Positions 1-64,000 of a stretch of DNA of 64,000 nucleotides are shown piece after piece. Every line of letters begins with the position of its first letter. The stretch's first letter is position 1. The notes below the pieces were generated by a model. That model saw only the letters and a list, made by a program, of their open reading frames with translations. It ran no database searches and was not told the origin of the DNA. The translations under genes were made by a program, and so were the position numbers. This stretch comes from an uncultured Nitrososphaerota archaeon (lineage in GTDB: Archaea > Thermoproteota > Nitrososphaeria > Nitrososphaerales > Gagatemarchaeaceae), in the NCBI GenBank assembly GCA_963718895.1, contig CAVRAG010000007.1, forward strand, positions 352,001 through 416,000, given 5' to 3'.

Positions 1-150
1 CACAAAGCCCGTCAGCTCCTGCTGGAGGTCCAACCCCATCTGCGAGGACACGTCGGCGAGGACCGCTGACGCCCCCTCCTCCCCGTCCATCTTCCTTGCA
101 AGGATGTCGAACGGTCTCTCTGGCACGGGCGGCGCTCTGTGGAGATCCAT
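1..150 (-). CDS. Partial hypothetical protein (5' end only; runs off the window)
   Basis: Manual translation from ATG at 150: MDLHRAPPVPERPFDILARKMDGEEGASAVLADVSSQMGLDLQQELTGFV, open to the window edge; AT-rich box at about 177-187 upstream. Confidence 0.5.
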   Translation of the reverse strand, partial: MDLHRAPPVPERPFDILARKMDGEEGASAVLADVSSQMGLDLQQELTGFV

Positions 151-260
151 CTTCTTCGAGTCAAGATGATTCGTGGCCTATTTTAGGAGCACCCGAGAGT
201 CGGGGAGAGCGCCGGGAGGGCCCTTCGACGAGCCGGCCTAAGGCGAGGCCCACAAGCAGC

Positions 261-1178
261 CTAGCCTACCTGTCTCACGGCGTCCTCGAGCGAAGAGGAG
301 TTCCCGAGCACCACGGCCTTGACGTCCCCGTCGGGGTTGTAGATGATGAAGTCATGGGAGGCGAAGTAGTCGTGCTTCATAGTGGGCAGCTGGGCGCTGG
401 CCGTGGCGGCGTCGGCGAAGCGGACGACGAACGAGGTCTGCACGTAGTTCTGGAGAGGGTCGACGGAGATCAGGGTGAGTTCACCCGTGCTTACCAGTCC
501 GGCGTAGTTCTGTATCCCCAGGGCGAAGTGATTCGTCGCGCCCCCGACGGTGTACAGGAGCTGCGGGATGCTCGTGAAAGAGATCATCTGAGGGATCGTG
601 CTGTTCACCGAGTCGAACGCGATGTCCAGGGTCTGCTCGCCGGTGACCTGTCCGGGGCTGAAGGCAAGGGCGTCCTGAACCGGGAAGAGCCCCGCCCAGC
701 TCAGCTCTTCCGTCCCGCCCGAGGCGTCGGTTATGTTGTAGAGCGAGGCTGCCCCTCCGTCCTGCTTCTGCCCCGGTGCGATGAACGCCGAGGAGATCCG
801 AGCGAACGACGAGGGCTTCAAGAAGAGGACGTCGTAGGTCGAGTTCGGGACGGCGACCTCGACGTCGAGGCTGTAGACGACGTCGGAGTTCCGCACCACC
901 GAGGACGGGTCCGTCATGTTGAGAAGGACGGCCGAGTTGGGAAGTATGGTCTGGTTCGCGTCCCTGATCATCGTGAAGTTCTCGAACCCCATCTGAAGGG
1001 CGATGGCCGGGACGAAGGGCCCCCAGGGGGCAGAGTAGGGGCGAAGACTTCCGGGTATCGTCTGGGTCGTCACCTGAGAGGGTGGGGTCTCGTAGACTGC
1101 CAAGAAGAGCAGGACCAGAGCCAAAAGGGTGGCGACGAACGAGTAGAGGAAGGCTCTGGAACGTCGCCTCTTCTTCAA
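261..1178 (-). CDS. Hypothetical membrane-anchored/secreted protein
   Basis: 305 aa ORF with basic N-terminus plus hydrophobic helix (MKKRRRSRAFLYSFVATLLALVLLFLAV) and several N-x-S/T sequons. Confidence 0.75.
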   Translation of the reverse strand: MKKRRRSRAFLYSFVATLLALVLLFLAVYETPPSQVTTQTIPGSLRPYSAPWGPFVPAIALQMGFENFTMIRDANQTILPNSAVLLNMTDPSSVVRNSDVVYSLDVEVAVPNSTYDVLFLKPSSFARISSAFIAPGQKQDGGAASLYNITDASGGTEELSWAGLFPVQDALAFSPGQVTGEQTLDIAFDSVNSTIPQMISFTSIPQLLYTVGGATNHFALGIQNYAGLVSTGELTLISVDPLQNYVQTSFVVRFADAATASAQLPTMKHDYFASHDFIIYNPDGDVKAVVLGNSSSLEDAVRQVG

Positions 1179-1240
1179 CGGTTATCCTGCCGATGGCTTT
1201 CAGATGATTTTATAAGTCTTGGAGCAGGATTTGGGGCTCG

Positions 1241-1594
1241 ATGAACTGGTTCACGCAGGCCGCGAAGGACTCACTCGCCGAAATGGCCATCATCAACCTC
1301 ATCAACCTCCCCATATCGCTGGGCATAGGTTACTACCTCGCCGTGAGCGTCCTTGCCGTCTTCGGGCTCGTGGTCCTTCTCGAGGCGACCGCGCTGATGT
1401 TCATCGGCGGAGCGATGGACCTCAGCATGAGCGCAGGTTCGGCGGCTCTCGCCAAGCTATTGAATCAGAAGCCGGACAAGGGTCTGGAGGGCGACGTCGC
1501 GAGAAGGAAGAGGTTCCGGCGCGCGGTCGTCTTCGTGATGACGGGCGTCTTTCTCCTTGCAGAGTCTCTGGCTCTCGCGTTGCCTTTTGTCTGA
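1241..1594 (+). CDS. Small membrane protein (about 3 TM helices)
   Basis: 117 aa hydrophobic ORF, divergent from 261..1178 across TTTTATAAG at about 1208-1216. Confidence 0.7.
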   Translation: MNWFTQAAKDSLAEMAIINLINLPISLGIGYYLAVSVLAVFGLVVLLEATALMFIGGAMDLSMSAGSAALAKLLNQKPDKGLEGDVARRKRFRRAVVFVMTGVFLLAESLALALPFV

Positions 1595-1615
1595 AGCTAA
1601 AAAGTGGGGTGGTCT

Positions 1616-4306
1616 CTAGCTAACCTTAGGCCTTCTCATCGAAAGCACTATAGCTATGAGACCCAGAATTATTGCGACTGCTAGAGCTGCGTAGGCTACT
1701 GTGGTCAGTGTGTTGACCGTGGAGTTGAGGTTGTTGACGGTTGTCTGAAGATTGGAGACGCTTCCCGCGAGTGCGGTGACGTTCCCTTCATCAGCTGTCT
1801 GGGCCGCCTGGATTGCTGCCAGGGACTTGCCCGTCGTAGACGTGGAGTTCGCCAATGCTGCGTCGATGTTGTTCACCAGGGATTGGATGACGGTACCGAA
1901 GGACCCGACCGTCAGTGAGCTCGTAGGACCGAACTGTGGGTCGGTCGCGTTGAGAGCCGTTCCTAGGCTCGCCGCGAGTCCTCCCAAGGCAACTCCTCCG
2001 GACTTCGGAGAGGCTGTCTCGTTGTAGAGCTGTTGGTTGATCAGGGTTGCGTTGCTGAACGACCCCTGTTCGAGCGAGGTCCACGGGATGCCCGTGAAGA
2101 GCGTCCTGTAGTAGACCTGACCGGTCACAGTCGGGGTGTACCCGATGGTGTAGGCACCGGTGCCTGGTATGGTGTCGGTGAAAGCGACATCAGTCCAGAC
2201 CTTGTTGTCGGTGCTCTGCTGCAGCAGGACGGCGAATCCGCCGCTGCTGTAGGAGATCGATGGGCTTGTCGAGAACGTGCCCGCGAGGGTGAACGTGTTG
2301 CCGAGGAGGAACGAGGGCACTGTGATGCCGCTGATGGTCGGAGGCGTTATCGTCGGGATTGTTCCGCCGGTTGTGGGTGGGGCGACTCCTGTCTTGTAGC
2401 CCGCTGCTGCAAGGAAGGAGAGAGCCTGTTGGACGTTGTAGGGGTCCGCCTGGATGCTTGGAGTGTATGCCCAAGTGAAGCTCGGGCTGACCTGGGTGAT
2501 TCCCGGTGCAGCGAGACCCTGCAAGAGGTTCTGGATGATCTGGGACCTAGGCACGAGGTAGCTCATGGCTTCCCTCACATTCATGGCTGCGAACGCAGCC
2601 TTTGAGGGGTTGCTTGTACCTAGAGGTGTGCCGGTGCCCGTGCCGAAGTACGGGTTGTGCAGGTTCAATCCCATCTCCTGGAACCCTGAGCTCGGATCGA
2701 CGCTGACTGTGCTGTATCCGCCGATGGACGAGATCTCAGCGATGTCGTCGTTGTTGAAGGTGTACTGCCCATCCATCATGTTGACCTGTCCGTTCTTGAA
2801 CGCTGCGATCGCAGAGTCCTTCCCGGCGATGTAGTCAACGTGGATGGTCTGGATGCCGAACTCGCCGATCTTCTGGAGGCCCGTTGCGTTCCAGTAGCTG
2901 CCGAACCTCACCAAGGTTCCGACTCCGGCGGTGGTGTCGTAGCCTCTGTACATGTACGGACCATCACCGACCGGGCCATATGCCCAGGCATAGCTGCCGT
3001 TCCCGCCGTACCTGGTAGTGCTCCAGGTAACGGTAGTTGGCTTGTTCTGCAGTGTGCTGAAGTAGGCCGTTGCCCACCCGCTGAAGGGTACCTTCTCGTA
3101 GAGGTGCATTGGAAGGGCACCGATTCCCGTCAGTGTCGGGTCGGTGAACGAGTACGCTGCTGGCATGGTGAAGGTGAACGTGGTAGCGCTGGTAGAGGTG
3201 TAGGTCGAGGTGGCCACGAAGCCGCTTGGCTGGGTGTGGAAGTAGGTCCCATTGACCGTGTACCTGGTCGTGCCGTTGAGCAGGGTGAACTTGGTGTTCA
3301 GCCCCAGAAGGGTCTGGTAGGTACCCAGGTTGACCGAGCCCGTCGACGAGACGAGGTTCGCAATCATGTCGAAGAGGTAGTCGTCGGAGGTCACCGCTAC
3401 GCCATCCCAGAAGGTGTGTGGCGCGAACGAGACCGTCCATGTAAGGTGGTCGGACGACGAGGTTATGCTTGTCGCAAGCCCGTCGAAGTACTCGGTGTTG
3501 GTTGGGTTCAGCTCTTCGAGACCCGCAGCGGCCATGCCGTACAGGTACCTGTTGTAGATGGAGTTCGAGGTGCTGGTTGGAAGCTCGTTGACTGAGTTGA
3601 TGTCACCCGTCTCGGCGATGTTAAGGACCGCGTTCGTGGACGGCTGCCCGTTCGACCCCAGCACCTTGAAGTGCTGGACGTCTTGGCCCGTCACGGACTC
3701 GGTGTAGGTCTTCTGCTGGTTCCAGGGGTAGATGTTGGACGCGAAGCCTGTTACCAGGGCCGGGTATTCAATCACGAGCGTCGGCCTCTGCTGCGCGATG
3801 ATGGCGTTCATCTCCTGCGCAAGAGTCTGCCGAGTCGCCTGCGAGAATGAAGCGGCGTACTGGTTGGCAAGCGCGTCGTAGGTCGCGTTGGAGAAGCCCA
3901 TGTAGTTGTTGCCGTTCGGCGCGAAGTCGTCCGTCCTGTAGTTCAGCACGTTGTTGGTGCCGAAGTCAGGTAGTGGAGTCCCTCCACCGAAGCCGATGAA
4001 CAGAGCGTCAAACCCGCCGTCATTGTAGTTGGGTCCCGGCGCCGTGCCGAACGCACGGTTGATCAGGGTCCCAAAGTCGGTGAAGATCAGGTTCACGCCG
4101 ATGTTGGCTGACTCGAACGAGCTCGCGATGATGGATGCCCACTGACGTCTCACCGGGTTAGAGGTGGGGGCAATCAGTGTGAATGAGAAGTACGTTTGTC
4201 CCGCCGCTGTCGCCGCGGGGATTGGAACTGCCGAGAAGATGAGGATGAATGATATTGCTGCTAGAATAGCTCCTGTCGCACTGTCTTCCATTACGGAAGA
4301 TTTCAT
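1616..4306 (-). CDS. Peptide/oligopeptide ABC transporter substrate-binding protein (family 5) with C-terminal stalk and membrane anchor
   Basis: Family 5 signatures (TFWDGVAVTSDD, PVGDGPY, VREAMSYLVPR, YNVQQALSFLAAAG); signal peptide; C-terminal heptad-like segment and TM helix; follows oppBCDF. Start moved to ATG 4306, about 28 nt downstream of a TATA box at 4332-4339. Confidence 0.9.
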   Translation of the reverse strand: MKSSVMEDSATGAILAAISFILIFSAVPIPAATAAGQTYFSFTLIAPTSNPVRRQWASIIASSFESANIGVNLIFTDFGTLINRAFGTAPGPNYNDGGFDALFIGFGGGTPLPDFGTNNVLNYRTDDFAPNGNNYMGFSNATYDALANQYAASFSQATRQTLAQEMNAIIAQQRPTLVIEYPALVTGFASNIYPWNQQKTYTESVTGQDVQHFKVLGSNGQPSTNAVLNIAETGDINSVNELPTSTSNSIYNRYLYGMAAAGLEELNPTNTEYFDGLATSITSSSDHLTWTVSFAPHTFWDGVAVTSDDYLFDMIANLVSSTGSVNLGTYQTLLGLNTKFTLLNGTTRYTVNGTYFHTQPSGFVATSTYTSTSATTFTFTMPAAYSFTDPTLTGIGALPMHLYEKVPFSGWATAYFSTLQNKPTTVTWSTTRYGGNGSYAWAYGPVGDGPYMYRGYDTTAGVGTLVRFGSYWNATGLQKIGEFGIQTIHVDYIAGKDSAIAAFKNGQVNMMDGQYTFNNDDIAEISSIGGYSTVSVDPSSGFQEMGLNLHNPYFGTGTGTPLGTSNPSKAAFAAMNVREAMSYLVPRSQIIQNLLQGLAAPGITQVSPSFTWAYTPSIQADPYNVQQALSFLAAAGYKTGVAPPTTGGTIPTITPPTISGITVPSFLLGNTFTLAGTFSTSPSISYSSGGFAVLLQQSTDNKVWTDVAFTDTIPGTGAYTIGYTPTVTGQVYYRTLFTGIPWTSLEQGSFSNATLINQQLYNETASPKSGGVALGGLAASLGTALNATDPQFGPTSSLTVGSFGTVIQSLVNNIDAALANSTSTTGKSLAAIQAAQTADEGNVTALAGSVSNLQTTVNNLNSTVNTLTTVAYAALAVAIILGLIAIVLSMRRPKVS

Positions 4307-4370
4307 TTTCAAGTTTACGCACGTTCTGCCGTATTTATAGCTGTTTACGATGGGCAAATGGGCAGTATTC

Positions 4371-5366
4371 TTATGTGAATTTCTCGGCCAGATGACAGGC
4401 CACGAAGTGGTCCTTCTCCACTTCCCGGAGGGGGGGTTCCTGCTCCTTGCAGACATCGATGGCGTACGGGCAGCGCGGGTGGAACCTGCACCCGGACGGC
4501 GGGTTCACGGGACTCGGGACGTCACCCGCGAGGATTATCCTGTTGATCTGCCTGTCCGGGTCGGGGACCGGGACGGCGGAGAGGAGGGCGATGGTGTAGG
4601 GGTTCAGTGGCTTCTGGAACAAGGCGTCGCTCGGGGCATACTCGAAGATCTTGCCAAGGTACATCACGGCCACCTTGTTGCTGATCTGCCTCACCGAGCT
4701 CAGGTCGTGCGAGATGTAGAGGAAGGAGACCCCTGTCTTAGATTGGAGGTCTTCGAGGAGGTTGAGGATCTGGGCCCTGATGGAGACGTCGAGCGACGAC
4801 ACCGGCTCGTCGGCGACGATGAACTTAGGTTCGGTCGCCAGCGCTCTGGCGATTGATATCCTCTGTCGCTGTCCACCCGAGAACTCGTGCGGATACCGCT
4901 CGGCGTGGTACTCTTCGAGCCCGACAAGATTGAGGAGTCCGTAGACCTTCTCCTTCCACAGCCTCCTCTTCACGTGCCCGTGGATGACGAACGGCTCGCT
5001 TATGATGTCGAAGACGGTCATCCGCGGGTCGAGCGACCCGTAGGGATTCTGGAAGACCATCTGGATGTTCCTCCTCAGGTACCGCGCCTCCTCGGTCTTC
5101 CCGCTCCTAAGCGTCTTGTAGAGGTCCTTGCCCTCGAAGAAGACGGTCCCCGAGTTCGGCTCTTCGAGGTTCATCATGGTCTTCCCGGCGGTGGTCTTCC
5201 CGCAGCCGCTCTCCCCCACCAACCCCAGGGTCTCACCCCGTTGTACCGTGAGCGAGATGTCGTCGACCGCGTGGACATCTCCGACCTTCTTCCTCAGGAG
5301 GATTCCGCGGTCGTAGACAGGGAAGTACTTCACCAGATGGTCGACCTTCAGGAGGGGCTCGTCCAT
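4371..5366 (-). CDS. oppF: Oligopeptide ABC transporter ATP-binding protein (OppF/DppF)
   Basis: Walker A GESGCGKT, signature FSGGQRQR, Walker B IVADEP, C-terminal CRFHPRC...C...ACH; ATG 5366 overlaps the upstream stop. Confidence 0.93.
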   Translation of the reverse strand: MDEPLLKVDHLVKYFPVYDRGILLRKKVGDVHAVDDISLTVQRGETLGLVGESGCGKTTAGKTMMNLEEPNSGTVFFEGKDLYKTLRSGKTEEARYLRRNIQMVFQNPYGSLDPRMTVFDIISEPFVIHGHVKRRLWKEKVYGLLNLVGLEEYHAERYPHEFSGGQRQRISIARALATEPKFIVADEPVSSLDVSIRAQILNLLEDLQSKTGVSFLYISHDLSSVRQISNKVAVMYLGKIFEYAPSDALFQKPLNPYTIALLSAVPVPDPDRQINRIILAGDVPSPVNPPSGCRFHPRCPYAIDVCKEQEPPLREVEKDHFVACHLAEKFT

Positions 5367-6355
5367 CAGTGCGTCAGCTCCTTCTCTAGGGAGAGGCTCT
5401 TCCAGTTGTGGCACGAGACAAGGCTGTTACCGGCGGGCTCCACCTGGGGGACGACCTCCTTGCATATGTCGGTGGCGTACGGGCAGCGCGGGTGGAACCT
5501 GCACCCGGACGGCGGGTTTATCAGGTTGGGGATGTTCCCTCCTATCGGCGCCAGGGCCGACTTCCTGTCGATCCGCGGAACCGCCTTGAGCAGCGCAACG
5601 GTGTAGGGGTGCTTGGGCTCATAGAAGATCGACCTGGTATCGGCGATCTCGGCGACCCTTCCAGCGTAGAGGACGACGACCTTCTTGGTCGTCTCGGCTA
5701 TCACGCCCATGTCGTGCGTGATCATGATGAGACTCATGTCGAGGTCCTTCTGGAGCACCTTCAGGAGTTCGAGCAGCTGGGCCTGTATCGTCACGTCGAG
5801 GTTGGTCGAAGGCTCGTCGGCGATCAGGATCTCTGGCTCACCCGCGAGGGCCCTGGCTATGGCCACCCTCTGTCTCATGCCACCCGAGAGCTCGTGGGGG
5901 TACGCCCTCATCCTAGCCTCTGGCTCAGAGATGCGTACGAGCCCCAGGATCTTCGTGGCCTTGTCGAAGGCGACGTCTTTGGATACGTCCGAATGGGTGC
6001 GGATGACCTCCGTGATCTGCGAACCCACAGAGAGGAGCGGGTTCAGGGAAGTGTTCGGGTCCTGGGTCACGTAGGCTATCTTCCTCCCCCTGATCTTCCG
6101 CAACTCCTTCTCTTTCATTCCGACCAGGTTCACGCCGTTGAAGACCACCTTGCCGCTCACTATCTTTCCGGGCCTCGGGATTATCCCGAGAATGGACAGG
6201 GCGGTGATCGTCTTCCCGGAGCCTGACTCTCCGACCAGACCAAGCGGCTCCTTGCGGTTGAGCTCGAAGGAGACTCCGTCCACGGCCTTAACCACTCCTG
6301 CCTCCGTGAAGAAGTACGTCCTCAGGTCCTCGACTGAGAGCAGTGTCTCGGGCAT
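5366..6355 (-). CDS. oppD: Oligopeptide ABC transporter ATP-binding protein (OppD/DppD)
   Basis: GESGSGKT, LSGGMRQR, LIADEP, ITHD, C-terminal CRFHPRC motif. Confidence 0.93.
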   Translation of the reverse strand: MPETLLSVEDLRTYFFTEAGVVKAVDGVSFELNRKEPLGLVGESGSGKTITALSILGIIPRPGKIVSGKVVFNGVNLVGMKEKELRKIRGRKIAYVTQDPNTSLNPLLSVGSQITEVIRTHSDVSKDVAFDKATKILGLVRISEPEARMRAYPHELSGGMRQRVAIARALAGEPEILIADEPSTNLDVTIQAQLLELLKVLQKDLDMSLIMITHDMGVIAETTKKVVVLYAGRVAEIADTRSIFYEPKHPYTVALLKAVPRIDRKSALAPIGGNIPNLINPPSGCRFHPRCPYATDICKEVVPQVEPAGNSLVSCHNWKSLSLEKELTH

Positions 6356-6359
6356 GGTC

Positions 6360-7253
6360 TTACTCCCTCAACCGCGGGTTGAGCGCGTCAGACAGGCCGT
6401 CGCCGAGGAGGTTGAAACCCAGCACGCAGAAGACGACCGCGAGCCCGGGGAAGACCGAGACCCACCACTGCGTCCGCAGCACGTCGAATCCCTCCTCGAG
6501 GAGGAGACCCCAGGTCGAAGTGCTCGGCGACCCGAACCCCAGGAAGCTGATCACTACCTCGGTGAGGATGTTCCCGGCTATGGCCAGGCTGGCGAAGACG
6601 ACCAGGGGCGACATGATGTTCGGGATTATGTGCCTGAACAATATCCGGCTCGTGCTGGCGCCCAGGCCCTTCTCGGCTTGGATGAACTCGTACTCCTTCA
6701 CCCTCAGAATCTCTCCTCTGACGATGTAGGCTATCCCCGGCCACCCAAACAGGCCTAGGATGAGCATGATCAGGGTGAGGCCGAAACCTTCTCCAACCAA
6801 GACCTGGCCCAGCTTAGCGAATACGAGGATGAGGATGAGCAGAGGGATGACCAGGACCGCCTGCGTCACTCCGTAGAGGACGGAGCTTATGATGCCACCC
6901 CGGTAGCCGGCAAGTCCCCCGACGACCAACCCGATGGCGAGGGAGATGGCGGTCGCCCCGAGGCCGACGTACATGTCGTTGAACGTGCTGTGCAGGATCT
7001 CGCTGAAGATGTCAATCCCCGAGTTCTCCGTGCCAAGCGGGTGCGCCCAGTTCACGAACGGAGGCAGGTTCGCGCAGCCGTTGAGGATGCAGGCATAGCT
7101 CCGCGCCGGGTAGGGGGCCGCAAAGGTACCCCACAGACCCATGAACACGAAGACTCCGATGATTACCGCTCCCGCTATGCCGGACTTGTTCCGTCTGAAC
7201 CTTCTCCACGCGACCGCTACCCCGCTCGCAGACCTACGAGGGGGGGCACTCAA
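6360..7253 (-). CDS. oppC: Oligopeptide ABC transporter permease (OppC/DppC)
   Basis: WRRFRRNK N-terminus, HPLGT, EAA loop (EFIQAEKGLGAS), HIIPN, GFNLLGDGL...NPR. Confidence 0.92.
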   Translation of the reverse strand: MSAPPRRSASGVAVAWRRFRRNKSGIAGAVIIGVFVFMGLWGTFAAPYPARSYACILNGCANLPPFVNWAHPLGTENSGIDIFSEILHSTFNDMYVGLGATAISLAIGLVVGGLAGYRGGIISSVLYGVTQAVLVIPLLILILVFAKLGQVLVGEGFGLTLIMLILGLFGWPGIAYIVRGEILRVKEYEFIQAEKGLGASTSRILFRHIIPNIMSPLVVFASLAIAGNILTEVVISFLGFGSPSTSTWGLLLEEGFDVLRTQWWVSVFPGLAVVFCVLGFNLLGDGLSDALNPRLRE

Positions 7254-8221
7254 TGTAGTCTGACCCTCGGATCAAGGTAGGCGTAGAAGAAGTCGGTGCC
7301 CAGGTTCGCGATCAGAGCGATGACGGTGATGAGCATCGTGATGCCTTGGACGGTCGTCAGGTCCAGCACGTTAGCAGCCTGGACGAACCTGAACCCCAGC
7401 CCAGGCCAGCTGAAGGTCGTCTCGAGCGCCGGTGCCCCTGCCAGCGCGAGAGCGAACGTCAGTCCGACTATGGTGACCACAGGTGTGATCGCGTTCCTCA
7501 GGGCGTGCCTGTACGTGATTGACCTGTCCGAGATTCCGCAGGCCTTCGCGGCGAGGATGTAGTCCTGCCTCAGGGTTTCCAGCATGTTCGCCCTTACAAT
7601 CCTGGCTATCACCGCGACCGAGACTATCGTCAGGACCGCCACGGGGAGAATCGCATGCGCGATGACGTCGAGGGTCGAGGACCCCCACCAATACGGCGGG
7701 TAGATTGAGTATGCGCCGTAAGAGGGAAGCCACCCCAGGTAGAGGGAGAAGACAATTATGAAGAGCTCCCCCAGCCAGAACGTTGGAAGGGATACGCCGA
7801 ATATGGCAGCGGTCGTGACGCCGTAATCGCTTTTCGAGTACTGGTGCTTGGCCGAGTAGACGCCCGCGGGAATCCCGATGGCGAGGCTCAGCCCCAGAGC
7901 AGAGAACTGCAGCTCGAGGGTCGTGGCGACCCAGGAGAAGACCGCCGTGTTTACGTTTCCGAACTGAGGCGAGTAACCGAGGTTCCCGGTCACGAAGTTC
8001 CCTAGCCAGAGGAAGTACCGGGCGTAGAGCGGCTTGTCGAGATTGTAGAACGCCCTGAGCGCGGCGAGCTGGGACGCTGAGAGGTTCTTGAACGAGAGCC
8101 TGATCAGGGAGAGGGGGTCACCGGCGGCGTTGGTAATCAGGAAGGTCACGATGGAGACCGCCAGGAATACTGGTATCATGAAAAGTATCCGGCGGATGAC
8201 GTAGACCCAGAGACCTGCCAT
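7250..8221 (-). CDS. oppB: Oligopeptide ABC transporter permease (OppB/DppB)
   Basis: YVIRRI, GNLGYS, QDYILAAKACG, HALRNA, ETTFSWPGLG, YAYLDPRVR. Confidence 0.92.
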   Translation of the reverse strand: MAGLWVYVIRRILFMIPVFLAVSIVTFLITNAAGDPLSLIRLSFKNLSASQLAALRAFYNLDKPLYARYFLWLGNFVTGNLGYSPQFGNVNTAVFSWVATTLELQFSALGLSLAIGIPAGVYSAKHQYSKSDYGVTTAAIFGVSLPTFWLGELFIIVFSLYLGWLPSYGAYSIYPPYWWGSSTLDVIAHAILPVAVLTIVSVAVIARIVRANMLETLRQDYILAAKACGISDRSITYRHALRNAITPVVTIVGLTFALALAGAPALETTFSWPGLGFRFVQAANVLDLTTVQGITMLITVIALIANLGTDFFYAYLDPRVRLH

Positions 8222-8270
8222 CTGGGAGGCGTCGCAACGTGTCAGCGATAATAAACATTTTTTCAGACGG

Positions 8271-8591
8271 TCACGCGACGGCCGGGGACGCCAGGGGCGT
8301 CGGTTCTGCCGAGGTCCGTCGCCTGAGGAGGGGCAGCAGGAGCGCGAGGTCGATTACGATGAGAGCCACGACCAGGACCTGAACCCAGTCGAGGGTCAGC
8401 TGGCCCGGGATGCGCGTGGACCCGTCGACCGCGGATGTGATGTAGAAGAACGGGTAGTAGGCCGTGGACGGCGTGAACCCGAGCTCCCTGAAGTACTGCA
8501 GCCGCCCGGCGTCGTCCTGGATGACGGCCCAGAGCATCGCCAGGATAACCAGGTTGGGGATGACTATCTTTGCGACGAGCTCAATCTTCAT
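8271..8591 (-). CDS. Small hypothetical membrane protein
   Basis: 106 aa with two hydrophobic segments; AT-rich box at about 8618-8631 upstream. Confidence 0.65.
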   Translation of the reverse strand: MKIELVAKIVIPNLVILAMLWAVIQDDAGRLQYFRELGFTPSTAYYPFFYITSAVDGSTRIPGQLTLDWVQVLVVALIVIDLALLLPLLRRRTSAEPTPLASPAVA

Positions 8592-8657
8592 CGGAAGTGC
8601 GCACCCCTCCGAGACTTACTTAAGACTTAACAAGAGACCCTTCGAAGAGTCGAGAGT

Positions 8658-9239
8658 TTGAGCGCTCCCTCGAAGGTCAGCCACGCCGCGGCGTACGCGG
8701 TCATCGTCCTCCTCCTCGTCGGGGCGACGGCCTTCCTCCTCAACAGCAGGATTGGGGGCGTCCAGGTCTACGATGTCTACCCCACCCCGAGCATGAGGCC
8801 GACCCTCGAGGTCGGCGACCTGGTCGTGGTACATGCCGTCCCCTACTCCGACATCAAGCTCGGTGACGTCATAGTCTACTCCCCGCCCATTCCGGGAGGA
8901 GGGTGCGTATCCGAGGTGATAGTCCACAGGGTCGTGAACATCACGAGCGCTGGGCTGATAACGCAGGGCGACAACAGGTTCACCAACCCCCGTCCCGACG
9001 AGCCTCTCAGCTGGCCTCCGGTTACTCCCGAGTGCGTGAAGGGCGTGGTCGTCGTATCGGTCCCCTTCCTTGGGAAGATCTCGGAGGCTTTCCCCCCGCC
9101 TCTCAACTACATCCTAGTTGCGGCCATCGTAGTCGTGATATTCGCGATGGAGCTCTTCAGCGGGAGCAAGGAAGAGGACAAGGAAGCGCAAACATCGAAA
9201 GCCGAGAGTCCTGCAAACAGTACAGGTCAGTCTGCGTGA
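8658..9239 (+). CDS. Signal peptidase I, ER/archaeal type (S26B, Sec11-like)
   Basis: Catalytic Ser box TPSMRPTL, VGD, IVHRV (His), TQGDN, flanking TM helices. Confidence 0.9.
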   Translation: MSAPSKVSHAAAYAVIVLLLVGATAFLLNSRIGGVQVYDVYPTPSMRPTLEVGDLVVVHAVPYSDIKLGDVIVYSPPIPGGGCVSEVIVHRVVNITSAGLITQGDNRFTNPRPDEPLSWPPVTPECVKGVVVVSVPFLGKISEAFPPPLNYILVAAIVVVIFAMELFSGSKEEDKEAQTSKAESPANSTGQSA

Positions 9240-9354
9240 GGAGCTTCATTGAACTTCGGAACCAGCGGTTCTCGAATCTGCCGCGGCCCTAGAGTTCTCT
9301 CGAACTGTCTGTCATCGGGTCGCAGTTTCCGGACAATCTAGGGGGCGGCCGTCC

Positions 9355-9377
9355 GGAGTATTTATACTCCTTATATA
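9355..9377 (+). promoter_or_regulatory. tbp promoter: TATA box with abutting inverted repeat
   Basis: GGAGTAT-TT-ATACTCC (9355-9370) immediately followed by TTATATA (9371-9377), about 26 nt before ATG 9403. Confidence 0.6.
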
Positions 9378-9402
9378 GGTGACCGATTCTCACGGGCGAC
9401 CA

Positions 9403-9960
9403 ATGCCTCAAACAAAGGCCATTGTGAGCATCGAGAACGTCGTCGCTTCTGCCTCGATCAACCAGACCGTCGACCTGAACCAGATCACCAAGAATTTCGT
9501 CGATGTGGAGTATCACCCCGACCAGTTCCCCGGCCTCGTCTTCAGGCTGAAGACGCCGAAGACGGCCACCCTGATATTCAGCTCGGGGAAGATGGTCTGC
9601 ACGGGCGCCAAGTCGGAGGAGCAGGCGAGGAAGGCGGTCCAGGAAGTGGTCCGACGCCTGAAGAAGGGGAGCATCCCGATAAAGAACGAGGCGGAGATTG
9701 AGATTCAGAACATCGTCGCGTCCGCCAACCTCGGAGGCAAGGTCCACCTGGAGGAGGCAGCGCGTCAGCTGCCAAAGTCGATGTACGAGCCGGAGCAGTT
9801 TCCGGGCCTGATCCACAGGATGGCAGACCCGAAGACGGTGATACTGCTCTTCGCGTCCGGGAAGCTGGTCTGCACCGGGGCGAAGCGCGAGAGCGAGGTC
9901 TACAGGGCCGTCAACAACCTGCACGTCCTCCTCGAAGAGAAAGAGCTGATGGTATATTAG
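9403..9960 (+). CDS. tbp: TATA-box-binding protein
   Basis: Two internal repeats: IENVVAS...YHPDQFPGLVFR...LIFSSGKMVCTGAK and IQNIVAS...YEPEQFPGLIHR...LLFASGKLVCTGAK. Confidence 0.98.
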   Translation: MPQTKAIVSIENVVASASINQTVDLNQITKNFVDVEYHPDQFPGLVFRLKTPKTATLIFSSGKMVCTGAKSEEQARKAVQEVVRRLKKGSIPIKNEAEIEIQNIVASANLGGKVHLEEAARQLPKSMYEPEQFPGLIHRMADPKTVILLFASGKLVCTGAKRESEVYRAVNNLHVLLEEKELMVY

Positions 9961-10583
9961 CGGCCGCTGACCTGGCTCCTTATCGCCTTCAACGCATCGT
10001 CCGAGATCTCGTCTCTGTCATGCAGGGTCCGGGCGAGTTCCTTGATGTCCGTAAGGGAACGAAGCGCCACGCCCGACTTTTTGAGATTCGCCTTTCCCCC
10101 CTCCAGCCGGTCGATGAGTACGGCGACGTTCTTCACTTCGCCTCCCTCGCCCCTCACGGCGTCGATGCCCGACTGCAGCGAGTGGCCTGTGGTGATGAGG
10201 TCGTCCATCACGAGGACCCTCCACCCCGGAGTGATGCTCCCCTCTATCCGCTTCATCTGCCCGTAGTCCTTCTCTTCCCTGCGGACGTAGATCATCGGCT
10301 TGTGAAGCTCGAGTGCTACCGGCGAGGAGAAGGTGAGGCCCGCGGTCGGGATCCCGGCGATAGCGTCGAACTTGTCCAGCCCCACCTCGTTCCTAAGGAG
10401 GGAGAGATAGCAGTCTATGACGTACCGATATGCCCCGGGGTAGCTCGGGACAGTCCTCAGGTCGACGTAGTAGGAACTGAGCTTGCCGCTCGAGAGGGTG
10501 AAGGTCCCTATCTGGAGCGCCCCGACCTTGACGAGGACCATAGCCAACTCCTCGACCATCTGCTTCCGACCCTTCCAGCTCAT
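9957..10583 (-). CDS. pyrE: Orotate phosphoribosyltransferase
   Basis: GTFTLSSGKLSSYYVDLR, YVRREEKDYG, PRPP loop VLVMDDLITTGHS; start ATG 10583. Confidence 0.95.
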   Translation of the reverse strand: MSWKGRKQMVEELAMVLVKVGALQIGTFTLSSGKLSSYYVDLRTVPSYPGAYRYVIDCYLSLLRNEVGLDKFDAIAGIPTAGLTFSSPVALELHKPMIYVRREEKDYGQMKRIEGSITPGWRVLVMDDLITTGHSLQSGIDAVRGEGGEVKNVAVLIDRLEGGKANLKKSGVALRSLTDIKELARTLHDRDEISDDALKAIRSQVSGR

Positions 10584-10695
10584 GACCGCGCGACGCCACC
10601 GGGCGGTAGAAATGTGTATCGAGCGAAGCCGGAGGGTCCGCCACCCGAGAAAAGGTTCATAGAAGGTGATGTGGAGGGAGCGGCAGGCATCGCTC

Positions 10696-11781
10696 TTGGA
10701 AATCTGGCTCCCGTACGGAGACGTCGAGTCTCTCCTGACCCTCCAGGCGGAGAACCTGGGAGAGCTCTCTGACCCGGTCCCCGAGAGCCATGCGGACGAG
10801 CTCGTCCAGATCCTCGCCGAGAGGATGAAGGGCTGCGACCGGCTGGTCGTCTGCGACAGCAAGCCAGCCACCCTGAAGGTCCTCAAGGCCTGGGCTCCGC
10901 AGCTCCCACAGGACGCGGCGATGAAGGTCTACGCCCGCTCGCCCAAGGGGCTGGAAGACGGGGTCGCCGAACTCAAGGGGCGCGTGCTGAAACTATCTCC
11001 GCCGCCCGTCCCAGCGGCCGGCGAGCCTACCTACTCGCCCGAGCTAGTGGGGGGGAAGAGCTTCATCCTCGCGACGGGAGAGCCGGACCCGCTCTTCGGC
11101 TATCTGGACGCCAGGGCGTCGCTGGGGCTGACATCCCTGGGAGGCGCGAGGAGGGCTGCTTACAATGCGAGAGGAGGCGACGCCCCAGCTTTCCTCGATG
11201 AGACCCCCGCCTACACCTTGCTGGCCTCACTGGTAGAGAGGCTGGAAGGGACGTCGTTCGGGACGATCGTCACGAAGGGAGGAGAACCCCTCTCGCTCCT
11301 CGAGGGCGGCCCCAAGGAGGCCAGGTCCCACTTCAACCCGCAGCAGGTCAACCCCGCAAAGGGAGTGGTCATAGGAGCCGGTGGACGAGGGTTCGACGAG
11401 ACCTTCTCTCACCTCCTGAGGCTCTCTCTGGCGGCGCTGAAGAGCGTCAGGCGAGGCGGTGACGTCCTCCTCGTCGGAGAGTGCCGGGACGGGCTGGGGT
11501 CGGACGCCCTCCAGATGCAGGCGATGGGCAGGATCAGCGAGTCGGCTGTCCGGAAGGGATTCTACGCCGACGGGATGGAGGAGATCGGATATCTGGATTC
11601 GTTGAAGGAGAACTACTCGGTCACGCTCCTCTCGTCGCTGCCTGAGTTGTACGCCAGCGGGAGGTTCAGGTTCAAGACAGCGAACAACTCAGCGGAGGCG
11701 CTTCAGAAGGTATTCAATTCGACGGGCCGGGGAGCAAAGCTCCACGTCTTCACCCGCGCATGTGAGACGCTGCTGGCCTAG
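10696..11781 (+). CDS. LarA (lactate racemase/DUF2088)-like protein, divergent
   Basis: N-terminal EIWLPYG; C-terminal VIGAGG...GGDVLLVGECRDGLGS typical of the LarA C-terminal domain; start taken at TTG 10696. Confidence 0.6.
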   Translation: MEIWLPYGDVESLLTLQAENLGELSDPVPESHADELVQILAERMKGCDRLVVCDSKPATLKVLKAWAPQLPQDAAMKVYARSPKGLEDGVAELKGRVLKLSPPPVPAAGEPTYSPELVGGKSFILATGEPDPLFGYLDARASLGLTSLGGARRAAYNARGGDAPAFLDETPAYTLLASLVERLEGTSFGTIVTKGGEPLSLLEGGPKEARSHFNPQQVNPAKGVVIGAGGRGFDETFSHLLRLSLAALKSVRRGGDVLLVGECRDGLGSDALQMQAMGRISESAVRKGFYADGMEEIGYLDSLKENYSVTLLSSLPELYASGRFRFKTANNSAEALQKVFNSTGRGAKLHVFTRACETLLA

Positions 11782-12945
11782 AGCGGATAGGTGAGGAAGT
11801 TCTGGGGAACCGGCGCGCACAGGAGCATCAGCACCATCGCCCCTAGGAAGAGGAGCTTCCTCGAACTCGAGAGGCCCGACAGAGAGTCCAGCGTCTCGTT
11901 CGAGGGCTGGATCGCAGCCAGGAGGAAGATCATCAGGAAGACGACCCAGTAGTTCGGGACATCGATGGCGACGAGGACGAACCCGGTCGCCATCGTCGTG
12001 ATGCGGGATCCCACGGACGCCAAGGGCGAGCGTCGCCATCCTCCCTCCGTCGAAGAGGGCAGCGGGGAGCATGCTGAAGAAGCAGAGCAGGAGCCCGATC
12101 CACCCGGCCACCTCGAGCGGTGAGTACAGTGAGACTCCGCCGGCAGGGACAGAGGGTGAGAGGTTCAGGTACCCCGAGAGTGAGACCGCCGCCGACTGGA
12201 GTACCGATGGGTTCGTGCTGAGGGTGCCCAGGCTGCCGCTGCCGCCGAAGATCGCGGCGTACTGAGCCTGCGTCAGGGAGATCGCCGTCGTCGCTCCGAC
12301 CAGCGCCACGGCGAGCGCCACCGCCACTCCGGCTACCGGCGCGAAGAAGTAACAGTCGAAGAGCGCGTCCCTGTCGACCATGGGGGAGCGGACGAAGGTG
12401 ATCGCCCCGAAGGTCGGGAGGAAGTAGAGGACGGGGAGGGCTATGAAGAAGGGGATGTTGGGAAGGTAGTAGGGTATCGTCGAGACCCCGCCGCGCCGCC
12501 TCACGATGAACCTCTGGACGAGGTCCTTCACGACGAGCACCACGACCACGCCGACGACGAAGCTTGCCCCGATCAGGAGCGCGTTCCCGCCCTCGACCTG
12601 GGAGTAGATGTCACCCAGCAGCCACCCCGCCGCGATTATCGCGACGATCGAGAGCAGGGAGAGGAAGACCGGAGTCCTCGGCGACGCCGTCGCAGCTATC
12701 TCGCCCTTGACCAGAGTCAGAGAGGCATCGTCCTTCGTCCCGAAGAGCCGGGGCGTGAACCCGAGAGGCTTCACCCGGGGGTAGAGCGACTTGAAGGCGG
12801 CCTTCGATCGGTCTTCGTAGACGATGCTGTACTCCTTCGAGCCCTCGCCCCTGTCGAAGACGTCCTTCACCGTGAAGAGGGAGCGGACGATCGCCTCGGC
12901 CTCAGAGTCCTCCGACAAGTCGTTCGGGCGGTCGGCCAGAGGCAC
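11778..12945 (-). CDS. Site-2 protease (M50) family membrane protein, frameshifted near 12015, catalytic motif degenerate
   Basis: IPYYLP...PTFGA, FFAPVAG, AGWIGL, SMLPAALFDGG; the C-terminus continues in ORF 11778..12023; the HExxH position reads KDLVQ. Confidence 0.8.
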
Positions 12946-13061
12946 TTTAAGTCTTGGGTGGGGACGCGGCGAGGGCGGCCAGGACGCCGCCCTTCCGGAG
13001 CTCAGCAGCGGGAGGCATCCAGCAATTTATTAGTCCCCTCCTGACGGCTAAAACTCAGGGA

Positions 13062-13559
13062 ATGCAAGAGTCGGCCACGAGCAAAGCAAAGGACTACGCC
13101 GTCAGGCACTGCCGCCCAGAGGACGTTCCGAGCGTCATCAACGTTAACATGGCCACGCTCCCTGAGCACTACTCGGACTACTTCTACTACGACATACTGA
13201 AGGACTTCCCGAGCACATTCCTCCTGGCGGAGCAGGAGGGGAAGGTCGTCGGATACGTCATGTGCAGGTTAGAGTACGGCCTCTCGATGACCAAGAGGTT
13301 CGGGCTCGCAAAGAAGGGGCACATAATCTCGATAGCGGTCCTCGAGGAGAAGAGGGGCGCGGGGATCGGCACGACGCTCATCAAGGAGGCCCTCGAAGAG
13401 ATCCGAAAGGCCTCGGGCAAGGAGTGCTACCTCGAGGTCCGCACGACGAACACGGGGGCGATCGCCCTCTACGACAAGCTCGGGTTCAAGATAAGCAGCA
13501 CCCTCCACGGCTACTACAAGGACGGAGAGTCTGCTTACACGATGGCCACGCCGCTCTGA
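13062..13559 (+). CDS. N-terminal protein acetyltransferase (Ard1/RimI GNAT)
   Basis: LPEHY, GHIISIAV...RGAGIG, YLEVRTTN..AI.LY, YYKDGESAY; start ATG 13062. Confidence 0.92.
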   Translation: MQESATSKAKDYAVRHCRPEDVPSVINVNMATLPEHYSDYFYYDILKDFPSTFLLAEQEGKVVGYVMCRLEYGLSMTKRFGLAKKGHIISIAVLEEKRGAGIGTTLIKEALEEIRKASGKECYLEVRTTNTGAIALYDKLGFKISSTLHGYYKDGESAYTMATPL

Positions 13560-13566
13560 TAGTGGC

Positions 13567-15221
13567 ATGGGCAGATTCGCTGACCTCGCCTCGACCCTCG
13601 AGAGCATCAGGGCGACGGCGGGCAAGAACGAGAAAGTCAGGATCCTCTCGGACTACCTCCGCGGGCTGGACGCCGACGACGCCGAGCGGGCCGCCCGCTT
13701 CTCGACTGGCAGAGCCTCGCAGAAGGGGAGCGCAGACGAGACGCAGATCGGCTACTCCACCATAACCGACGTGATCGAGGAGGTGACCGGGCTGTCCGCA
13801 AGGGAGTTGAGCCGCGTCTACGTGAAGCACGGGGACCTGGGGGAGGTCGCCGAGGAGATCATGACGAGGAGGAGTGAGACGACACTCTTCCAGGAGGAGC
13901 TCAGCCTGGCCGACGTCGCGGACTCCTTCGAGGCGATGACCCAGGCCAAAGGGAAGGGCTCGAACGCCCTGAAGAAGGGCTATCTCAAGGCGCTGCTCCT
14001 GAGGGCGAACGAGACGGAGGCAAAGTACATCGTCAAGATACTCACGAAGGAGATGCGGATAGGGCTCGTAGACGGGCTCGTGGAGGAGGCCGTGGCCAGG
14101 GCGTTCGAGCTCGACCGCGCCTCGGTAAGGGAGGCGCACCTTCTGCTGGGTGACATCGGGATGCTCGCGCGCCAGGCGCGCGCCGGGACCATCGGGGATG
14201 TGAGGCTGGAGCTGATGCGCCCGACGAACTTCATGCTGGCGGAGCCGATGGACAGTCCGGACGAGATCTCGTCCTACTTCGGAAAGGAGGTCTACGCGGA
14301 CTACAAGTACGACGGGGTGCGCGCCCAGCTCCACAAGAGGGGAGACGAGGTCAGGGTCTACTCGAGGAGGCTCGAAGAGATCACGGCGAGCTTCCCTGAG
14401 CTCGTGGAGGGCGCGAGGCGGATCGACCACGACCTGATGATCGACGGGGAGATCGTCCCGTTCAGGGATGGAAGACCGCTCTCCTTCCAGCTCCTCCAGC
14501 GCAGGCTCAGGAGGATAGAGGACTTCGAGGACGCCAGGAGCAGGGCGCCCGTGGTCTTCTTCTGCTTCGACATCCTCCTGCTCGACGGAGAGGAACTCTA
14601 CAGGAGGCCCCTCCGGGAGAGGAGGGAGTCCCTGGCGCGGGTCATCGAAGGGTCGCGCCTTCATCATGGCGGAGATGAAGCCGGTCACGGACGCGGGGCA
14701 GATCCAGAGGCTCTTCAGGAAGGCCCGCACCCTCGGGTACGAGGGCCTCGTCCTCAAGGACCCCGCGAGCCCGTACACACCCGGCAGGCGAGGGAAGTAC
14801 TGGGTGAAGCTGAAGGAGGAGCTGGACACCCTCGACGTGGTCATAGTGGGAGCAGAGCTCGGGCACGGCAAGCGGGCAGGGATAATCTCGGACTACACCT
14901 TCGCCATCAGGGACGGGCCGGACCTCAAGGTCATCGGGAAGGCGTACTCGGGACTTACGGACAAGGAGATAGCGGAGATGATGGTGAAGATCAAGAGACC
15001 TCACGACCGAGGACGACGGATACTTCAGGAGAGTGAGGCCCGAACTCGTGTTAGAGGTCGCTTTCGACAGCATCCAGAGGAGCGACAGGCACGACAGCGG
15101 ATTCGCCCTCAGGTTCCCCAGGATCAAGAGGATACGAGACGACAAGGACGCAGGGCAGATCGACACCATCGAGAAGGTCAGGGAGATCTACGCCTCTCAA
15201 AAGGTAACGTCGGAGCTGTAG
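13567..15221 (+). CDS. lig: ATP-dependent DNA ligase (two frameshifts, about 14655 and 15000)
   Basis: Motif I YKYDGVR, IDGE, FDILLLDG, EGLVLKD, WVKLK, LDVVIVG, motif VI LRFPRIKRIRDDK, spread over ORFs 13567..15036, 14666..15241 and 15033..15221. Confidence 0.93.
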
Positions 15222-16745
15222 AAACGGCGCAGCTCCTCTGAGAGGGTCTGGTAGTCTGCGACGCCTCTCCCGACCATAGTCTCCAAGAACCGGGTCCTCC
15301 TCTCCATCTCGGCTGAGATCTTCTTCGCAGAATAGCCGTACCCCGAGGCCCGCTTCTCGAGCTTCACCGACTGCTCCGCTGACCCGTCCCAGCTCCCGCC
15401 TCTGTAGCCGAAGAGGGCGTTCCATCCCCGTCCGGGTTCGACGACCTCCTGGATGTGCCTCAGCCCCGACGGGTCCCTCACCATGAAGACCACCGCGTCG
15501 ATGAGGTCCAGCGAAGAGGCCGTGACCGAGAGCGGGGGCTGGGTCAGCCTCGCGATGATCCCCTCGGAGTTCTGAGCGTGGAAGGTGGTCAGGCAGCCCG
15601 ACCCCGTCGCTGCGGCCTGGAAGAGGACCTGCACCTCCTCTCCCCTCGACTCGCCGAGGATGACAAAGTCGGGCCGCTCCCTCAGGCTGAGCTTCACCAG
15701 GTCGAACAGGGTGACGCTGGAGCCCGCCGACTGGGTCTGTTTCGTGTGGAGCGGCTTCCACCCGGACTGCGGCAGGCTGATCTCCCTGGTGTCCTCGATC
15801 GAGAGCACCTTCCAGTTGGGATTGATCACGGTGCCCAGGGCGTTGAGCAGCGTGGTCTTGCCGGACGCCGTGACGCCGGCGACCACCACGAAGCCCTTCA
15901 TCTCGATCAGCATCCACAGGTACGCCGCTAGCTTCGCGTCGAGCGTCCCAGCTCGAATCAGTTCTGAGATCGTGTAGGGAATCGTCCTGAGCTTGCGGAT
16001 GCTGAAGCTGCTCCCGAGGCTGGTGACCTCCTTCCCCCATGTCGCGGCGAGCCTGTAACCCTCGGGTAGGACGCAGTCGACTATGGGAGACGAGATCGAG
16101 AGGGAGCGGTTCGACCTGTGGACCAGCCTCGAGACCACGGCGTCGAGCTCCTCCTGCTGGGGGAAGGCCACGTTCGTCTCAAGCCAGCCATGGGAGTTGA
16201 ACTTGCGGTGCCAGATCTTCACCGGCCTGCCGGCGCCTTCGCACGAAATGTCCTCTATCTCGCCGTCGCGGATCAGCGGGTCGATCGTCGAGTAGCCGAG
16301 TATGTCTCTCATCAGGTAGTGCGTCGCCGCGCTTGAGGTCGTCGTCGGTGACACCAGAGTCCAGGTATCCTCCGCGCTTGAGCTCGGCGAAGAGGTAGCC
16401 TAGGGGGTCGACAGAGATGACGGGCGACGGGGCCAGCCAGGACGTGAGCGAATCGATTGCTCCCGCCACGGCCGCGCTCAGGTCGGGGGAGAGGTACGGC
16501 TCCTTAACCAGATAGAGGAACCTTCCGTCGAGCTCGTAGATGTACACGGTGTAGCTCGACCTGTAGGTGACGGCATCCCCTGCCCTCAGCTCGTAGCTGA
16601 CGAGATAGTTCTCTGCCATGATACCTCCTCGAGGAGGCTCGAAGGGTATCGTCTCGAGCGCCACCGCAGTCGTCCGGGGTCGGGGCCTCCTGAGGCTACG
16701 CCCGATCATAGACCTATAGCGTGAGATCGACCGTTCTAGTTCCAA
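15197..16745 (-). CDS. Type IV pilus/type II secretion assembly ATPase (TadA/FlaI family), frameshift about 16335
   Basis: N-terminal YLVKEPYL; IEDISCEG; Walker A GVTASGKTT; Asp box SIEDTRE; LRERPDFVILGESRGEE; TTFHA. Confidence 0.9.
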
Positions 16746-17118
16746 ATGCGATGGTCACCGAGCCGTGGGTCCGGGGTTGCAACACTAGGTCGCAGATTCC
16801 CTTTGGCTGCAGCGCCGAGCAGGTGGATGTCCAGCCACCGGTCTGCCCGCCGTCCAGGTACACTGCAGAGAGGTGGGCGGTGGTCCACCCGTAGTTGAAG
16901 AGCCAGACGTAGGTCCCCGAGGAGTTGTCCTGAGTCGAGACCACGGACAGGAGGACCCCGTCAGCCGAGGCCGCGTTCTGGGACCCCGCGAGTAGGACGC
17001 CGTTGGCGCTCCTGAGCGACCCGAGGGAGATCACCCCCACCGCGCCCAGCACGGCGATCGTGATGGCCAGCATCGAGACCGAGGAGACGACCTCGCTGAC
17101 GCCCCGAGACCTACGCAA
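16714..17118 (-). CDS. Archaeal type IV pilin-like protein
   Basis: TTG start at 17118; class III signal RRSRG|VSEVVSSVSMLAITIAVLG; LFNYG motif. Confidence 0.8.
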   Translation of the reverse strand: MRRSRGVSEVVSSVSMLAITIAVLGAVGVISLGSLRSANGVLLAGSQNAASADGVLLSVVSTQDNSSGTYVWLFNYGWTTAHLSAVYLDGGQTGGWTSTCSALQPKGICDLVLQPRTHGSVTIAFGTRTVDLTL

Positions 17119-17731
17119 GGCGGTCGAGCCCCCCGTCGAAGACAAGGACGAGCGAGTGCCTGGATCCGTCTGTGGGGATGCAGAGCTCGAAACTGCTTGA
17201 CGGGCTCGAGCCAATGAACGGGACCGCGCTCACGTCCCCGCCCGGGAACGATAGACCCGAGCCGTCCGGAGCGATGACCTGGCATGAGGACGCATCCGAG
17301 AACATGACCTCGTGCCACCCGGGTGCGACACCGAGAGAAGCTGTCCATCGCCCGTCGATCCAGACCCTCCCATTCCCCGAAGCCCGCAGGATGCCAGACG
17401 AAGCCGTGAAGACGGAGAAGAACGTGGTCGCACCGGGGAGGCATAGCCGCTGCGTGGTCCCGTAGACCGTCCCGTTGAAGTAGAGGATCCCGGCTTGGGA
17501 GCTCGAGTCGTCGGCCTCGAGGGCCTGAAGGGACGTTGCCGTCGAGGCGTTGACCTGGACCTGCTCCATCTCAGGAGTACCGCCGAGAATCAGCGCTTGG
17601 TTGGAGAAGACCTCCTGCTTCGGAGGTGCGAGCCTGCTCACACCCTCGTAGACGACATAGGTGAGGGACAAGCTGATCGCGACCAAGATCAGGGATGCGA
17701 CGAACCCGCTGACTCCTCTAGAGCGCCTCAT
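17111..17731 (-). CDS. Archaeal type IV pilin-like protein
   Basis: ATG 17731 overlaps the upstream stop; MRRSRG|VSGFVASLILVAISLSLTYVVY class III signal. Confidence 0.8.
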   Translation of the reverse strand: MRRSRGVSGFVASLILVAISLSLTYVVYEGVSRLAPPKQEVFSNQALILGGTPEMEQVQVNASTATSLQALEADDSSSQAGILYFNGTVYGTTQRLCLPGATTFFSVFTASSGILRASGNGRVWIDGRWTASLGVAPGWHEVMFSDASSCQVIAPDGSGLSFPGGDVSAVPFIGSSPSSSFELCIPTDGSRHSLVLVFDGGLDRLA

Positions 17732-18162
17732 GCCTGTACGTTGAACGCCCGCGCCAGCTGGTCCCCTACGACGGTCACCGTGAAGGTGTTGAAGGTCGGG
17801 ATCACGAAGTTGGTCGTCATCTGGGCGGTCAGGATATCCCCGGGTTGGAGCATCGTCCCCCCGGACGGCGATGAGACCACCGTAACGTTCGACGCGCTGA
17901 ACTTGAAACTGTTGTGGTCGGGACCGTAGCTTACCTCGAAGGCTGAGATGGCAAGCGGGGTGTTGCCGTCGTTCTTGATGCTCATGATTATGCTCTCGCC
18001 GTTGGGGGCCACGTTGATGTCGGTCAGGTCCATGGACGGGTTTTTCACCTGGGAAACGATGATGTTCCTGAACTGCGTGTAGAGAAGTCCTCCGATCATC
18101 AGAGTTATTACGACCAAGATGATCGTCGCCAGAAAAGGGCTTATGCCCTTGCGCATCTTCAT
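17728..18162 (-). CDS. Archaeal type IV pilin (DUF1628-type N-terminus), probable major pilin
   Basis: MKMRKG|ISPFLATIILVVITLMIGGLLY; IKNDGN; own AT-rich promoter at about 18182-18190. Confidence 0.88.
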   Translation of the reverse strand: MKMRKGISPFLATIILVVITLMIGGLLYTQFRNIIVSQVKNPSMDLTDINVAPNGESIIMSIKNDGNTPLAISAFEVSYGPDHNSFKFSASNVTVVSSPSGGTMLQPGDILTAQMTTNFVIPTFNTFTVTVVGDQLARAFNVQA

Positions 18163-18201
18163 GCACTTGTAGTTCGGGAGGATATTTAATCGCCAAGGAA
18201 A

Positions 18202-19812
18202 TCAAAGGACCCCGAAGACCAGTAGGGAGATTAGCGTCGAGACCAGCAACAGCGGGACCGCCAGCGCGTGCCGCGAGGTCTGGGTGAACAGCTTCGAGAG
18301 GAGGAGACCGGTCAGGAGGGAGACCGCTGAGATCGAGACGAGTATGTAGCTCTCGGAGACCTTGGTGAAGGTGGGGAGAAACGGTATACCGCCCTGGTTG
18401 AAGCTGCTCAGGAACGACATGGAGGAGATCGATATCGCCGGGACGATCACCCCTATCATCACGAACGGGAGAAGGGAGCGCGAAGCATTTCTTCGTGCGT
18501 CCGATAAGCGCCTGAAGAAGGTGGACAGGCGCTCCAGCTGCTCGAACCCGGCTCCGGTCGCGAACGCTATGGCGAGCATCCCGAAAGAGAGCCGGACCAG
18601 CCAGGACGGGTGGGAGACAGTCTTCTGGGCCTCCTCGGGGCTCGCGCCGAGCATGATGGACCGTTGAAACGCCGTGAGGGGCTGCCCTATCGAGACGAAG
18701 TCAGACCCGGCAACCGAGACCTTCGTCAGCGCCTCCGGCAGGCTGACGCCCGCCTTGCTCTCCTCGGCGAGGTCGTGAAGGAGCAGACTCACCTCCTCCT
18801 CCCCCCGCCTTATCTTCGCGTAGACCCCCCTGGTCCGCATGAACCCCGCAACCGAGACCAGGAGTGGTATCAGCAGCGACACAGCGATGGGAATGACGCC
18901 GACCAGGAAGAGATAGGTGGCGACCGACCACGAAGCCACGATGAGACAGGACCGACCAGATTCCGGGAGTCGAGTTTCGCAGGACGGGCTGTGCAGCGTC
19001 CATTAGGGCCAGGAGGACGACTGAGAAGATGGTAAGGAGCCCTAGGGAGAGCAAGAGGATCTGGGAGGATGCGGCGCCCGGCACCGCGGCCGCGATCATG
19101 TCGAGGCCCACGGGGAAGAGCGCAAGGACCATCAGTGAGACCTCGGCGAGCGATCCGACCGACTCTGAGAACCCCTTCCACCTCGCTTCGAGGAGCCCCA
19201 CCTGCCGCGAGGCCTCCTCTTCGACGTACTCCGTGATGCTCTTGCCTGTGGTCAGAGTCGTCATGAAACTGTGCGACGAACTCACGGAGCTTCCCGCTGG
19301 GGTTGATGCTGAGGGCGGCCTCGACTATCGAGTTGGGCGAACCAGGCGAGAAGGTAATGTCGCGCTCGAGTATCGCCTGCTCCTTGCGGAGTTCCGGGAA
19401 GACGCCGTCGCCGAGGGCCGCGAGTCTTCCTGAGTCCGTCATCTATGGTCGGGGAGTAGGCCCTCGAGAAGATCGAGAGGGCGATAAGGAAGAAGGGGAG
19501 CTCAGCCTCGACCGCCCTCCGCCGTCCGTAGGACAAGAATCTGGGGAGGAGGACCGGCACGATTTGGACGAGGGCGAGGCCCGAGATGACGAGGATGGCC
19601 TGCGGCTGCGGCAGGAGGAGTGCAAGCACCTCACCTATTGCAGGGTAGACCAGGAGCGAGAGCGAGAACCGGGAGTACAGCCTAGGAGAGAGATACAGGC
19701 GCGCCGAGGCGAGCGGCCCCGAGAACCTTCCCTGCAACGAATCCGCCACGTCGGTCAGAGGGCATAGCGAAGCGATCCTCCTGACGAGCGCCTCGAAGTT
19801 GGGGCTAGACAC
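18202..19812 (-). CDS. Type IV pilus membrane platform protein (TadC/FlaJ, T2SS-F family), several frameshifts
   Basis: VEAELPFFLIAL, NPSGKLREF, TTGKSITEYV, LLHDLAEESKAGVSLPEAL across ORFs 19282..19812, 18870..19442, 18701..19285 and 18202..18939; next to pilins and ATPase. Confidence 0.82.
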
Positions 19813-19832
19813 TCCCCTAGAATTGGTGTTTG

Positions 19833-19840
19833 CTTATAAG
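19833..19840. promoter_or_regulatory. Palindromic TATA box between divergent tadC and prepilin peptidase genes
   Basis: CTTATAAG lies about 21 nt from the tadC start (19812) and 25 nt from TTG 19865. Confidence 0.55.
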
Positions 19841-19864
19841 GAGCTCCAGAATGAACCTGCGAGT

Positions 19865-20471
19865 TTGTTCCTGCAGATACTGATGGCGATATCCTTCCTG
19901 ATTGCAGGGTATCAGGACGTGCGGGAGAGGCTCGTCTCAGACCTGGTCTGGATACCGGCCATCGTCGGCGTCGCGCTCGCTCTCTACTTCGCCCCCTCGC
20001 AGGACCTCCTGCTGCTGGTCAGGATCGGCATCATAGGGGGTATTGCGCTTGTGGTGGCCAGGTATGGCCTCGTCGGGGAGGCCGACGGGATCGCGTTCGT
20101 GCTCGTGATAGCGGACCCGACGCCCCTTGCGCCGCTGCCAGTACTCTTCGCGGTCGCCGCGGTCGCACTCTCGCACATCGGCTACCTCTTCGCGACCGGG
20201 ATGACGGGGAAGGAGAAGGTAATCAGCATCTCGCAGTTCAGGAGGGAGGCGAGGTGGATCCCGAAGGCGGTGATAGTCGGCGACGGAGAAGACCGCCGTA
20301 GACAGCAACGTGAACATCTCGCGCGAAGACGTCGACAAGGTCACCGACGACTCGGCGACAGTCGAGGTCCAGTACGGGGTGCCCACCGTAGCGTACATAG
20401 CGGCCGGGTACATGATCTATCTCGTCTATCTGGCCATCTTCCAGAGCGGAGTGCTCCTCAGCCTGCCGTAG
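19865..20471 (+). CDS. Prepilin peptidase (A24, PibD/FlaK-like), frameshift about 20285
   Basis: YQDVRERLVSD (first Asp) and GEADG (second Asp); shifted C-terminus VEVQYGVPTVAYIAAGY, typical of the archaeal A24B tail, ends at TAG 20471. Confidence 0.82.
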
Positions 20472-20520
20472 AGGCAAAGCTGATTCGTCGCCGTGCCAGG
20501 GGAGGAGCGGTGATGACAGT

Positions 20521-21327
20521 TTGGTAGAATGGGAATCGGTCCTTCACGAGGCTGCGGAGAGGGTCCAGGACGTGAGGGACAGACTCGTCTCGTCCCAGCA
20601 GGGGACCGAGAGAATCGGTGAGGGCGCCGGAGGCGACATCACGATGAGGGTCGACCAGGAGGCCGAGGAGGAGATAATCGCGGTCCTCAGGCAGAAGGGC
20701 GACGTGAGGCTCATCGCAGAGGAGAAGGGCGAGTCCGGCCCCAAGGACGCCAGGTGGACGGTGATAATCGACCCCATCGACGGGTCGTCCAACTTCGAGA
20801 AGGGCATTCCGTTCTACTGCACCTCGATAGCGGTCCTAGAGGGCAAGACCCTCGACGACGCCAGCCACGGACTGGTCCGGAACCTCGTCAGCGGCGACAT
20901 CTACTACGCCCAGTCGGGAAGCTACGCGACGAAGAACGGGAGCGAGATAAGGGCGAGCAACCTGCAGGAGCTGCGCGAGGCGACGGTCGGCATCGACATC
21001 TCGAGGACGACCCTGCCCGTCGTCAGGAGCCTGAACGTCCTCATAGCCTCGATAAAGAGGCAGATGCACTTCGGCGCGAACGCCCTGGAGACCTGCTTCC
21101 TCGCAGAGGGAAGGCTGGACGGGTTCCTCGACGTCCGGGGGAGGATACGCGTCATGGACATGGCGGCCGGTCAGCTCATCGCAAGGCAGGCGGGGGCGGT
21201 CTTCAGCGACGAGCGAGGCGGGCCTCTGCGTCCGGCCATAAGCGTGAAGGAGAGGTTCAGCGTCGTGGGAGGCGGAAATGCGGCGCTCCACGCCCGGATT
21301 CTCGCCAAGCTGAAGGCGGGCAGCTAG
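20521..21327 (+). CDS. suhB: Inositol monophosphatase / fructose-1,6-bisphosphatase (FIG superfamily)
   Basis: GAGGDIT..VD..AE, AEE, IIDPIDGSSNF, FGANALE, MDMAAG. Confidence 0.9.
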   Translation: MVEWESVLHEAAERVQDVRDRLVSSQQGTERIGEGAGGDITMRVDQEAEEEIIAVLRQKGDVRLIAEEKGESGPKDARWTVIIDPIDGSSNFEKGIPFYCTSIAVLEGKTLDDASHGLVRNLVSGDIYYAQSGSYATKNGSEIRASNLQELREATVGIDISRTTLPVVRSLNVLIASIKRQMHFGANALETCFLAEGRLDGFLDVRGRIRVMDMAAGQLIARQAGAVFSDERGGPLRPAISVKERFSVVGGGNAALHARILAKLKAGS

Positions 21328-21924
21328 GGGAACGAAGCAGAGAACTCGGCTATGCGTGTGATAGACGGGGACGTCGTCTTCGGGGTCCTCGCCGTGCGTC
21401 CGAATCATCGTGAAGGGGACACCTATCCTCTTCGCGGCCGCCAGGTCGTTGAGCCTGTCGCCCACGAACATGCTCGAAGGCTTCTGCACTTTCATCGCGG
21501 AGAGGGCGAAGACTGATCTGCTCGCCCCGGTCGAGCGAGTCCTCCCGGGTGAAATACTTCAGGAAGTACTGCTTCAGGGCGAAGTGCTCCAGTATCTGGG
21601 AGCACGTGCTGCTCCCCTGCATCGTGACCAGCGCGACCTTGGCGGTCTCGGAGAGCCTGGAGAGGAGCTCGCGCGCTCCCCTCGTAGAGGCGGGCCGACG
21701 GGGCGGCCGCGGCCTCGAACTCGTCGATCACAGCGAAGGCCGGCCTGGCGAACTTCGGGTTCCTGGTGATGACATCGCCGAGCGTCGGGAAGACGGGCCT
21801 GAACTCTGAGGAGTTCCCCGTGACCCTCCGCAGACCCTCCCTGACCCCCTCCCAGTCGACGGGGATCTCGCCGAGAGTTCCGTCGAAGTCGAAGATGTAG
21901 GCCGAGCGTCTCGGCCGTGGTCAG
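21324..21924 (-). CDS. HAD-family phosphatase (frameshifted)
   Basis: Motif I YIFDFDGTL at about 21873-21899; LVTMQG; motif IV FVGDRLND. Confidence 0.8.
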
Positions 21925-23038
21925 AGCACCTTCTCCTTCCAGCCGTCCTCTCTCCAGAGGAAGGCGCCCACGTCCATGTCCCTGAGCAGATAGTAGCCCT
22001 CGGGGAGGAGGTCGGTCCGCGGGACTGAGGCGGGGACCTTCTCGCCCATGCCGAGCCGGACGTAGAGGTCGGCGAGGTTCGCGTACCAGGGCATGCTTCA
22101 GGTGCTTGACCGCGATGTACCCCCAGAGGGGCATGGTCGAATGGAACTTCCCCGAGTCGACCTCGGTCACGCACATCTCTCCGGTTGCGGACTCCTTGAC
22201 GTCGATGGAGTACGCGCCGTTGGGCTTCGGGTCGATCGCCTTCACCGCGGCCTGGGCCACCTTGTTCAGACCTTCGTCGTGGACTATCCTCGCCACCGAC
22301 GGCGTCCCGGTTATCCCCGAGGGGGAGATGTGCTTGAAGGGATACTCGAGCCTCTCCCGCGCGTAGGAGGTGACCAGCTCTCCTTCGTGCCAGATGCTGT
22401 CCCAGGCGATGTTCCTCCCGGGGAGGTACTCCTGGATGATGAACTCGTCGATCGGTGTAGCCCCGCAGGACCCAGAGCTCGATCCAGTGCTGGGCCTCAC
22501 GGTAGCTGCCGCAGAGCAGGCTGAGCCTTCCGCCCGCGCCGTGCCTTGCCCTGACCCAGAGGGGCGAGCCCGGCACCGTGCTCAGGTCGAGGGCCAGTTC
22601 TGAGAAAGCCTCCCTGACGTCCTTGACCGAAGCTATCGCCTTGGTCTTCGCCACGGGGACCTTCCTCTTCGCGAGGACCTGCTGCGACAGGAGCTTGTCC
22701 TGCCCGAGCTCCATCACCTCGCTCCCTGGGGAGGAAGACGCGGCAGCCCACCTTCCTCCTGTTCGCGGTGATGACGTATGGCTTCGCTGGAGGGCTGCGG
22801 GTGCAGGAAGTCGATCCTCTCCTCCTTGACTAGCTGCGGATATCCGCGGGATGAACGACGTGTCGCTGTGCCTGGGGGTCAGGTACCGGGCGTCGACGTC
22901 GGGGTAGACGATGTGGTACCTGTTGAAGTCCGTCCCGACGATGTAGTAGTTCCTCTTCGAGGCCCTCAGCGCCCTGACGAAGTTCACCCCCGCCAGGCCT
23001 CCCGCGCCCGTCACCAGGACCCTCTCGCCCTGTGCCGT
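21921..23038 (-). CDS. ATP-grasp ligase, CarB/carbamoyl-phosphate-synthase-like small family (frameshifted)
   Basis: VLVTGAGGLAG, LGQDK, WVRARHGAGG, IIQEYLPG, YSIDVKE, VTEVDSGKF. Confidence 0.8.
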
Positions 23039-24269
23039 CTATTCCACCTCCAGGGTGAAGTCCGCGTTCTGCGGCCTGACCAGGTACTCCGCGCCGTTCC
23101 TCTCGAGCGAACCGGAGGAGACGCGAGGAGAGCGGCCCTCCGCCGTCGTAAGTCTCAGGACCAAGCCACGCGGCGCCTGACCATCCACCCTAATCAGCTT
23201 ACCCTTTTTCACGAGCGGGACGGAACGCCCCCGCCACCAGCTGGATATCTCGGCCCCGCTCCCCACGAAGCAACCCCTCCGCGCGATGACTGTCGAGGAG
23301 CGGCCAGTACATGCCTGCCTCCCTTCATCCTCACCGCCTCCTGGTGCCAGAGCAGCGTGAACAGCCCTTCCACCTCCTCCACGGCGTTCATCATCCTGAC
23401 GGCGTCTCCGAGCCCCTCCTCCTCGCTCCTCTTGAGGTAGCCCCAGAGCGTGGTGTCCATCAGGACGAGCGGGAGCTCGAGGAGGCTCATCGGGGACCAC
23501 GACCCGTCTGGCGGGTGGAAGGGGGTCGCGAGCCCGACCTTGAACCCGAGGCGGTCGTTGGTGCCCACCGTCGTGTCGTAGTCGAAACCTGCCGCCTCCA
23601 TGATACCCCAGGTCTTGGCGAAGTCGAACTTCAGGTAGTGCTCCCTGAGGCCGGACGGCCTGAACCCCATCGCCTTCGAGAAGCGCAGAGACGGCTTCGT
23701 CCATCTTCTCCTGAGAATCGTGCGTCCCGAAGTCGCCGTGAAGGCCGACCTCCCATCCGGATCGCGCGTATCCGGTCGCCGGTCGGCTTCACCCTGGAGA
23801 GCGGGTAGTTCGAGGAGAGGTAGTAGAAGCTGGAGTGGAAGCCCCGCGACCCCTCCCTCGATGCGATGAGGTCGACGTTGTCGTAGAGGGAGACCGCCCC
23901 CAGCAGTCCTCCGACGAGGTCACCCAGGCTGAAGCGGGCCCTGGTCTTCCAGATGTGTCCCCTCGCCCGCGAGATGTTGTCCACGTCGTGGGTGAGGCAG
24001 ACCGCGAAGGGCGCGGCCCCGGGCCACCTCGCCTTTCTCACGAAGAAGCCGTCTCCTCGGAGAGCGAGGACTCCCTGACCGACGCGAGGAGCGAGAGCAT
24101 CTGCTTCTCGAGGACCGGGACCTCCGAGTCCTGCGGCGCGCGGCCCTGGACCGCGGAGGCGACCGCGGTCGACGAGTCCGTCGGGGACGTCCTCCGGCCT
24201 GAGCGAGCCCTCCGCGAGCCCGAGGCTGGCCTCGGCCATGGACCTCACGTAGGCGCGGGGGTCGCTCAC
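23039..24269 (-). CDS. Polysaccharide deacetylase (CE4-like) family protein (frameshifted)
   Basis: VCLTHDVD, SSFYYL, GLHG, GLREHYL, DYDTTVG, ELPLVLMDT, TLLWH; GTG start 24269 overlaps the upstream stop. Confidence 0.82.
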
Positions 24270-25214
24270 CGGCTCTTCACCCCGGAGACCTGCGGGAAGA
24301 GGCGCGCGAGGTGACCCTCGATCGTCGCCTGGACGTCCTCGAAGGAGCCCGTCGCGTCGATGACGGGGTAGCCGTTCCTCCTGGCGATGCGGAGGTAGCT
24401 CTCCCTCTCGTGCTCGAGGACCGCGCGCGGGTAGTGGATGTGCGCGACCCTCTCGTCTATCACCCTGAGGGACTTGTCCACCGGCACGTCCAGGACGACC
24501 GCGAAGAGCGGGCGGGGCAGGAGGTAGAGGAAGGCCAGCGGCCTGACCGGGTAGCCCAGCGCCTCGTACTTGATGTAGGTGCTCCAGATGAACCGGTCGT
24601 AGATCACCACCGTGCCCTCGATCCGGCAGCCTATCGAGGACGACAGCTGGAGGAGGAGGTTGTCGAGGAGGGACAGGACGGGCCGGAGCGGGTTCCCGCG
24701 CCTCCGCGCCTTCGACCCCCTCCGTCCGCCTGAAGAGATGGTCGAGAGCCTCTCGACGAAGAGGTACCTGTGGAAGGGCATCAGCTCCACGCGGTACCCT
24801 CTTGCCTTCCAGCCACCCGCTCGTGACCGCCGAGTGCGAGGATTTGCCGGAGCCGTCTATCCCGAGCAGGGCTATCGAACCGCCCTTGCGGCCCACCCTC
24901 AGCGAGTGCAGGGCGCGCCTCTGGTACTCGTCGTTGAGGTAGACCGACCCGAGGAAGAGCAGGAGGCCCGCTGAAGGGAAAACGAAGAGACGGTCCAGCG
25001 TCACAAGGTAGCCGCCCAGGGAGGCCAGAAAGACGCGGAAGGCGTTGGGGACGTCGTTCAGAGGGTCGAGGTGGCGCGAAGCGCTCCTGCCGATTCCGTA
25101 CAACCCGAACACCACTGCGAAGGCGAATGGGAAGGCGAGGGCAGGCCCGGGCAGGAGGGCCGAGAGCGCTAGGGCGAGGAGGAAGAAGATCGCGACAACG
25201 GCCTTCATCTTCAC
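24266..25214 (-). CDS. Thymidylate-kinase-like P-loop kinase with N-terminal membrane domain (frameshift about 24800)
   Basis: About 90 aa hydrophobic N-terminus in frame with IALLGIDGSGKS; the second frame gives IYDRF, PRP...VLDVP and VIDAT. Confidence 0.8.
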
Positions 25215-25318
25215 CTGCGCATCACGGCACGGCCACTTGCTTCGAGGCTTGATAAAAGAATCCTCGGAGGCGCCGAGCCGATGTTTAAGAGCAGAGGCTG
25301 CCGAGGTCGGATACGGGC

Positions 25319-26062
25319 ATGGTCACCAAGGCAGCGGTCCTCTGTGGCGGGGAAGGCACCAGGCTACGGCCGCTCAGCAACTACTTCCAGAAGACCATGA
25401 TACCCATTGGGTCCAAGAGGAGGCCCCTCCTGGAGTACATCGTCCGGCTGATAGGGTACAACGGCATCTCCGAGGTGACGCTTCTCACGGGCTACCGCTC
25501 GGACGACATCGAGCACTACTTCAGCGACGGCAAGAAGTTCGGGGTCGAGATAACCTACTCCAGGGATCCCGAAGGGAGGAGAGGGACCGCGCTCTCGCTC
25601 GTTGGAGCCCTCGACGGGGGGATGCTGCACGGGTTCGACAATCTCGTCGTGTACTACGGGGACGTGCTCTCGGCGATGGACATAATGGGGCTCGTCTCGC
25701 AGCACGAGAGGCGGCGATCTGCCGTCACCCTGGTCCTCTCCAGGGACTACAAGGTACCTTTCGGGGTCGCCAAGGTAGAGGATGAGAGGGTGGCCTCCTT
25801 CTCGGAGAAGCCGACCCTCCCGCTGAACGTCACCATCGGGGCGCTCATGTTCTCGAAGGAGTGCATCCCGATCCTCCGCGAGGCGAGTTCCGGGAAGGAC
25901 GCCCCGGACATCATGACGGACTTCGTGCCGAGGGTCGTAGACCGCGGCCTGCTGGTCTCGCCATTCTACATAGACGGGTTCTGGTACGACGTGGGGACGA
26001 CGGAGGCCTACGAGAAGCTGGACAACGACCTCGTCGAGAAGAACCTGAAGTTCCTGGACTAG
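25319..26062 (+). CDS. Sugar-phosphate nucleotidyltransferase (NDP-sugar pyrophosphorylase family)
   Basis: LCGGEGTRLRPL...KTMIPI, YYGD, FSEKP, WYDVGT. Confidence 0.92.
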   Translation: MVTKAAVLCGGEGTRLRPLSNYFQKTMIPIGSKRRPLLEYIVRLIGYNGISEVTLLTGYRSDDIEHYFSDGKKFGVEITYSRDPEGRRGTALSLVGALDGGMLHGFDNLVVYYGDVLSAMDIMGLVSQHERRRSAVTLVLSRDYKVPFGVAKVEDERVASFSEKPTLPLNVTIGALMFSKECIPILREASSGKDAPDIMTDFVPRVVDRGLLVSPFYIDGFWYDVGTTEAYEKLDNDLVEKNLKFLD

Positions 26063-26068
26063 TCGGAC

Positions 26069-27577
26069 ATGGCGAAGCAGATCTCTGTGAGACGGACAGG
26101 GTTCGTAGTCTTCTCGTTCAGGATCGTGAGCATCTTCACGGGGCTGGCGTTCCTGCTTATGATGACCAGGACTCTGAGCACGTCCGAGTTCGGGCTCTGG
26201 GAGGTCGTCCTCGACCTCGTGACCTTCGCATCCTATCCGGCAGGGCTCCTCGTCTACTGGGCGACGCGGGAAATCGCCAGGGGGAAGCTGCTGGGTAAGA
26301 CGGCGCTCGGGATGAACCTCGCCCTGAGCGCGGCCGGGATGGTCCTCTACGTCGGGCTCTCATTCCTGACCGGCTCACGGGTGGGCCAGACCGACCTCGC
26401 GACGATCCTGCTCGCAATCTTCCTGGTCCCGATAGCATACTGGAACCAGGCCGCGAACGCGATCGTCTCGGGGTACGACCCCATCGTCCAGGGCTACTCC
26501 ACCATGGCCTCCGAGATCTGCAAGCTCGCCTTCGCATACCCCCTGCTGATAGTCTTCCACGTGGGCATAGACGGCGTCATCGTGGCGCTGATGGCCGCGA
26601 ACTTCGCCCAGGCCGCGACCTCGACGGTCCTGGCCAGGGGCGCGCTCCAGATGCCCTTCGACCCCGAGGCGGGAAGGAGGTGGCTGAGGCGGTCGTGGCT
26701 GCCCTCGCTCTCGACGCTGCCCTACATCCTCGGAGTCGCCGACACCTTCATCGCGAGCCTCGTGGCCGGAGGGACGACCACGGTCGGGTTCTACCAGGCG
26801 GCGTTCTCCGTCGCCACTCTGGCTGGCTACTCGTACTTCCTTGGCGCGGCCCTCTACCCGCTGCTCCTCAGGGGCGGGGCGGGTTCCGAGGAACTCCCCA
26901 CGATCACGCTGGACCTCTCGCTCCTCTTCGGCATCCCCATGGCCGTCGGGGCGGCCGTCCTCGCGAAGCCAATCCTCTTCGTGCTCAACCCGAAGTACGT
27001 AGTAAGCACCACGGCCCTCGAGATACTGGCCTTCGCCGCCCTTGTGAACGCCATGGCCGTGATCCTCGACCAGATCCTCTGGGGCAGGGAGAGGGTCGAC
27101 GTGGACGAGTCTGCGGGGTTCAGCCACTTCCTGCACAGCGACCTGTTCTTCGTCTTCCTGGTGGAGACCGGGAGCGCGGTGACCTACCTCGTCGCGGTCT
27201 TCGTGATAGTCCTGACGGGGAACGCCAGCGGCACCTCTCAGACGACCATCATAGACCTATGGGCAGCGGCGCAGCTCGTCGTCTTCTCGGTCTTCGTCGC
27301 CGCGCGGGTCGTCAGAATCAGAAAGAGGGGGAAGCTCTCCCTGCGGCCGTCGTTCGCGTACTACGTCGCGGGCTCCGCAATCATGGGGATCTTCCTGGCC
27401 GTTGCGGGCGGGCTCCTGGACTACTCCTTGCACGCCCTGGCGTTCGGGGAGGAGGTTGCAGCCATAGCTCTCACGGGGTTCGCCATCTACTTCGCGTTCC
27501 TCCTCGCGACGGAGAAGGACTTCCGCAGGCTCGTCAGGGTCGTCCTGAAGCCCCTGCTGGGGTCAAGAGCGACCTGA
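26069..27577 (+). CDS. Polysaccharide flippase-like (Wzx/MOP) membrane protein
   Basis: 502 aa with about 12-14 hydrophobic segments; TRTLSTSEFGLW; VGFYQAA; next to glycosyltransferases. Confidence 0.8.
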   Translation: MAKQISVRRTGFVVFSFRIVSIFTGLAFLLMMTRTLSTSEFGLWEVVLDLVTFASYPAGLLVYWATREIARGKLLGKTALGMNLALSAAGMVLYVGLSFLTGSRVGQTDLATILLAIFLVPIAYWNQAANAIVSGYDPIVQGYSTMASEICKLAFAYPLLIVFHVGIDGVIVALMAANFAQAATSTVLARGALQMPFDPEAGRRWLRRSWLPSLSTLPYILGVADTFIASLVAGGTTTVGFYQAAFSVATLAGYSYFLGAALYPLLLRGGAGSEELPTITLDLSLLFGIPMAVGAAVLAKPILFVLNPKYVVSTTALEILAFAALVNAMAVILDQILWGRERVDVDESAGFSHFLHSDLFFVFLVETGSAVTYLVAVFVIVLTGNASGTSQTTIIDLWAAAQLVVFSVFVAARVVRIRKRGKLSLRPSFAYYVAGSAIMGIFLAVAGGLLDYSLHALAFGEEVAAIALTGFAIYFAFLLATEKDFRRLVRVVLKPLLGSRAT

Positions 27578-28562
27578 GAGCCTCGACCTCCGCCTCATGG
27601 GATCCAGACAGCCCGTCGTACCAGCGTGCAATCCTCGTCCGGTAGTCTTCGCTGACGGCCGTCCCCAGCATCATCGTCACCTTTCGAGCGATCTCGTCGG
27701 CGTCCGAGGAGTCGGTGTACAGGAGCGCGTCTCCGAAGAAGTCCTCGAGCACGTCCTGCCTCGACGAGATTATCGGGAGAGAGCTTGCGGCGTACTCCAG
27801 GAGCACGTGTGACAGGGTGAACGGCTCGTCTGTCACGTTGATGGCCATGTCGGCCGAGGCCTTGAGGGACTCGTAGGTCTGTCTGGGGAGGAACCCGAGG
27901 TACTTGACGTTCTCCGGGAGATTGCGCTCGGAGAGCCTCCTCTCCAGCTTTTCCTTGGGCCCGGTTATCAGGAGCTCGACGCTTCCGACCTTGCCCACAC
28001 CGGACGACTCGGCCTCTATGCGCTCCAGGGGATGTCCGCCGTGGGAGCAGATCGCGACCGTGGGTCTCTCTGTGAAACTGCGTCTCAGCGCTTCGTCGCG
28101 AGGGTTGGGGTTTCGCTCGACGAAGTCGTGGACGACCAGCACCTTGTTGGCGCCCATCGCGCTCAGCTTCTCGGCCCAGAACCTGTGCGGAGCCGTGTTC
28201 CCGGCGGCTGCCCGTGAGACCACCTCCTCGAGGAACCCGATCACCTTCGAGACGGGACCTCCCCCGAGGGTCTTCACCTTCCAGATCGAGTGGTGGTCGA
28301 CGACCAGCCTCTTGCCGGTCAGACTGCAGTACAGCATGCATGTCAGGGGGCAGAAGACGGGAGGGTTCTGGGCGTAGACGACGTCGGGTTTCCGCTGGGA
28401 GAGGATCAGGAGGGTCTTGAAGAAGAGCGCGAGGTAGCGGACGGGAGCGAAGTACCTTGGGCCGTAGAGGAAGGTGATGCTGACCCTCTCTGCGCCCACG
28501 GCTTCGGCGAGCTCATCAGCGCGGAATCCGAACGGACCCCACACTAGGGAGAGGATCTTCAC
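27534..28562 (-). CDS. Glycosyltransferase, GT-B fold (GT4/ALG1-like)
   Basis: KPDVVYAQNPP, VVDHH, YLGFLP, LLEYAASSLPII. Confidence 0.88.
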   Translation of the reverse strand: MKILSLVWGPFGFRADELAEAVGAERVSITFLYGPRYFAPVRYLALFFKTLLILSQRKPDVVYAQNPPVFCPLTCMLYCSLTGKRLVVDHHSIWKVKTLGGGPVSKVIGFLEEVVSRAAAGNTAPHRFWAEKLSAMGANKVLVVHDFVERNPNPRDEALRRSFTERPTVAICSHGGHPLERIEAESSGVGKVGSVELLITGPKEKLERRLSERNLPENVKYLGFLPRQTYESLKASADMAINVTDEPFTLSHVLLEYAASSLPIISSRQDVLEDFFGDALLYTDSSDADEIARKVTMMLGTAVSEDYRTRIARWYDGLSGSHEAEVEALRSLLTPAGASGRP

Positions 28563-28769
28563 TCAATCACCGCCGGGTCCGAGCATTGATGTCCAGTCCA
28601 TCTTCCCCCTGGCAGCGTCTTTATTGGTTAGCGAGACGATGGAATCAAAGCATGCCGCACCTATTATGGGGGAGTTTGCGGGAGAAGTCTTCGTGCTGCG
28701 CCTCCCGAGGGATGGACGATCCATCTCTGCCCAACACTTTTTAGTCCGAGGGCGGTCCTCCCCTGCCGA

Positions 28770-30720
28770 ATGCAGGTAAAAGGGAAGGGGATTCTCGAGG
28801 ACTACGCGAAGGTCGAGCGGGAGATTCTGCAATTCATCAGGAAGATCGTGGAAGACTCAGGTTCCAAAGGGGCGGTCATAGGGCTCAGCGGGGGCATAGA
28901 CAGCTCCGTCGTCGGGGCGCTGCTCGTGCGTGCGTTGGGCAAGGAGAAGGTGATAGGGATACTGATGCCGGCATCTCACACTCCGAAGCAAGACAACGAT
29001 GACGCGCGGATGACTCGCCAAGACATGGGGGGTCAGGACCTACGAGGTCGGCATAGATCCGATCTTCTCGGCATTCGAGAAGACTCTTCCCAAAGAAGGG
29101 GAGAACAGGATCGCCTATGCCAATGTCAAGGCGAGAATACGAATGATAATCAATTACTACGTTGCCAAATCCCACGGGATGCTCGTAGCGGGGACGGGTG
29201 ACAAGTCCGAAGATGAGATTGGGTTTTTCTGCTATGATGAGAAGACCAGGGTTGTAACAATCGATGGCCTGAAGGGTTTGAACCAGTTGAAAACAGGTGA
29301 TATCGTCTTCTCGCTTGATCTCGGGACGCAGATGATGGTCGAGTCGAAGGTCGATGGCGTCTTCAAGTTCCCTTATGACGGTCAGATGATTCACTTCGGG
29401 GGCCGCGGCGCCGACGTCATGGTTACGCCTAACCACCGCATGCTAATTCACACTAGCTCCTCAAAGTCCGACTCCAGACTGGTCTTTCGAGCAGCTGATG
29501 AGTGCCTGAAGTCGAGGGACATCAACACCCCAACACCATTGGGTTGGGCAGGAAACCACGAGGCCCCTTCGTCCATAAGGTTGGTCTTCAATCAGAGGCA
29601 CATCGAGAGAACGGAGGACCTGTCAATCGAAGATGTCTTCTATCTTCTCGGGCTCTTCATCGGGGACGGATGTGTAACGGCCGGAAAGGCGATCCTACCC
29701 GTCAAATCGGCCATGAGCCGACGGGAGTATACGAGCGCGCATCACGGCAAGGACGGCCGCTTCGTACAGATCGAAACGAGCAAGACAGACGTCCGCATGA
29801 AGGAGTATGCGACATTTGAAACGATATTCTCCCTCCCGAGCTACACCAAGGATGCGGCTAGGAGCCGCCTTATCGAGGTGCTAACAAAGTATAAGATTGG
29901 ATACTCGCTGACCAGAGATACTGTCCGCATCTCATCGAAAGGTATCTATGATTTCTTCATCCAGTGCGGAACCGGTGCTAGGAGCAAGCATATCCCACAC
30001 TGGATCCTGAGTTACTCATCTGCGTATCTCGTGCATCTCCTCCGCGGGCTGAAGGACAGCGACGGGTCGCATCCTGAGACCAAGAGTTACTATTACACAT
30101 CTTCTGAAGAGCTCAGGGACGACTTCGTCCATCTTTGCTTCAAGTTGGGGAGAAGGGCCAGCGTCACCTCGAGGGGCCCAACACGCCCCAGGATCAACGG
30201 CAAGACGATAATGACAGGTCCATCATTCACCATCAGCTACGCGAGTCACCAGCATTCGCAGCATACCCTCAAGAGTGGATTAGCGAAGATGGTCGACTAC
30301 AAGGGGGAAGTTTGGTGCCCCTCTGTTCCGCCCTGCGAGAATCTTCTGGTCGAGAGGAATGGCAAGTACGTCTTTTCAGGGAACACCAAGTTCGGAGACG
30401 GCGGAGTGGACTTCTTGCCCATAGCCCACCTCTACAAGACGCAGGTCAGGGAGCTGGGCGCGCACCTTGGGCTGCCCGAGCACATAGTGCACAAGCCGGC
30501 CTCTCCACAGCTCTGGCCAGGCCACAGGGCAGTGGACGAAATCCCTATCGAGTATGAGCGGCTGGACCATGTGTTGGCGGGGCTCTTCGACGAGAAGCTG
30601 GAGCCGAGGGAGGTCGCCAAGAGGACGGGAGTCGACATCAAGATAGTCCAGGATGTGGTCAAGAGGCACAGGGCTTCGGCCCACAAGCGCTCATATCCGC
30701 CGATGCTAGGCAGCTGGTAA
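28770..30720 (+). CDS. nadE: NH3-dependent NAD+ synthetase, intein-containing (N-extein frameshift about 29010)
   Basis: SGGIDSS, ANVKARIRM, GTGDKSE..IGFF / TKFGDGG, PIAHLYKTQV, KPASPQLWPG, SAHKR. Confidence 0.95.
29230..30384 (+). mobile_element. Intein (385 aa) with LAGLIDADG homing endonuclease inserted in nadE
   Basis: Starts CYDEKTRV (Cys1); block B VTPNHRM; LAGLIDADG motifs LLGLFIGDG and LRGLKDSDG; block F YKGEVWCPSV...NLLVERNG; ends SGN before Thr+1. Removal restores GFF-TKFGDGG. Visibly more AT-rich than its flanks. Confidence 0.96.
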
Positions 30721-30804
30721 GCAGGACTCTCCGTCGTCTACCAGAGCGGTAGTCCGCCTGTGCCAGAACAGCGACCGTTCTGAATCAGCGAAGGATTGGT
30801 CGCT

Positions 30805-31605
30805 CTAGCGCAACAGAGTCTCGTAGAGAGAGTAGAGCTTCTTGACGACGACCTCAGGCCGGTTCTTCTCCGGAAGCTTGTCGTACACGCCCTCGGGTCT
30901 TATGACCTTGCATCCGACCGCGAGGGCCTCGAGGCCGGCCTTGCTAAGGCAGTCGAGCCTGATGTTCCTGTTGTACCAGTCCCGCTTCACGTCTATGTAG
31001 TACTCGAACCTCGCCAGGTACTCGGGGAACTTGACGTGGTCTATCGGGTTCGCCTGGCTGTCGTGGATGGTGAGGGTCACGTCGTGGTCCTTCGCGAGCC
31101 TCTCGGCCAGCTCGTCCTCGCCGAACTTGATGTAGAGGGCCGTCCCGCGGACCGGACTCGCCCCTGTGGGACGGAAGATGTCGGTGTCGACGGGCGTCTC
31201 GCTGACCTGGACGTTGGGAGGGGCGTTCTTCAGCTGGTCGGACCCGAAGATGAGGATGCTGTCGGCTCGCTTCCACCTGCTCTCTGACTTCGACCAGAGC
31301 TCCGTCTGGCCGACCCCGTGGTAGTGGAGGACGACCGGCTTTGAGCGGTAGAGATTCTTCAGGGGCGGGACGATCTTGTCGAGGCTGTGGACGTGGATGA
31401 GGTCGTACTTCCTGGCCTCGATGAGTGCCTTGAGGACGAACGTCCTGGCGCCGACGTCCCAGGATTCCCCGTAGGTCGCGGTGAAGTTGAACTTGTCGAA
31501 GGCCTTCCTCATCACCACCTGGGACCGAGTCCCGCAGTTCCTGTCCATGTGCTTGGCGATGACGCTCGAGACCCCGGAGACGTTCCAGACGTGCAGGATC
31601 TTCAT
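30805..31605 (-). CDS. Glycosyltransferase, GT4-like
   Basis: MKILHV, YDLIHVH, VLHYHG, PVDTDIF, GLEALAVGCKVI. Confidence 0.85.
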   Translation of the reverse strand: MKILHVWNVSGVSSVIAKHMDRNCGTRSQVVMRKAFDKFNFTATYGESWDVGARTFVLKALIEARKYDLIHVHSLDKIVPPLKNLYRSKPVVLHYHGVGQTELWSKSESRWKRADSILIFGSDQLKNAPPNVQVSETPVDTDIFRPTGASPVRGTALYIKFGEDELAERLAKDHDVTLTIHDSQANPIDHVKFPEYLARFEYYIDVKRDWYNRNIRLDCLSKAGLEALAVGCKVIRPEGVYDKLPEKNRPEVVVKKLYSLYETLLR

Positions 31606-31734
31606 TGCAGTCAACACCCTCGCTTCCTGTCTGCTATGAGAACGGAACGCCGGTCAAGGCGACGCTCTTGGAACTCCGCCCCATCGTTTCTCAGGCCGCT
31701 CCGACGCTCCAAGTTATTTAAGGAAAGTGAGTGC

Positions 31735-32580
31735 TCAGGCGACCCGCTTGGCGACGTCCGCCCACCTGAAGTGAAGCGCGGCGATGATTATCGCGCCGAG
31801 GGCGAAGGCCAGGATCAGCCCGACGGAGAAGGGGATGGATGTCTCGCTTGCGCCTGAGCCGATGAAAGTCAGCACCGAAAGAGCCTCCGCCGGCAGGCCG
31901 GGGTGGCTCACGAGGTACGGGAGGGAGCTCACGGGGGTCGTCGGGAGATAGGCGTTAATCTGCTGGTAGAACCCGTTACCGGTCAGCTCGAAGATCACCC
32001 TGAGGTATATCCCGGCTATCTCGCTGGTGAAGTAGACCGCCGAGGCCAGGACGTAGGAGAGCGAGGACCGTCTCACGAGCTCGCCGGACATGAAGGCGAC
32101 CGAGTAGAAGACTATCGACGAGAAGATCTGGGATATGACCACTATAGGGAGGACGCCGAGCCCGAGCTGCGTCCCGAAGCTGAGCGTGGCGGAGGTGACG
32201 CTGAGCGTGGCGTTCAGCAGGATGACCACCGTCAGGAGGAGGAAGCCGCCCGAGAACTTGCCGAAGAAGAACTCCTCCCTGCTCACCGGCTTGGCGAGGA
32301 GCACCTCGGCCGTCCCCTGCTCGTACTCCTCGGACATCGAGCCCGCGGAGATGAGCAGGGCGGTGAAGGGGAGGAAGAACCCCTGCGGGACGAATATCCC
32401 GAGGACCCAGAGGTAGGGGTCGTCGACGACCGGGAAGAGCGTCGGTCCGCTCGACCTGAGCAGGTAGTAGGGGATGGTGTCGATGAGTATCGTGAGCACG
32501 ACGAGGGCGAGGACCTTCTTCCGGGCGACGGCCCTGCGCACCTCGTAGAGGGCGAACGCCCAGACCTTGTAGAGGTTCAG
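31735..32580 (-). CDS. ABC-2 type transporter permease
   Basis: SMSEEYEQGT..VLLAKPVSR..FFFGKF; about 6 TM helices; frame open upstream to a CTG at 32580. Confidence 0.88.
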   Translation of the reverse strand: MNLYKVWAFALYEVRRAVARKKVLALVVLTILIDTIPYYLLRSSGPTLFPVVDDPYLWVLGIFVPQGFFLPFTALLISAGSMSEEYEQGTAEVLLAKPVSREEFFFGKFSGGFLLLTVVILLNATLSVTSATLSFGTQLGLGVLPIVVISQIFSSIVFYSVAFMSGELVRRSSLSYVLASAVYFTSEIAGIYLRVIFELTGNGFYQQINAYLPTTPVSSLPYLVSHPGLPAEALSVLTFIGSGASETSIPFSVGLILAFALGAIIIAALHFRWADVAKRVA

Positions 32581-33511
32581 GGTCCCGACCTCCGGATAGA
32601 GGCGAGGTAGGCCTCGTCGAGCTCGCTCCTGGAGTAGCCGATCGAGAGCAGGCTCGCCCCCGACCCCACAACCGCCTTGGAGATCTCGCCGCGGACGTCG
32701 CGCCCCTTCTCGACCTGGACCGTGAATCCGAGGGGTGTCGCCGTCACGGCGGTCACGCCCGGGATCCTTCGAACCTCACGCCATGAGGTCCTCGGACGGG
32801 CTGGGGACCTCGACCTGCGACCAGGCGGGTGTCGAGGGAGCTCGAGATGAACTCCTGGATCTGGCCACGGAAGATCAGCCTGCCGGAGTGGATGACCGCC
32901 AGGCTGTCGCAGAGCGACTCGACCTCCGACATGATGTGGGAGGACATGACTATCGTGCCTCCGCCCCGGGCGAACTCCCTGAAGAGCGACCTGAAGTGGA
33001 GGGCGCCGGCGGGGTCTATGCCGATCATGGGCTCGTCGAGTATGAGAAGGGAGGGCGAGCCGAGCATAGCCTGGGCGACGCTCAGCCTCTGCACCATCCC
33101 CTTGCTGAGCTTCCCTATCTTCTGGTCCTGGTACTCCGAGAGCCCGACGGACCCGAGGACCGAGGGTATCTGCTCCCTCAGCGCGGCGGAGCTCAGCCCG
33201 AGCTCCTTCCCGACGAGCTCGAGAAGCTCAGTAGGGGACATGAACGTCTGGAGGTTGGGAAGCTCCGGCGAGTAGCCGACGCTGGCGAGGGCCTTCACGT
33301 GGTCGCTGATCGGGTTCAGCCCCATGGTCCGCACGGTCCCCGAAGAGGGGCGGGAGAGCCCCAGGGCGAGGCGGATCGAGGTGGACTTGCCTGAGCCGTT
33401 CGGCCCGAGGAGCCCCACGACCTCGCCCTGCTTCACGGAGAAGGTGATGGGGCCGATCTTCTTCGAGCCGTAGTCCTTGACTGCCTCCTCGAATCGCAAG
33501 ACGTCTTCCAA
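32577..33511 (-). CDS. ABC-2 type transporter ATP-binding protein (frameshift about 32815)
   Basis: GPNGSGKST, LSKGMVQRL, LILDEP, SSH; shifted C-terminus ends ...ELDEAYLASIRRSGP at TGA 32577-32579. Confidence 0.9.
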
Positions 33512-33547
33512 TCAGAGTCCCAACTGGAGCTGCAGGTCAGGAGGCTA

Positions 33548-34388
33548 CTAGTCGACCGAGTACTCTGGCTTGGCCTGCGCGCTGGGCTGGTGCTTGTGCC
33601 TGTACCGCACGCCCAGGGCAAGGGCCAGCACCGAGACAACCGCTCCGGCTCCTATCCCAATCGAGGCCGCCTGCTCCGTCGCCGAAGAGCTAGGGCCTGA
33701 GAGGGGGAGGGAGGTCGAGAGGAGCGTAAGAGCCAGAGTCACCGTTCCCGAGGGTGCGGCAGCCAGCTGCAGCGAGGGAATCCGCCTTCAAGGGACCCAA
33801 GGCCACCCGACATGTTGAGGCCGGGGATGACGAGACCCTGCCCGCTCAGCCCCTGGAGGGCTCCGAGACCCGACAGGCTCGGGATGGGGGCGCTGAACTT
33901 TACCGAGTAGATGAGCCCGGATGGGAACGTGGAGAGCGCGCCGCTTATCGTCTCGGTCGTCCCGTTGCCGTTGATCTTGGCTGTCAGGGCATAGCTTGTC
34001 AATTCGTAACCCTTGCCCTGGAACTGGATCGAGGTAGAACCGTTCTTGAGGATCGAGAGCGCAGACGCTATTCGAGCCCGACGTGTAGCTCAAGCTCTGG
34101 TTGGTGACCGACGGCAGCAGTGGTGACACTTCCGAGGACGAGTTTATCGACCGGGAGTAGCTGAAGCGTGGAGTTCCCAGAGACGACGCTCAGAACCAGC
34201 TGGTCGTACTTCGCGTTCGAGGTGGCCGAGACCGACTCGTTGACCGTGATGGCGTGCGTCGTCCCCATGTATGAGACCTGGACGCTGTAGGCCGCATAGC
34301 CCGGAGTCGCAGCACTCGCCGTGCCCACGGCCCCGAAGAGGAGCACCGCCAACGCAAGTGCGGGGAGGACAGCCTCTGTCCGTTTCAT
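33548..34388 (-). CDS. Secreted, C-terminally anchored Ser/Thr-rich protein (frameshifted)
   Basis: Signal peptide MKRTEAVLPALALAVLLFGAVGTASA; fragments 34068..34388, 33788..34129, 33739..34002 and 33548..33742 end in a TM helix plus basic tail; upstream of the ABC-2 pair. Confidence 0.7.
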
Positions 34389-34689
34389 AGAAAACCCGGA
34401 CATCGGCTTCGATAAAAGGCTTCCCGGAGTGGTTTTGGATGTAAGGAACTGCCTCAGCCGACTCATCCCAGTTTCCTACACGATTCCGACAGCCCGAGAC
34501 TTTCGGAACTCGCACCGGAAGGAACTGAAGGGAGGCTGAAACGGGGTTCTTCACCCTGAACGAGGAATGGCCTCCATAGATCGGACCATACTCTGAGTGC
34601 CCATCGGCAAGGGCATTTGTTTTTAATCGATACGAGAGAAACATGCCTTGAAGAGCTTAGCTAAAAGAGGGAACAATCATGGTCAGCGA

Positions 34690-35502
34690 GTGGGAGATAC
34701 TCAGGCGAAGGTCCTCAGCGAGAACCTCAAAGTTCACAAGATAGAGGCACCATACTACGAACAACTTCACCACGAGATATTCAATCGCATAGAGCAAGCG
34801 AGACTGAAACGAAGCTTAGCTAGGCACCTCGAAGAACCAAGAGGACTACGAGTCCTTGACTACGGCTGTGGAACGGGAAACTTAACGAGGGCGCTCGTAC
34901 ATATTGGGGCTATTGTGACTGCGGCAGACATTTCGCCCGAGATGATTGCCTTGACACAGGCAAACCTCAGCAAGGAAATACAAGCAGGGTTGGTACAGAC
35001 CCTCATTCTAGGCGCGGACCATTGGCTATTGGCAAGTTTGATTGTGTTGCAATGTATTCCGTCCTTCACCATCTTTATGACCCCGTTGGGGCTGTCAGTG
35101 ATCTCGCCACTCGCATTTCTCCCCAAGGGACAATTCTGATAGAGCACGAATTCAATCCGGGATTCTCTAATCTTGCCCACACACGCTTCTTCCACTTCTA
35201 CGAACTTAGTTGCTATCTTCTCAATAAACTGTGGGAGTTGGGTGTCAAAATGGCGCGAGGGGTCTCGACCCCAGAATTGAGGTACTCTTATGTGTGGTCT
35301 GATTATGGAGCACAAGAAGAGACACGAATTCCATGGGCGAACCTCGTACTCGCAATGGAGCGTCTGGGCTTCCAGATGGAAACAGACAGATACATGGTGT
35401 CTAAGAACTCGAATTCCGAATCCAATCTACATGATCTGCAGATGGTTTCTTGCTGACACGATGACAGTCATTTTTAGGCGAACCAACTACACGCGAGGTT
35501 AA
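34690..35502 (+). CDS. Class I SAM-dependent methyltransferase (frameshifted)
   Basis: VLDYGCGTG, ADISPEMI, FDCVAMYSVLHHL..P across ORFs 34648..35139 and 35022..35456. Confidence 0.82.
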
Positions 35503-35778
35503 GAGATGAAGGGTGGCTTCTAGGGTGTCTTCTGATTGACCTTCTGACCAAGTTATTGAGTACATTCTTTGGAAGGTAGCCGGGCGAAAACAATCTTGCT
35601 GATGATGTTGAAGACTCGATCAAGAACTCCCTATTCCCGTTCTCGCGGAGCACTAGGTTTCACCTGGCAAGCCCGATCTTTAAGCCCGAGCGTTTGGAGA
35701 GCATTCACAACTGTCCCAATCAAGGCACACTTTTTGATTGATTTAGATAGGACCGTTTCTGTCGGAAAGTTTTGGCGA

Positions 35779-36805
35779 ATGAAGCTAGCGTTCATCAGCA
35801 GTCAAGGTAGAGGAGGAGTCGCAGCAAGTGATTCCGCTCTGATTAGAGGCCTCACGAAGGAAAAAATTGATGTCCAGGTCCTCCCAGCTGGGAACGACCT
35901 GCTGACCAAGCTTCTGAGAGATGCCTCGTTTGTTCATTCCTTTCACGCGTTTGACAGGGTTCTGTATTCAGGTTCGACTCCGTGGATCAGTAACCTTGTC
36001 CCACGTGCCGTTAAGAGAGCGCTCTTCGTCCACGGCTTTGTACACGGCGAACTAGTGAATTCCTTCAAGCACGGGAAGGCATCGACTAGGGCCGGAAGCA
36101 TTGTCGATTTGGCCAGATGGCAGTTCTTCAAGTTGACTGACAATATCGAGTTCGTGGCGACACACAGCAAGTCAACGTATGAGATCCTGGGGATGTCGAC
36201 TCCCGTCTCCCAGTTCTCCAATTCGTCTTTGAGGAGGATTTGGTAGAAAGTGATGAGGGTGGCTGGGACGACAATCAACCAACGAGGGTTAGGATAGTGA
36301 CATACACGTCCTTGGTGGAATCACCCCGCCTCCTGAAATCAAATCAGTTGGAGGAAATAGCCGCGGGCCTCTGCAAGACGCGTCAACAGAGAGTTTGAAC
36401 TGGTGGTTGTGGGTCCTTCGAGATTGCGCGAATCCAGTCACATAAGGCGTTTGGATTTCATGAAGCGATTGGAGTTCTTGAGATTGCTTTCATCATCGGA
36501 CGTCCTTCTTGAATGCTGTACTGATGAGGAACTAGGGATTGGCAGTCTTGAAGAGGGCATTCAAGAACGTCCCAGTGGCAAAGATTATGAGACGATCCTG
36601 TCTTAGGGAGAAAAGACTACACTGACGACGATGTCATCGTCAGCACATCCATGCCCGAGTTTGTTGAGAGCTTAGCAACGTATGTCGAAGACATCAATCG
36701 ACAGAAAGAATATCGAGTGGATGGAGATTTCGTAACTTCCTTGCAACGAAGAGAACGTGGAATTCTGTCAAGGGGCAACTTCTTGAGGCCCTGTCGAGCA
36801 ACTAG
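35779..36805 (+). CDS. Divergent GT-B glycosyltransferase (frameshifted)
   Basis: MKLAFISSQGRGG, LFVHG, then LVVVGP, LLSSSDVLL...EELGIGSLE (E-x7-E-like). Confidence 0.65.
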
Positions 36806-37084
36806 GGAGGGGTCTACCATTTGCCACTTGGGTGATCGTCACCCCCACGATGGTTAGAATCATCCCTGTCGTAACTCGAAGGTGACTCGACAAGATATTA
36901 CGTCGGAAGCAACCCTGTCAGCGGCTTTTTCATATCCCCTAGTGCGCTCGATGTCGGCGCCTTCCCCTTCGGAAATAGCCTCACATCGCATCCGCGAGCT
37001 CCCGCGGGCCCTCTCCTTGAGCTCCCGAACGAAGAGTTTATGACCGTCCCGCACAACAAGGTTCTCGTTTCTGCTCCCCATATG

Positions 37085-38810
37085 GTTTAGCATGATCGAT
37101 CAGTAAGTCCAAGATAATGAGACCTTATAGTGTGAAGCTATTGGTCCAATCAGCCAGACTCATTGACGTCACTGTGAAGGGGAAGAGCCCGGCAGTCTCA
37201 TTCTGGGGTTGGACAAGCTGCTGAAAGTAGCCCGGGAAAGCCGAGAAAGGCGCAGAGCCGTTTCCCACGCGTACCTCCACGGTTGACCACATATCTGAGT
37301 AGAATTGACTCGCACTGATGTTGTCAACGGACTGAGATACTGGGAGCGGGGAGAGAAGACTCTTAGGTTCCTTAAATCTTGAACACCTGGGGTCAAAGTC
37401 GACCGATACGGGATTCCCAGCATATATGCAGGTGACCCATTCAGATTCGCCTGCATGAAGTTTCTCACTTCAACCGCATTCGTCCCGGTGGAGAGGTAGA
37501 AGGTGTCATCCGGAAGGAAATGGACCGGCGAGGTTGCGAACGCCCCCCAAGCGGGTACAGGGAAAATCATGAACACAACGAATAAGGCGAGACAAGACGA
37601 GACTCGTCTCCGACTCTTGGTTAGACGAGAGAAGACGAAGGGAGCCGCCAAGAAGAAGGCTGGTAGCGAGGTATTCGCTAGTTGGACTACCTCTCCCGAA
37701 ACCAGATATGAGAATGAGTGGTACCCAGGTTGCAGCGCATAGTAGTAGGATGTTCCGAGATAGGATATGAGAGCGACCGCAGAAGAGGAGCAAAAGCAAG
37801 GCCAGCCTGTCCCTCCCAAATAGCGCGCGCCTCAAGAGAAGTACTAATCCGACCGCCCCAATCACACCAGCAATTGGGCCCCAGCCACCTGCGATGCCTA
37901 CTAAAAAGAACGAGGCAGTCCATAGGATAGGGGATGAACCAAGTGCTCACAATCTTGGTTGTAGTACTGATAGTTGTAATGGTACTTGAGCTGACGTTAC
38001 CAAGAGTCGTGGTGATGGTCTGGGTGATGGTCGTGGTGATGGTCGACGGCGTGCTCGAGGCAAGGGGACCGACGGTCAAGGAGAGTGCTGAGTGGGGAAG
38101 GCTAAGAAGCACTCCAGTAGGCAATACAAAAGCGACGATTGAGAGGGTCAAGAGCAGCTTGAGTCTTGACCGGTGCATTGCGGCGTTATCGTCCCGCTTG
38201 AAGTAGGCCGCTAGGGCTATGATGGCGATGCCTCCAAGCGAATAGGCGATGTACGGCTCTCTTGAACCGGTTGATGCGCCGAAAGCTACTGCAGAAACGA
38301 ATGGGTAGATGAGGGTCCCTTTCCAGGTCTTCGATTGGTAGAACCTAATGAAGAAAGTAGATGCCCCACATTGCAGCAGCAAGGCCGACGGGTTCAGTCA
38401 AAAAGCGAGTTTGAATACGCAATGAAGGAAACAGCCATGAACGACGAAATCATCGCAAGGGCAGCGGTGACACCACCGAATCCCAGTCTGTGAAGAATGA
38501 GGTATATTGCGAAGAGTGTGAGGCTGGACCAGAAGAAACCATAGAAGGGAAGAAGTGTGGAGAATGAATCGACGCTGTTGATTCCAAAGGCCCTGAAGAT
38601 GACGATGTTGAAGCCGCCGAAGAACCACCGGTCGGTGTAAATCGCCCCTCCGAGGGCCTCGTTGTAATAGCGGAACGCATCGGAATCAAACAGGCCAGTG
38701 GTCCAGTATTCGTAAAACCTGAACGTGTAGAGTACGGAAAGGAGTCCTTGGGCCAAGAAGAGCGTCTTGGTCTCCAGAGAAAACGCTCGCAGTTTCACGT
38801 TTGAAACCAC
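37085..38810 (-). CDS. Multi-pass membrane protein, GT-C (ArnT/PMT-like) glycosyltransferase candidate; fragmented, 3' end approximate
   Basis: TM helix followed by loop DSDAFRY; later GSREPY; Thr-rich segment; ORFs 38394..38810, 37687..38382, 37506..37865 and 37169..37819. Confidence 0.55.
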
Positions 38811-38968
38811 GCAACGAATCGGGACCTGTGCACCACGGACATCCTAGCCTTCCTGTGAGGACCGGGTAGAGCGCATTCACCATATAGACATTCGAGGGAA
38901 ATCGGCCTGTTCTTAATCATCCCTCGAGTGGAATTCCGACAAGTGAGGTGTGATTCAATCCATTAACT

Positions 38969-40031
38969 CTATTGACCTCCAGAGGACGAAATCCTCATTT
39001 CCGACCTTCGACTACTTTGACGGATATCTTCGATAAGCTTCACGAGAATAGGAGATATGCAGCCACCTCCTTGTGAGCACCGAGCGGCTGGAACACAAGC
39101 TTTCACGCCTTGCCGAGCAACAGGCTCCTCACACTCGATGAAGATGCTTATGATCTTGGCCCCCTCCCCAGCTATTCCCTCAGGAATGACCCGAGTTCGA
39201 ATTAAGGAACGGAAGAAGAAACAAGGCAGCATAAAGATCGATTTCCACCCATAGAACCTAATCAGAAACAGCGAATGGTTACGCAACTCGTAGTAGCCGC
39301 TTCGGACCTTCGATTTTCTCGTGCCCCCCTCGGTAGCTCTATCGTGCACCGCAACGGCCCATAGATTGGTAGAATATCATGTATCCTGCTCTGCGAACTC
39401 TATAGTAGAAGTCGGTTTCCTCTCGGTAGCTTGTTCCACGATAATATCTCCAATCGTATCCGCCGACTCTTCGGAAGACTTCTGAGGGTATCTAGGGAAC
39501 AAGAGTGCAAAGCGGGAACTTGGACCAACCCTGCCTTTTCGCTGCTGAAGTTCGAGTAAATAATCCCAGTGAATGGACTTGTTTCAACAATACGATCATC
39601 CGATTTGATTCGGACTCTTGCGGTAGGCCTCTATCAGTCTGGGCGCCACCGCCCCTACACGGTGTCCCTCCTTTGCAAGACAGTCGAAACCATCTATGAG
39701 ATTCAATAGACAGTCTGGTTCAAGAATCAAATCATCTTCGATAAAGAAGACGAAGTCCCCCTTCGCGAGCGAAACAGCGATGTTTCTGGACATGGGAAGC
39801 CCAACATTCGAATTATTCCGGTGGTACCTAATTCTTGGAATCGTTTTCCTCAGTTCGTCGACTATAATCGGCGTCTCGTCTGTACTTCCGTCGTCGATGA
39901 TTGAGTATTTCATAGTCGTCGTAGCTCTGCGAAATGACACTGTTGAGACACTTTCGTATATGGCTACTCCGATTGAACGTCGGCAAGGCGATTGTTACTC
40001 TAATGGGCCTAGTGGACATCGGCTTCGTCAT
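38969..40031 (-). CDS. Glycosyltransferase family 2 (frameshifted)
   Basis: IALPTFNRS, IIDDGSTD, SRNIAV...GDFVFFIEDD, YREETDF. Confidence 0.85.
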
Positions 40032-41041
40032 GTTGCAATGCCCTGCAGCCTCTTGTAAGCCATGAGATGGGCCGCGGCTGAACGACTCCAAGAATAACTG
40101 TCCCAGAACGTCGAATCACCGACGACAGTGTCACACCTCACGGATCTCGACATTAATCTGCCGATTGTCTTGGATAGCTCTTCGGGCGTACGACTTCTGT
40201 CCATCACGACACCCTTGTCACGAAGCTTAGCGATATCTGCGACATCACTTGAAACGACGGGCAAGCCGCAAGAAAGCGCTTCCAAGACAACGAGAGAGAA
40301 GCCCTCCACCTTGGAAACCTGAACAAGCACATCCGAAGCATTGTACACCCTCACCAAATCTTCCCTTTCGAGGTACCCCATGAGGCGCAGGTCAACGTTC
40401 AATTCCTTCGCTAGCTTGCTGATTCTGGTTTCGCTCGGTCCGCGACCGACAATCAGGGAGCGTTACATCGCGCAGTCTGGACACGGCTGTGACAAGTAGT
40501 TCATGGTTCTTGTGGGGAACGAGTCTGCCTACACTCAGAATTGTGAACTTGTTCAGACCGAGCCTGTCCCGAGCTTCCTTACGAAAACTCGAATCCTCTT
40601 TGAACAAGGACCTATCGATACCATCGAGGAGATGACCAGACTCTCTGGTTCTGCATTCCCAAGCCATGCGATGACCTGTCAGATGGGAGAATGATGAGGC
40701 TCGCCTGCGAACACGCAATCTTCTCGATTGGGTAAAATAATGAATCTCTCGGCTTGGGCGGTGCTCGGATACGAAATGGTGGAACGTCTCTACCTTAAGT
40801 CGGTGAATTGCGAGCATGCCACTTGCCTCATTGGAATGAACGATGTCGTAGGCCGAATAGTTACGAAACAGATTCCGGAGTATGAATAAGACAGGTGCCG
40901 ATGATCGGAATGTGCAAGTTCGTTGTGAAGACATCGACGACCGCACCTTCTTGTCGCAGACCTTCGACATAGGTCAAGAGAGTAGACCCCATATCCGTAC
41001 GAAGAATCACCATACCCATAGGTAATGTAAGCCACTCTCAA
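40028..41041 (-). CDS. Glycosyltransferase family 4 (frameshifted)
   Basis: YDIVHSN, SVGRLVPHKN, YNASDVLV...EGFSLVVLEALSCGLPVV. Confidence 0.85.
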
Positions 41042-41410
41042 GGGTTGACACCTGTGCTGAAGTGCATACTTGCCGTCAAGGCAATCTGAGATTTCGATGT
41101 GATGGGAGTTAAGGCTTCTGAGTCACGTCTGCTGTGCGTTCGTCTTTCATCAAATGAATAGCAACGACCTCGCAGTCTCACCCTGCTCCCAACACGGCTC
41201 CAGAACGTACTAGGAGCTCTTGGCCGCGCTTTCAACACGCCGGTCTTTTCCTGGACGACTTACACAACCCTCACCATGTTCTGTGCAGTGGTCCAATATT
41301 TCAGACCAATTAAATAACATCTTCATCGGGAACGAAATCCCCCCGCGCACCTAGCATCTAGTTCAATCAATAAGATAGTGAAAAATATCCCTCAACAGAG
41401 TTCTGGGGAG

Positions 41411-42657
41411 CTAATCATTCGATTTTGGTAGATTAGAGGAATCCAAGCACGCGCTAATCACTTCCTTGAGACAAGAATCCATCTTCTGCAAAGAGAACGC
41501 CCTCTCGAACAGTTTGAGAGCATCCAAACCCATGACATCTCTTGAGTTCATCTTCTTGCAAGAATAAAGTTGTGAGCGGTGTACATCAGCTCCTGGTGAC
41601 AAAACTACGCCGGCGTCATTCTCTGCGAATGAAATCTCCAGAAAGAAACCCATTGGCTAGGCAAATAATCGGCTTGCCATTCCTCAAATACTCGATCAGC
41701 TTAATCGGTAACGAGGCGTCAGGATAAGGACAATTCTTCATTGGTAGCAGGAATAAATCTGCCTGTGAGAGGAATGTGTCGAGTGCCGAAGCACTAAGTC
41801 GTCTCGAATGACAAGGTCACATTCGGCAGATTCAGGTCTTGATATTAGCGTCATTATCTCCCCACGTAATTCACCGTCCCATGCAGGACAACATGATGTC
41901 CGGACTTTCCCGCAAGATGTCGGCTGCGCTCAATAGGGTTTCGAAGTCGTAATTCTTTCCTAGGTTGCCTGAATACAGGGCAACAACGCCGGACCGGCTT
42001 CCCTTCGGAGGGTTGTCAGTCAAGCGTTGGGTCTTTTTTACCAAGCATTAGGAACAATGAAAACCCTCTTTAGATTCAATCTGTGTGGTTCGACAGCATT
42101 CTTGTCATGGAAGATGTCAAGGTTGTAACATAATCACTTTGTCGATACGCCACGTTGCAAACGGCATCTCCTAGAGTGTATCTCGTCCCAGATTGTACAT
42201 TCCCTGTGTTGACCAAGGCCTCCGGCCAAATGTCAGTGACGTCAGAGACGACCCCTCGCGCCAGTAAGACTCCTAACTAATACGGCTGGGAATGTCGAAA
42301 AGACCTTCATACTGAACGCCCAAACCACATCGAGATCTTAGTGCGAACAAGGACGCAAAGCAAGCACTAATCACGCGAACGAGGCGTAAAGCAGAATCCT
42401 GTTGATGCTGCCGTTGTGCGGCAAGGGGAGCACGATATTTTTCCGGATGACTTCTGTCGGTCCGTCGCTTTCCCTTGCGAAGAAGCGCAGTTTACGGCCT
42501 GATATCTTGTATCCTTTTGGATAGTGAGGGAACGAGGTTATCACGGTCACCCGGTGTGATAGACCGACTGTCAGCTCTTTGACCTGGTCTGAAGCCTCAG
42601 AACATCTCCATTCATGTCTGGGGGATAGTACTGGGAAATTATCAAGATTCTTGACAA
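41411..42657 (-). CDS. Glycosyltransferase family 4, WbuB-like (heavily frameshifted)
   Basis: Manual translation: SRILIISQYYPPD, TVITSFPHYPKG, DVTDIWPE, YSGNLG, LPIKLIEYLRNGKPII. Confidence 0.78.
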
Positions 42658-42760
42658 GTTCTCGTTCTCGGGGGATGCTGGTCAGTCTTGTTCGAACCAA
42701 GACTCCAAAGGGGACAGATGGGCCGGCCCGAGTTTTGAGGAGAGTCTTGAGGCAACGCCA

Positions 42761-43822
42761 TTACCTTTCTGGACCCGAACTTATCTCCTTGTGCCACGTT
42801 ATTGATTTTCTAAGGCCCTCTTCTAGGTCCACCTTGGGTTGCCAACCGAGTAGCCGCTTGGCCCTGCGGATGTCCAATGCTCGGCTCGAATGGACCCTCG
42901 GGGTTGTTTCGAGATTGTAGTAGATATTTTTCAAGAAATACCCGGAAATTCTGAGGTATTGAGTCGACCACTTGCCTTATCGTATATCTCTTGTCCCAAC
43001 CAGAGATTCACAGGTGTACCATCATCTATGATTTCACATGCGAGTATGGATTTCCTCGGCAATATCATCGACGTATGTGAATCCCCTCTCTTCATTGCCG
43101 CTTCCCCCAGACCTCGAATGGATCTTGTTTCTTGAGTGCTTTTTCGATTAACGCAGCTATCGCATGGCTCGAATCGAATTCGCCTGGCCCGTAGACGGTA
43201 AGATAGCGACACGCAGAGGTCTTGAACCCGTGTTCCTTATTGAACACTATCAACTGCATCTCACCCATCAGCTTAGCGAATCCGTAGAGGTTGTCACTGC
43301 TTGCCCATCCTTCGCCAGTGGCCAGAATGTCATCCTCCTTCAAGAGACGACCTGGAATGTTGAGTGAAGGAGCATACACACAAGCACTGGAAGCATAGTG
43401 AAATCGGTCAATACCGGCAACGTAGGAACCGCTTATCACATTGTGATCTATTGCGAGCATCTCGGAGCACTCCGCTTGATGGATGTCAACAAACTCCCTG
43501 CCTCCGAACACAGCACTAAGGTGGAAGACTGTGCGTTCTTCTTTGCAATCTTTTGGAACTTTGCCTTGTCAACCGCAAGATCGAGGGTAACTAGATTGGG
43601 ATGATCGAAGCCGTGCTTTGCGTAAACCTCGTTCAGCGAATTCACTTTCCTCTTCGCCATTTCAATGTTTTTTTCGGTACCAAGAACCTTGTCTATCACA
43701 GTAACCTCAGCCCCCCTAGACAGGAGTTTGTCCACCACACATCTCCCAATGAATCCCGCGCCACCCGTAACAATGATTTTCCTATCCTTCCAGCGGGTCC
43801 GTTGAGATCTTGGCAGGGGCAC
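42761..43822 (-). CDS. NAD-dependent nucleotide-sugar epimerase/dehydratase (frameshifted)
   Basis: VTGGAGFIG, YASSACVY, YGFAK (YxxxK), VYGPG, VWG, LGWQP. Confidence 0.88.
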
Positions 43823-44718
43823 TAGTCACCCTCCCGGCTTTCGCGTACGACACTTATCAGAACCCACAGGATTACGGCTATGGCGACTAGGATTAGACCG
43901 ACGAGTGAGGTTGCCATCGCTATGAGTGCAACATTTGTGATTATGGTCTTCTCAGCGACAAAGATGCTTAAGGTCCAGTACCAGAAGACGACGGCGATGA
44001 GCAAAGATACAAAACCAGGAATTCCGTAGAACATCAGGGGATGGCGGATTGAAAGGTGTTTCACAAGAGAAAGAAGCACATCTAGCCCTTGGTACACCGG
44101 GTTACGCTTCGACGAGCCTTGTATATAGGATACAGTAATCGGAACTTCAATCGCCTTAAGCCCTAAATCGTGGGCCTTGGATAGTATCTCTGTATGGCCC
44201 ATCCCCATTTCGCTGATTGCCAGAGATTTGATAGCTCTCTTATTGTACGCGGAAACCTGATTGGGCGTCAGTTAGACCGAAGTACGCCATAGCGCCGGAC
44301 AGCTTGGTTATTGCTTGCGCACCAACCTTTCTATGGTTCGGCATGTTAGTAGTTCCCTCAAGGAATCTCGAACCGACGACTATGTCTGCTTCCCCGTTGA
44401 GAAGCGGTGTGACAACCTTTTCCACGTCGGCAGGGTCATGCTGCCCATCCCCGTCCAAAGTGACCATGATGTCGACATCCTCCAGTTTAGCACGCGAAAA
44501 AGCGTTGCCAATGCGGCACCGTAGCCCTTGTTCGTTGAATGAGAGATTACCTCAGCTCCTAGGCTCTTGGCGATATCTCTCGTCAGGTCTGTTGACCCGT
44601 CATCGCACACGATTACGCTGTCGACATATCTGTTAGCAAGAACAAGCACTTTTGCAATGTTCTTCTCTTCGTTGTAGGCAGGAATGGCCGCCACCACTCG
44701 TAATTTACTCTCCTGCAT
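43822..44718 (-). CDS. GT2 polyprenol-phosphate glycosyltransferase (DPM1-like) with C-terminal TM helices (frameshifted)
   Basis: IPAYNEE, DDGSTD, NKGYGAA, LDGDGQHD, VVGSRF, DAQSGFR. Confidence 0.88.
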
Positions 44719-44721
44719 TTG

Positions 44722-45325
44722 CTACCCATCCCTGAAGTGTGAGTCGGACCGCATCCCAAGCAGAATGTTCGTTGGAACCCAAATTTCACATTCTCTTCCA
44801 GGAAGGCAACGCCTAGTCTGGATGTCTACCGAGGTCTGATACGGCCGATTGGCCTTGGTCCCCTCCTCAGCCAAAGCGTGAGGTAAAACGTTGACAATCT
44901 CAATGATGCAGGACATCAACGCACAATCGAAGTCCATCTGGAGAGTCCCCGCGACTTTGCTTTCATGCATAAAGTTCTTCTGATCGTCCAACGCGCATAG
45001 GTCAAGAGGGATAGCCTCAGCGAGTGTTGTGACGGATTTGGAATTGATTCTGTCAATGTCTTCTCTCACCTGCTTGGATCAATCCAAAGAGACGGCTCGG
45101 ATGAACTCCCGCGGCCTGAGCGGGACAAAGAGAAGACTGCTTTGTGGCCTTCGTTTTGAGATTCACGCTCGAGAAACCGAAGGTTCGTCCGGGATTGATT
45201 TCACGCATCGCGAAGAGGTTTGTAATCAATGGTGAGATGTCTGAAATTTGGGCTACTTGAAGAACGGTCTGCATACTTAACGTTGGATTCTTGACAGTCT
45301 TATACCTAGTATGTTCCTCTGTCAT
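44722..45325 (-). CDS. Unassigned fragmented ORF(s)
   Basis: ORFs 45053..45325 and 44722..45069 are co-oriented with the operon and end 3 nt before the next start; no motif recognised. Confidence 0.3.
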
Positions 45326-45603
45326 GAATTGGATATTCTTCGGTTAAGGTTGTCTCCCGAAACTGCCAGGTTTCCGACCTGTAGATTACTGAGTACAATC
45401 ACATCGAACCAGTCGCAACGAGTCTGCACTCTCGAGGATTAATTGTGAACCTTCCTATTCGTTGAGCAAGGCTTCATGTCAGTTAGGCAGACGAACTGCA
45501 TCTCCACAGATTCACGAGGTCTCAAAGAGAAGACCTTGCGCGACTCGGGTAAGGAGGGAGCATCTAGGCGTAGTCGAAATGAAGGGAGTCGCAGCCACGC
45601 TTC

Positions 45604-47397
45604 CTAGGTCAGCTCATATACTCGAACGTCCGGATTAGAATAGACCAGTGTCAAATTGGAACTGGATAAAGACGGAAAGTTGTTCCAAGGGAAATCTTGC
45701 GGGATGTCTGGGACTGCCGCCGTTACTACATTAGTGACTATTATGTATGGTATCTTCTGCCGATTGGCGTAAGCTATCGCTTGGGCGGGGTCACTCAAGT
45801 AAGCATATGTCGTCTCGCGATTGAAGAATAGAGAGGTATATGTGAAACGAAAATCTGAGACCGCAAGGTACGTCGAGTTCTCGGGAGTGTGTGATTGAAG
45901 CCAAAACATGGAAGCGTTTACTGCGAGCTGAGCTTGAGAAGAGACTTGTGTGCTGGCAGTCGCGTCCGAAACCAGCTGCACACCCCATGAACCCGCAACC
46001 AGGGGCACCAGCACTAGCACCAATACGAATCCGGCTTTCCAATATGTGGTCGGTGAGGAGCTTCTCCCCTTCCTAGTTCGAATCTTGGGAGAAGCGAAAA
46101 GAGCCCAAAACCCGCCATTAGAGTGAAGGGCACGAGCGCTTCAAAGGAAAACCTCCATGCGCCCACGCCAAAAGGAGAAACGATCAGCAAGGAGACGAAC
46201 CAAATCACGGGAACAAACATGAGAGACGACCCCATGGTGAATGCTCTCCATAGATAGACAAAGAAGAGGAGGAGCATTATGGCGAATCCTATGTCGTACG
46301 TCGTCTCAACAGCCATGTAACTGAGAATCGGAAAGGCCGACAAGAGACCCGAAATCCAGGTACTTCCAATCACATTGCCTCCGCCGGTGGAGGCAAGTTC
46401 GAGGGAGTTGACGATAGTCGGATATGCGAGCACGGCGATTCCGGCTGGGACAACTACCAGAAGAGAGGCCAGTAGGAGACGCTTCGGGAAGGCTTTGGCA
46501 ACGAAGTATTCGATCAACGGAAGGGTCAATACGGCTGGCAGGATTGTAATCGTGGAATAGTGAGAGAAGTATGCCATGGCTGTAGCCAGGCAGAGAACAA
46601 CCCACGCTCCCCGAGACCTGATGTTCAATCCAACTTCGATTAACGCTGTGAGAAGAAAAAGAGAGGCCAGAATACCGAAGAAATTGGCATAGAGCCCTGC
46701 ATTGAAGACGCTGCCGAACCAGACAGTTCCGGATAGAGAGTAGATCAGCGCTGCAATGATAGCCGCGGCATTGCTCGAAAACAGTTTCCGTGCGATCAGG
46801 TAGAAGAGGAGAGGAGAGAGCGCCACCAGCAGAGCCATTGTCCAGCGGACGGTTACCAAGGGATTTCCACCGACGAGAAGCAGAGCCGCCGCGAGCTGAA
46901 AGTGGACCCCGTAGTATAGCACGCCGAGCGGGATTGATGTCGAAGTTCCGGAGACTAGACCTTGGGCATACTGCACGTGAGCGGCGTAGTCAGGGCTTTG
47001 ATACGCAGGAAAGATCGGGTACTTCTGGAAGTACAGCGCAATAAGTAGGCTCTGTACGAGAATGATCGAAAGCATCGCCAGTTCAAGTCTTCTGGGCCTT
47101 GTCCACCAAGTCACTTTTCCATGAAGAAAAGAAGCGAGCAAGAGAGCAGCAAGCCCAAAGGCGACCGTGCCATAAATCGTCAGAAGGATCGAGACCCCGA
47201 AGAGCTGGAGAAAGTCCAGACGTGCGTATCATCACGACAATCGTGTCGACAGCGAGTCCGATGCCGAGAGAATATGCAATTCGAGTGGTGAGAGAATCTT
47301 GCTGCCCCCACACTTCCATTAGCTCTCCTAGGCCTATTCCAGGTGCAAAGATGAAGGCGAGATAGACCAAGAACCCCAGAGAGCTCAAGTGCAACAT
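45604..47397 (-). CDS. Multi-pass membrane protein, GT-C superfamily candidate (frameshifted)
   Basis: Loop motif SPDYAAH...YYGVHF, about 13 TM segments, soluble tail FWLQSHTP...PYIIV...LVYSNPDVRVYE as in STT3/ArnT-like proteins. Confidence 0.65.
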
Positions 47398-47698
47398 GAA
47401 GACGTGCGAACGAATATGAATGTTGGGTTTCAGTATTGTCACGCTGGACAACCTCCTAGACTGCACTGAATCTCCTTCGCCCTCATGACTCTGGCGAGCT
47501 CTTTGAGGCGGGAGTGAGCTGTTCAGTAAGAGGAGCCGGTTGTGCATCCGGTGCCGCGGAAGATTGCTAAGACATTCCCTAGGGTCGATCACGGCGTCGG
47601 GTGTCTCTGAAATCCGATTGGAGATGCCTATCCGCTACTCGTGGCAGCTTCAACGCGCGAGATCCTGGTGATTAACACCATATCAGTGGTGCGTCGAT

Positions 47699-49267
47699 TC
47701 ACCGCGCCCGGTATGCTGCATTATCGAAGCGTTCGTAGTCGAGAATTGGGATGACCAGGGACCTAAACCTCCCGAGTCCTACAAGCGCCGAACCCAGAAT
47801 CTCAAGATCTTCTGGTACGATAGCCCTGAGTACCGGAGCTGCTGTGAGATACACAAGAGAGAAGACCACCGTCTCCAGGATCAGCAGAAGGACATCGTTG
47901 AAGTGCGACATTTCCAAAGGGAGAACAACGAGGAACGCCAGGATTGAAGAACTGAAGATAGACAGAGCGGCCTGGAGGTCTATTCTGGCCTGGAAAAACC
48001 TCGAAGACAGATAGAGGCCGATCGTAACCGCAATCAAGTTCGAAGCAAGAATCGAGTAGATGAGACCTGGAACACCAAGTCCAAGGCCTATCGCGAGAAG
48101 AGGCGCGAGCGTAAGCAGGACCCCCGCGCCTACCAGGCTGAAGACCATGTAGAACCTCGGGTGACCAACGCCATTGAAGAAAGAAGGCAAGACGCCATGA
48201 CCCAAGAGAAAGGAGATGTTAGTAAAGGCGAGAAGAGCGAGATACCCCGAGGCGTCACCGTAGGAGGATCCGAGAGGGACCTTGATTATCTGAATTGACG
48301 CGCCCATCAGGAGGAAGATTATCGGAGTGAGGGCGAAAGCCATGTACTTGGTGGCGTACGCGAATGCACGGCTGAGGTCTCCTTTGGTTCCTTCGAGGTG
48401 GGCGAACGCAGGAAACAGAGCCTGCGTGATCGCCCCTGAGGTAATCGTGATTGCGGTCACAAAGTTTGCAGCAGACTGATAGAACCCGACGGAGCTGTTC
48501 GACCCGATCCCCGCCAGAACCACCACGACATACTGCGCGGAGATGCTCGTGACGAACAGCCCTATGAAGAGCGTCCATCCGTAGGAGAGCATCGTCTTCA
48601 CGTCAGCGGCGAAGCTTTCCAGCGGGTTGACGCTTACGCCTGCGGTCTTTCGGAAAAGGAGCACGAGACCTAGAACACCCCCAAGGGCGACGGAGAGGAC
48701 GTAGCCGACGAGCGCCCCAAAGACCGCGAATCCGAAGACGACGAGTGGGACCGCGATGACCAGCCGGAGAATCGACTGGAAGACGTTCGTGATGCTGATG
48801 TCGCCCATGTAGCTCCAGCCGAGCAGGGCGGAGATGCTGGCCTGAAAGACGGCCTGGGCGAAGATGATGAGGGAGGCGAGCTGCACGGACGAACTGATTT
48901 CGGGCCGGTGCAGGACGAGGGTTGAGAGGAACCCAGCGCTGACGTACGAGACTCCAGTAAGGGCCACGCCGAAGAGAACGAGAAAGATTACGCCGTTCAT
49001 AGTCATCCTCTTGGCGAGGTCCGGCCGCTGCTGCGAGAGATGATAGGCGGCAAAACGCGTTATCCCCGAGTTGACGCCGAACCCGAGGAAGTTGAGGAGA
49101 ATGCTGGGGATCAGGATTGAAAGTGTGTAGACGCCATACTGGCTCGGTCCGAGCAGCCTGGCTATGATGGTTATCGCGACGAATGAGACCACGGTTGTGA
49201 GGAGGTTCCCGGCGAAGAGGGCGAAAGACCCACGGGCGGACCTGCGGGCGATCTCTTCTTGTGACAA
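47699..49267 (-). CDS. Oligosaccharide flippase (Wzx/AglR-like)
   Basis: IARLLGPSQYGVY, VGFYQSA, LFPAFA; about 14 TM segments. Confidence 0.9.
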   Translation of the reverse strand: MSQEEIARRSARGSFALFAGNLLTTVVSFVAITIIARLLGPSQYGVYTLSILIPSILLNFLGFGVNSGITRFAAYHLSQQRPDLAKRMTMNGVIFLVLFGVALTGVSYVSAGFLSTLVLHRPEISSSVQLASLIIFAQAVFQASISALLGWSYMGDISITNVFQSILRLVIAVPLVVFGFAVFGALVGYVLSVALGGVLGLVLLFRKTAGVSVNPLESFAADVKTMLSYGWTLFIGLFVTSISAQYVVVVLAGIGSNSSVGFYQSAANFVTAITITSGAITQALFPAFAHLEGTKGDLSRAFAYATKYMAFALTPIIFLLMGASIQIIKVPLGSSYGDASGYLALLAFTNISFLLGHGVLPSFFNGVGHPRFYMVFSLVGAGVLLTLAPLLAIGLGLGVPGLIYSILASNLIAVTIGLYLSSRFFQARIDLQAALSIFSSSILAFLVVLPLEMSHFNDVLLLILETVVFSLVYLTAAPVLRAIVPEDLEILGSALVGLGRFRSLVIPILDYERFDNAAYRAR

Positions 49268-49338
49268 ATTGCCGTGGCTTCTCCGGGTCTGCTCCTCGGC
49301 GCAACACCCGATTATTTAGGAATGACTTGGTCCGTGTC

Positions 49339-50896
49339 TCAGGCGTACTTCCCTACGACAAGGCGGCTGTAGCCCGTCGCGTTCTCGAGGAGGGCCGCGT
49401 AGGTCGTGCCGTTGAGGATGAGGAAGGATGGCGCGTGGAGGGCGGTCTCGAAGGGGAGGGAGTTGGAGTCGGAGGAGAAGGTCAGGGGCCCAAAGTCGAT
49501 GGTCTTCTCAAGGTCCATGGAGCGATCGTACACCTTGACCGCGTCGTTCGAGATCGCGAAGAGGGCGCCGTCCTCCCAGAGGAGGTTCGAAGCGGCGATG
49601 CCTATCGGGTAGGTCGCGACCGCGTGCGACGATACGTTGAGGACCTGGACTTCCCGGGCCTGCGGAACCGCCAGGTACACGCTCGACCCGTCGGTCACGG
49701 CGGACGTGCACCCGGCCGATGGCGTCACTCCCTCGTACTCGACGGCGCCAGAGCCAGAGATGACCACGACGAAGGGGTCTAGTCCGGGGTATGATTCGTA
49801 GAACGACACACCGTAGTAGGGGTCGGCGAAGAGGGCCACGAAGGTCCCGCCGCCGTGCTCGCGCTGAGCAGCTGCTGGGGGTAGGCGTTGCAGAAGCCCG
49901 AGTAGACGTAGTCGACCCAGTTCGACGCGACCCCGTCGGGGTAGATCGAGCCGGCCGTGTATGAGTGCACGACCAGCGTGTTCCCCCCGAGCTGGCAGAC
50001 GCCGTTGGAGAGGGGGCTGGCGGACGCAGTGTAGAAGTAGAAGCTGCGACGCGTTCGTCGCGGCCAGCTGGCTCGTGTCGCTGGATATCGCGCCTATCGG
50101 GCCGCTCGCCGAGTAGAACCATCCGTCGTAGTAGGCGTAGCCCGAGTCCACCCCCTTGGCCACCGGCTGCTCGTAGGACCCCTGCCGTCCGGTCGGGTTG
50201 GCAAGGAGGCGCACCGGGAAGGACGCCACGACCCTCCCGCTCGAGTCCAGCTCGTACAGCTGCGCCGCGTTGGAGGTCGTGGCGTACCCTACCGAGACGT
50301 AGACCTGTCCGGTCGAGATGGGCATCACGTCGGTGACAATGCCGACTCCGGCGTCGAAGGACCACTCCTCAGTCCCAGACGCCGAGAAGGCGACGACCTT
50401 GGAGCCCGAGCTCAGGTAGAAGAGGGACGGGTCGTAGACGTCCTCGAAGAGCTGCGCGTTCTCGGGGCCCCCCGCACCCGATGACCCTGACCAGACCGAC
50501 CCCGGCGGGTCGGAGGACGACAGGGGCGGCGAAGACGTTCCCGAGCGAGGTCACCGCCTCCACGCTGTAGCCAGAGGGTACGGACTCTCTGACAGAGTCG
50601 CCGACGCCGAGCTGGCGAACCCAGTTCTATGATTCGCGAGGTGTTGGGACCCACCAGCCTGAGAAACTCGACGGTCGAAGGGACCTGGCCGTCGTTGGCT
50701 GATCGTCAGGTTGCCCGCGGCGAGAGAGAGCGAGAGGTGCTCGATGCCCTGGAGCTGGTGGAGCTGGCGCGCTCTGGTCCGAGGCGCCCTGGATGCTCTC
50801 CATCGCGCCGACCGCCGAGGACCAGGTCTGGATGGACGCCATGGAGAGCAGGAAGATCATGATGAAGCCGTAGACCGAGCTGATCCCCCTCTTCAT
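49339..50896 (-). CDS. Pilin-like protein with class III signal peptide and probable C-terminal beta-propeller (frameshifted)
   Basis: MKRG|ISSVYGFIMIFLLSM; NDG...VTSLGNVF pilin-type domain; then repeated beta blades (KVVAFS...EWSFDAG, TGQVYVS, DGSSVYLA...VQVLNV, DGALFA...VKVYD). Confidence 0.65.
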
Positions 50897-50989
50897 GCTC
50901 GAAGGAGGTGGTCCGATTATTTAAGCCCCGATAAGGTGCGGAGTGTCCCCTAGGGTTCGGAGAAAAAAGAGGAAAAGAAAACTGTCTGT

Positions 50990-52252
50990 TTAGGACAGCT
51001 TTCTAATCAATATTGCGAGTTCGAGAACTAGGGTTATGACTGCCAGCGCTGCGACAACCAGAATGTAGGTCTGGTCGTTAGACACAGTCGAGTTCATGTT
51101 GTTCACGGAAGTCTGGAGACCAGGTATTCCGGAAACAGATGACTGAAGACTAGTCACGTCGCTTTGCAGGGTAGTCAAACTGCTTGTGATGGAACCGATA
51201 CTAGCTGTAGTGTGGTTATGCTGTTCTGCAGACTGGCGACCGCCTGGCTTGCGCTAGTGGCCGCTGTTGCTGCAGCTTGTGCGTTGTTGGAGATGCCTGA
51301 GAGAGAGCTGGAGATGCCTGTGATTGCTGTGTTGAGAGTGTTGCCCCATGTCGTCACGTTCTTTCCGACCGCAGCGATGCTGCTCGAGAGGCCAGTCATG
51401 CTACTCTGGAGGGATGTTACTCCCGTCTGAATAGTGGTCAGACTGCTCGATAGGCCTGTCACTGCGGTCTGGAGAGTTGCGACGTTCGTCGTCAGAGTCG
51501 CCAGACTCGTCGGTAAGCGCCGCGAGCGCGCTTTGCGTTGCGACTGCGTTGACGGTGAAGGAGCCTATGTTGGATGCGGAGAACGCCCCTGTTGAGGAGG
51601 TGTTCGTGCCAGAGGCACCGACCAGATACACGCCGCTTGCCGCGGTTGCTGGAAGTGTAACGCTGAATGCGTACACATCAAGGCCCGCCACGTTGGCAGC
51701 AGGTACACGGGTCGCAGATCCAAGGGAGGTCGTTGTCGTCGCACCTGGTGCAAGGTACCAGCCGGTTACGGTTGCTGGACTCGAGGTCCAGACCCACACG
51801 TTCGTGCTGGTTGCGCCGGTTACGACTTCGCTGGGTGCCACGACGGTCAGGTAGCTACCTGAAGGGCTCGTCGTGCCGGATGAGGTGTACTTGAACGTCT
51901 GGGTCCCGGTTGCACCGTTTGAGTCGGTGGCCGTGATCACATACGTCCCTGATGTCCATGCAGAGTTCCCGCCAGCATACGTCGAGTACGTGAACGTTCC
52001 GCCAGCTGTGACGGCTACGTTCGTCGCATCGAACACGCCAGAGGCGCCCTGCTCGGTCACCTGGATGTTGACGTTATCTGGAAGGGTTGGGGTTGGGGTG
52101 ATTGTTCCAGTGATCGTGTACGCTGTTGATCCAATCGGCGCAAAGGTGGTGGCCGGGCTCGAGAAAGTGATCGAGCCGGTCGCCGCGGATGCAGCGAGTG
52201 GGGACAGCAGCAGTGCCACGAGCAGTGGGATTGACAGGAGTTGGAGTTTCAT
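50990..52252 (-). CDS. S-layer stalk/anchor protein (SlaB-like), frameshifted
   Basis: Signal peptide, two Thr-rich Ig-like beta domains (GTYVITATD, GVYLVGASG), long Ser/Thr heptad coiled coil, C-terminal TM ending IRKLS; GGTGA ribosome-binding site after the upstream stop; T-rich tract downstream. Confidence 0.72.
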
Positions 52253-52260
52253 GCTCTCAC

Positions 52261-55246
52261 CTAAGTCGCTACCAGATTGACGCCTGGTACGGGTGCAGAG
52301 ACCGCCGCGTTAGAGGTGGTCACTGCAGCGAAGGTGACGGAGTATGTGCCTGCTGGGACCGTCTGTAGGTCGAGGCAGACAACCGAGTTGGTTGTCCTGA
52401 TGTGATTGTGGCTGTTCCTTCTGCTACGTAGATGCTGGTTCCGGACTTGAGGGTGGCGAAGATGACCACGGTCTGCGCGGTGTTCCAGCTGTTTGTGACA
52501 CTGATTGTCACGCCCTTGTAGGCGCCGATGACACCGTATGTCGCTGCGCCTGTGTTGAAGGTGATGGAGTCTGCGAACGGCACTGTGACTGTAAGCGTCT
52601 CACTTGCGGATCCGCTCACAGGTGCAAAGGTGCTGCCGGTGACAGACAGTGTTCCTGTCCCAGCGACTAGGCCACAGACGTTGGCTGTCAGAGTGCTTGG
52701 CGAACCAAGCGTCTGAGTGCCAGACCATGCTATGTTAGCCGACGAGATTGGACTTCCATTGTATGTCGCAGTGAAGCTGGCTGTGTTGAAGTCGCCCGCT
52801 GCGCTGGTGACGGTCACCGCTTCGCAGCCGGTTGCTGTGGTTGTGCGGGCGAAGGTGAAGGTTGGAGCCACGGAGTCAACGAGGACCTGGTAGGAGGAGG
52901 ACACGGCTGTGTTCCCCTTGTTGTCCGTTGCGTTGAACTGTATCGTGGACAGGCCCGTTGCAAGGGTCACTGGAACGCTCCAGAGAATCTTGCTGCCCGA
53001 TGCGATGGACGAGGAGAGCCAGGGGTTGGTGTTGATCTTGTAGCCGAGGGTCTTGATGGATGCGGGATATGGGGAGCTGCGACGATGATGTGGAAGATGC
53101 GTACCCAAGCGAGGCGTTGGCCTTACCTGAGAATGTGACGAATGGAGAAGGAGAGTATATGACTCCGCTCACTGGTAGTGGAGAGTTGACGCTGATTGTT
53201 GGCAGTGGGCTGATTGTCGTCACCGTTATCGAACCGGTCACCGCGTTGCCTGCAACGACAGCAGTGGCCGACACTGTGGACGCCCCAAGCGTTGTTGGGA
53301 GAGTCCAAGCGACTGGTCCGAAGCTGCCGTGTCCGGTGTCGTTGGTCGAGAAGGTGAGCGCCGCGATGTAGATCTGCGTCGCAGAGAGCAGGCCGCCGCC
53401 TGAGACGCCTGACGGCGTCAGGTTGACCTGAATCTGCTGTGGGGAGGTGTTAGTGACTATGTTGCCGTAGGCATCCGTGAGGATGGCGTCAACATAGAGT
53501 GTGGCTCCGGACGTCGCGTAGATGGTTGAAGGACCGGAGTTACCCGTTCCCTGACCATTGAGGAACGTCGCGTAGAGCTGGAGCTTGGATGCGGTACCCG
53601 GGGCCGTCTTCACGGCTGGCGAGTTGGACGATACGAAGGACTGTGGGTTGCCTGAGCCATCAACCGGTCTGGTCACCGTCGCGTTCATCGTGGCGGTGGC
53701 GCCGAGGGTTGTGGAGACTTTGAGGCTTGAAGCGAATACTCCCGTGCTGTTGGTGAGTCCTGATACGGCTGGGCTGCCCGAGAAGGTTCCGCTGTAGGAC
53801 TTGGTTGTGTTGCATCCCGTAGAGGGATGCAGATCTGTATCTTCACTGGTACGCCCTGCTGTGCGTAGCCGAGCAAGAGGTGGACGCTTGTGCTGCTTCC
53901 AGCGCCGATCTCATGTGCGCCTCCCGCCTGACTGAATGAGGCGGTGGTTGCGAACGTTGAGGTCTGGATGAACCCAGTGGTTCCGCTGACGCTGAACGAT
54001 GGGCTGGTGCCTGACAGAGTCGCCGCTATCTGACCAATTGAACCGTATACGCCGGATTGGTCATACTGCGGGACGGTGCCATAAGCGCAGGTCCCTGGGA
54101 TGACGCAAGTGGTTGTGGTGGAGGAGCCGGAGAAGAAGCCACTCGCTGCAGATGAGGGTGCCGGTGATTCCTGAGCTGGAGACCCCGTTGCCAAAGGCAT
54201 CGGTTGCAGCGTAGGTGATGGACCCGGCAGCGATCTCAGCATCTGAGGTGAGCGTGGTCCCGTGAGTCGTCACGTAGTGCGTGGATGGGAAGACGGTTGT
54301 GACCCTAAGGTAGAAGGTGACCTTCGCAGGGCAATCCTGCTGCGGTCGTCGTTGCTGCAGGGGTTGAAGCGGCGCTGTTGCCAGAGTATGCGGAGCCCGC
54401 TATGGTGGCTGTTACTCCAGAGCTGTCGCCCAACTTGTTGCTTGGTTGCCATGAAGAGGACACTGCGCCGGAGGAGCTTGTCGTGCCCGTGCTTGGGCTG
54501 AACGATGTCGTGAATCCGCTGGATGGATAGGTGCCCACAGAAGGCGAGAAGGTGACAGGGACGCCAGGCTGGGATGGGGAAGTGAGTGTAGCGGTCACCG
54601 AGAAGGCCGCAGAACCCGCTGTGTACGAGGTCTGTAGGCCTGTCACGACGATCGTTGGAGGTGTTTCACCCGTGGTGTGAGAAGCGACACCGCCATTGGC
54701 TGCGATGGACGTCTCAGTCCATTGTGGACCTGGGTATGCACCTGAGCCGCTCGCATCTACCACCGAGGTCGTGAACGACCCGGTGACTGGTGCAGCAGAC
54801 TTGGGTGACGAGGGTCCCTGGATGGAGACTCCTGAGCCCGTCAGCATGGCTGTGAATCCTGGAGGTAGGCCGGTGGCCCCTGACCCGATGGCTGAACACT
54901 GGATGGCGGTCAAAGAGACCGCGATCGTGTTGAAGAAGCTTCCAGCGGTACAGAAGTCGACCGCGCCCGTTGTGAGTGCGCCGTTGGAACCGTTAGTGAA
55001 GTTCCAACCGCTTGGCGCGATGAATGTGATGGCTGTAATCGTATAGGCGTTGGTCGATGGGTTGGTTACGGCCTCGGTTAAGGCCGTGGGTGTTTCTTGC
55101 AGGACGAGAGTCGGCGTCGTCTTTACCGTCGGCAGACTCGCGTTTCCTGCTGCGTGTGCCGGTACCGCGAAGGGTACCAGGAACAGCATTCCTGAGAGTG
55201 CTAGCAATGCTAGTATAGTTCCCGAACTGAATTTGTTGAAATACAT
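52261..55246 (-). CDS. Large S-layer/surface glycoprotein (about 990 aa, SlaA-like), frameshifted
   Basis: Signal peptide ...FAVPAHA; Thr/Ser/Gly/Ala-rich tandem Ig-like domains (ATDAFGN, LTDAYGN, ATDNKGN); C-terminal beta domain ...VPAGTYSVTF...VNLVAT ending at TAG 52261 with no TM anchor; TATA at about 55292-55298. Confidence 0.75.
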
Positions 55247-55291
55247 CGATAGATGTATTCATTATTTTCAAGACCGGGCGCTCTAAATCAG

Positions 55292-55366
55292 TATATAAGG
55301 AGAGTGGACGAATTGTCCACAAATCAGACGATTTTAGGGGAAAAAGAGGTCTTTTAGCCCCAAAAT
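55292..55366 (-). promoter_or_regulatory. S-layer operon promoter: TATA box plus two inverted repeats
   Basis: TTATATA on the minus strand (55292-55298); GTGGAC-GAATT-GTCCAC (55304-55320); ATTTTaGGGGaAAAAGA-GG-TCTTTTagCCCCAAAAT (55331-55366). Confidence 0.55.
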
Positions 55367-55533
55367 ATCCATGATGCCTCGATTATCCGTAATATTTCAT
55401 TCCCCAAACTTCGCGTGTGCAGAAGCGGACAGCGAGGGGTAGCGAGACCTCAACCTTCCTACGGAGAACCGTGAATTTGTTCCTGCGTGTCCGCGGAGTT
55501 TGGAAGCTGCAGGAACCAACGGCTCGGGACGGG

Positions 55534-56116
55534 TCAGTTCACCTGGATTTCCAGGGTCGAATTGGTCGAGACCACAGTGAACTCGTAGTTCCCAGCCTTC
55601 GCAAAGATATAGGGGGTCAACGATTGCCCCGGGGGTTAGTGTCACCTGGGTGAACGGTGCACCCGTGAACGCCACCGTCGAGCACGTGGGGTTTTCCAGA
55701 CTACAGGAGTGACCCCGTGCAGGACAGACACCTTAGTCACGTTGAATCCATTCTGGGTGACCTGGATGAACTCGGTCACTGGGCTGGTACAATCCGGTGG
55801 CGTAGTACGGTGTGGCCAGGTGTGACGGCGACGTCCCTGGAAGCGGGCGGGTAGTAGTACGGCAATGTGCTGAAATCTGCGACGTAGCTCCCCTGCCCGA
55901 GCGAGAGCTTAGCAGGCGTGGTGTAGGGGGTTCCGTTCACGGTGACGGTGACTTGGACGGGAGTCCGCGGCCGTTCGCGTCGACTGCATCGACTATCAGG
56001 GTTCCTGGCGAGTTGAGCTCCACGAAGGCGTAGACACCCAGCGCGATTATCACGAGCGCGGGCAGGATGAAGATTAGTTTGCCGACTGTTGGATTGTAGC
56101 GGCTCTTCCTCTTCAT
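55534..56116 (-). CDS. Membrane-anchored surface protein with PEGA-like and cupredoxin-like beta domains (frameshifted)
   Basis: N-terminal TM; VTVNGTPYTTPAKLSLGQGSY; QNGFNVTKVSVLHGVTPVVW...LTPG...YIFAKAGNYEF; stop TGA at 55534-55536. Confidence 0.6.
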
Positions 56117-56252
56117 CGTTCTCCCGCCTCGAATCGAGGATTGATTAAGATTCTGGAAGGTCTCTGACACACTCTCTCGTCGCCCGGAGATCTTGCAGCG
56201 TCTGGGCATCGTTTGACCTCGGCCGCTAACGAGAGAGGCGCTCCAGGGCGTT

Positions 56253-57359
56253 CTAGTCGCAGACGTTCACGTTGACTGAGTCGAATCGCGTTGAAGCCGT
56301 ACTGGTAGCGGTTCTCGATCGGCTTGGCCGGTTGGCGATTCCCGGCTTCGTCAGTAGCCCTCGCGGAGATCGTTGTCACTCCCCTTCTCGCTGGATGCCA
56401 GATGAAGGTCCACGTGGCCCACGCGCACTTTCCCATCGCTGCTCAACGTGGGCGTCGTCCCATTCGCCCTGCACCGCCACTTCGACCCGCTCGATCGACC
56501 CGCTCCCTGACCATGCCTTCCCAGAAATCGAGACGCGCTGCCCGACGCGGACCCGGTCTCCCTCCTGTGGAGACGTCACGAGCGACTTGACGCGCATCTC
56601 GGTGACGGGACCCTGACCAAGCTGCGAGTCGTAGACGTACTTCACGGAGTTGAAGAAGGTGTTGAGTGCCGCTCCAGGAAGAACGCGAATGGCCCTGACC
56701 CACTTTACGGAGGCCATCCCATACCAGCCCGGCACGATCAGGCGCGCCGGGAACCCGTGCTCGACCTGCAGCGGCTTCGAGTTCATCTTCAGCGCGAGGA
56801 TCGTGTCCTCCTCCAGCGCCTTTTCAAAGGGGAGGGTGCGGACGAAGCGAATCGGACTTGGCTGACCGTGAACCAATCCTATGTCTTCTCCTTCGGCAAC
56901 GACCTGAGTTCCCAGCTCTGTCATCCCACAATTTGCGAACAGCTCCCTGAGCGGGACACCCGACCACCTCGCCGTGCCGACGGCTCCGTTCCCCCAGGGC
57001 ACCTCGCCCGAGGCGACTCTTGAGAACCCCGACCTTCCGTTCCCGGCGCATTCGAGCGTTGCCGTGACGGTCCGCTGGCGCATCTTCCCGAGGTCGCCGT
57101 AGGTAAAGAGGATTGAATTTCCGGTCTGGACGTCTACGACGGTCAGCCGCCATCCCCGAAGTCAATGGAAGGCACGGAGAAGTGACTCCGAACGAAGAAC
57201 GAGTGGTTGCTGGTAATCCGCGAACTCAGGTCGCGCAGACTCGTCTCGACGTTTGGCTTCGGAACCTGGCTCGTAGCGCCTACACCCGTGGTGCCGGATC
57301 TTGGCCTGATATTTGTCCTTAGTGAAGCCGGAAGTCCTAGTCGTCGACGGTGTCGCCAT
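56253..57359 (-). CDS. Sulfite oxidase family molybdopterin oxidoreductase (frameshifted; start uncertain)
   Basis: FFVRSHF, TLECAGNGR (Mo-ligating Cys), HGFPARLIVPGWYGMASVKW, dimerisation domain AWSG...RATDEAGNRQP. Confidence 0.88.
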
Positions 57360-57543
57360 AGTGGCGGACGTAAAGGCACCAAGAGTCTCAGTTTCAAGTC
57401 TTGGTGATGACATATGTGATGGACGGAGAATGCGTCGCCAGAGCCGACCTTGGAATAATGTTCGGATAAAGGCGAACTTTTCCATGCAAAAGCAAAAGAC
57501 ATATATGGAACTCATCAATTAATTGCAACATAAGTGGTGCCTA

Positions 57544-58014
57544 ATGGGAAAACTTGACGACGTGGACATGAAAATACTCGGGTCTCTCTACCAGGACGCG
57601 TCGGTCTCCATACCGACGCTGAGCAAGAACCTTGGCCTGAATCTCTCGGTCACCTACAGCAGGATCAAGCGACTCACGAAGCGCCAGATAATCAAGCAGT
57701 TCACGATAATCGTCGACGAGGACAAGCTCGGCCTTCCAGCCTCCGCGGTCGTGGGGGTGAACCTCGACCCGAAGCAGCGGGACCAGGCACTCTCCGAGAT
57801 CGCCAAGCTCGACCAGGTCAGGGGGATCCAGGAGGTGACGGGAAGGTTCGACGCGTTCGTGACCCTGAGGGCGAGGACCATAGAGGAGATCTACAAGATA
57901 GGCGCCGAGAACCTCGGGAAGGTCCCGGGCGTCAACCAGGCCGAGACGTTCATCCAGGTCGAGAAGATACGTCCGGTCGTGAAGTTCAGGATCGCCGAAG
58001 CACCGAGCAGCTGA
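57544..58014 (+). CDS. Lrp/AsnC family transcriptional regulator
   Basis: LDDVDMKIL..L..DA, HTH...RIKRL, EVTGRFD, PGV..ETF. Confidence 0.92.
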   Translation: MGKLDDVDMKILGSLYQDASVSIPTLSKNLGLNLSVTYSRIKRLTKRQIIKQFTIIVDEDKLGLPASAVVGVNLDPKQRDQALSEIAKLDQVRGIQEVTGRFDAFVTLRARTIEEIYKIGAENLGKVPGVNQAETFIQVEKIRPVVKFRIAEAPSS

Positions 58015-58052
58015 AATTCACTTATAGTGCGGGAGGCCGCGGCGCGGAACAG

Positions 58053-58743
58053 TTGGACCCCTTCGTCTTAGTCGACCAGTCGGTCGCGCAGGGCGCCCTG
58101 AAGCCCGCGGTGGCGAAGAAGGTGAGGGAGAGGTCGCGCTACCTCTCTGGCCGCCATAGCGAGGGTCGAGACCGCCTCGGGGCTGACCTTCCCGCCCTAC
58201 TACGTCGAGCCCTCCCTCCCGCTCGCGACGACCTCCGTCGAGTTCGGCAGCGTGGGCGCGCTCTACGCCAGGGTGATACCCGCGAAGTTCGAAGGGAGGC
58301 TGACGATCATCGTCCAGTTCACGGCGCCCCTGCTCATCTTCGCGCTCAAGAGCACGGTCGAGGCCGTCGCGGCCCACGAGTTCACCCACTACGTAGACCT
58401 GGTCAGGAGGTTCAGCCGGATGCAGGTCACCAGCGACGAGAGGGTCAGCACGCTCTTCGAGTCGGAGTTCGCGGACGAGGAGAGGGTCGTAGACCCCAGA
58501 AGGATATTCACCGGCGACAGGAAGCTGGCCCTGCTCGTGGAGAAGAAGTTCAGGGGCGGGCTCTCCGACGAGAAGCTCAACGAGAAGGTCGCGAAGAACT
58601 GGATAGAGAAGGGGCTGCCGACGAAGAGGGTCGCGCCGGAGGAGAACGTCGTGAGCGTGGGCGTCGACGTCATCGCGAAGACCGTCTTCGATCCGATGGT
58701 CCTCGCCAGGATCAGGGAACTCGAGGTGAAGGCCCCGGCTTGA
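58053..58743 (+). CDS. Hypothetical protein with HExxH zinc-binding motif (frameshift about 58150)
   Basis: MDPFVLV... joins ORF 58252..58743 containing EAVAAHEFTHY; TTATA at about 58022-58026 upstream. Confidence 0.75.
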
Positions 58744-60372
58744 GCAAGGTCTTCACTCCGGACGAGAAGGACCAGCTCGTCGGGCTCGCCAGCACGCTCG
58801 CCAACGACGAGGTGACCTCCGTGACGGCCTACGGGTCGAGGGTCGCGGGCTACGCGAGGCCGGACTCCGACTACGACATCATCGTCACGTCGAAGCGGTT
58901 CAGCGGAAGGGTGCGGTACAAGTACGTGGACGTCCCCGTGAAGGCCTCGGCGTCTGATCGTCAGGGACGAGCTCTTCCTCTCGGACGCCAAGAAGGCTTC
59001 GCTGGGGGAGTTCGTCTCAGGCAGGCTCCTCAACATCCACATCCCTCTCGTGAACGCGGAGTTCACCAGGGGGGCCGAGATCGAGAACAAGAAGAGGGTC
59101 ATCGCGGAGGCGATCTACGAGCTATCATCCCAGAACGGGGAGTTCTCGCAGGACATCATCATCCCGCTCGACTACTTCCTCTTCGACAAGCTGCACAAGA
59201 GGGCGACCATCTATCCGCCCGTCCTCTACAGCTACGTCAAGACCTACACGTGTCCTTCGGCCCCGGAGAACAGGGCCAGCAGCCTCGACGGGTTCAGGGA
59301 GGCGGCGAAGCTGCTCGCGGCCCAGGGGTTCTTCGAGATGCGGGACGACCGCGTCAGGCTCGTCTCGGAGAAGCTGAAGGGCAGGGCCTTCGCCAGGCTC
59401 CTGGCGCTCTTCAACCTGACCACGCGGGGGGTCAGGCAGTACGCGGTGCACGGCTATGCCGGCAGGGTGGGGCTCTCGGTCGTGAAGGACGAGGCCCTCT
59501 CGAAGGTGAGGAGGTTGCAGCAGAAGGCCGAGCCTCCCGCGGAGCTCCTCCGGCCCAAGGAGCTTCTCGAGATCGAGGAGGGCATAGTCGTGGCCAAGAC
59601 CGCAGACATGGTCCAGGCCCTCGCCGGTCGCGCCTCGTTCTCGACCTACACCCACCAGACCAAGACACTCGGTGAGGTCTACTCGACGGCAAAGCTCGTC
59701 ACCATAAAGGGGGACAGGGAGGTCAGCTACGTCTTCAAGCACTACGCCGACATCCGCTCGATGAAGTGGGCCCTTCTCAACGTCTGGTCGGCCGGGATGA
59801 AGTTCAGGATGTCGCCGCAGGCGAGGATGCACAGGGAGTACGACGCGACCTGCAAGCTCAGGAACTCGGGCGTGGAGACCCCGAAGGTCCTCGGTGCGGC
59901 CATCGACGACAAGGTCCTCGTCAAGGAGTTCGTGGACGGGAAGGTCCTGTCGAAGTTCATAGCGCAGATACTCAAGGGGAGCTCTTCGGACCTCTCGTTC
60001 GTGAGGTCCTACGGCAGAGACCTGGGGAAGATGCACCGCGCAGGGTTCGCCCTGGGGGACGCCAAGGCCGAGAACATCATCGTGAAGGGCGACATCCTCT
60101 ACTTCACGGACCTCGAGCAGGCCGAGGAGGACGGAGACCAGGCCTGGGACATCGCGGAGTTCCTGTACTATGCCGGCAAGCTCTCGCTGAAGGAAGACGC
60201 GCTCGGTCGCGTCGCCGACTCATTCCTGGACGGGTACGTCGAGTCGAACGGCAATGAGAACGTGGTCAAGGCGAAGGCATCCAAGTACGTCCTCCCGTTC
60301 AGGGCCCTGGTCACACCTCAGGTGATGAAGGCCATCAGGGGCTCGCTCGAGAGCCACGCCGTCCGGAGCTAG
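58740..60372 (+). CDS. Fusion: minimal nucleotidyltransferase (Pol-beta superfamily) + helical linker + RIO/Bud32/Kdo-like kinase (frameshift about 58955)
   Basis: TTG 58740 overlaps the upstream TGA; YGSRVAGYARPDSDYDII; C-terminal VFKHY, HREY, TPKVL, KEFVDG, MHRAGFALGDAKAENI, FTDLEQA, WDIAEF. Confidence 0.82.
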
Positions 60373-60680
60373 GTCTTCGTCTTGAAGGTTGTGTACCCGC
60401 AGTTCCCGCAGGACATCCTGTCCTTGTGCTCGGCCATGAAGTATCCCTTGCCGCACCTGGGGCACTCCTTCTTGAGCCTCGTGAGGGTGCTGTCTTCGAC
60501 CTTGTAGAGTTTCCAGACCTGGACGTTGGCCTTCGGCTTCTTCTCCTTTCGCTCCTTCCTCACCTTCGCCGGGGCCTCGCCCTCGGGCAGGACTGCCGCG
60601 GCTGCCGCTGGAGCCGGCGCAGGTGCGGGAGCGGGAGCGCCCTTAGGCGCCGCCTTTGGGTCCTTGGGATCTTTCGACAT
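60369..60680 (-). CDS. rps27ae: 30S ribosomal protein S27ae (eS31)
   Basis: LYKV...RLKKECPRCGKGYFMAEHKDRMSCGNCGYT zinc finger. Confidence 0.95.
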   Translation of the reverse strand: MSKDPKDPKAAPKGAPAPAPAPAPAAAAAVLPEGEAPAKVRKERKEKKPKANVQVWKLYKVEDSTLTRLKKECPRCGKGYFMAEHKDRMSCGNCGYTTFKTKT

Positions 60681-60686
60681 TAATCA

Positions 60687-61046
60687 TCACTTTTTCTTCT
60701 TGGGGGCTGGAGCCGCTGCCGCCGCGGCTGCCGCGTCGGCCTTCTTCTTCGCCGCCTTGGCCGCCTCCTTCTCTTCCTTTGTCAGGAGCCGGACCGAGAG
60801 GTACTGGTGCGCGACCTCCTTGCGACCCGCCTCCGTGTCATAGACGTGGAACCATCCGATGAGGTTCCTCGAGCCCGCCTGGGGCGAGAGCCTTACCAGG
60901 GCCACCCTTCCCTCGGTGGAGTTCAAAGCCTGGGCGACCTCCCTGATAGCCTCTTTCCTGTTGATCGCGCCCGCCTTCCCTCCAAACAAGACCTGGAGCT
61001 CGCTCCTCCCCATGAGCTTCGACTCCTTCCTGGTCACTATCTCCAT
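60687..61046 (-). CDS. rps24e: 30S ribosomal protein S24e (eS24)
   Basis: KESKLMGRSEL..., NRKEA, HVYD pattern; canonical position upstream of rps27ae. Confidence 0.85.
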   Translation of the reverse strand: MEIVTRKESKLMGRSELQVLFGGKAGAINRKEAIREVAQALNSTEGRVALVRLSPQAGSRNLIGWFHVYDTEAGRKEVAHQYLSVRLLTKEEKEAAKAAKKKADAAAAAAAAPAPKKKK

Positions 61047-61160
61047 GACTTCTGACCCTGCCGAGGGCAGGGGTAAATAAAGTGATTATGGCAACTCTCC
61101 GTCCGCACGATTCCGACATGGGAGGGATATTAGGGGGAACGGGACGAGGCAACGCCGCAC

Positions 61161-61628
61161 ATGGAACGCGCGAGGAGGGAGCTGCTCGTCATCATCATCC
61201 TGGTGGTCGCCGTGATCGCTGCCGGTTTCCTTCTGCTCTCCGACCAGCGTGCACCCTCCTCGACCAGCAAGTGCACCCCGGGCGAGTCGAGCCTCGCCAC
61301 TGTGCTAGGTACGTTGACCGTGCCGTCGGGAGGCAGCACGGGCAACCTGACGATGACCGTCGAGAACAGCACGTGCTCGTCCATCACGGGGATAATGGTG
61401 ACCGCTGCACAGCCGACGTTGGCTGGCGTGGTCAACAGCACGTTCGTCGAATACTATGGGACGCCAGTCAGCGTCTCGAACGCGTTGCCGGTCGGGCAGG
61501 GCGCGGCCGGACAGCTTCATGTGACGGGAATCGCGGCCGGACAGCAGTATAGGCTGACCGTGAAGGTGACCTTCTCATCCGGAGCCGCCGCGCAGATTCT
61601 GACTTTGGTCATAGAATCAAAGGCCTAG
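61161..61628 (+). CDS. Hypothetical membrane-anchored beta-rich protein
   Basis: N-terminal TM, LTMTVEN, AGQQYRLTVKVTF; two Cys. Confidence 0.7.
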   Translation: MERARRELLVIIILVVAVIAAGFLLLSDQRAPSSTSKCTPGESSLATVLGTLTVPSGGSTGNLTMTVENSTCSSITGIMVTAAQPTLAGVVNSTFVEYYGTPVSVSNALPVGQGAAGQLHVTGIAAGQQYRLTVKVTFSSGAAAQILTLVIESKA

Positions 61629-61748
61629 CCGCGGCCCTGGTCCGGCGCCAGTGCCAAACAGCCCCGGGAGAAGCGGGGGCCCGCCACCGGTTCGGGGCAT
61701 GTCCCTTGGGTCGCATCCTTGGACCGGGCCGATGGTCTGCTCCACGGT

Positions 61749-63458
61749 TCAGTGCGCGGACCTCGCGGTCGGGATAGCGACAGACTCTTCAGATGCCTCC
61801 TTCGCCTCGGGCACATACCTCTCGCCACGGAGCACCGACGCGACCGCAGCGGCAAAGGAGAGCGCCGCACCGATGTAGAACGAGACGTCGAGCGCCGACA
61901 TGAAGGGTTTAGCGATGGCGTTGGGGAAGAAGGTCGTGCCTTCGAGGTAGCTTATCGTGCTCTGAGGGATCAGCGCGACTACCCCGGCGAGCTGGGGGGA
62001 GCTAAGCATGGTGCCCACCGGGTTGTATCCCAGAAACGCGGCGAACAGCGCGCCGGTCGGCGGAATCTGGGCGAACGCTGTTGCCAGCTGGGCAGCGCCA
62101 GCGCTGGTAAGCGCGGTTGTAAAGGCGCCGGGGAGGCTCTTGGCCAGTGCAGAGATTATTATCGTGAAGAACACCGCTGTGCTGATCGTCTGTCCAGAGT
62201 TCTGCAGCGTGGCACGCATCCCCGAGGCGGCGCCGCGGTGCTCGGGCGGGACAGAGTTCATTATCGACGCGATGTTCGGAGAGGTGAACAGCCCGCTTCC
62301 CAGCCCCATGATGAAGAGGACTATGGCGAAGGGCAGGAAGAGGAAGTTGTAGGGCAGGAACGAGAGGGCCATGAACGCCACTCCCGTGATGACCATCCCG
62401 AGGGTCGAGAGGCCCTTCGCGCCGTACTTGTCGGAGAGAAAGCCGCTCAGAGGCCCCATCACCACGAACCCCGCGATCATGGGCGTCATGTAGACGCCCG
62501 ACCAGAACGGCGTAGACGCGTAGGTGTATCCGTGCAGGGGCAGCCATATCCCCTGCAGCAAGATGATGAGCATGATCTGGACGCCACCGAATCCGACCGC
62601 CTGGAGCAATCCCGCGACGTTGGCGGCGCTGAACATCCTGATCTTGAAGAGGTCGAGCCGGAACATCGGGTCCTTAACGTGCGACTCGACGAAGGGGAAT
62701 GCGACCAGCAGAGCCACGCCCGCCACGAGCCCCGCAATCACCCACGGGTCTCCCCAACCCATCAGAGAGCTCCCGTAGGGCACCAGCCCGTAGGTCACGG
62801 CCACCAGGAGAACGATGAGCCCGACTCCAAAGGTCACGTTCCCCAGGACGTCGAGCTGTTGGTTCTTCCTGATCGTCCCGAGCTCCCTGAGCTTGAGGTA
62901 GGACCACACGGTGCCGATCACCCCGACGGGGACGCTGACCAAGAAGACGTACCTCCAGTCCCATGAAGCAAGTACGCCGCCGGCGGTCAGCCCCACGAGG
63001 GACCCCGCGAGGGCGGCGACCTGATTGATGCCGAGGGCCTTCCCTCGCTCGTTCGATGGGAACGCGTCCGTGAGTATCGCCGCGCTGTTCGCGAACAGAA
63101 ACGCGCCTCCAATCCCTTGGAGGATTCTGAAGAATATCAGCTCCAGCGCTCCGGCAGAACCGGAGCTGGGAGTTAGGAACAGGAGGATGGACCCCACCGT
63201 GAATATCGCGAAGCCCAGATTGTACAACCGTACTCGCCCGTACATGTCGGACAGTCGACCGAACGTAACAAGGAGAGTCGCGGTAACGATGCTGTAGCCA
63301 AAGAGGATCCAGAGGAGGTACTGGAACGACGTGAGCGGATCTATGTTGATTCCGCGGAAGATGGCCGGCAGCGAGATGAGCACTATCGTGCCGTTTATCG
63401 AAGCCATCAGGACGCCCAGCGTGGTGTTGGAGAGAGCAACCCACTTGTACTGGACCAT
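61749..63458 (-). CDS. MFS efflux transporter (DHA2/EmrB-like, 14 TM)
   Basis: GRLSDMYGR motif [30 protein letters not shown], second GFLSDKYG. Confidence 0.93.
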
Positions 63459-63722
63459 TCAAATCACATCCGTCACGGTCTTCATCGCAAGGGCCGACCC
63501 TGCGAGCCCCAGACGTGAGTCGCGACTTCTTCTCTGGCTGCCACGGCGAGGTCCTCTGCCTCGTCGGTCGACCCCCGCGCTCCAGCCGGTGAACTGACCA
63601 CCACCCCGGACGCATTCGAACCTGGCAGAGCGGGCGATGCGTCTGCGAGTCCAACCGGCCTCGTGCAGGAAGTCGTTCTAGAGCGTCCGCTCGTCGTGCT
63701 CAAGCTGCCCGCAAATTGCTTA

Positions 63723-63750
63723 ATACATTAACTATTTATACATTGACTAT
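63723..63750. promoter_or_regulatory. Tandem 13-bp direct repeat in the MFS/MarR divergent promoter
   Basis: ATACATTAACTAT (63723-63735), TT, ATACATTGACTAT (63738-63750), overlapping TTTATA at 63735-63740. Confidence 0.55.
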
Positions 63751-63764
63751 ACCAATCTCAAACG

Positions 63765-64000
63765 ATGCCCGGGAAGTCAGAGCTGGCTGACCAACGCAAC
63801 GGGACGTACAACGCCGTGATAGCGACGTACAAGATGATGCAGCGCGGTCTGACCGTGCTGCTCGCCAACGAAGGATTGACGCAGCCCCAGTTCCAAGCAC
63901 TGAAGGTGATTGCGAGGCATGGTCCGATACCCATGAAGACGATAAGCGACGAATTGTCGGTTACCGCTGCAAACGTCACCGGGATCGTAGACCGGCTCGA
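63765..64000 (+). CDS. MarR family transcriptional regulator (partial, runs off the window)
   Basis: Manual translation: ...EGLTQPQFQALKVIARHGPIPMKTISDELSVTAANVTGIVDRL; divergent from the MFS pump. Confidence 0.88.
   Translation, partial: MPGKSELADQRNGTYNAVIATYKMMQRGLTVLLANEGLTQPQFQALKVIARHGPIPMKTISDELSVTAANVTGIVDRL

Follow-up and report, generated by a model that had tools for sequence, protein, structure and literature searches.

What is the 385-codon insertion that interrupts the NAD+ synthetase gene (nadE) in this soil archaeon, and is it still a functional, mobile element in a working gene? We addressed this using the whole 64,000-nt stretch of DNA (hereafter the window), homologous proteins and related loci. 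Our analyses point with good confidence to a class 1 intein of an ordinary kind, with a LAGLIDADG homing endonuclease nested in it, carried by the gene for NH3-dependent NAD+ synthetase in a Gagatemarchaeum-like member of the Nitrososphaerales.

The window sequence contains an in-frame insert at positions 29230-30384 (+ strand, as for all nadE and intein features below), 1155 nt or 385 codons long and with zero stop codons. It lies between ...DEIGFF and TKFGDGG in the NH3-dependent NAD+ synthetase gene. The Cys1 codon, TGC, occupies 29230-29232 and opens block A (CYDEKTRVVTIDG, 29230..29268), with Cys1 as the predicted N-terminal nucleophile. Block B (DVMVTPNHRML, 29413..29445) includes the TxxH motif T66-P-N-H69, which puts Thr66 at B:7, His69 at B:10 and Met71 at B:12. 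The register of block F (GEVWCPSVPPCENLLVERNG, 30304..30363) was anchored by relatives with VWCLEVEDNHNF; it places Cys363 (30316-30318) at F:4, where the usual residue in standard inteins is Asp. Block G (KYVFSGN) plus Thr+1 spans 30364..30387, with Ser383 at G:5, Gly384 at G:6 and Asn385 at G:7, and the spacing from F:4 to G:7 is 22 residues. The Gly384-Asn385 pair is encoded by GGG-AAC (30379-30384) and Thr+1 by ACC (30385-30387).

Two LAGLIDADG motifs lie between the splicing blocks. Motif 1 (YLLGLFIGDG, 29641..29670) falls in model helix 133-146 and motif 2 (LLRGLKDSDG, 30037..30066) in model helix 264-278, and both helices end in a catalytic Asp (D146 and D278). Pfam LAGLIDADG_3 matched within the insert at 31 bits (cut-off 22.5), over residues 269-315 at motif 2. 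The endonuclease looks intact. The GC content of the intein is lower than that of the exteins (0.535 versus 0.580; GC3 0.686 versus 0.761), and the 2-kb windows flanking the nadE region have a GC content of about 0.60-0.65. No tRNA that could serve as an integration landmark for this low-GC island was found within the 64-kb window. The preliminary description of this DNA had reported a full-length Hint and LAGLIDADG intein at a conserved NadE motif, and sequence, Pfam and fold agree with it. Its coordinates and GFF|TKFGDG junction are exact, the motifs that it listed (Cys1, TxxH, two LAGLIDADG motifs and a terminal Gly-Asn before Thr+1) could all be located, and the lower intein GC that it noted was recovered.

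The splicing domain was less evident to profile searches. Pfam Hint_2 scored 20.8 bits on the insert, below its cut-off of 28.4, and Pfam Intein_splicing had no match on the insert. This weak Hint score is compensated because the predicted structure matches solved inteins. The AlphaFold2 model of the intein (pLDDT 91.6, pTM 0.86) had as its best PDB match in Foldseek TliVMA (7qsu, E 7e-15), followed by PhoVMA, PI-PfuI (1dq3), PI-PkoII (2cw7), PI-SceI (1vde) and then I-DmoI; all the top matches are endonuclease-bearing inteins. Mini-inteins and Hedgehog proteins also matched, at about 1e-4. The LAGLIDADG core has the alpha-beta-beta-alpha-beta-beta-alpha order in the model secondary structure and matched I-DmoI at about 1e-4, with a TM-score of about 0.6 on the target. 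On the basis of the model, the insert is thus predicted to have the Hint (Hedgehog/intein) fold.

The host gene is recognizable on either side of the insert. Its first 81 codons (28770..29012; Pfam NAD_synthase, E 7e-20; NCBIfam PRK13980, nadE) align with homologues as far as ...DDARM and include the PP-loop SGGIDS at residues 40-45. The other 72 codons of the N-extein (LAKTWG...DEIGFF, 29014..29229), placed by translation, Pfam and alignment, share the frame of the intein. The C-extein (TKFGDGGVDFLPIAHLYKTQV..., 30385..30720) comprises 111 codons plus a stop and matches positions 139-242 of the Pfam NAD_synthase profile. That profile matched on both sides of the insert (E 7e-20 and 4e-44), covering its positions 3-66 and 139-242, and its middle part falls in the second piece. 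PRK13980 gave 84.4 and 181.8 bits to the two pieces scored apart, its cut-off of 255 being for the whole protein, and TIGR00552 gave 65.2 and 134.5 bits to the separate pieces (cut-off 63.65). The best PDB profile match, Pyrococcus horikoshii NadE (2e18, E 2e-59), is broken exactly at the insertion point: the N-side match stops at residue 140 (GYF) and restarts at 141 (TKWGDG), whereas 2e18 itself is continuous there. In Bacillus subtilis NadE (1kqp and same-sequence entries) the N-terminal match stops at residue 168. Thr169, Lys170 and Asp173 of that enzyme, which adjoin the insertion site, presumably have a role in the active site; our literature search on the roles of these three residues found nothing.

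The nadE reading frame is not continuous from end to end. DNA alignment and three-frame translation revealed a single extra base (A, 29013..29013) that shifts the frame by +1, and nadE therefore runs in two frames, 28770-29012 and 29014-30720. The unbroken frame of the preliminary description holds from 29014 onwards; upstream of this position it does not, as the extra A shifts the first 81 codons. The window reads GATGACTCGCC where the related loci L001, L002, L004 and L005 read GATG-CTCGCC (or equivalent), and the base is absent in all four.

The insert has the main features of a class 1 intein. It is an in-frame insertion absent from orthologues, with Cys1, the Thr and His of block B and an Asn followed by Thr+1. 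It lacks the penultimate His (here Gly384) and the Asp at F:4 (here Cys363). The penultimate His is usual and not obligatory, inteins without a G:6 His having been described, and across inteins Asp is the commonest F:4 residue, Cys the second and Trp the third (PMC4031507). With Gly at G:6 and Cys at F:4, catalysis may thus depart in its details from what textbooks describe for class 1.

We infer the splicing chemistry, the endonuclease activity and the inactivity of the precursor as follows. Translation would read through the intein to give a precursor, in which Cys1, aided by Thr66 and His69, would convert the GFF|C junction to a thioester. The N-extein would then be transferred to the hydroxyl of Thr+1. 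Cyclisation of Asn385 would free the intein, and an O-to-N shift would restore GFF-TKFGDG. The precursor should be inactive and activity confined to the spliced protein, given that a near-invariant motif at the centre of the NadE fold is split by the insert. From the insertion point, it is a reasonable inference that splicing gates NAD+ synthesis. The endonuclease should cleave nadE alleles that lack the intein, at around GGGTTCTTC|ACNAAG, after which the intein would be copied in by repair.

How common are inteins at this site? The preliminary description had taken the site to be rare or new and NadE to be a non-standard host, and neither view survives the comparison with databases, in which a NadE Hint domain at the same site is already common. 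The C-terminal junction xGN|[TS]KxGDG occurs at the same site in 119 of the 120 NadE homologues listed, whose hosts include Nitrososphaerota, Bathyarchaeota, Archaeoglobus and Chloroflexi; a 12-sequence alignment likewise represents archaeal and bacterial hosts. NadE proteins with the intein number at least 237. In the supplement of Novikova et al. 2016 (PMC4760082, supplement file 2), NadE_COG0171 is one of the host columns, and a single intein is scored there, in Archaeoglobus profundus. Full-text literature searches for inteins in NadE or NAD synthetase returned nothing relevant, this host being named in the supplementary table only. NadE inteins are thus neither new nor rare, and the window intein is an ordinary member of a widespread allele. 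Surveys of cultured organisms have barely sampled the inteins of metabolic enzymes, of which protein sets at metagenome scale contain many.

Among 115 NadE inteins, Cys1, His69, Trp362, Cys363, Pro364, Gly384 and Asn385 are each present in 115, and Thr66 in 114. The catalytic Asp146 is retained in 103 and Asp278 in 108. Position 71 (B:12) is Met in 99, Leu in 10 and Ile in 4 of the 115 in the printed counts and never Trp, and position 383 (G:5) is Cys in 74 and Ser in 41. The +1 residue is Thr in the window and Thr or Ser in NadE homologues. Two Cys lie near the C-terminal junction, where the preliminary description took several Cys as a hint that splicing could be conditional: the invariant Cys363, and Cys369, which is peculiar to the window intein; elsewhere the latter position is mostly Tyr, Phe or His.

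Related loci bear on the recent acquisition and mobility that the preliminary description had proposed. Five loci were located by mostly intein-derived peptide patterns, so the count of three with and two without the intein carries no frequency information. Intein-free relatives are joined exactly at GGGTTCTTC|AC(A/C)AAG, and two of them, L004 and L005, encode an intact NadE of about 260 residues with a precise join at GFF|TK. The genes flanking nadE in the window are shared with L005, L002 and L001 in a syntenic arrangement. The exteins of the window are closer to those of L002 (84.3% identity, versus 79.5% for L001) and its intein is closer to that of L001 (80.8%, versus 70.9% for L002), figures for which the window N-extein was joined with base 29012 dropped instead of 29013, affecting one residue. 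L002, with the intein, and L005, without it, have exteins that are 92.2% identical. GC3 is lower in the intein than in the exteins in all four intein-bearing loci, with 0.556 versus 0.871 in L002. Between the window and L001, the single pair that was not saturated (comparisons with L002 were saturated at synonymous sites), the endonuclease domain had a dN/dS of 0.197, compared with 0.213 in Hint-N and 0.092 in Hint-C. At about 0.2, this ratio indicates purifying selection on the endonuclease domain. Empty alleles, conflicting intein and extein similarities, lower GC3 and this dN/dS indirectly support mobility of the intein, with signs of recent gain or loss and horizontal movement in the lineage. 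The syntenic, closely related MAGs L002 and L005 form a natural pair for asking whether an archaeal intein homes in a gene outside replication.

Beyond NadE, the nearest inteins (E 1e-52 to 1e-29, identity 28-41%) are hosted by SDR nucleotide-sugar epimerases/dehydratases, C-methyltransferases, GT1 glycosyltransferases, NrdD and phage portal proteins. The SDR epimerase/dehydratase host appears as RfbB COG1088 in the tables of the intein survey (PMC4760082). Among these related inteins, all 174 of 174 N-termini have Cys1 and 164 of 165 C-termini have Gly at G:6, and the WC...GN pattern was found in 117 of 138 proteins with a looser block F/G pattern, a strict regular expression having caught 21 of the 138. 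The NadE intein belongs to a large clade whose hallmarks are an invariant Cys1, a Cys at F:4, a Gly at G:6 and, for the most part, Ser or Thr as the +1 residue. We found no biochemical characterisation of this Cys F:4 and Gly G:6 clade in the literature. Its signature defines a class 1 active-site variant across the clade.

Two alternative readings concern the fate of the gene and its insert. The frameshift at 29013 may be real, in which case this nadE copy would have been inactivated recently and become a pseudogene, with the intein an intact passenger no longer expressed in a working enzyme. The extra A is absent from all four relatives and lies in the context ATG-A-CTC, outside any homopolymer run, and the gene callers recorded just a 525-residue downstream ORF (P0001) without the PP-loop. 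Against this, it is the one lesion in about 1.95 kb, with no other along the remainder of the gene or within the insert, and all the conserved NadE and intein residues downstream of it are intact. NAD+ synthetase is, moreover, normally indispensable. Elsewhere in these 64 kb, no fewer than two further conserved genes are similarly split between frames, an ATP-dependent DNA ligase (13567-15033 and 14666-15238) and an epimerase (43451-43822 and 43095-43511), which points to indel errors of the assembly. We therefore consider an assembly error the probable cause of the frameshift and a genuine pseudogene a less likely one, at odds clearly below even. None of the 132 ORFs of at least 120 aa scanned in the window was a second NAD_synthase, which speaks neither for nor against redundancy. 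Programmed frameshifting was dropped as a candidate, CGG-ATG-A-CTC having no slippery heptamer. For annotation, the frameshift and the split DNA ligase are a warning that this assembly carries indel errors. A second alternative holds that the intein is fixed and vertically inherited, with an endonuclease that no longer homes, and that presence and absence reflect rare precise loss only. NadE-site inteins do occur across whole phyla, the catalytic Asp is missing from motif 1 in 12 of 115 homologues and from motif 2 in 7 of 115, and intein and extein identities are correlated overall (r = 0.66 over 6328 pairs from 113 sequences). The same 6328 pairs, however, include strongly discordant ones: P0039 and P0117 share 82.6% of extein and 38.1% of intein residues, and P0042 and P0048 share 35.0% and 66.9%. 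The split affinities of the window with L001 and L002, the low GC3 of the L002 intein beside an intein-free sister with 92% identical exteins, and an endonuclease with both catalytic Asp and a dN/dS of 0.2 argue the same way. Purely vertical inheritance is thus unlikely, and we favor a mobile class 1 intein in a nadE gene whose frameshift is probably an assembly error.

Two further alternatives concern the chemistry at Cys363. In a class 3-like route, this residue instead of Cys1 would attack the N-terminal junction, giving a branched intermediate at block F, from which transfer to Thr+1 would follow. Resemblances to class 3 are the Cys at F:4, a +1 residue that is Thr or Ser, and the distance from F:4 to G:7, which is 22 residues here and 20-21 in the class 3 inteins numbered in PMC5222942. 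Class 3 inteins are, however, defined by the lack of an N-terminal Cys, Ser or Thr nucleophile together with Trp at B:12, Cys at F:4 and Thr at G:5 (PMC2807308, PMC5222942). Here Cys1 is invariant in the NadE inteins (115/115) and in the related ones (174/174), the class 1 TxxH is retained in block B, B:12 is Met, Leu or Ile in 113 of 115 as printed and in no case Trp, and Ser or Cys stands in place of Thr at G:5. With three of the five signature features missing, we regard this route as very improbable. It is somewhat less improbable, yet still unlikely, that a Cys363-Cys1 disulfide or another oxidation holds the NadE precursor inactive and ties NAD+ synthesis to redox state. The invariance of both cysteines in the NadE inteins and the prevalence of Cys1 and WC...GN among the related ones would fit such a switch. 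According to the account of the class 3 intein Msm DnaBi1 in PMC6195587, its F:4 Cys is central between the junctions and its disulfide blocks splicing under oxidative stress, and a review notes that disulfides of active-site Cys render splicing oxidation-sensitive (PMC4031507). The same review, however, states that a physiologically relevant role of conditional splicing had yet to be found at its date, the invariant F:4 Cys may simply serve the coordinating role of the usual Asp, and Cys369, near the C-terminal junction, is not conserved. A built-in redox switch of this kind across the metabolic hosts of the clade, NadE included, is similarly a long shot that we raise from residue patterns. 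If it existed, synthesis of NAD+, the central redox cofactor, would be held back post-translationally under oxidising conditions. Tests on this clade could settle whether an F:4 Cys senses redox outside class 3 inteins. We retain the class 1 reading, with Cys1 as the probable nucleophile.

Among characterized systems, TliVMA and PhoVMA (7qsu, 7qst, 7qss), PI-PfuI, PI-PkoII and PI-SceI have the same Hint horseshoe with a nested two-motif LAGLIDADG domain that is predicted for the NadE intein. These solved class 1 endonuclease inteins likewise have Cys1, a block B TxxH and a terminal Asn, and they match the NadE intein with Foldseek E values of 7e-15 to 3e-11 and TM-scores of 0.48-0.57 on the query at a sequence identity of just 11-16%. 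Unlike them, the NadE intein has Gly instead of His at the penultimate position and Cys instead of the commonest Asp at F:4, and its host is a cofactor-synthesis enzyme. The class 3 inteins MP-Be DnaB and Msm DnaBi1 share with it Cys at F:4, Ser or Thr at +1 and a similar F:4 to G:7 spacing. In them the N-terminal nucleophile is missing, B:12 is Trp and G:5 is Thr, whereas the NadE intein has Cys1, Met at B:12 and, across the family, Ser or Cys at G:5. The inteins of SDR, methyltransferase, GT1, NrdD and phage portal proteins carry the same Cys1 ... WC (F:3-F:4) ... GN|S/T signature in other hosts and at other insertion sites, and are therefore separate intein alleles. Another close parallel is the Archaeoglobus profundus NadE intein in the survey tables, whose host belongs to the same protein family (COG0171; PMC4760082); as the table gives no insertion site or sequence, its site is taken to be the same from the Archaeoglobus sp. 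NadE P0085 (634 aa). In P0085 the intein occupies the identical site, GYF|C...GN|TKYGDG, and aligns over its whole length with the intein of the Nitrososphaerales window at about 42% identity.

The NH3-dependent NAD+ synthetase gene nadE (28770-30720, + strand), recognized by reading the sequence and with Pfam and NCBIfam, is interrupted by an insert between ...DEIGFF, which ends at 29229, and TKFGDGG..., which starts at 30385. The insert is on the same (+) strand and comprises 1155 nt, or 385 stop-free codons, beginning with TGC (Cys) and ending with GGG-AAC (Gly-Asn). Pfam NAD_synthase matches both flanks (E 7e-20 at 28770-29012; E 4e-44 at 29014-30717, in two stretches), and NCBIfam identifies them as NAD+ synthase (PRK13980, TIGR00552). 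NadE is an ATP-using PP-loop enzyme. Within the insert we located intein block A (CYDEKTRVVTIDG), block B (T66-P-N-H69), two LAGLIDADG motifs (YLLGLFIGD146G and LLRGLKDSD278G), block F (GEVWC363PSVPPCENLLVERNG) and block G (KYVFSG384N385, then Thr+1). LAGLIDADG_3 scored 31 bits against a Pfam cut-off of 22.5, and Hint_2 scored 20.8 bits, below its cut-off of 28.4.

An AlphaFold2 model of the intein, built from a 42-row alignment, had a mean pLDDT of 91.6 and a pTM of 0.86. Only inteins that carry an endonuclease head its PDB matches: TliVMA (7qsu, E 7.4e-15) at the top, with PhoVMA (7qst), PI-PfuI (1dq3), PI-PkoII (2cw7) and PI-SceI (1vde). Weaker matches, at about 1e-4, were to mini-inteins, to Hedgehog and to the free-standing LAGLIDADG enzyme I-DmoI. 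A profile of the precursor alignment matched Pyrococcus horikoshii NadE (2e18, E 1.7e-59) as two segments that abut precisely at residues 140|141 (GYF|TKWGDG), so the insert splits the TKxGDG motif. For the Bacillus subtilis NadE entries (1kqp, 1nsy and others of the same sequence), the N-terminal profile match stops at residue 168. TKxGDG is near-invariant in the 12-sequence NadE alignment, and from the B. subtilis structures we take it to line the active site; a literature search for an active-site role of the motif gave no result. Together, the predicted fold, the PDB matches and the 2e18 profile match indicate that the insert is a real intein. The full-length endonuclease intein of the preliminary description is borne out by Cys1, TPNH, the two LAGLIDADG motifs, Gly-Asn|Thr+1 and the modeled fold.

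The frame, described earlier as unbroken, is so from 29014 on (LAKTWG...), but the first 81 codons of nadE (28770-29012, ending ...DDARM) are shifted by an extra A at 29013 (GATG-A-CTCGCC) that was missing from all four relatives compared in a DNA alignment. The sole ORF from the contig at nadE in the public protein set is a truncated protein of 525 residues (P0001). The extra base may be a fresh inactivating mutation, which would make this copy a true pseudogene; the 132 window ORFs of at least 120 aa that were scanned (136 found, minus four overlapping nadE) included no second NAD_synthase. However, nadE has no further lesion and other conserved genes in the same 64 kb are also split, so we favor an assembly indel as the probable origin of this base. 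One is an ATP-dependent DNA ligase (Pfam; 13567-15033 and 14666-15238, both +), shifted near 14655: the DNA_ligase_A_M profile continues from the first ORF (profile positions 2-147) to the second (156-204), with ...ERRESLARVIEGSR read in the first frame and FIMAEMKPVTDAG...EGLVLKD in the second. The other is an NAD-dependent epimerase (43451-43822 and 43095-43511, - strand; ORF scan with Pfam).

The split epimerase (43095-43822) sits in a low-GC island at about 34000-47500 (GC about 0.50 versus about 0.62 elsewhere), among polysaccharide and glycosylation genes. The island is packed with short overlapping same-strand ORFs, among them a partial methyltransferase (34648-35139) and a partial GT1 (40028-40402). 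This stretch, either decayed or badly assembled, may be a glycan-gene island gained by horizontal transfer. Elsewhere, 1619-8221 (- strand) holds a complete oligopeptide/dipeptide ABC transporter operon, with two permeases, two ATPases and a 946-aa family 5 solute-binding protein, and TBP lies at 9379-9957; both are unremarkable surroundings and confirm that the DNA is archaeal chromosome. No tRNA was found in the 64-kb window.

NadE had been put forward as an atypical intein host with a rare or new insertion site, and this did not hold. With a 568-residue precursor piece as query, 237 proteins matched at E <= 0.001 (candidates of 312-994 residues). Among the 120 NadE matches listed, 119 have the C-terminal junction xGN|[TS]KxGDG and 114 also show G[YF][FY]|CYD at the N-terminal junction; the other six include four fragments that are truncated N-terminally. 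The insertion site is identical in all 12 aligned precursors. Hosts named among the matches listed include Nitrososphaerales/Nitrososphaerota, Bathyarchaeota, Archaeoglobus sp., Anaerolineae and Thermoflexales. Supplement file 2 of Novikova et al. 2016 (PMC4760082) has a column 'NadE_COG0171_NAD_synthase' with one NadE intein, in Archaeoglobus profundus, among six Archaeoglobi. NadE is unmentioned in the available main text, and a full-text literature search for inteins with NAD synthetase or synthase returned nothing relevant beyond this supplement. The same available text confirms the premise that inteins concentrate in replication, repair and nucleotide-metabolism proteins: 66.9% of archaeal hosts fall in COG category L and 8.3% in F, and ATP binding and ATPase activity are the dominant GO terms. 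The NadE intein here is a further member of a catalogued allele that is common in metagenomic data. Overall, the analysis confirms the observation, to which the frameshift must be added, and supports the interpretation in part.

A scan of GTDB species genomes gave five nadE loci from relatives, and because the peptide patterns used came mostly from the intein, three present versus two absent is not a frequency. The intein is present in L001 (Nitrososphaerales MAG), L002 (Ca. Gagatemarchaeum stordalenia, 2785-4707) and L003 (Nitrosopumilales MAG). Intein-free alleles were sought and found in L004 (Thaumarchaeota MAG) and L005 (Nitrososphaerales MAG, 2782-3552), where nadE is intact (about 260 codons) and joined exactly at the site (GGGTTCTTC|AC(A/C)AAG). 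The neighbors of the window nadE (flippase, GT4, nadE, GT, ABC-2 permease, ABC ATPase) recur in L001, L002 and L005, with no match for the GT in L001; none matched in L004. Since these three loci share the window neighbors, intein presence is polymorphic at one orthologous locus. L002 and L005 are syntenic Gagatemarchaeum-like MAGs, one with and one without the intein, and this natural pair is one of the two most useful leads.

Exteins of L002 and L005 are 92.2% identical. The window exteins are nearest to L002 (84.3% versus 79.5% for L001) and the window intein to L001 (80.8% versus 70.9% for L002). Intein and extein identities correlate at only r = 0.66 (6328 pairs, 113 sequences), with extremes in both directions: P0039/P0117 share 82.6% in exteins and 38.1% in inteins, the window and P0009 83.7% and 52.2%, and P0042/P0048, conversely, 35.0% and 66.9%. 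As had been said of GC, intein GC3 is below that of the exteins in every one of the four intein-bearing loci, the window included. L002 has the widest gap (0.556 versus 0.871), which suggests that its intein arrived recently. dN/dS between the window and L001 was 0.197 for the endonuclease domain, 0.213 for Hint-N and 0.092 for Hint-C; comparisons with L002 were saturated. Both catalytic Asp are present in the window intein and are kept in 103/115 (Asp146) and 108/115 (Asp278) NadE inteins. The similar exteins of L002 and L005, identity discordance, low GC3, dN/dS and retained Asp together support past movement of the intein between nadE alleles and an endonuclease kept by selection. Of the proposed mobility, this part stands, and we infer present-day endonuclease activity from the sequences.

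An exhaustive search with the 385-residue intein returned 5960 proteins at E <= 0.001, of which 1987 reached 1e-10 and 128 reached 1e-30. We scanned 26 of the 150 matches listed for Pfam host domains. NAD-dependent sugar epimerase/dehydratase was the most frequent host (9/26), followed by NadE (3), C-methyltransferase (2), GT1 glycosyltransferase (2), and MetE-like, NrdD, phage portal and AAA_24 (one each); in the other six, either no host domain was evident or the protein was a giant with several inteins. RfbB (COG1088) is also a host in the available PMC4760082 supplement. Among the listed relatives in other hosts, Cys1 occurs at 174/174 N-termini, terminal Asn at 165/165 C-termini and the preceding Gly at 164/165, with Ser (89), Thr (64) or Cys (12) at +1, and WC...GN[STC] is found in 117 of 138 non-NadE relatives (P0124-P0261). 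These inteins form a very large clade with Cys1, Trp-Cys at F:3-F:4, a Gly-Asn end and mostly Ser/Thr at +1. The active-site variant that runs through this clade, Cys at F:4 with Gly at G:6, is the other most useful lead.

The available text of PMC2807308, PMC5222942 and PMC4031507 defines class 1 by Cys, Ser or Thr as the first intein residue and class 3 by the absence of this nucleophile together with Trp B:12, Cys F:4 and Thr G:5; F:4 is Asp, Cys or Trp in order of decreasing frequency. Cys1, Thr B:7, His B:10, Asn G:7 and Thr+1 of the window intein fit class 1, and Cys F:4 and Gly G:6 are unusual; we thus classify it as a class 1 intein whose set of assisting residues is non-standard. All 115 aligned NadE inteins have Cys at F:4 (Cys363) and Gly at G:6, and G:5, Ser in the window, is Cys in 74 and Ser in 41. 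Inteins without G:6 His exist and splice, according to the available text of PMC4031507. The F:4 register is supported by relatives reading VWCLEVEDNHNF and by the distance from F:4 to G:7, which is 22 residues in the window intein versus 20-21 in class 3 inteins as given in the available text of PMC5222942.

Conditional splicing had been proposed because several Cys lie near the C-terminal splice region. There are two such residues: the invariant Cys363 and, six residues further in block F, Cys369 (30334-30336), which is found in the window sequence alone, other NadE inteins having mostly Tyr, Phe or His. In the class 3 intein Msm DnaBi1, the F:4 Cys is placed centrally between the two junctions, and under oxidative stress splicing is blocked by a disulfide in which this Cys takes part (PMC6195587, available text). 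Because of this precedent, a Cys1-Cys363 disulfide in the NadE intein is conceivable by analogy, if improbable. Cys F:4 is shared with class 3, but the window intein differs by Cys1, a non-Trp B:12 (the counts given for the 115 NadE inteins are of Met, Leu and Ile) and Ser G:5, and on these residues a class 3 assignment was rejected.
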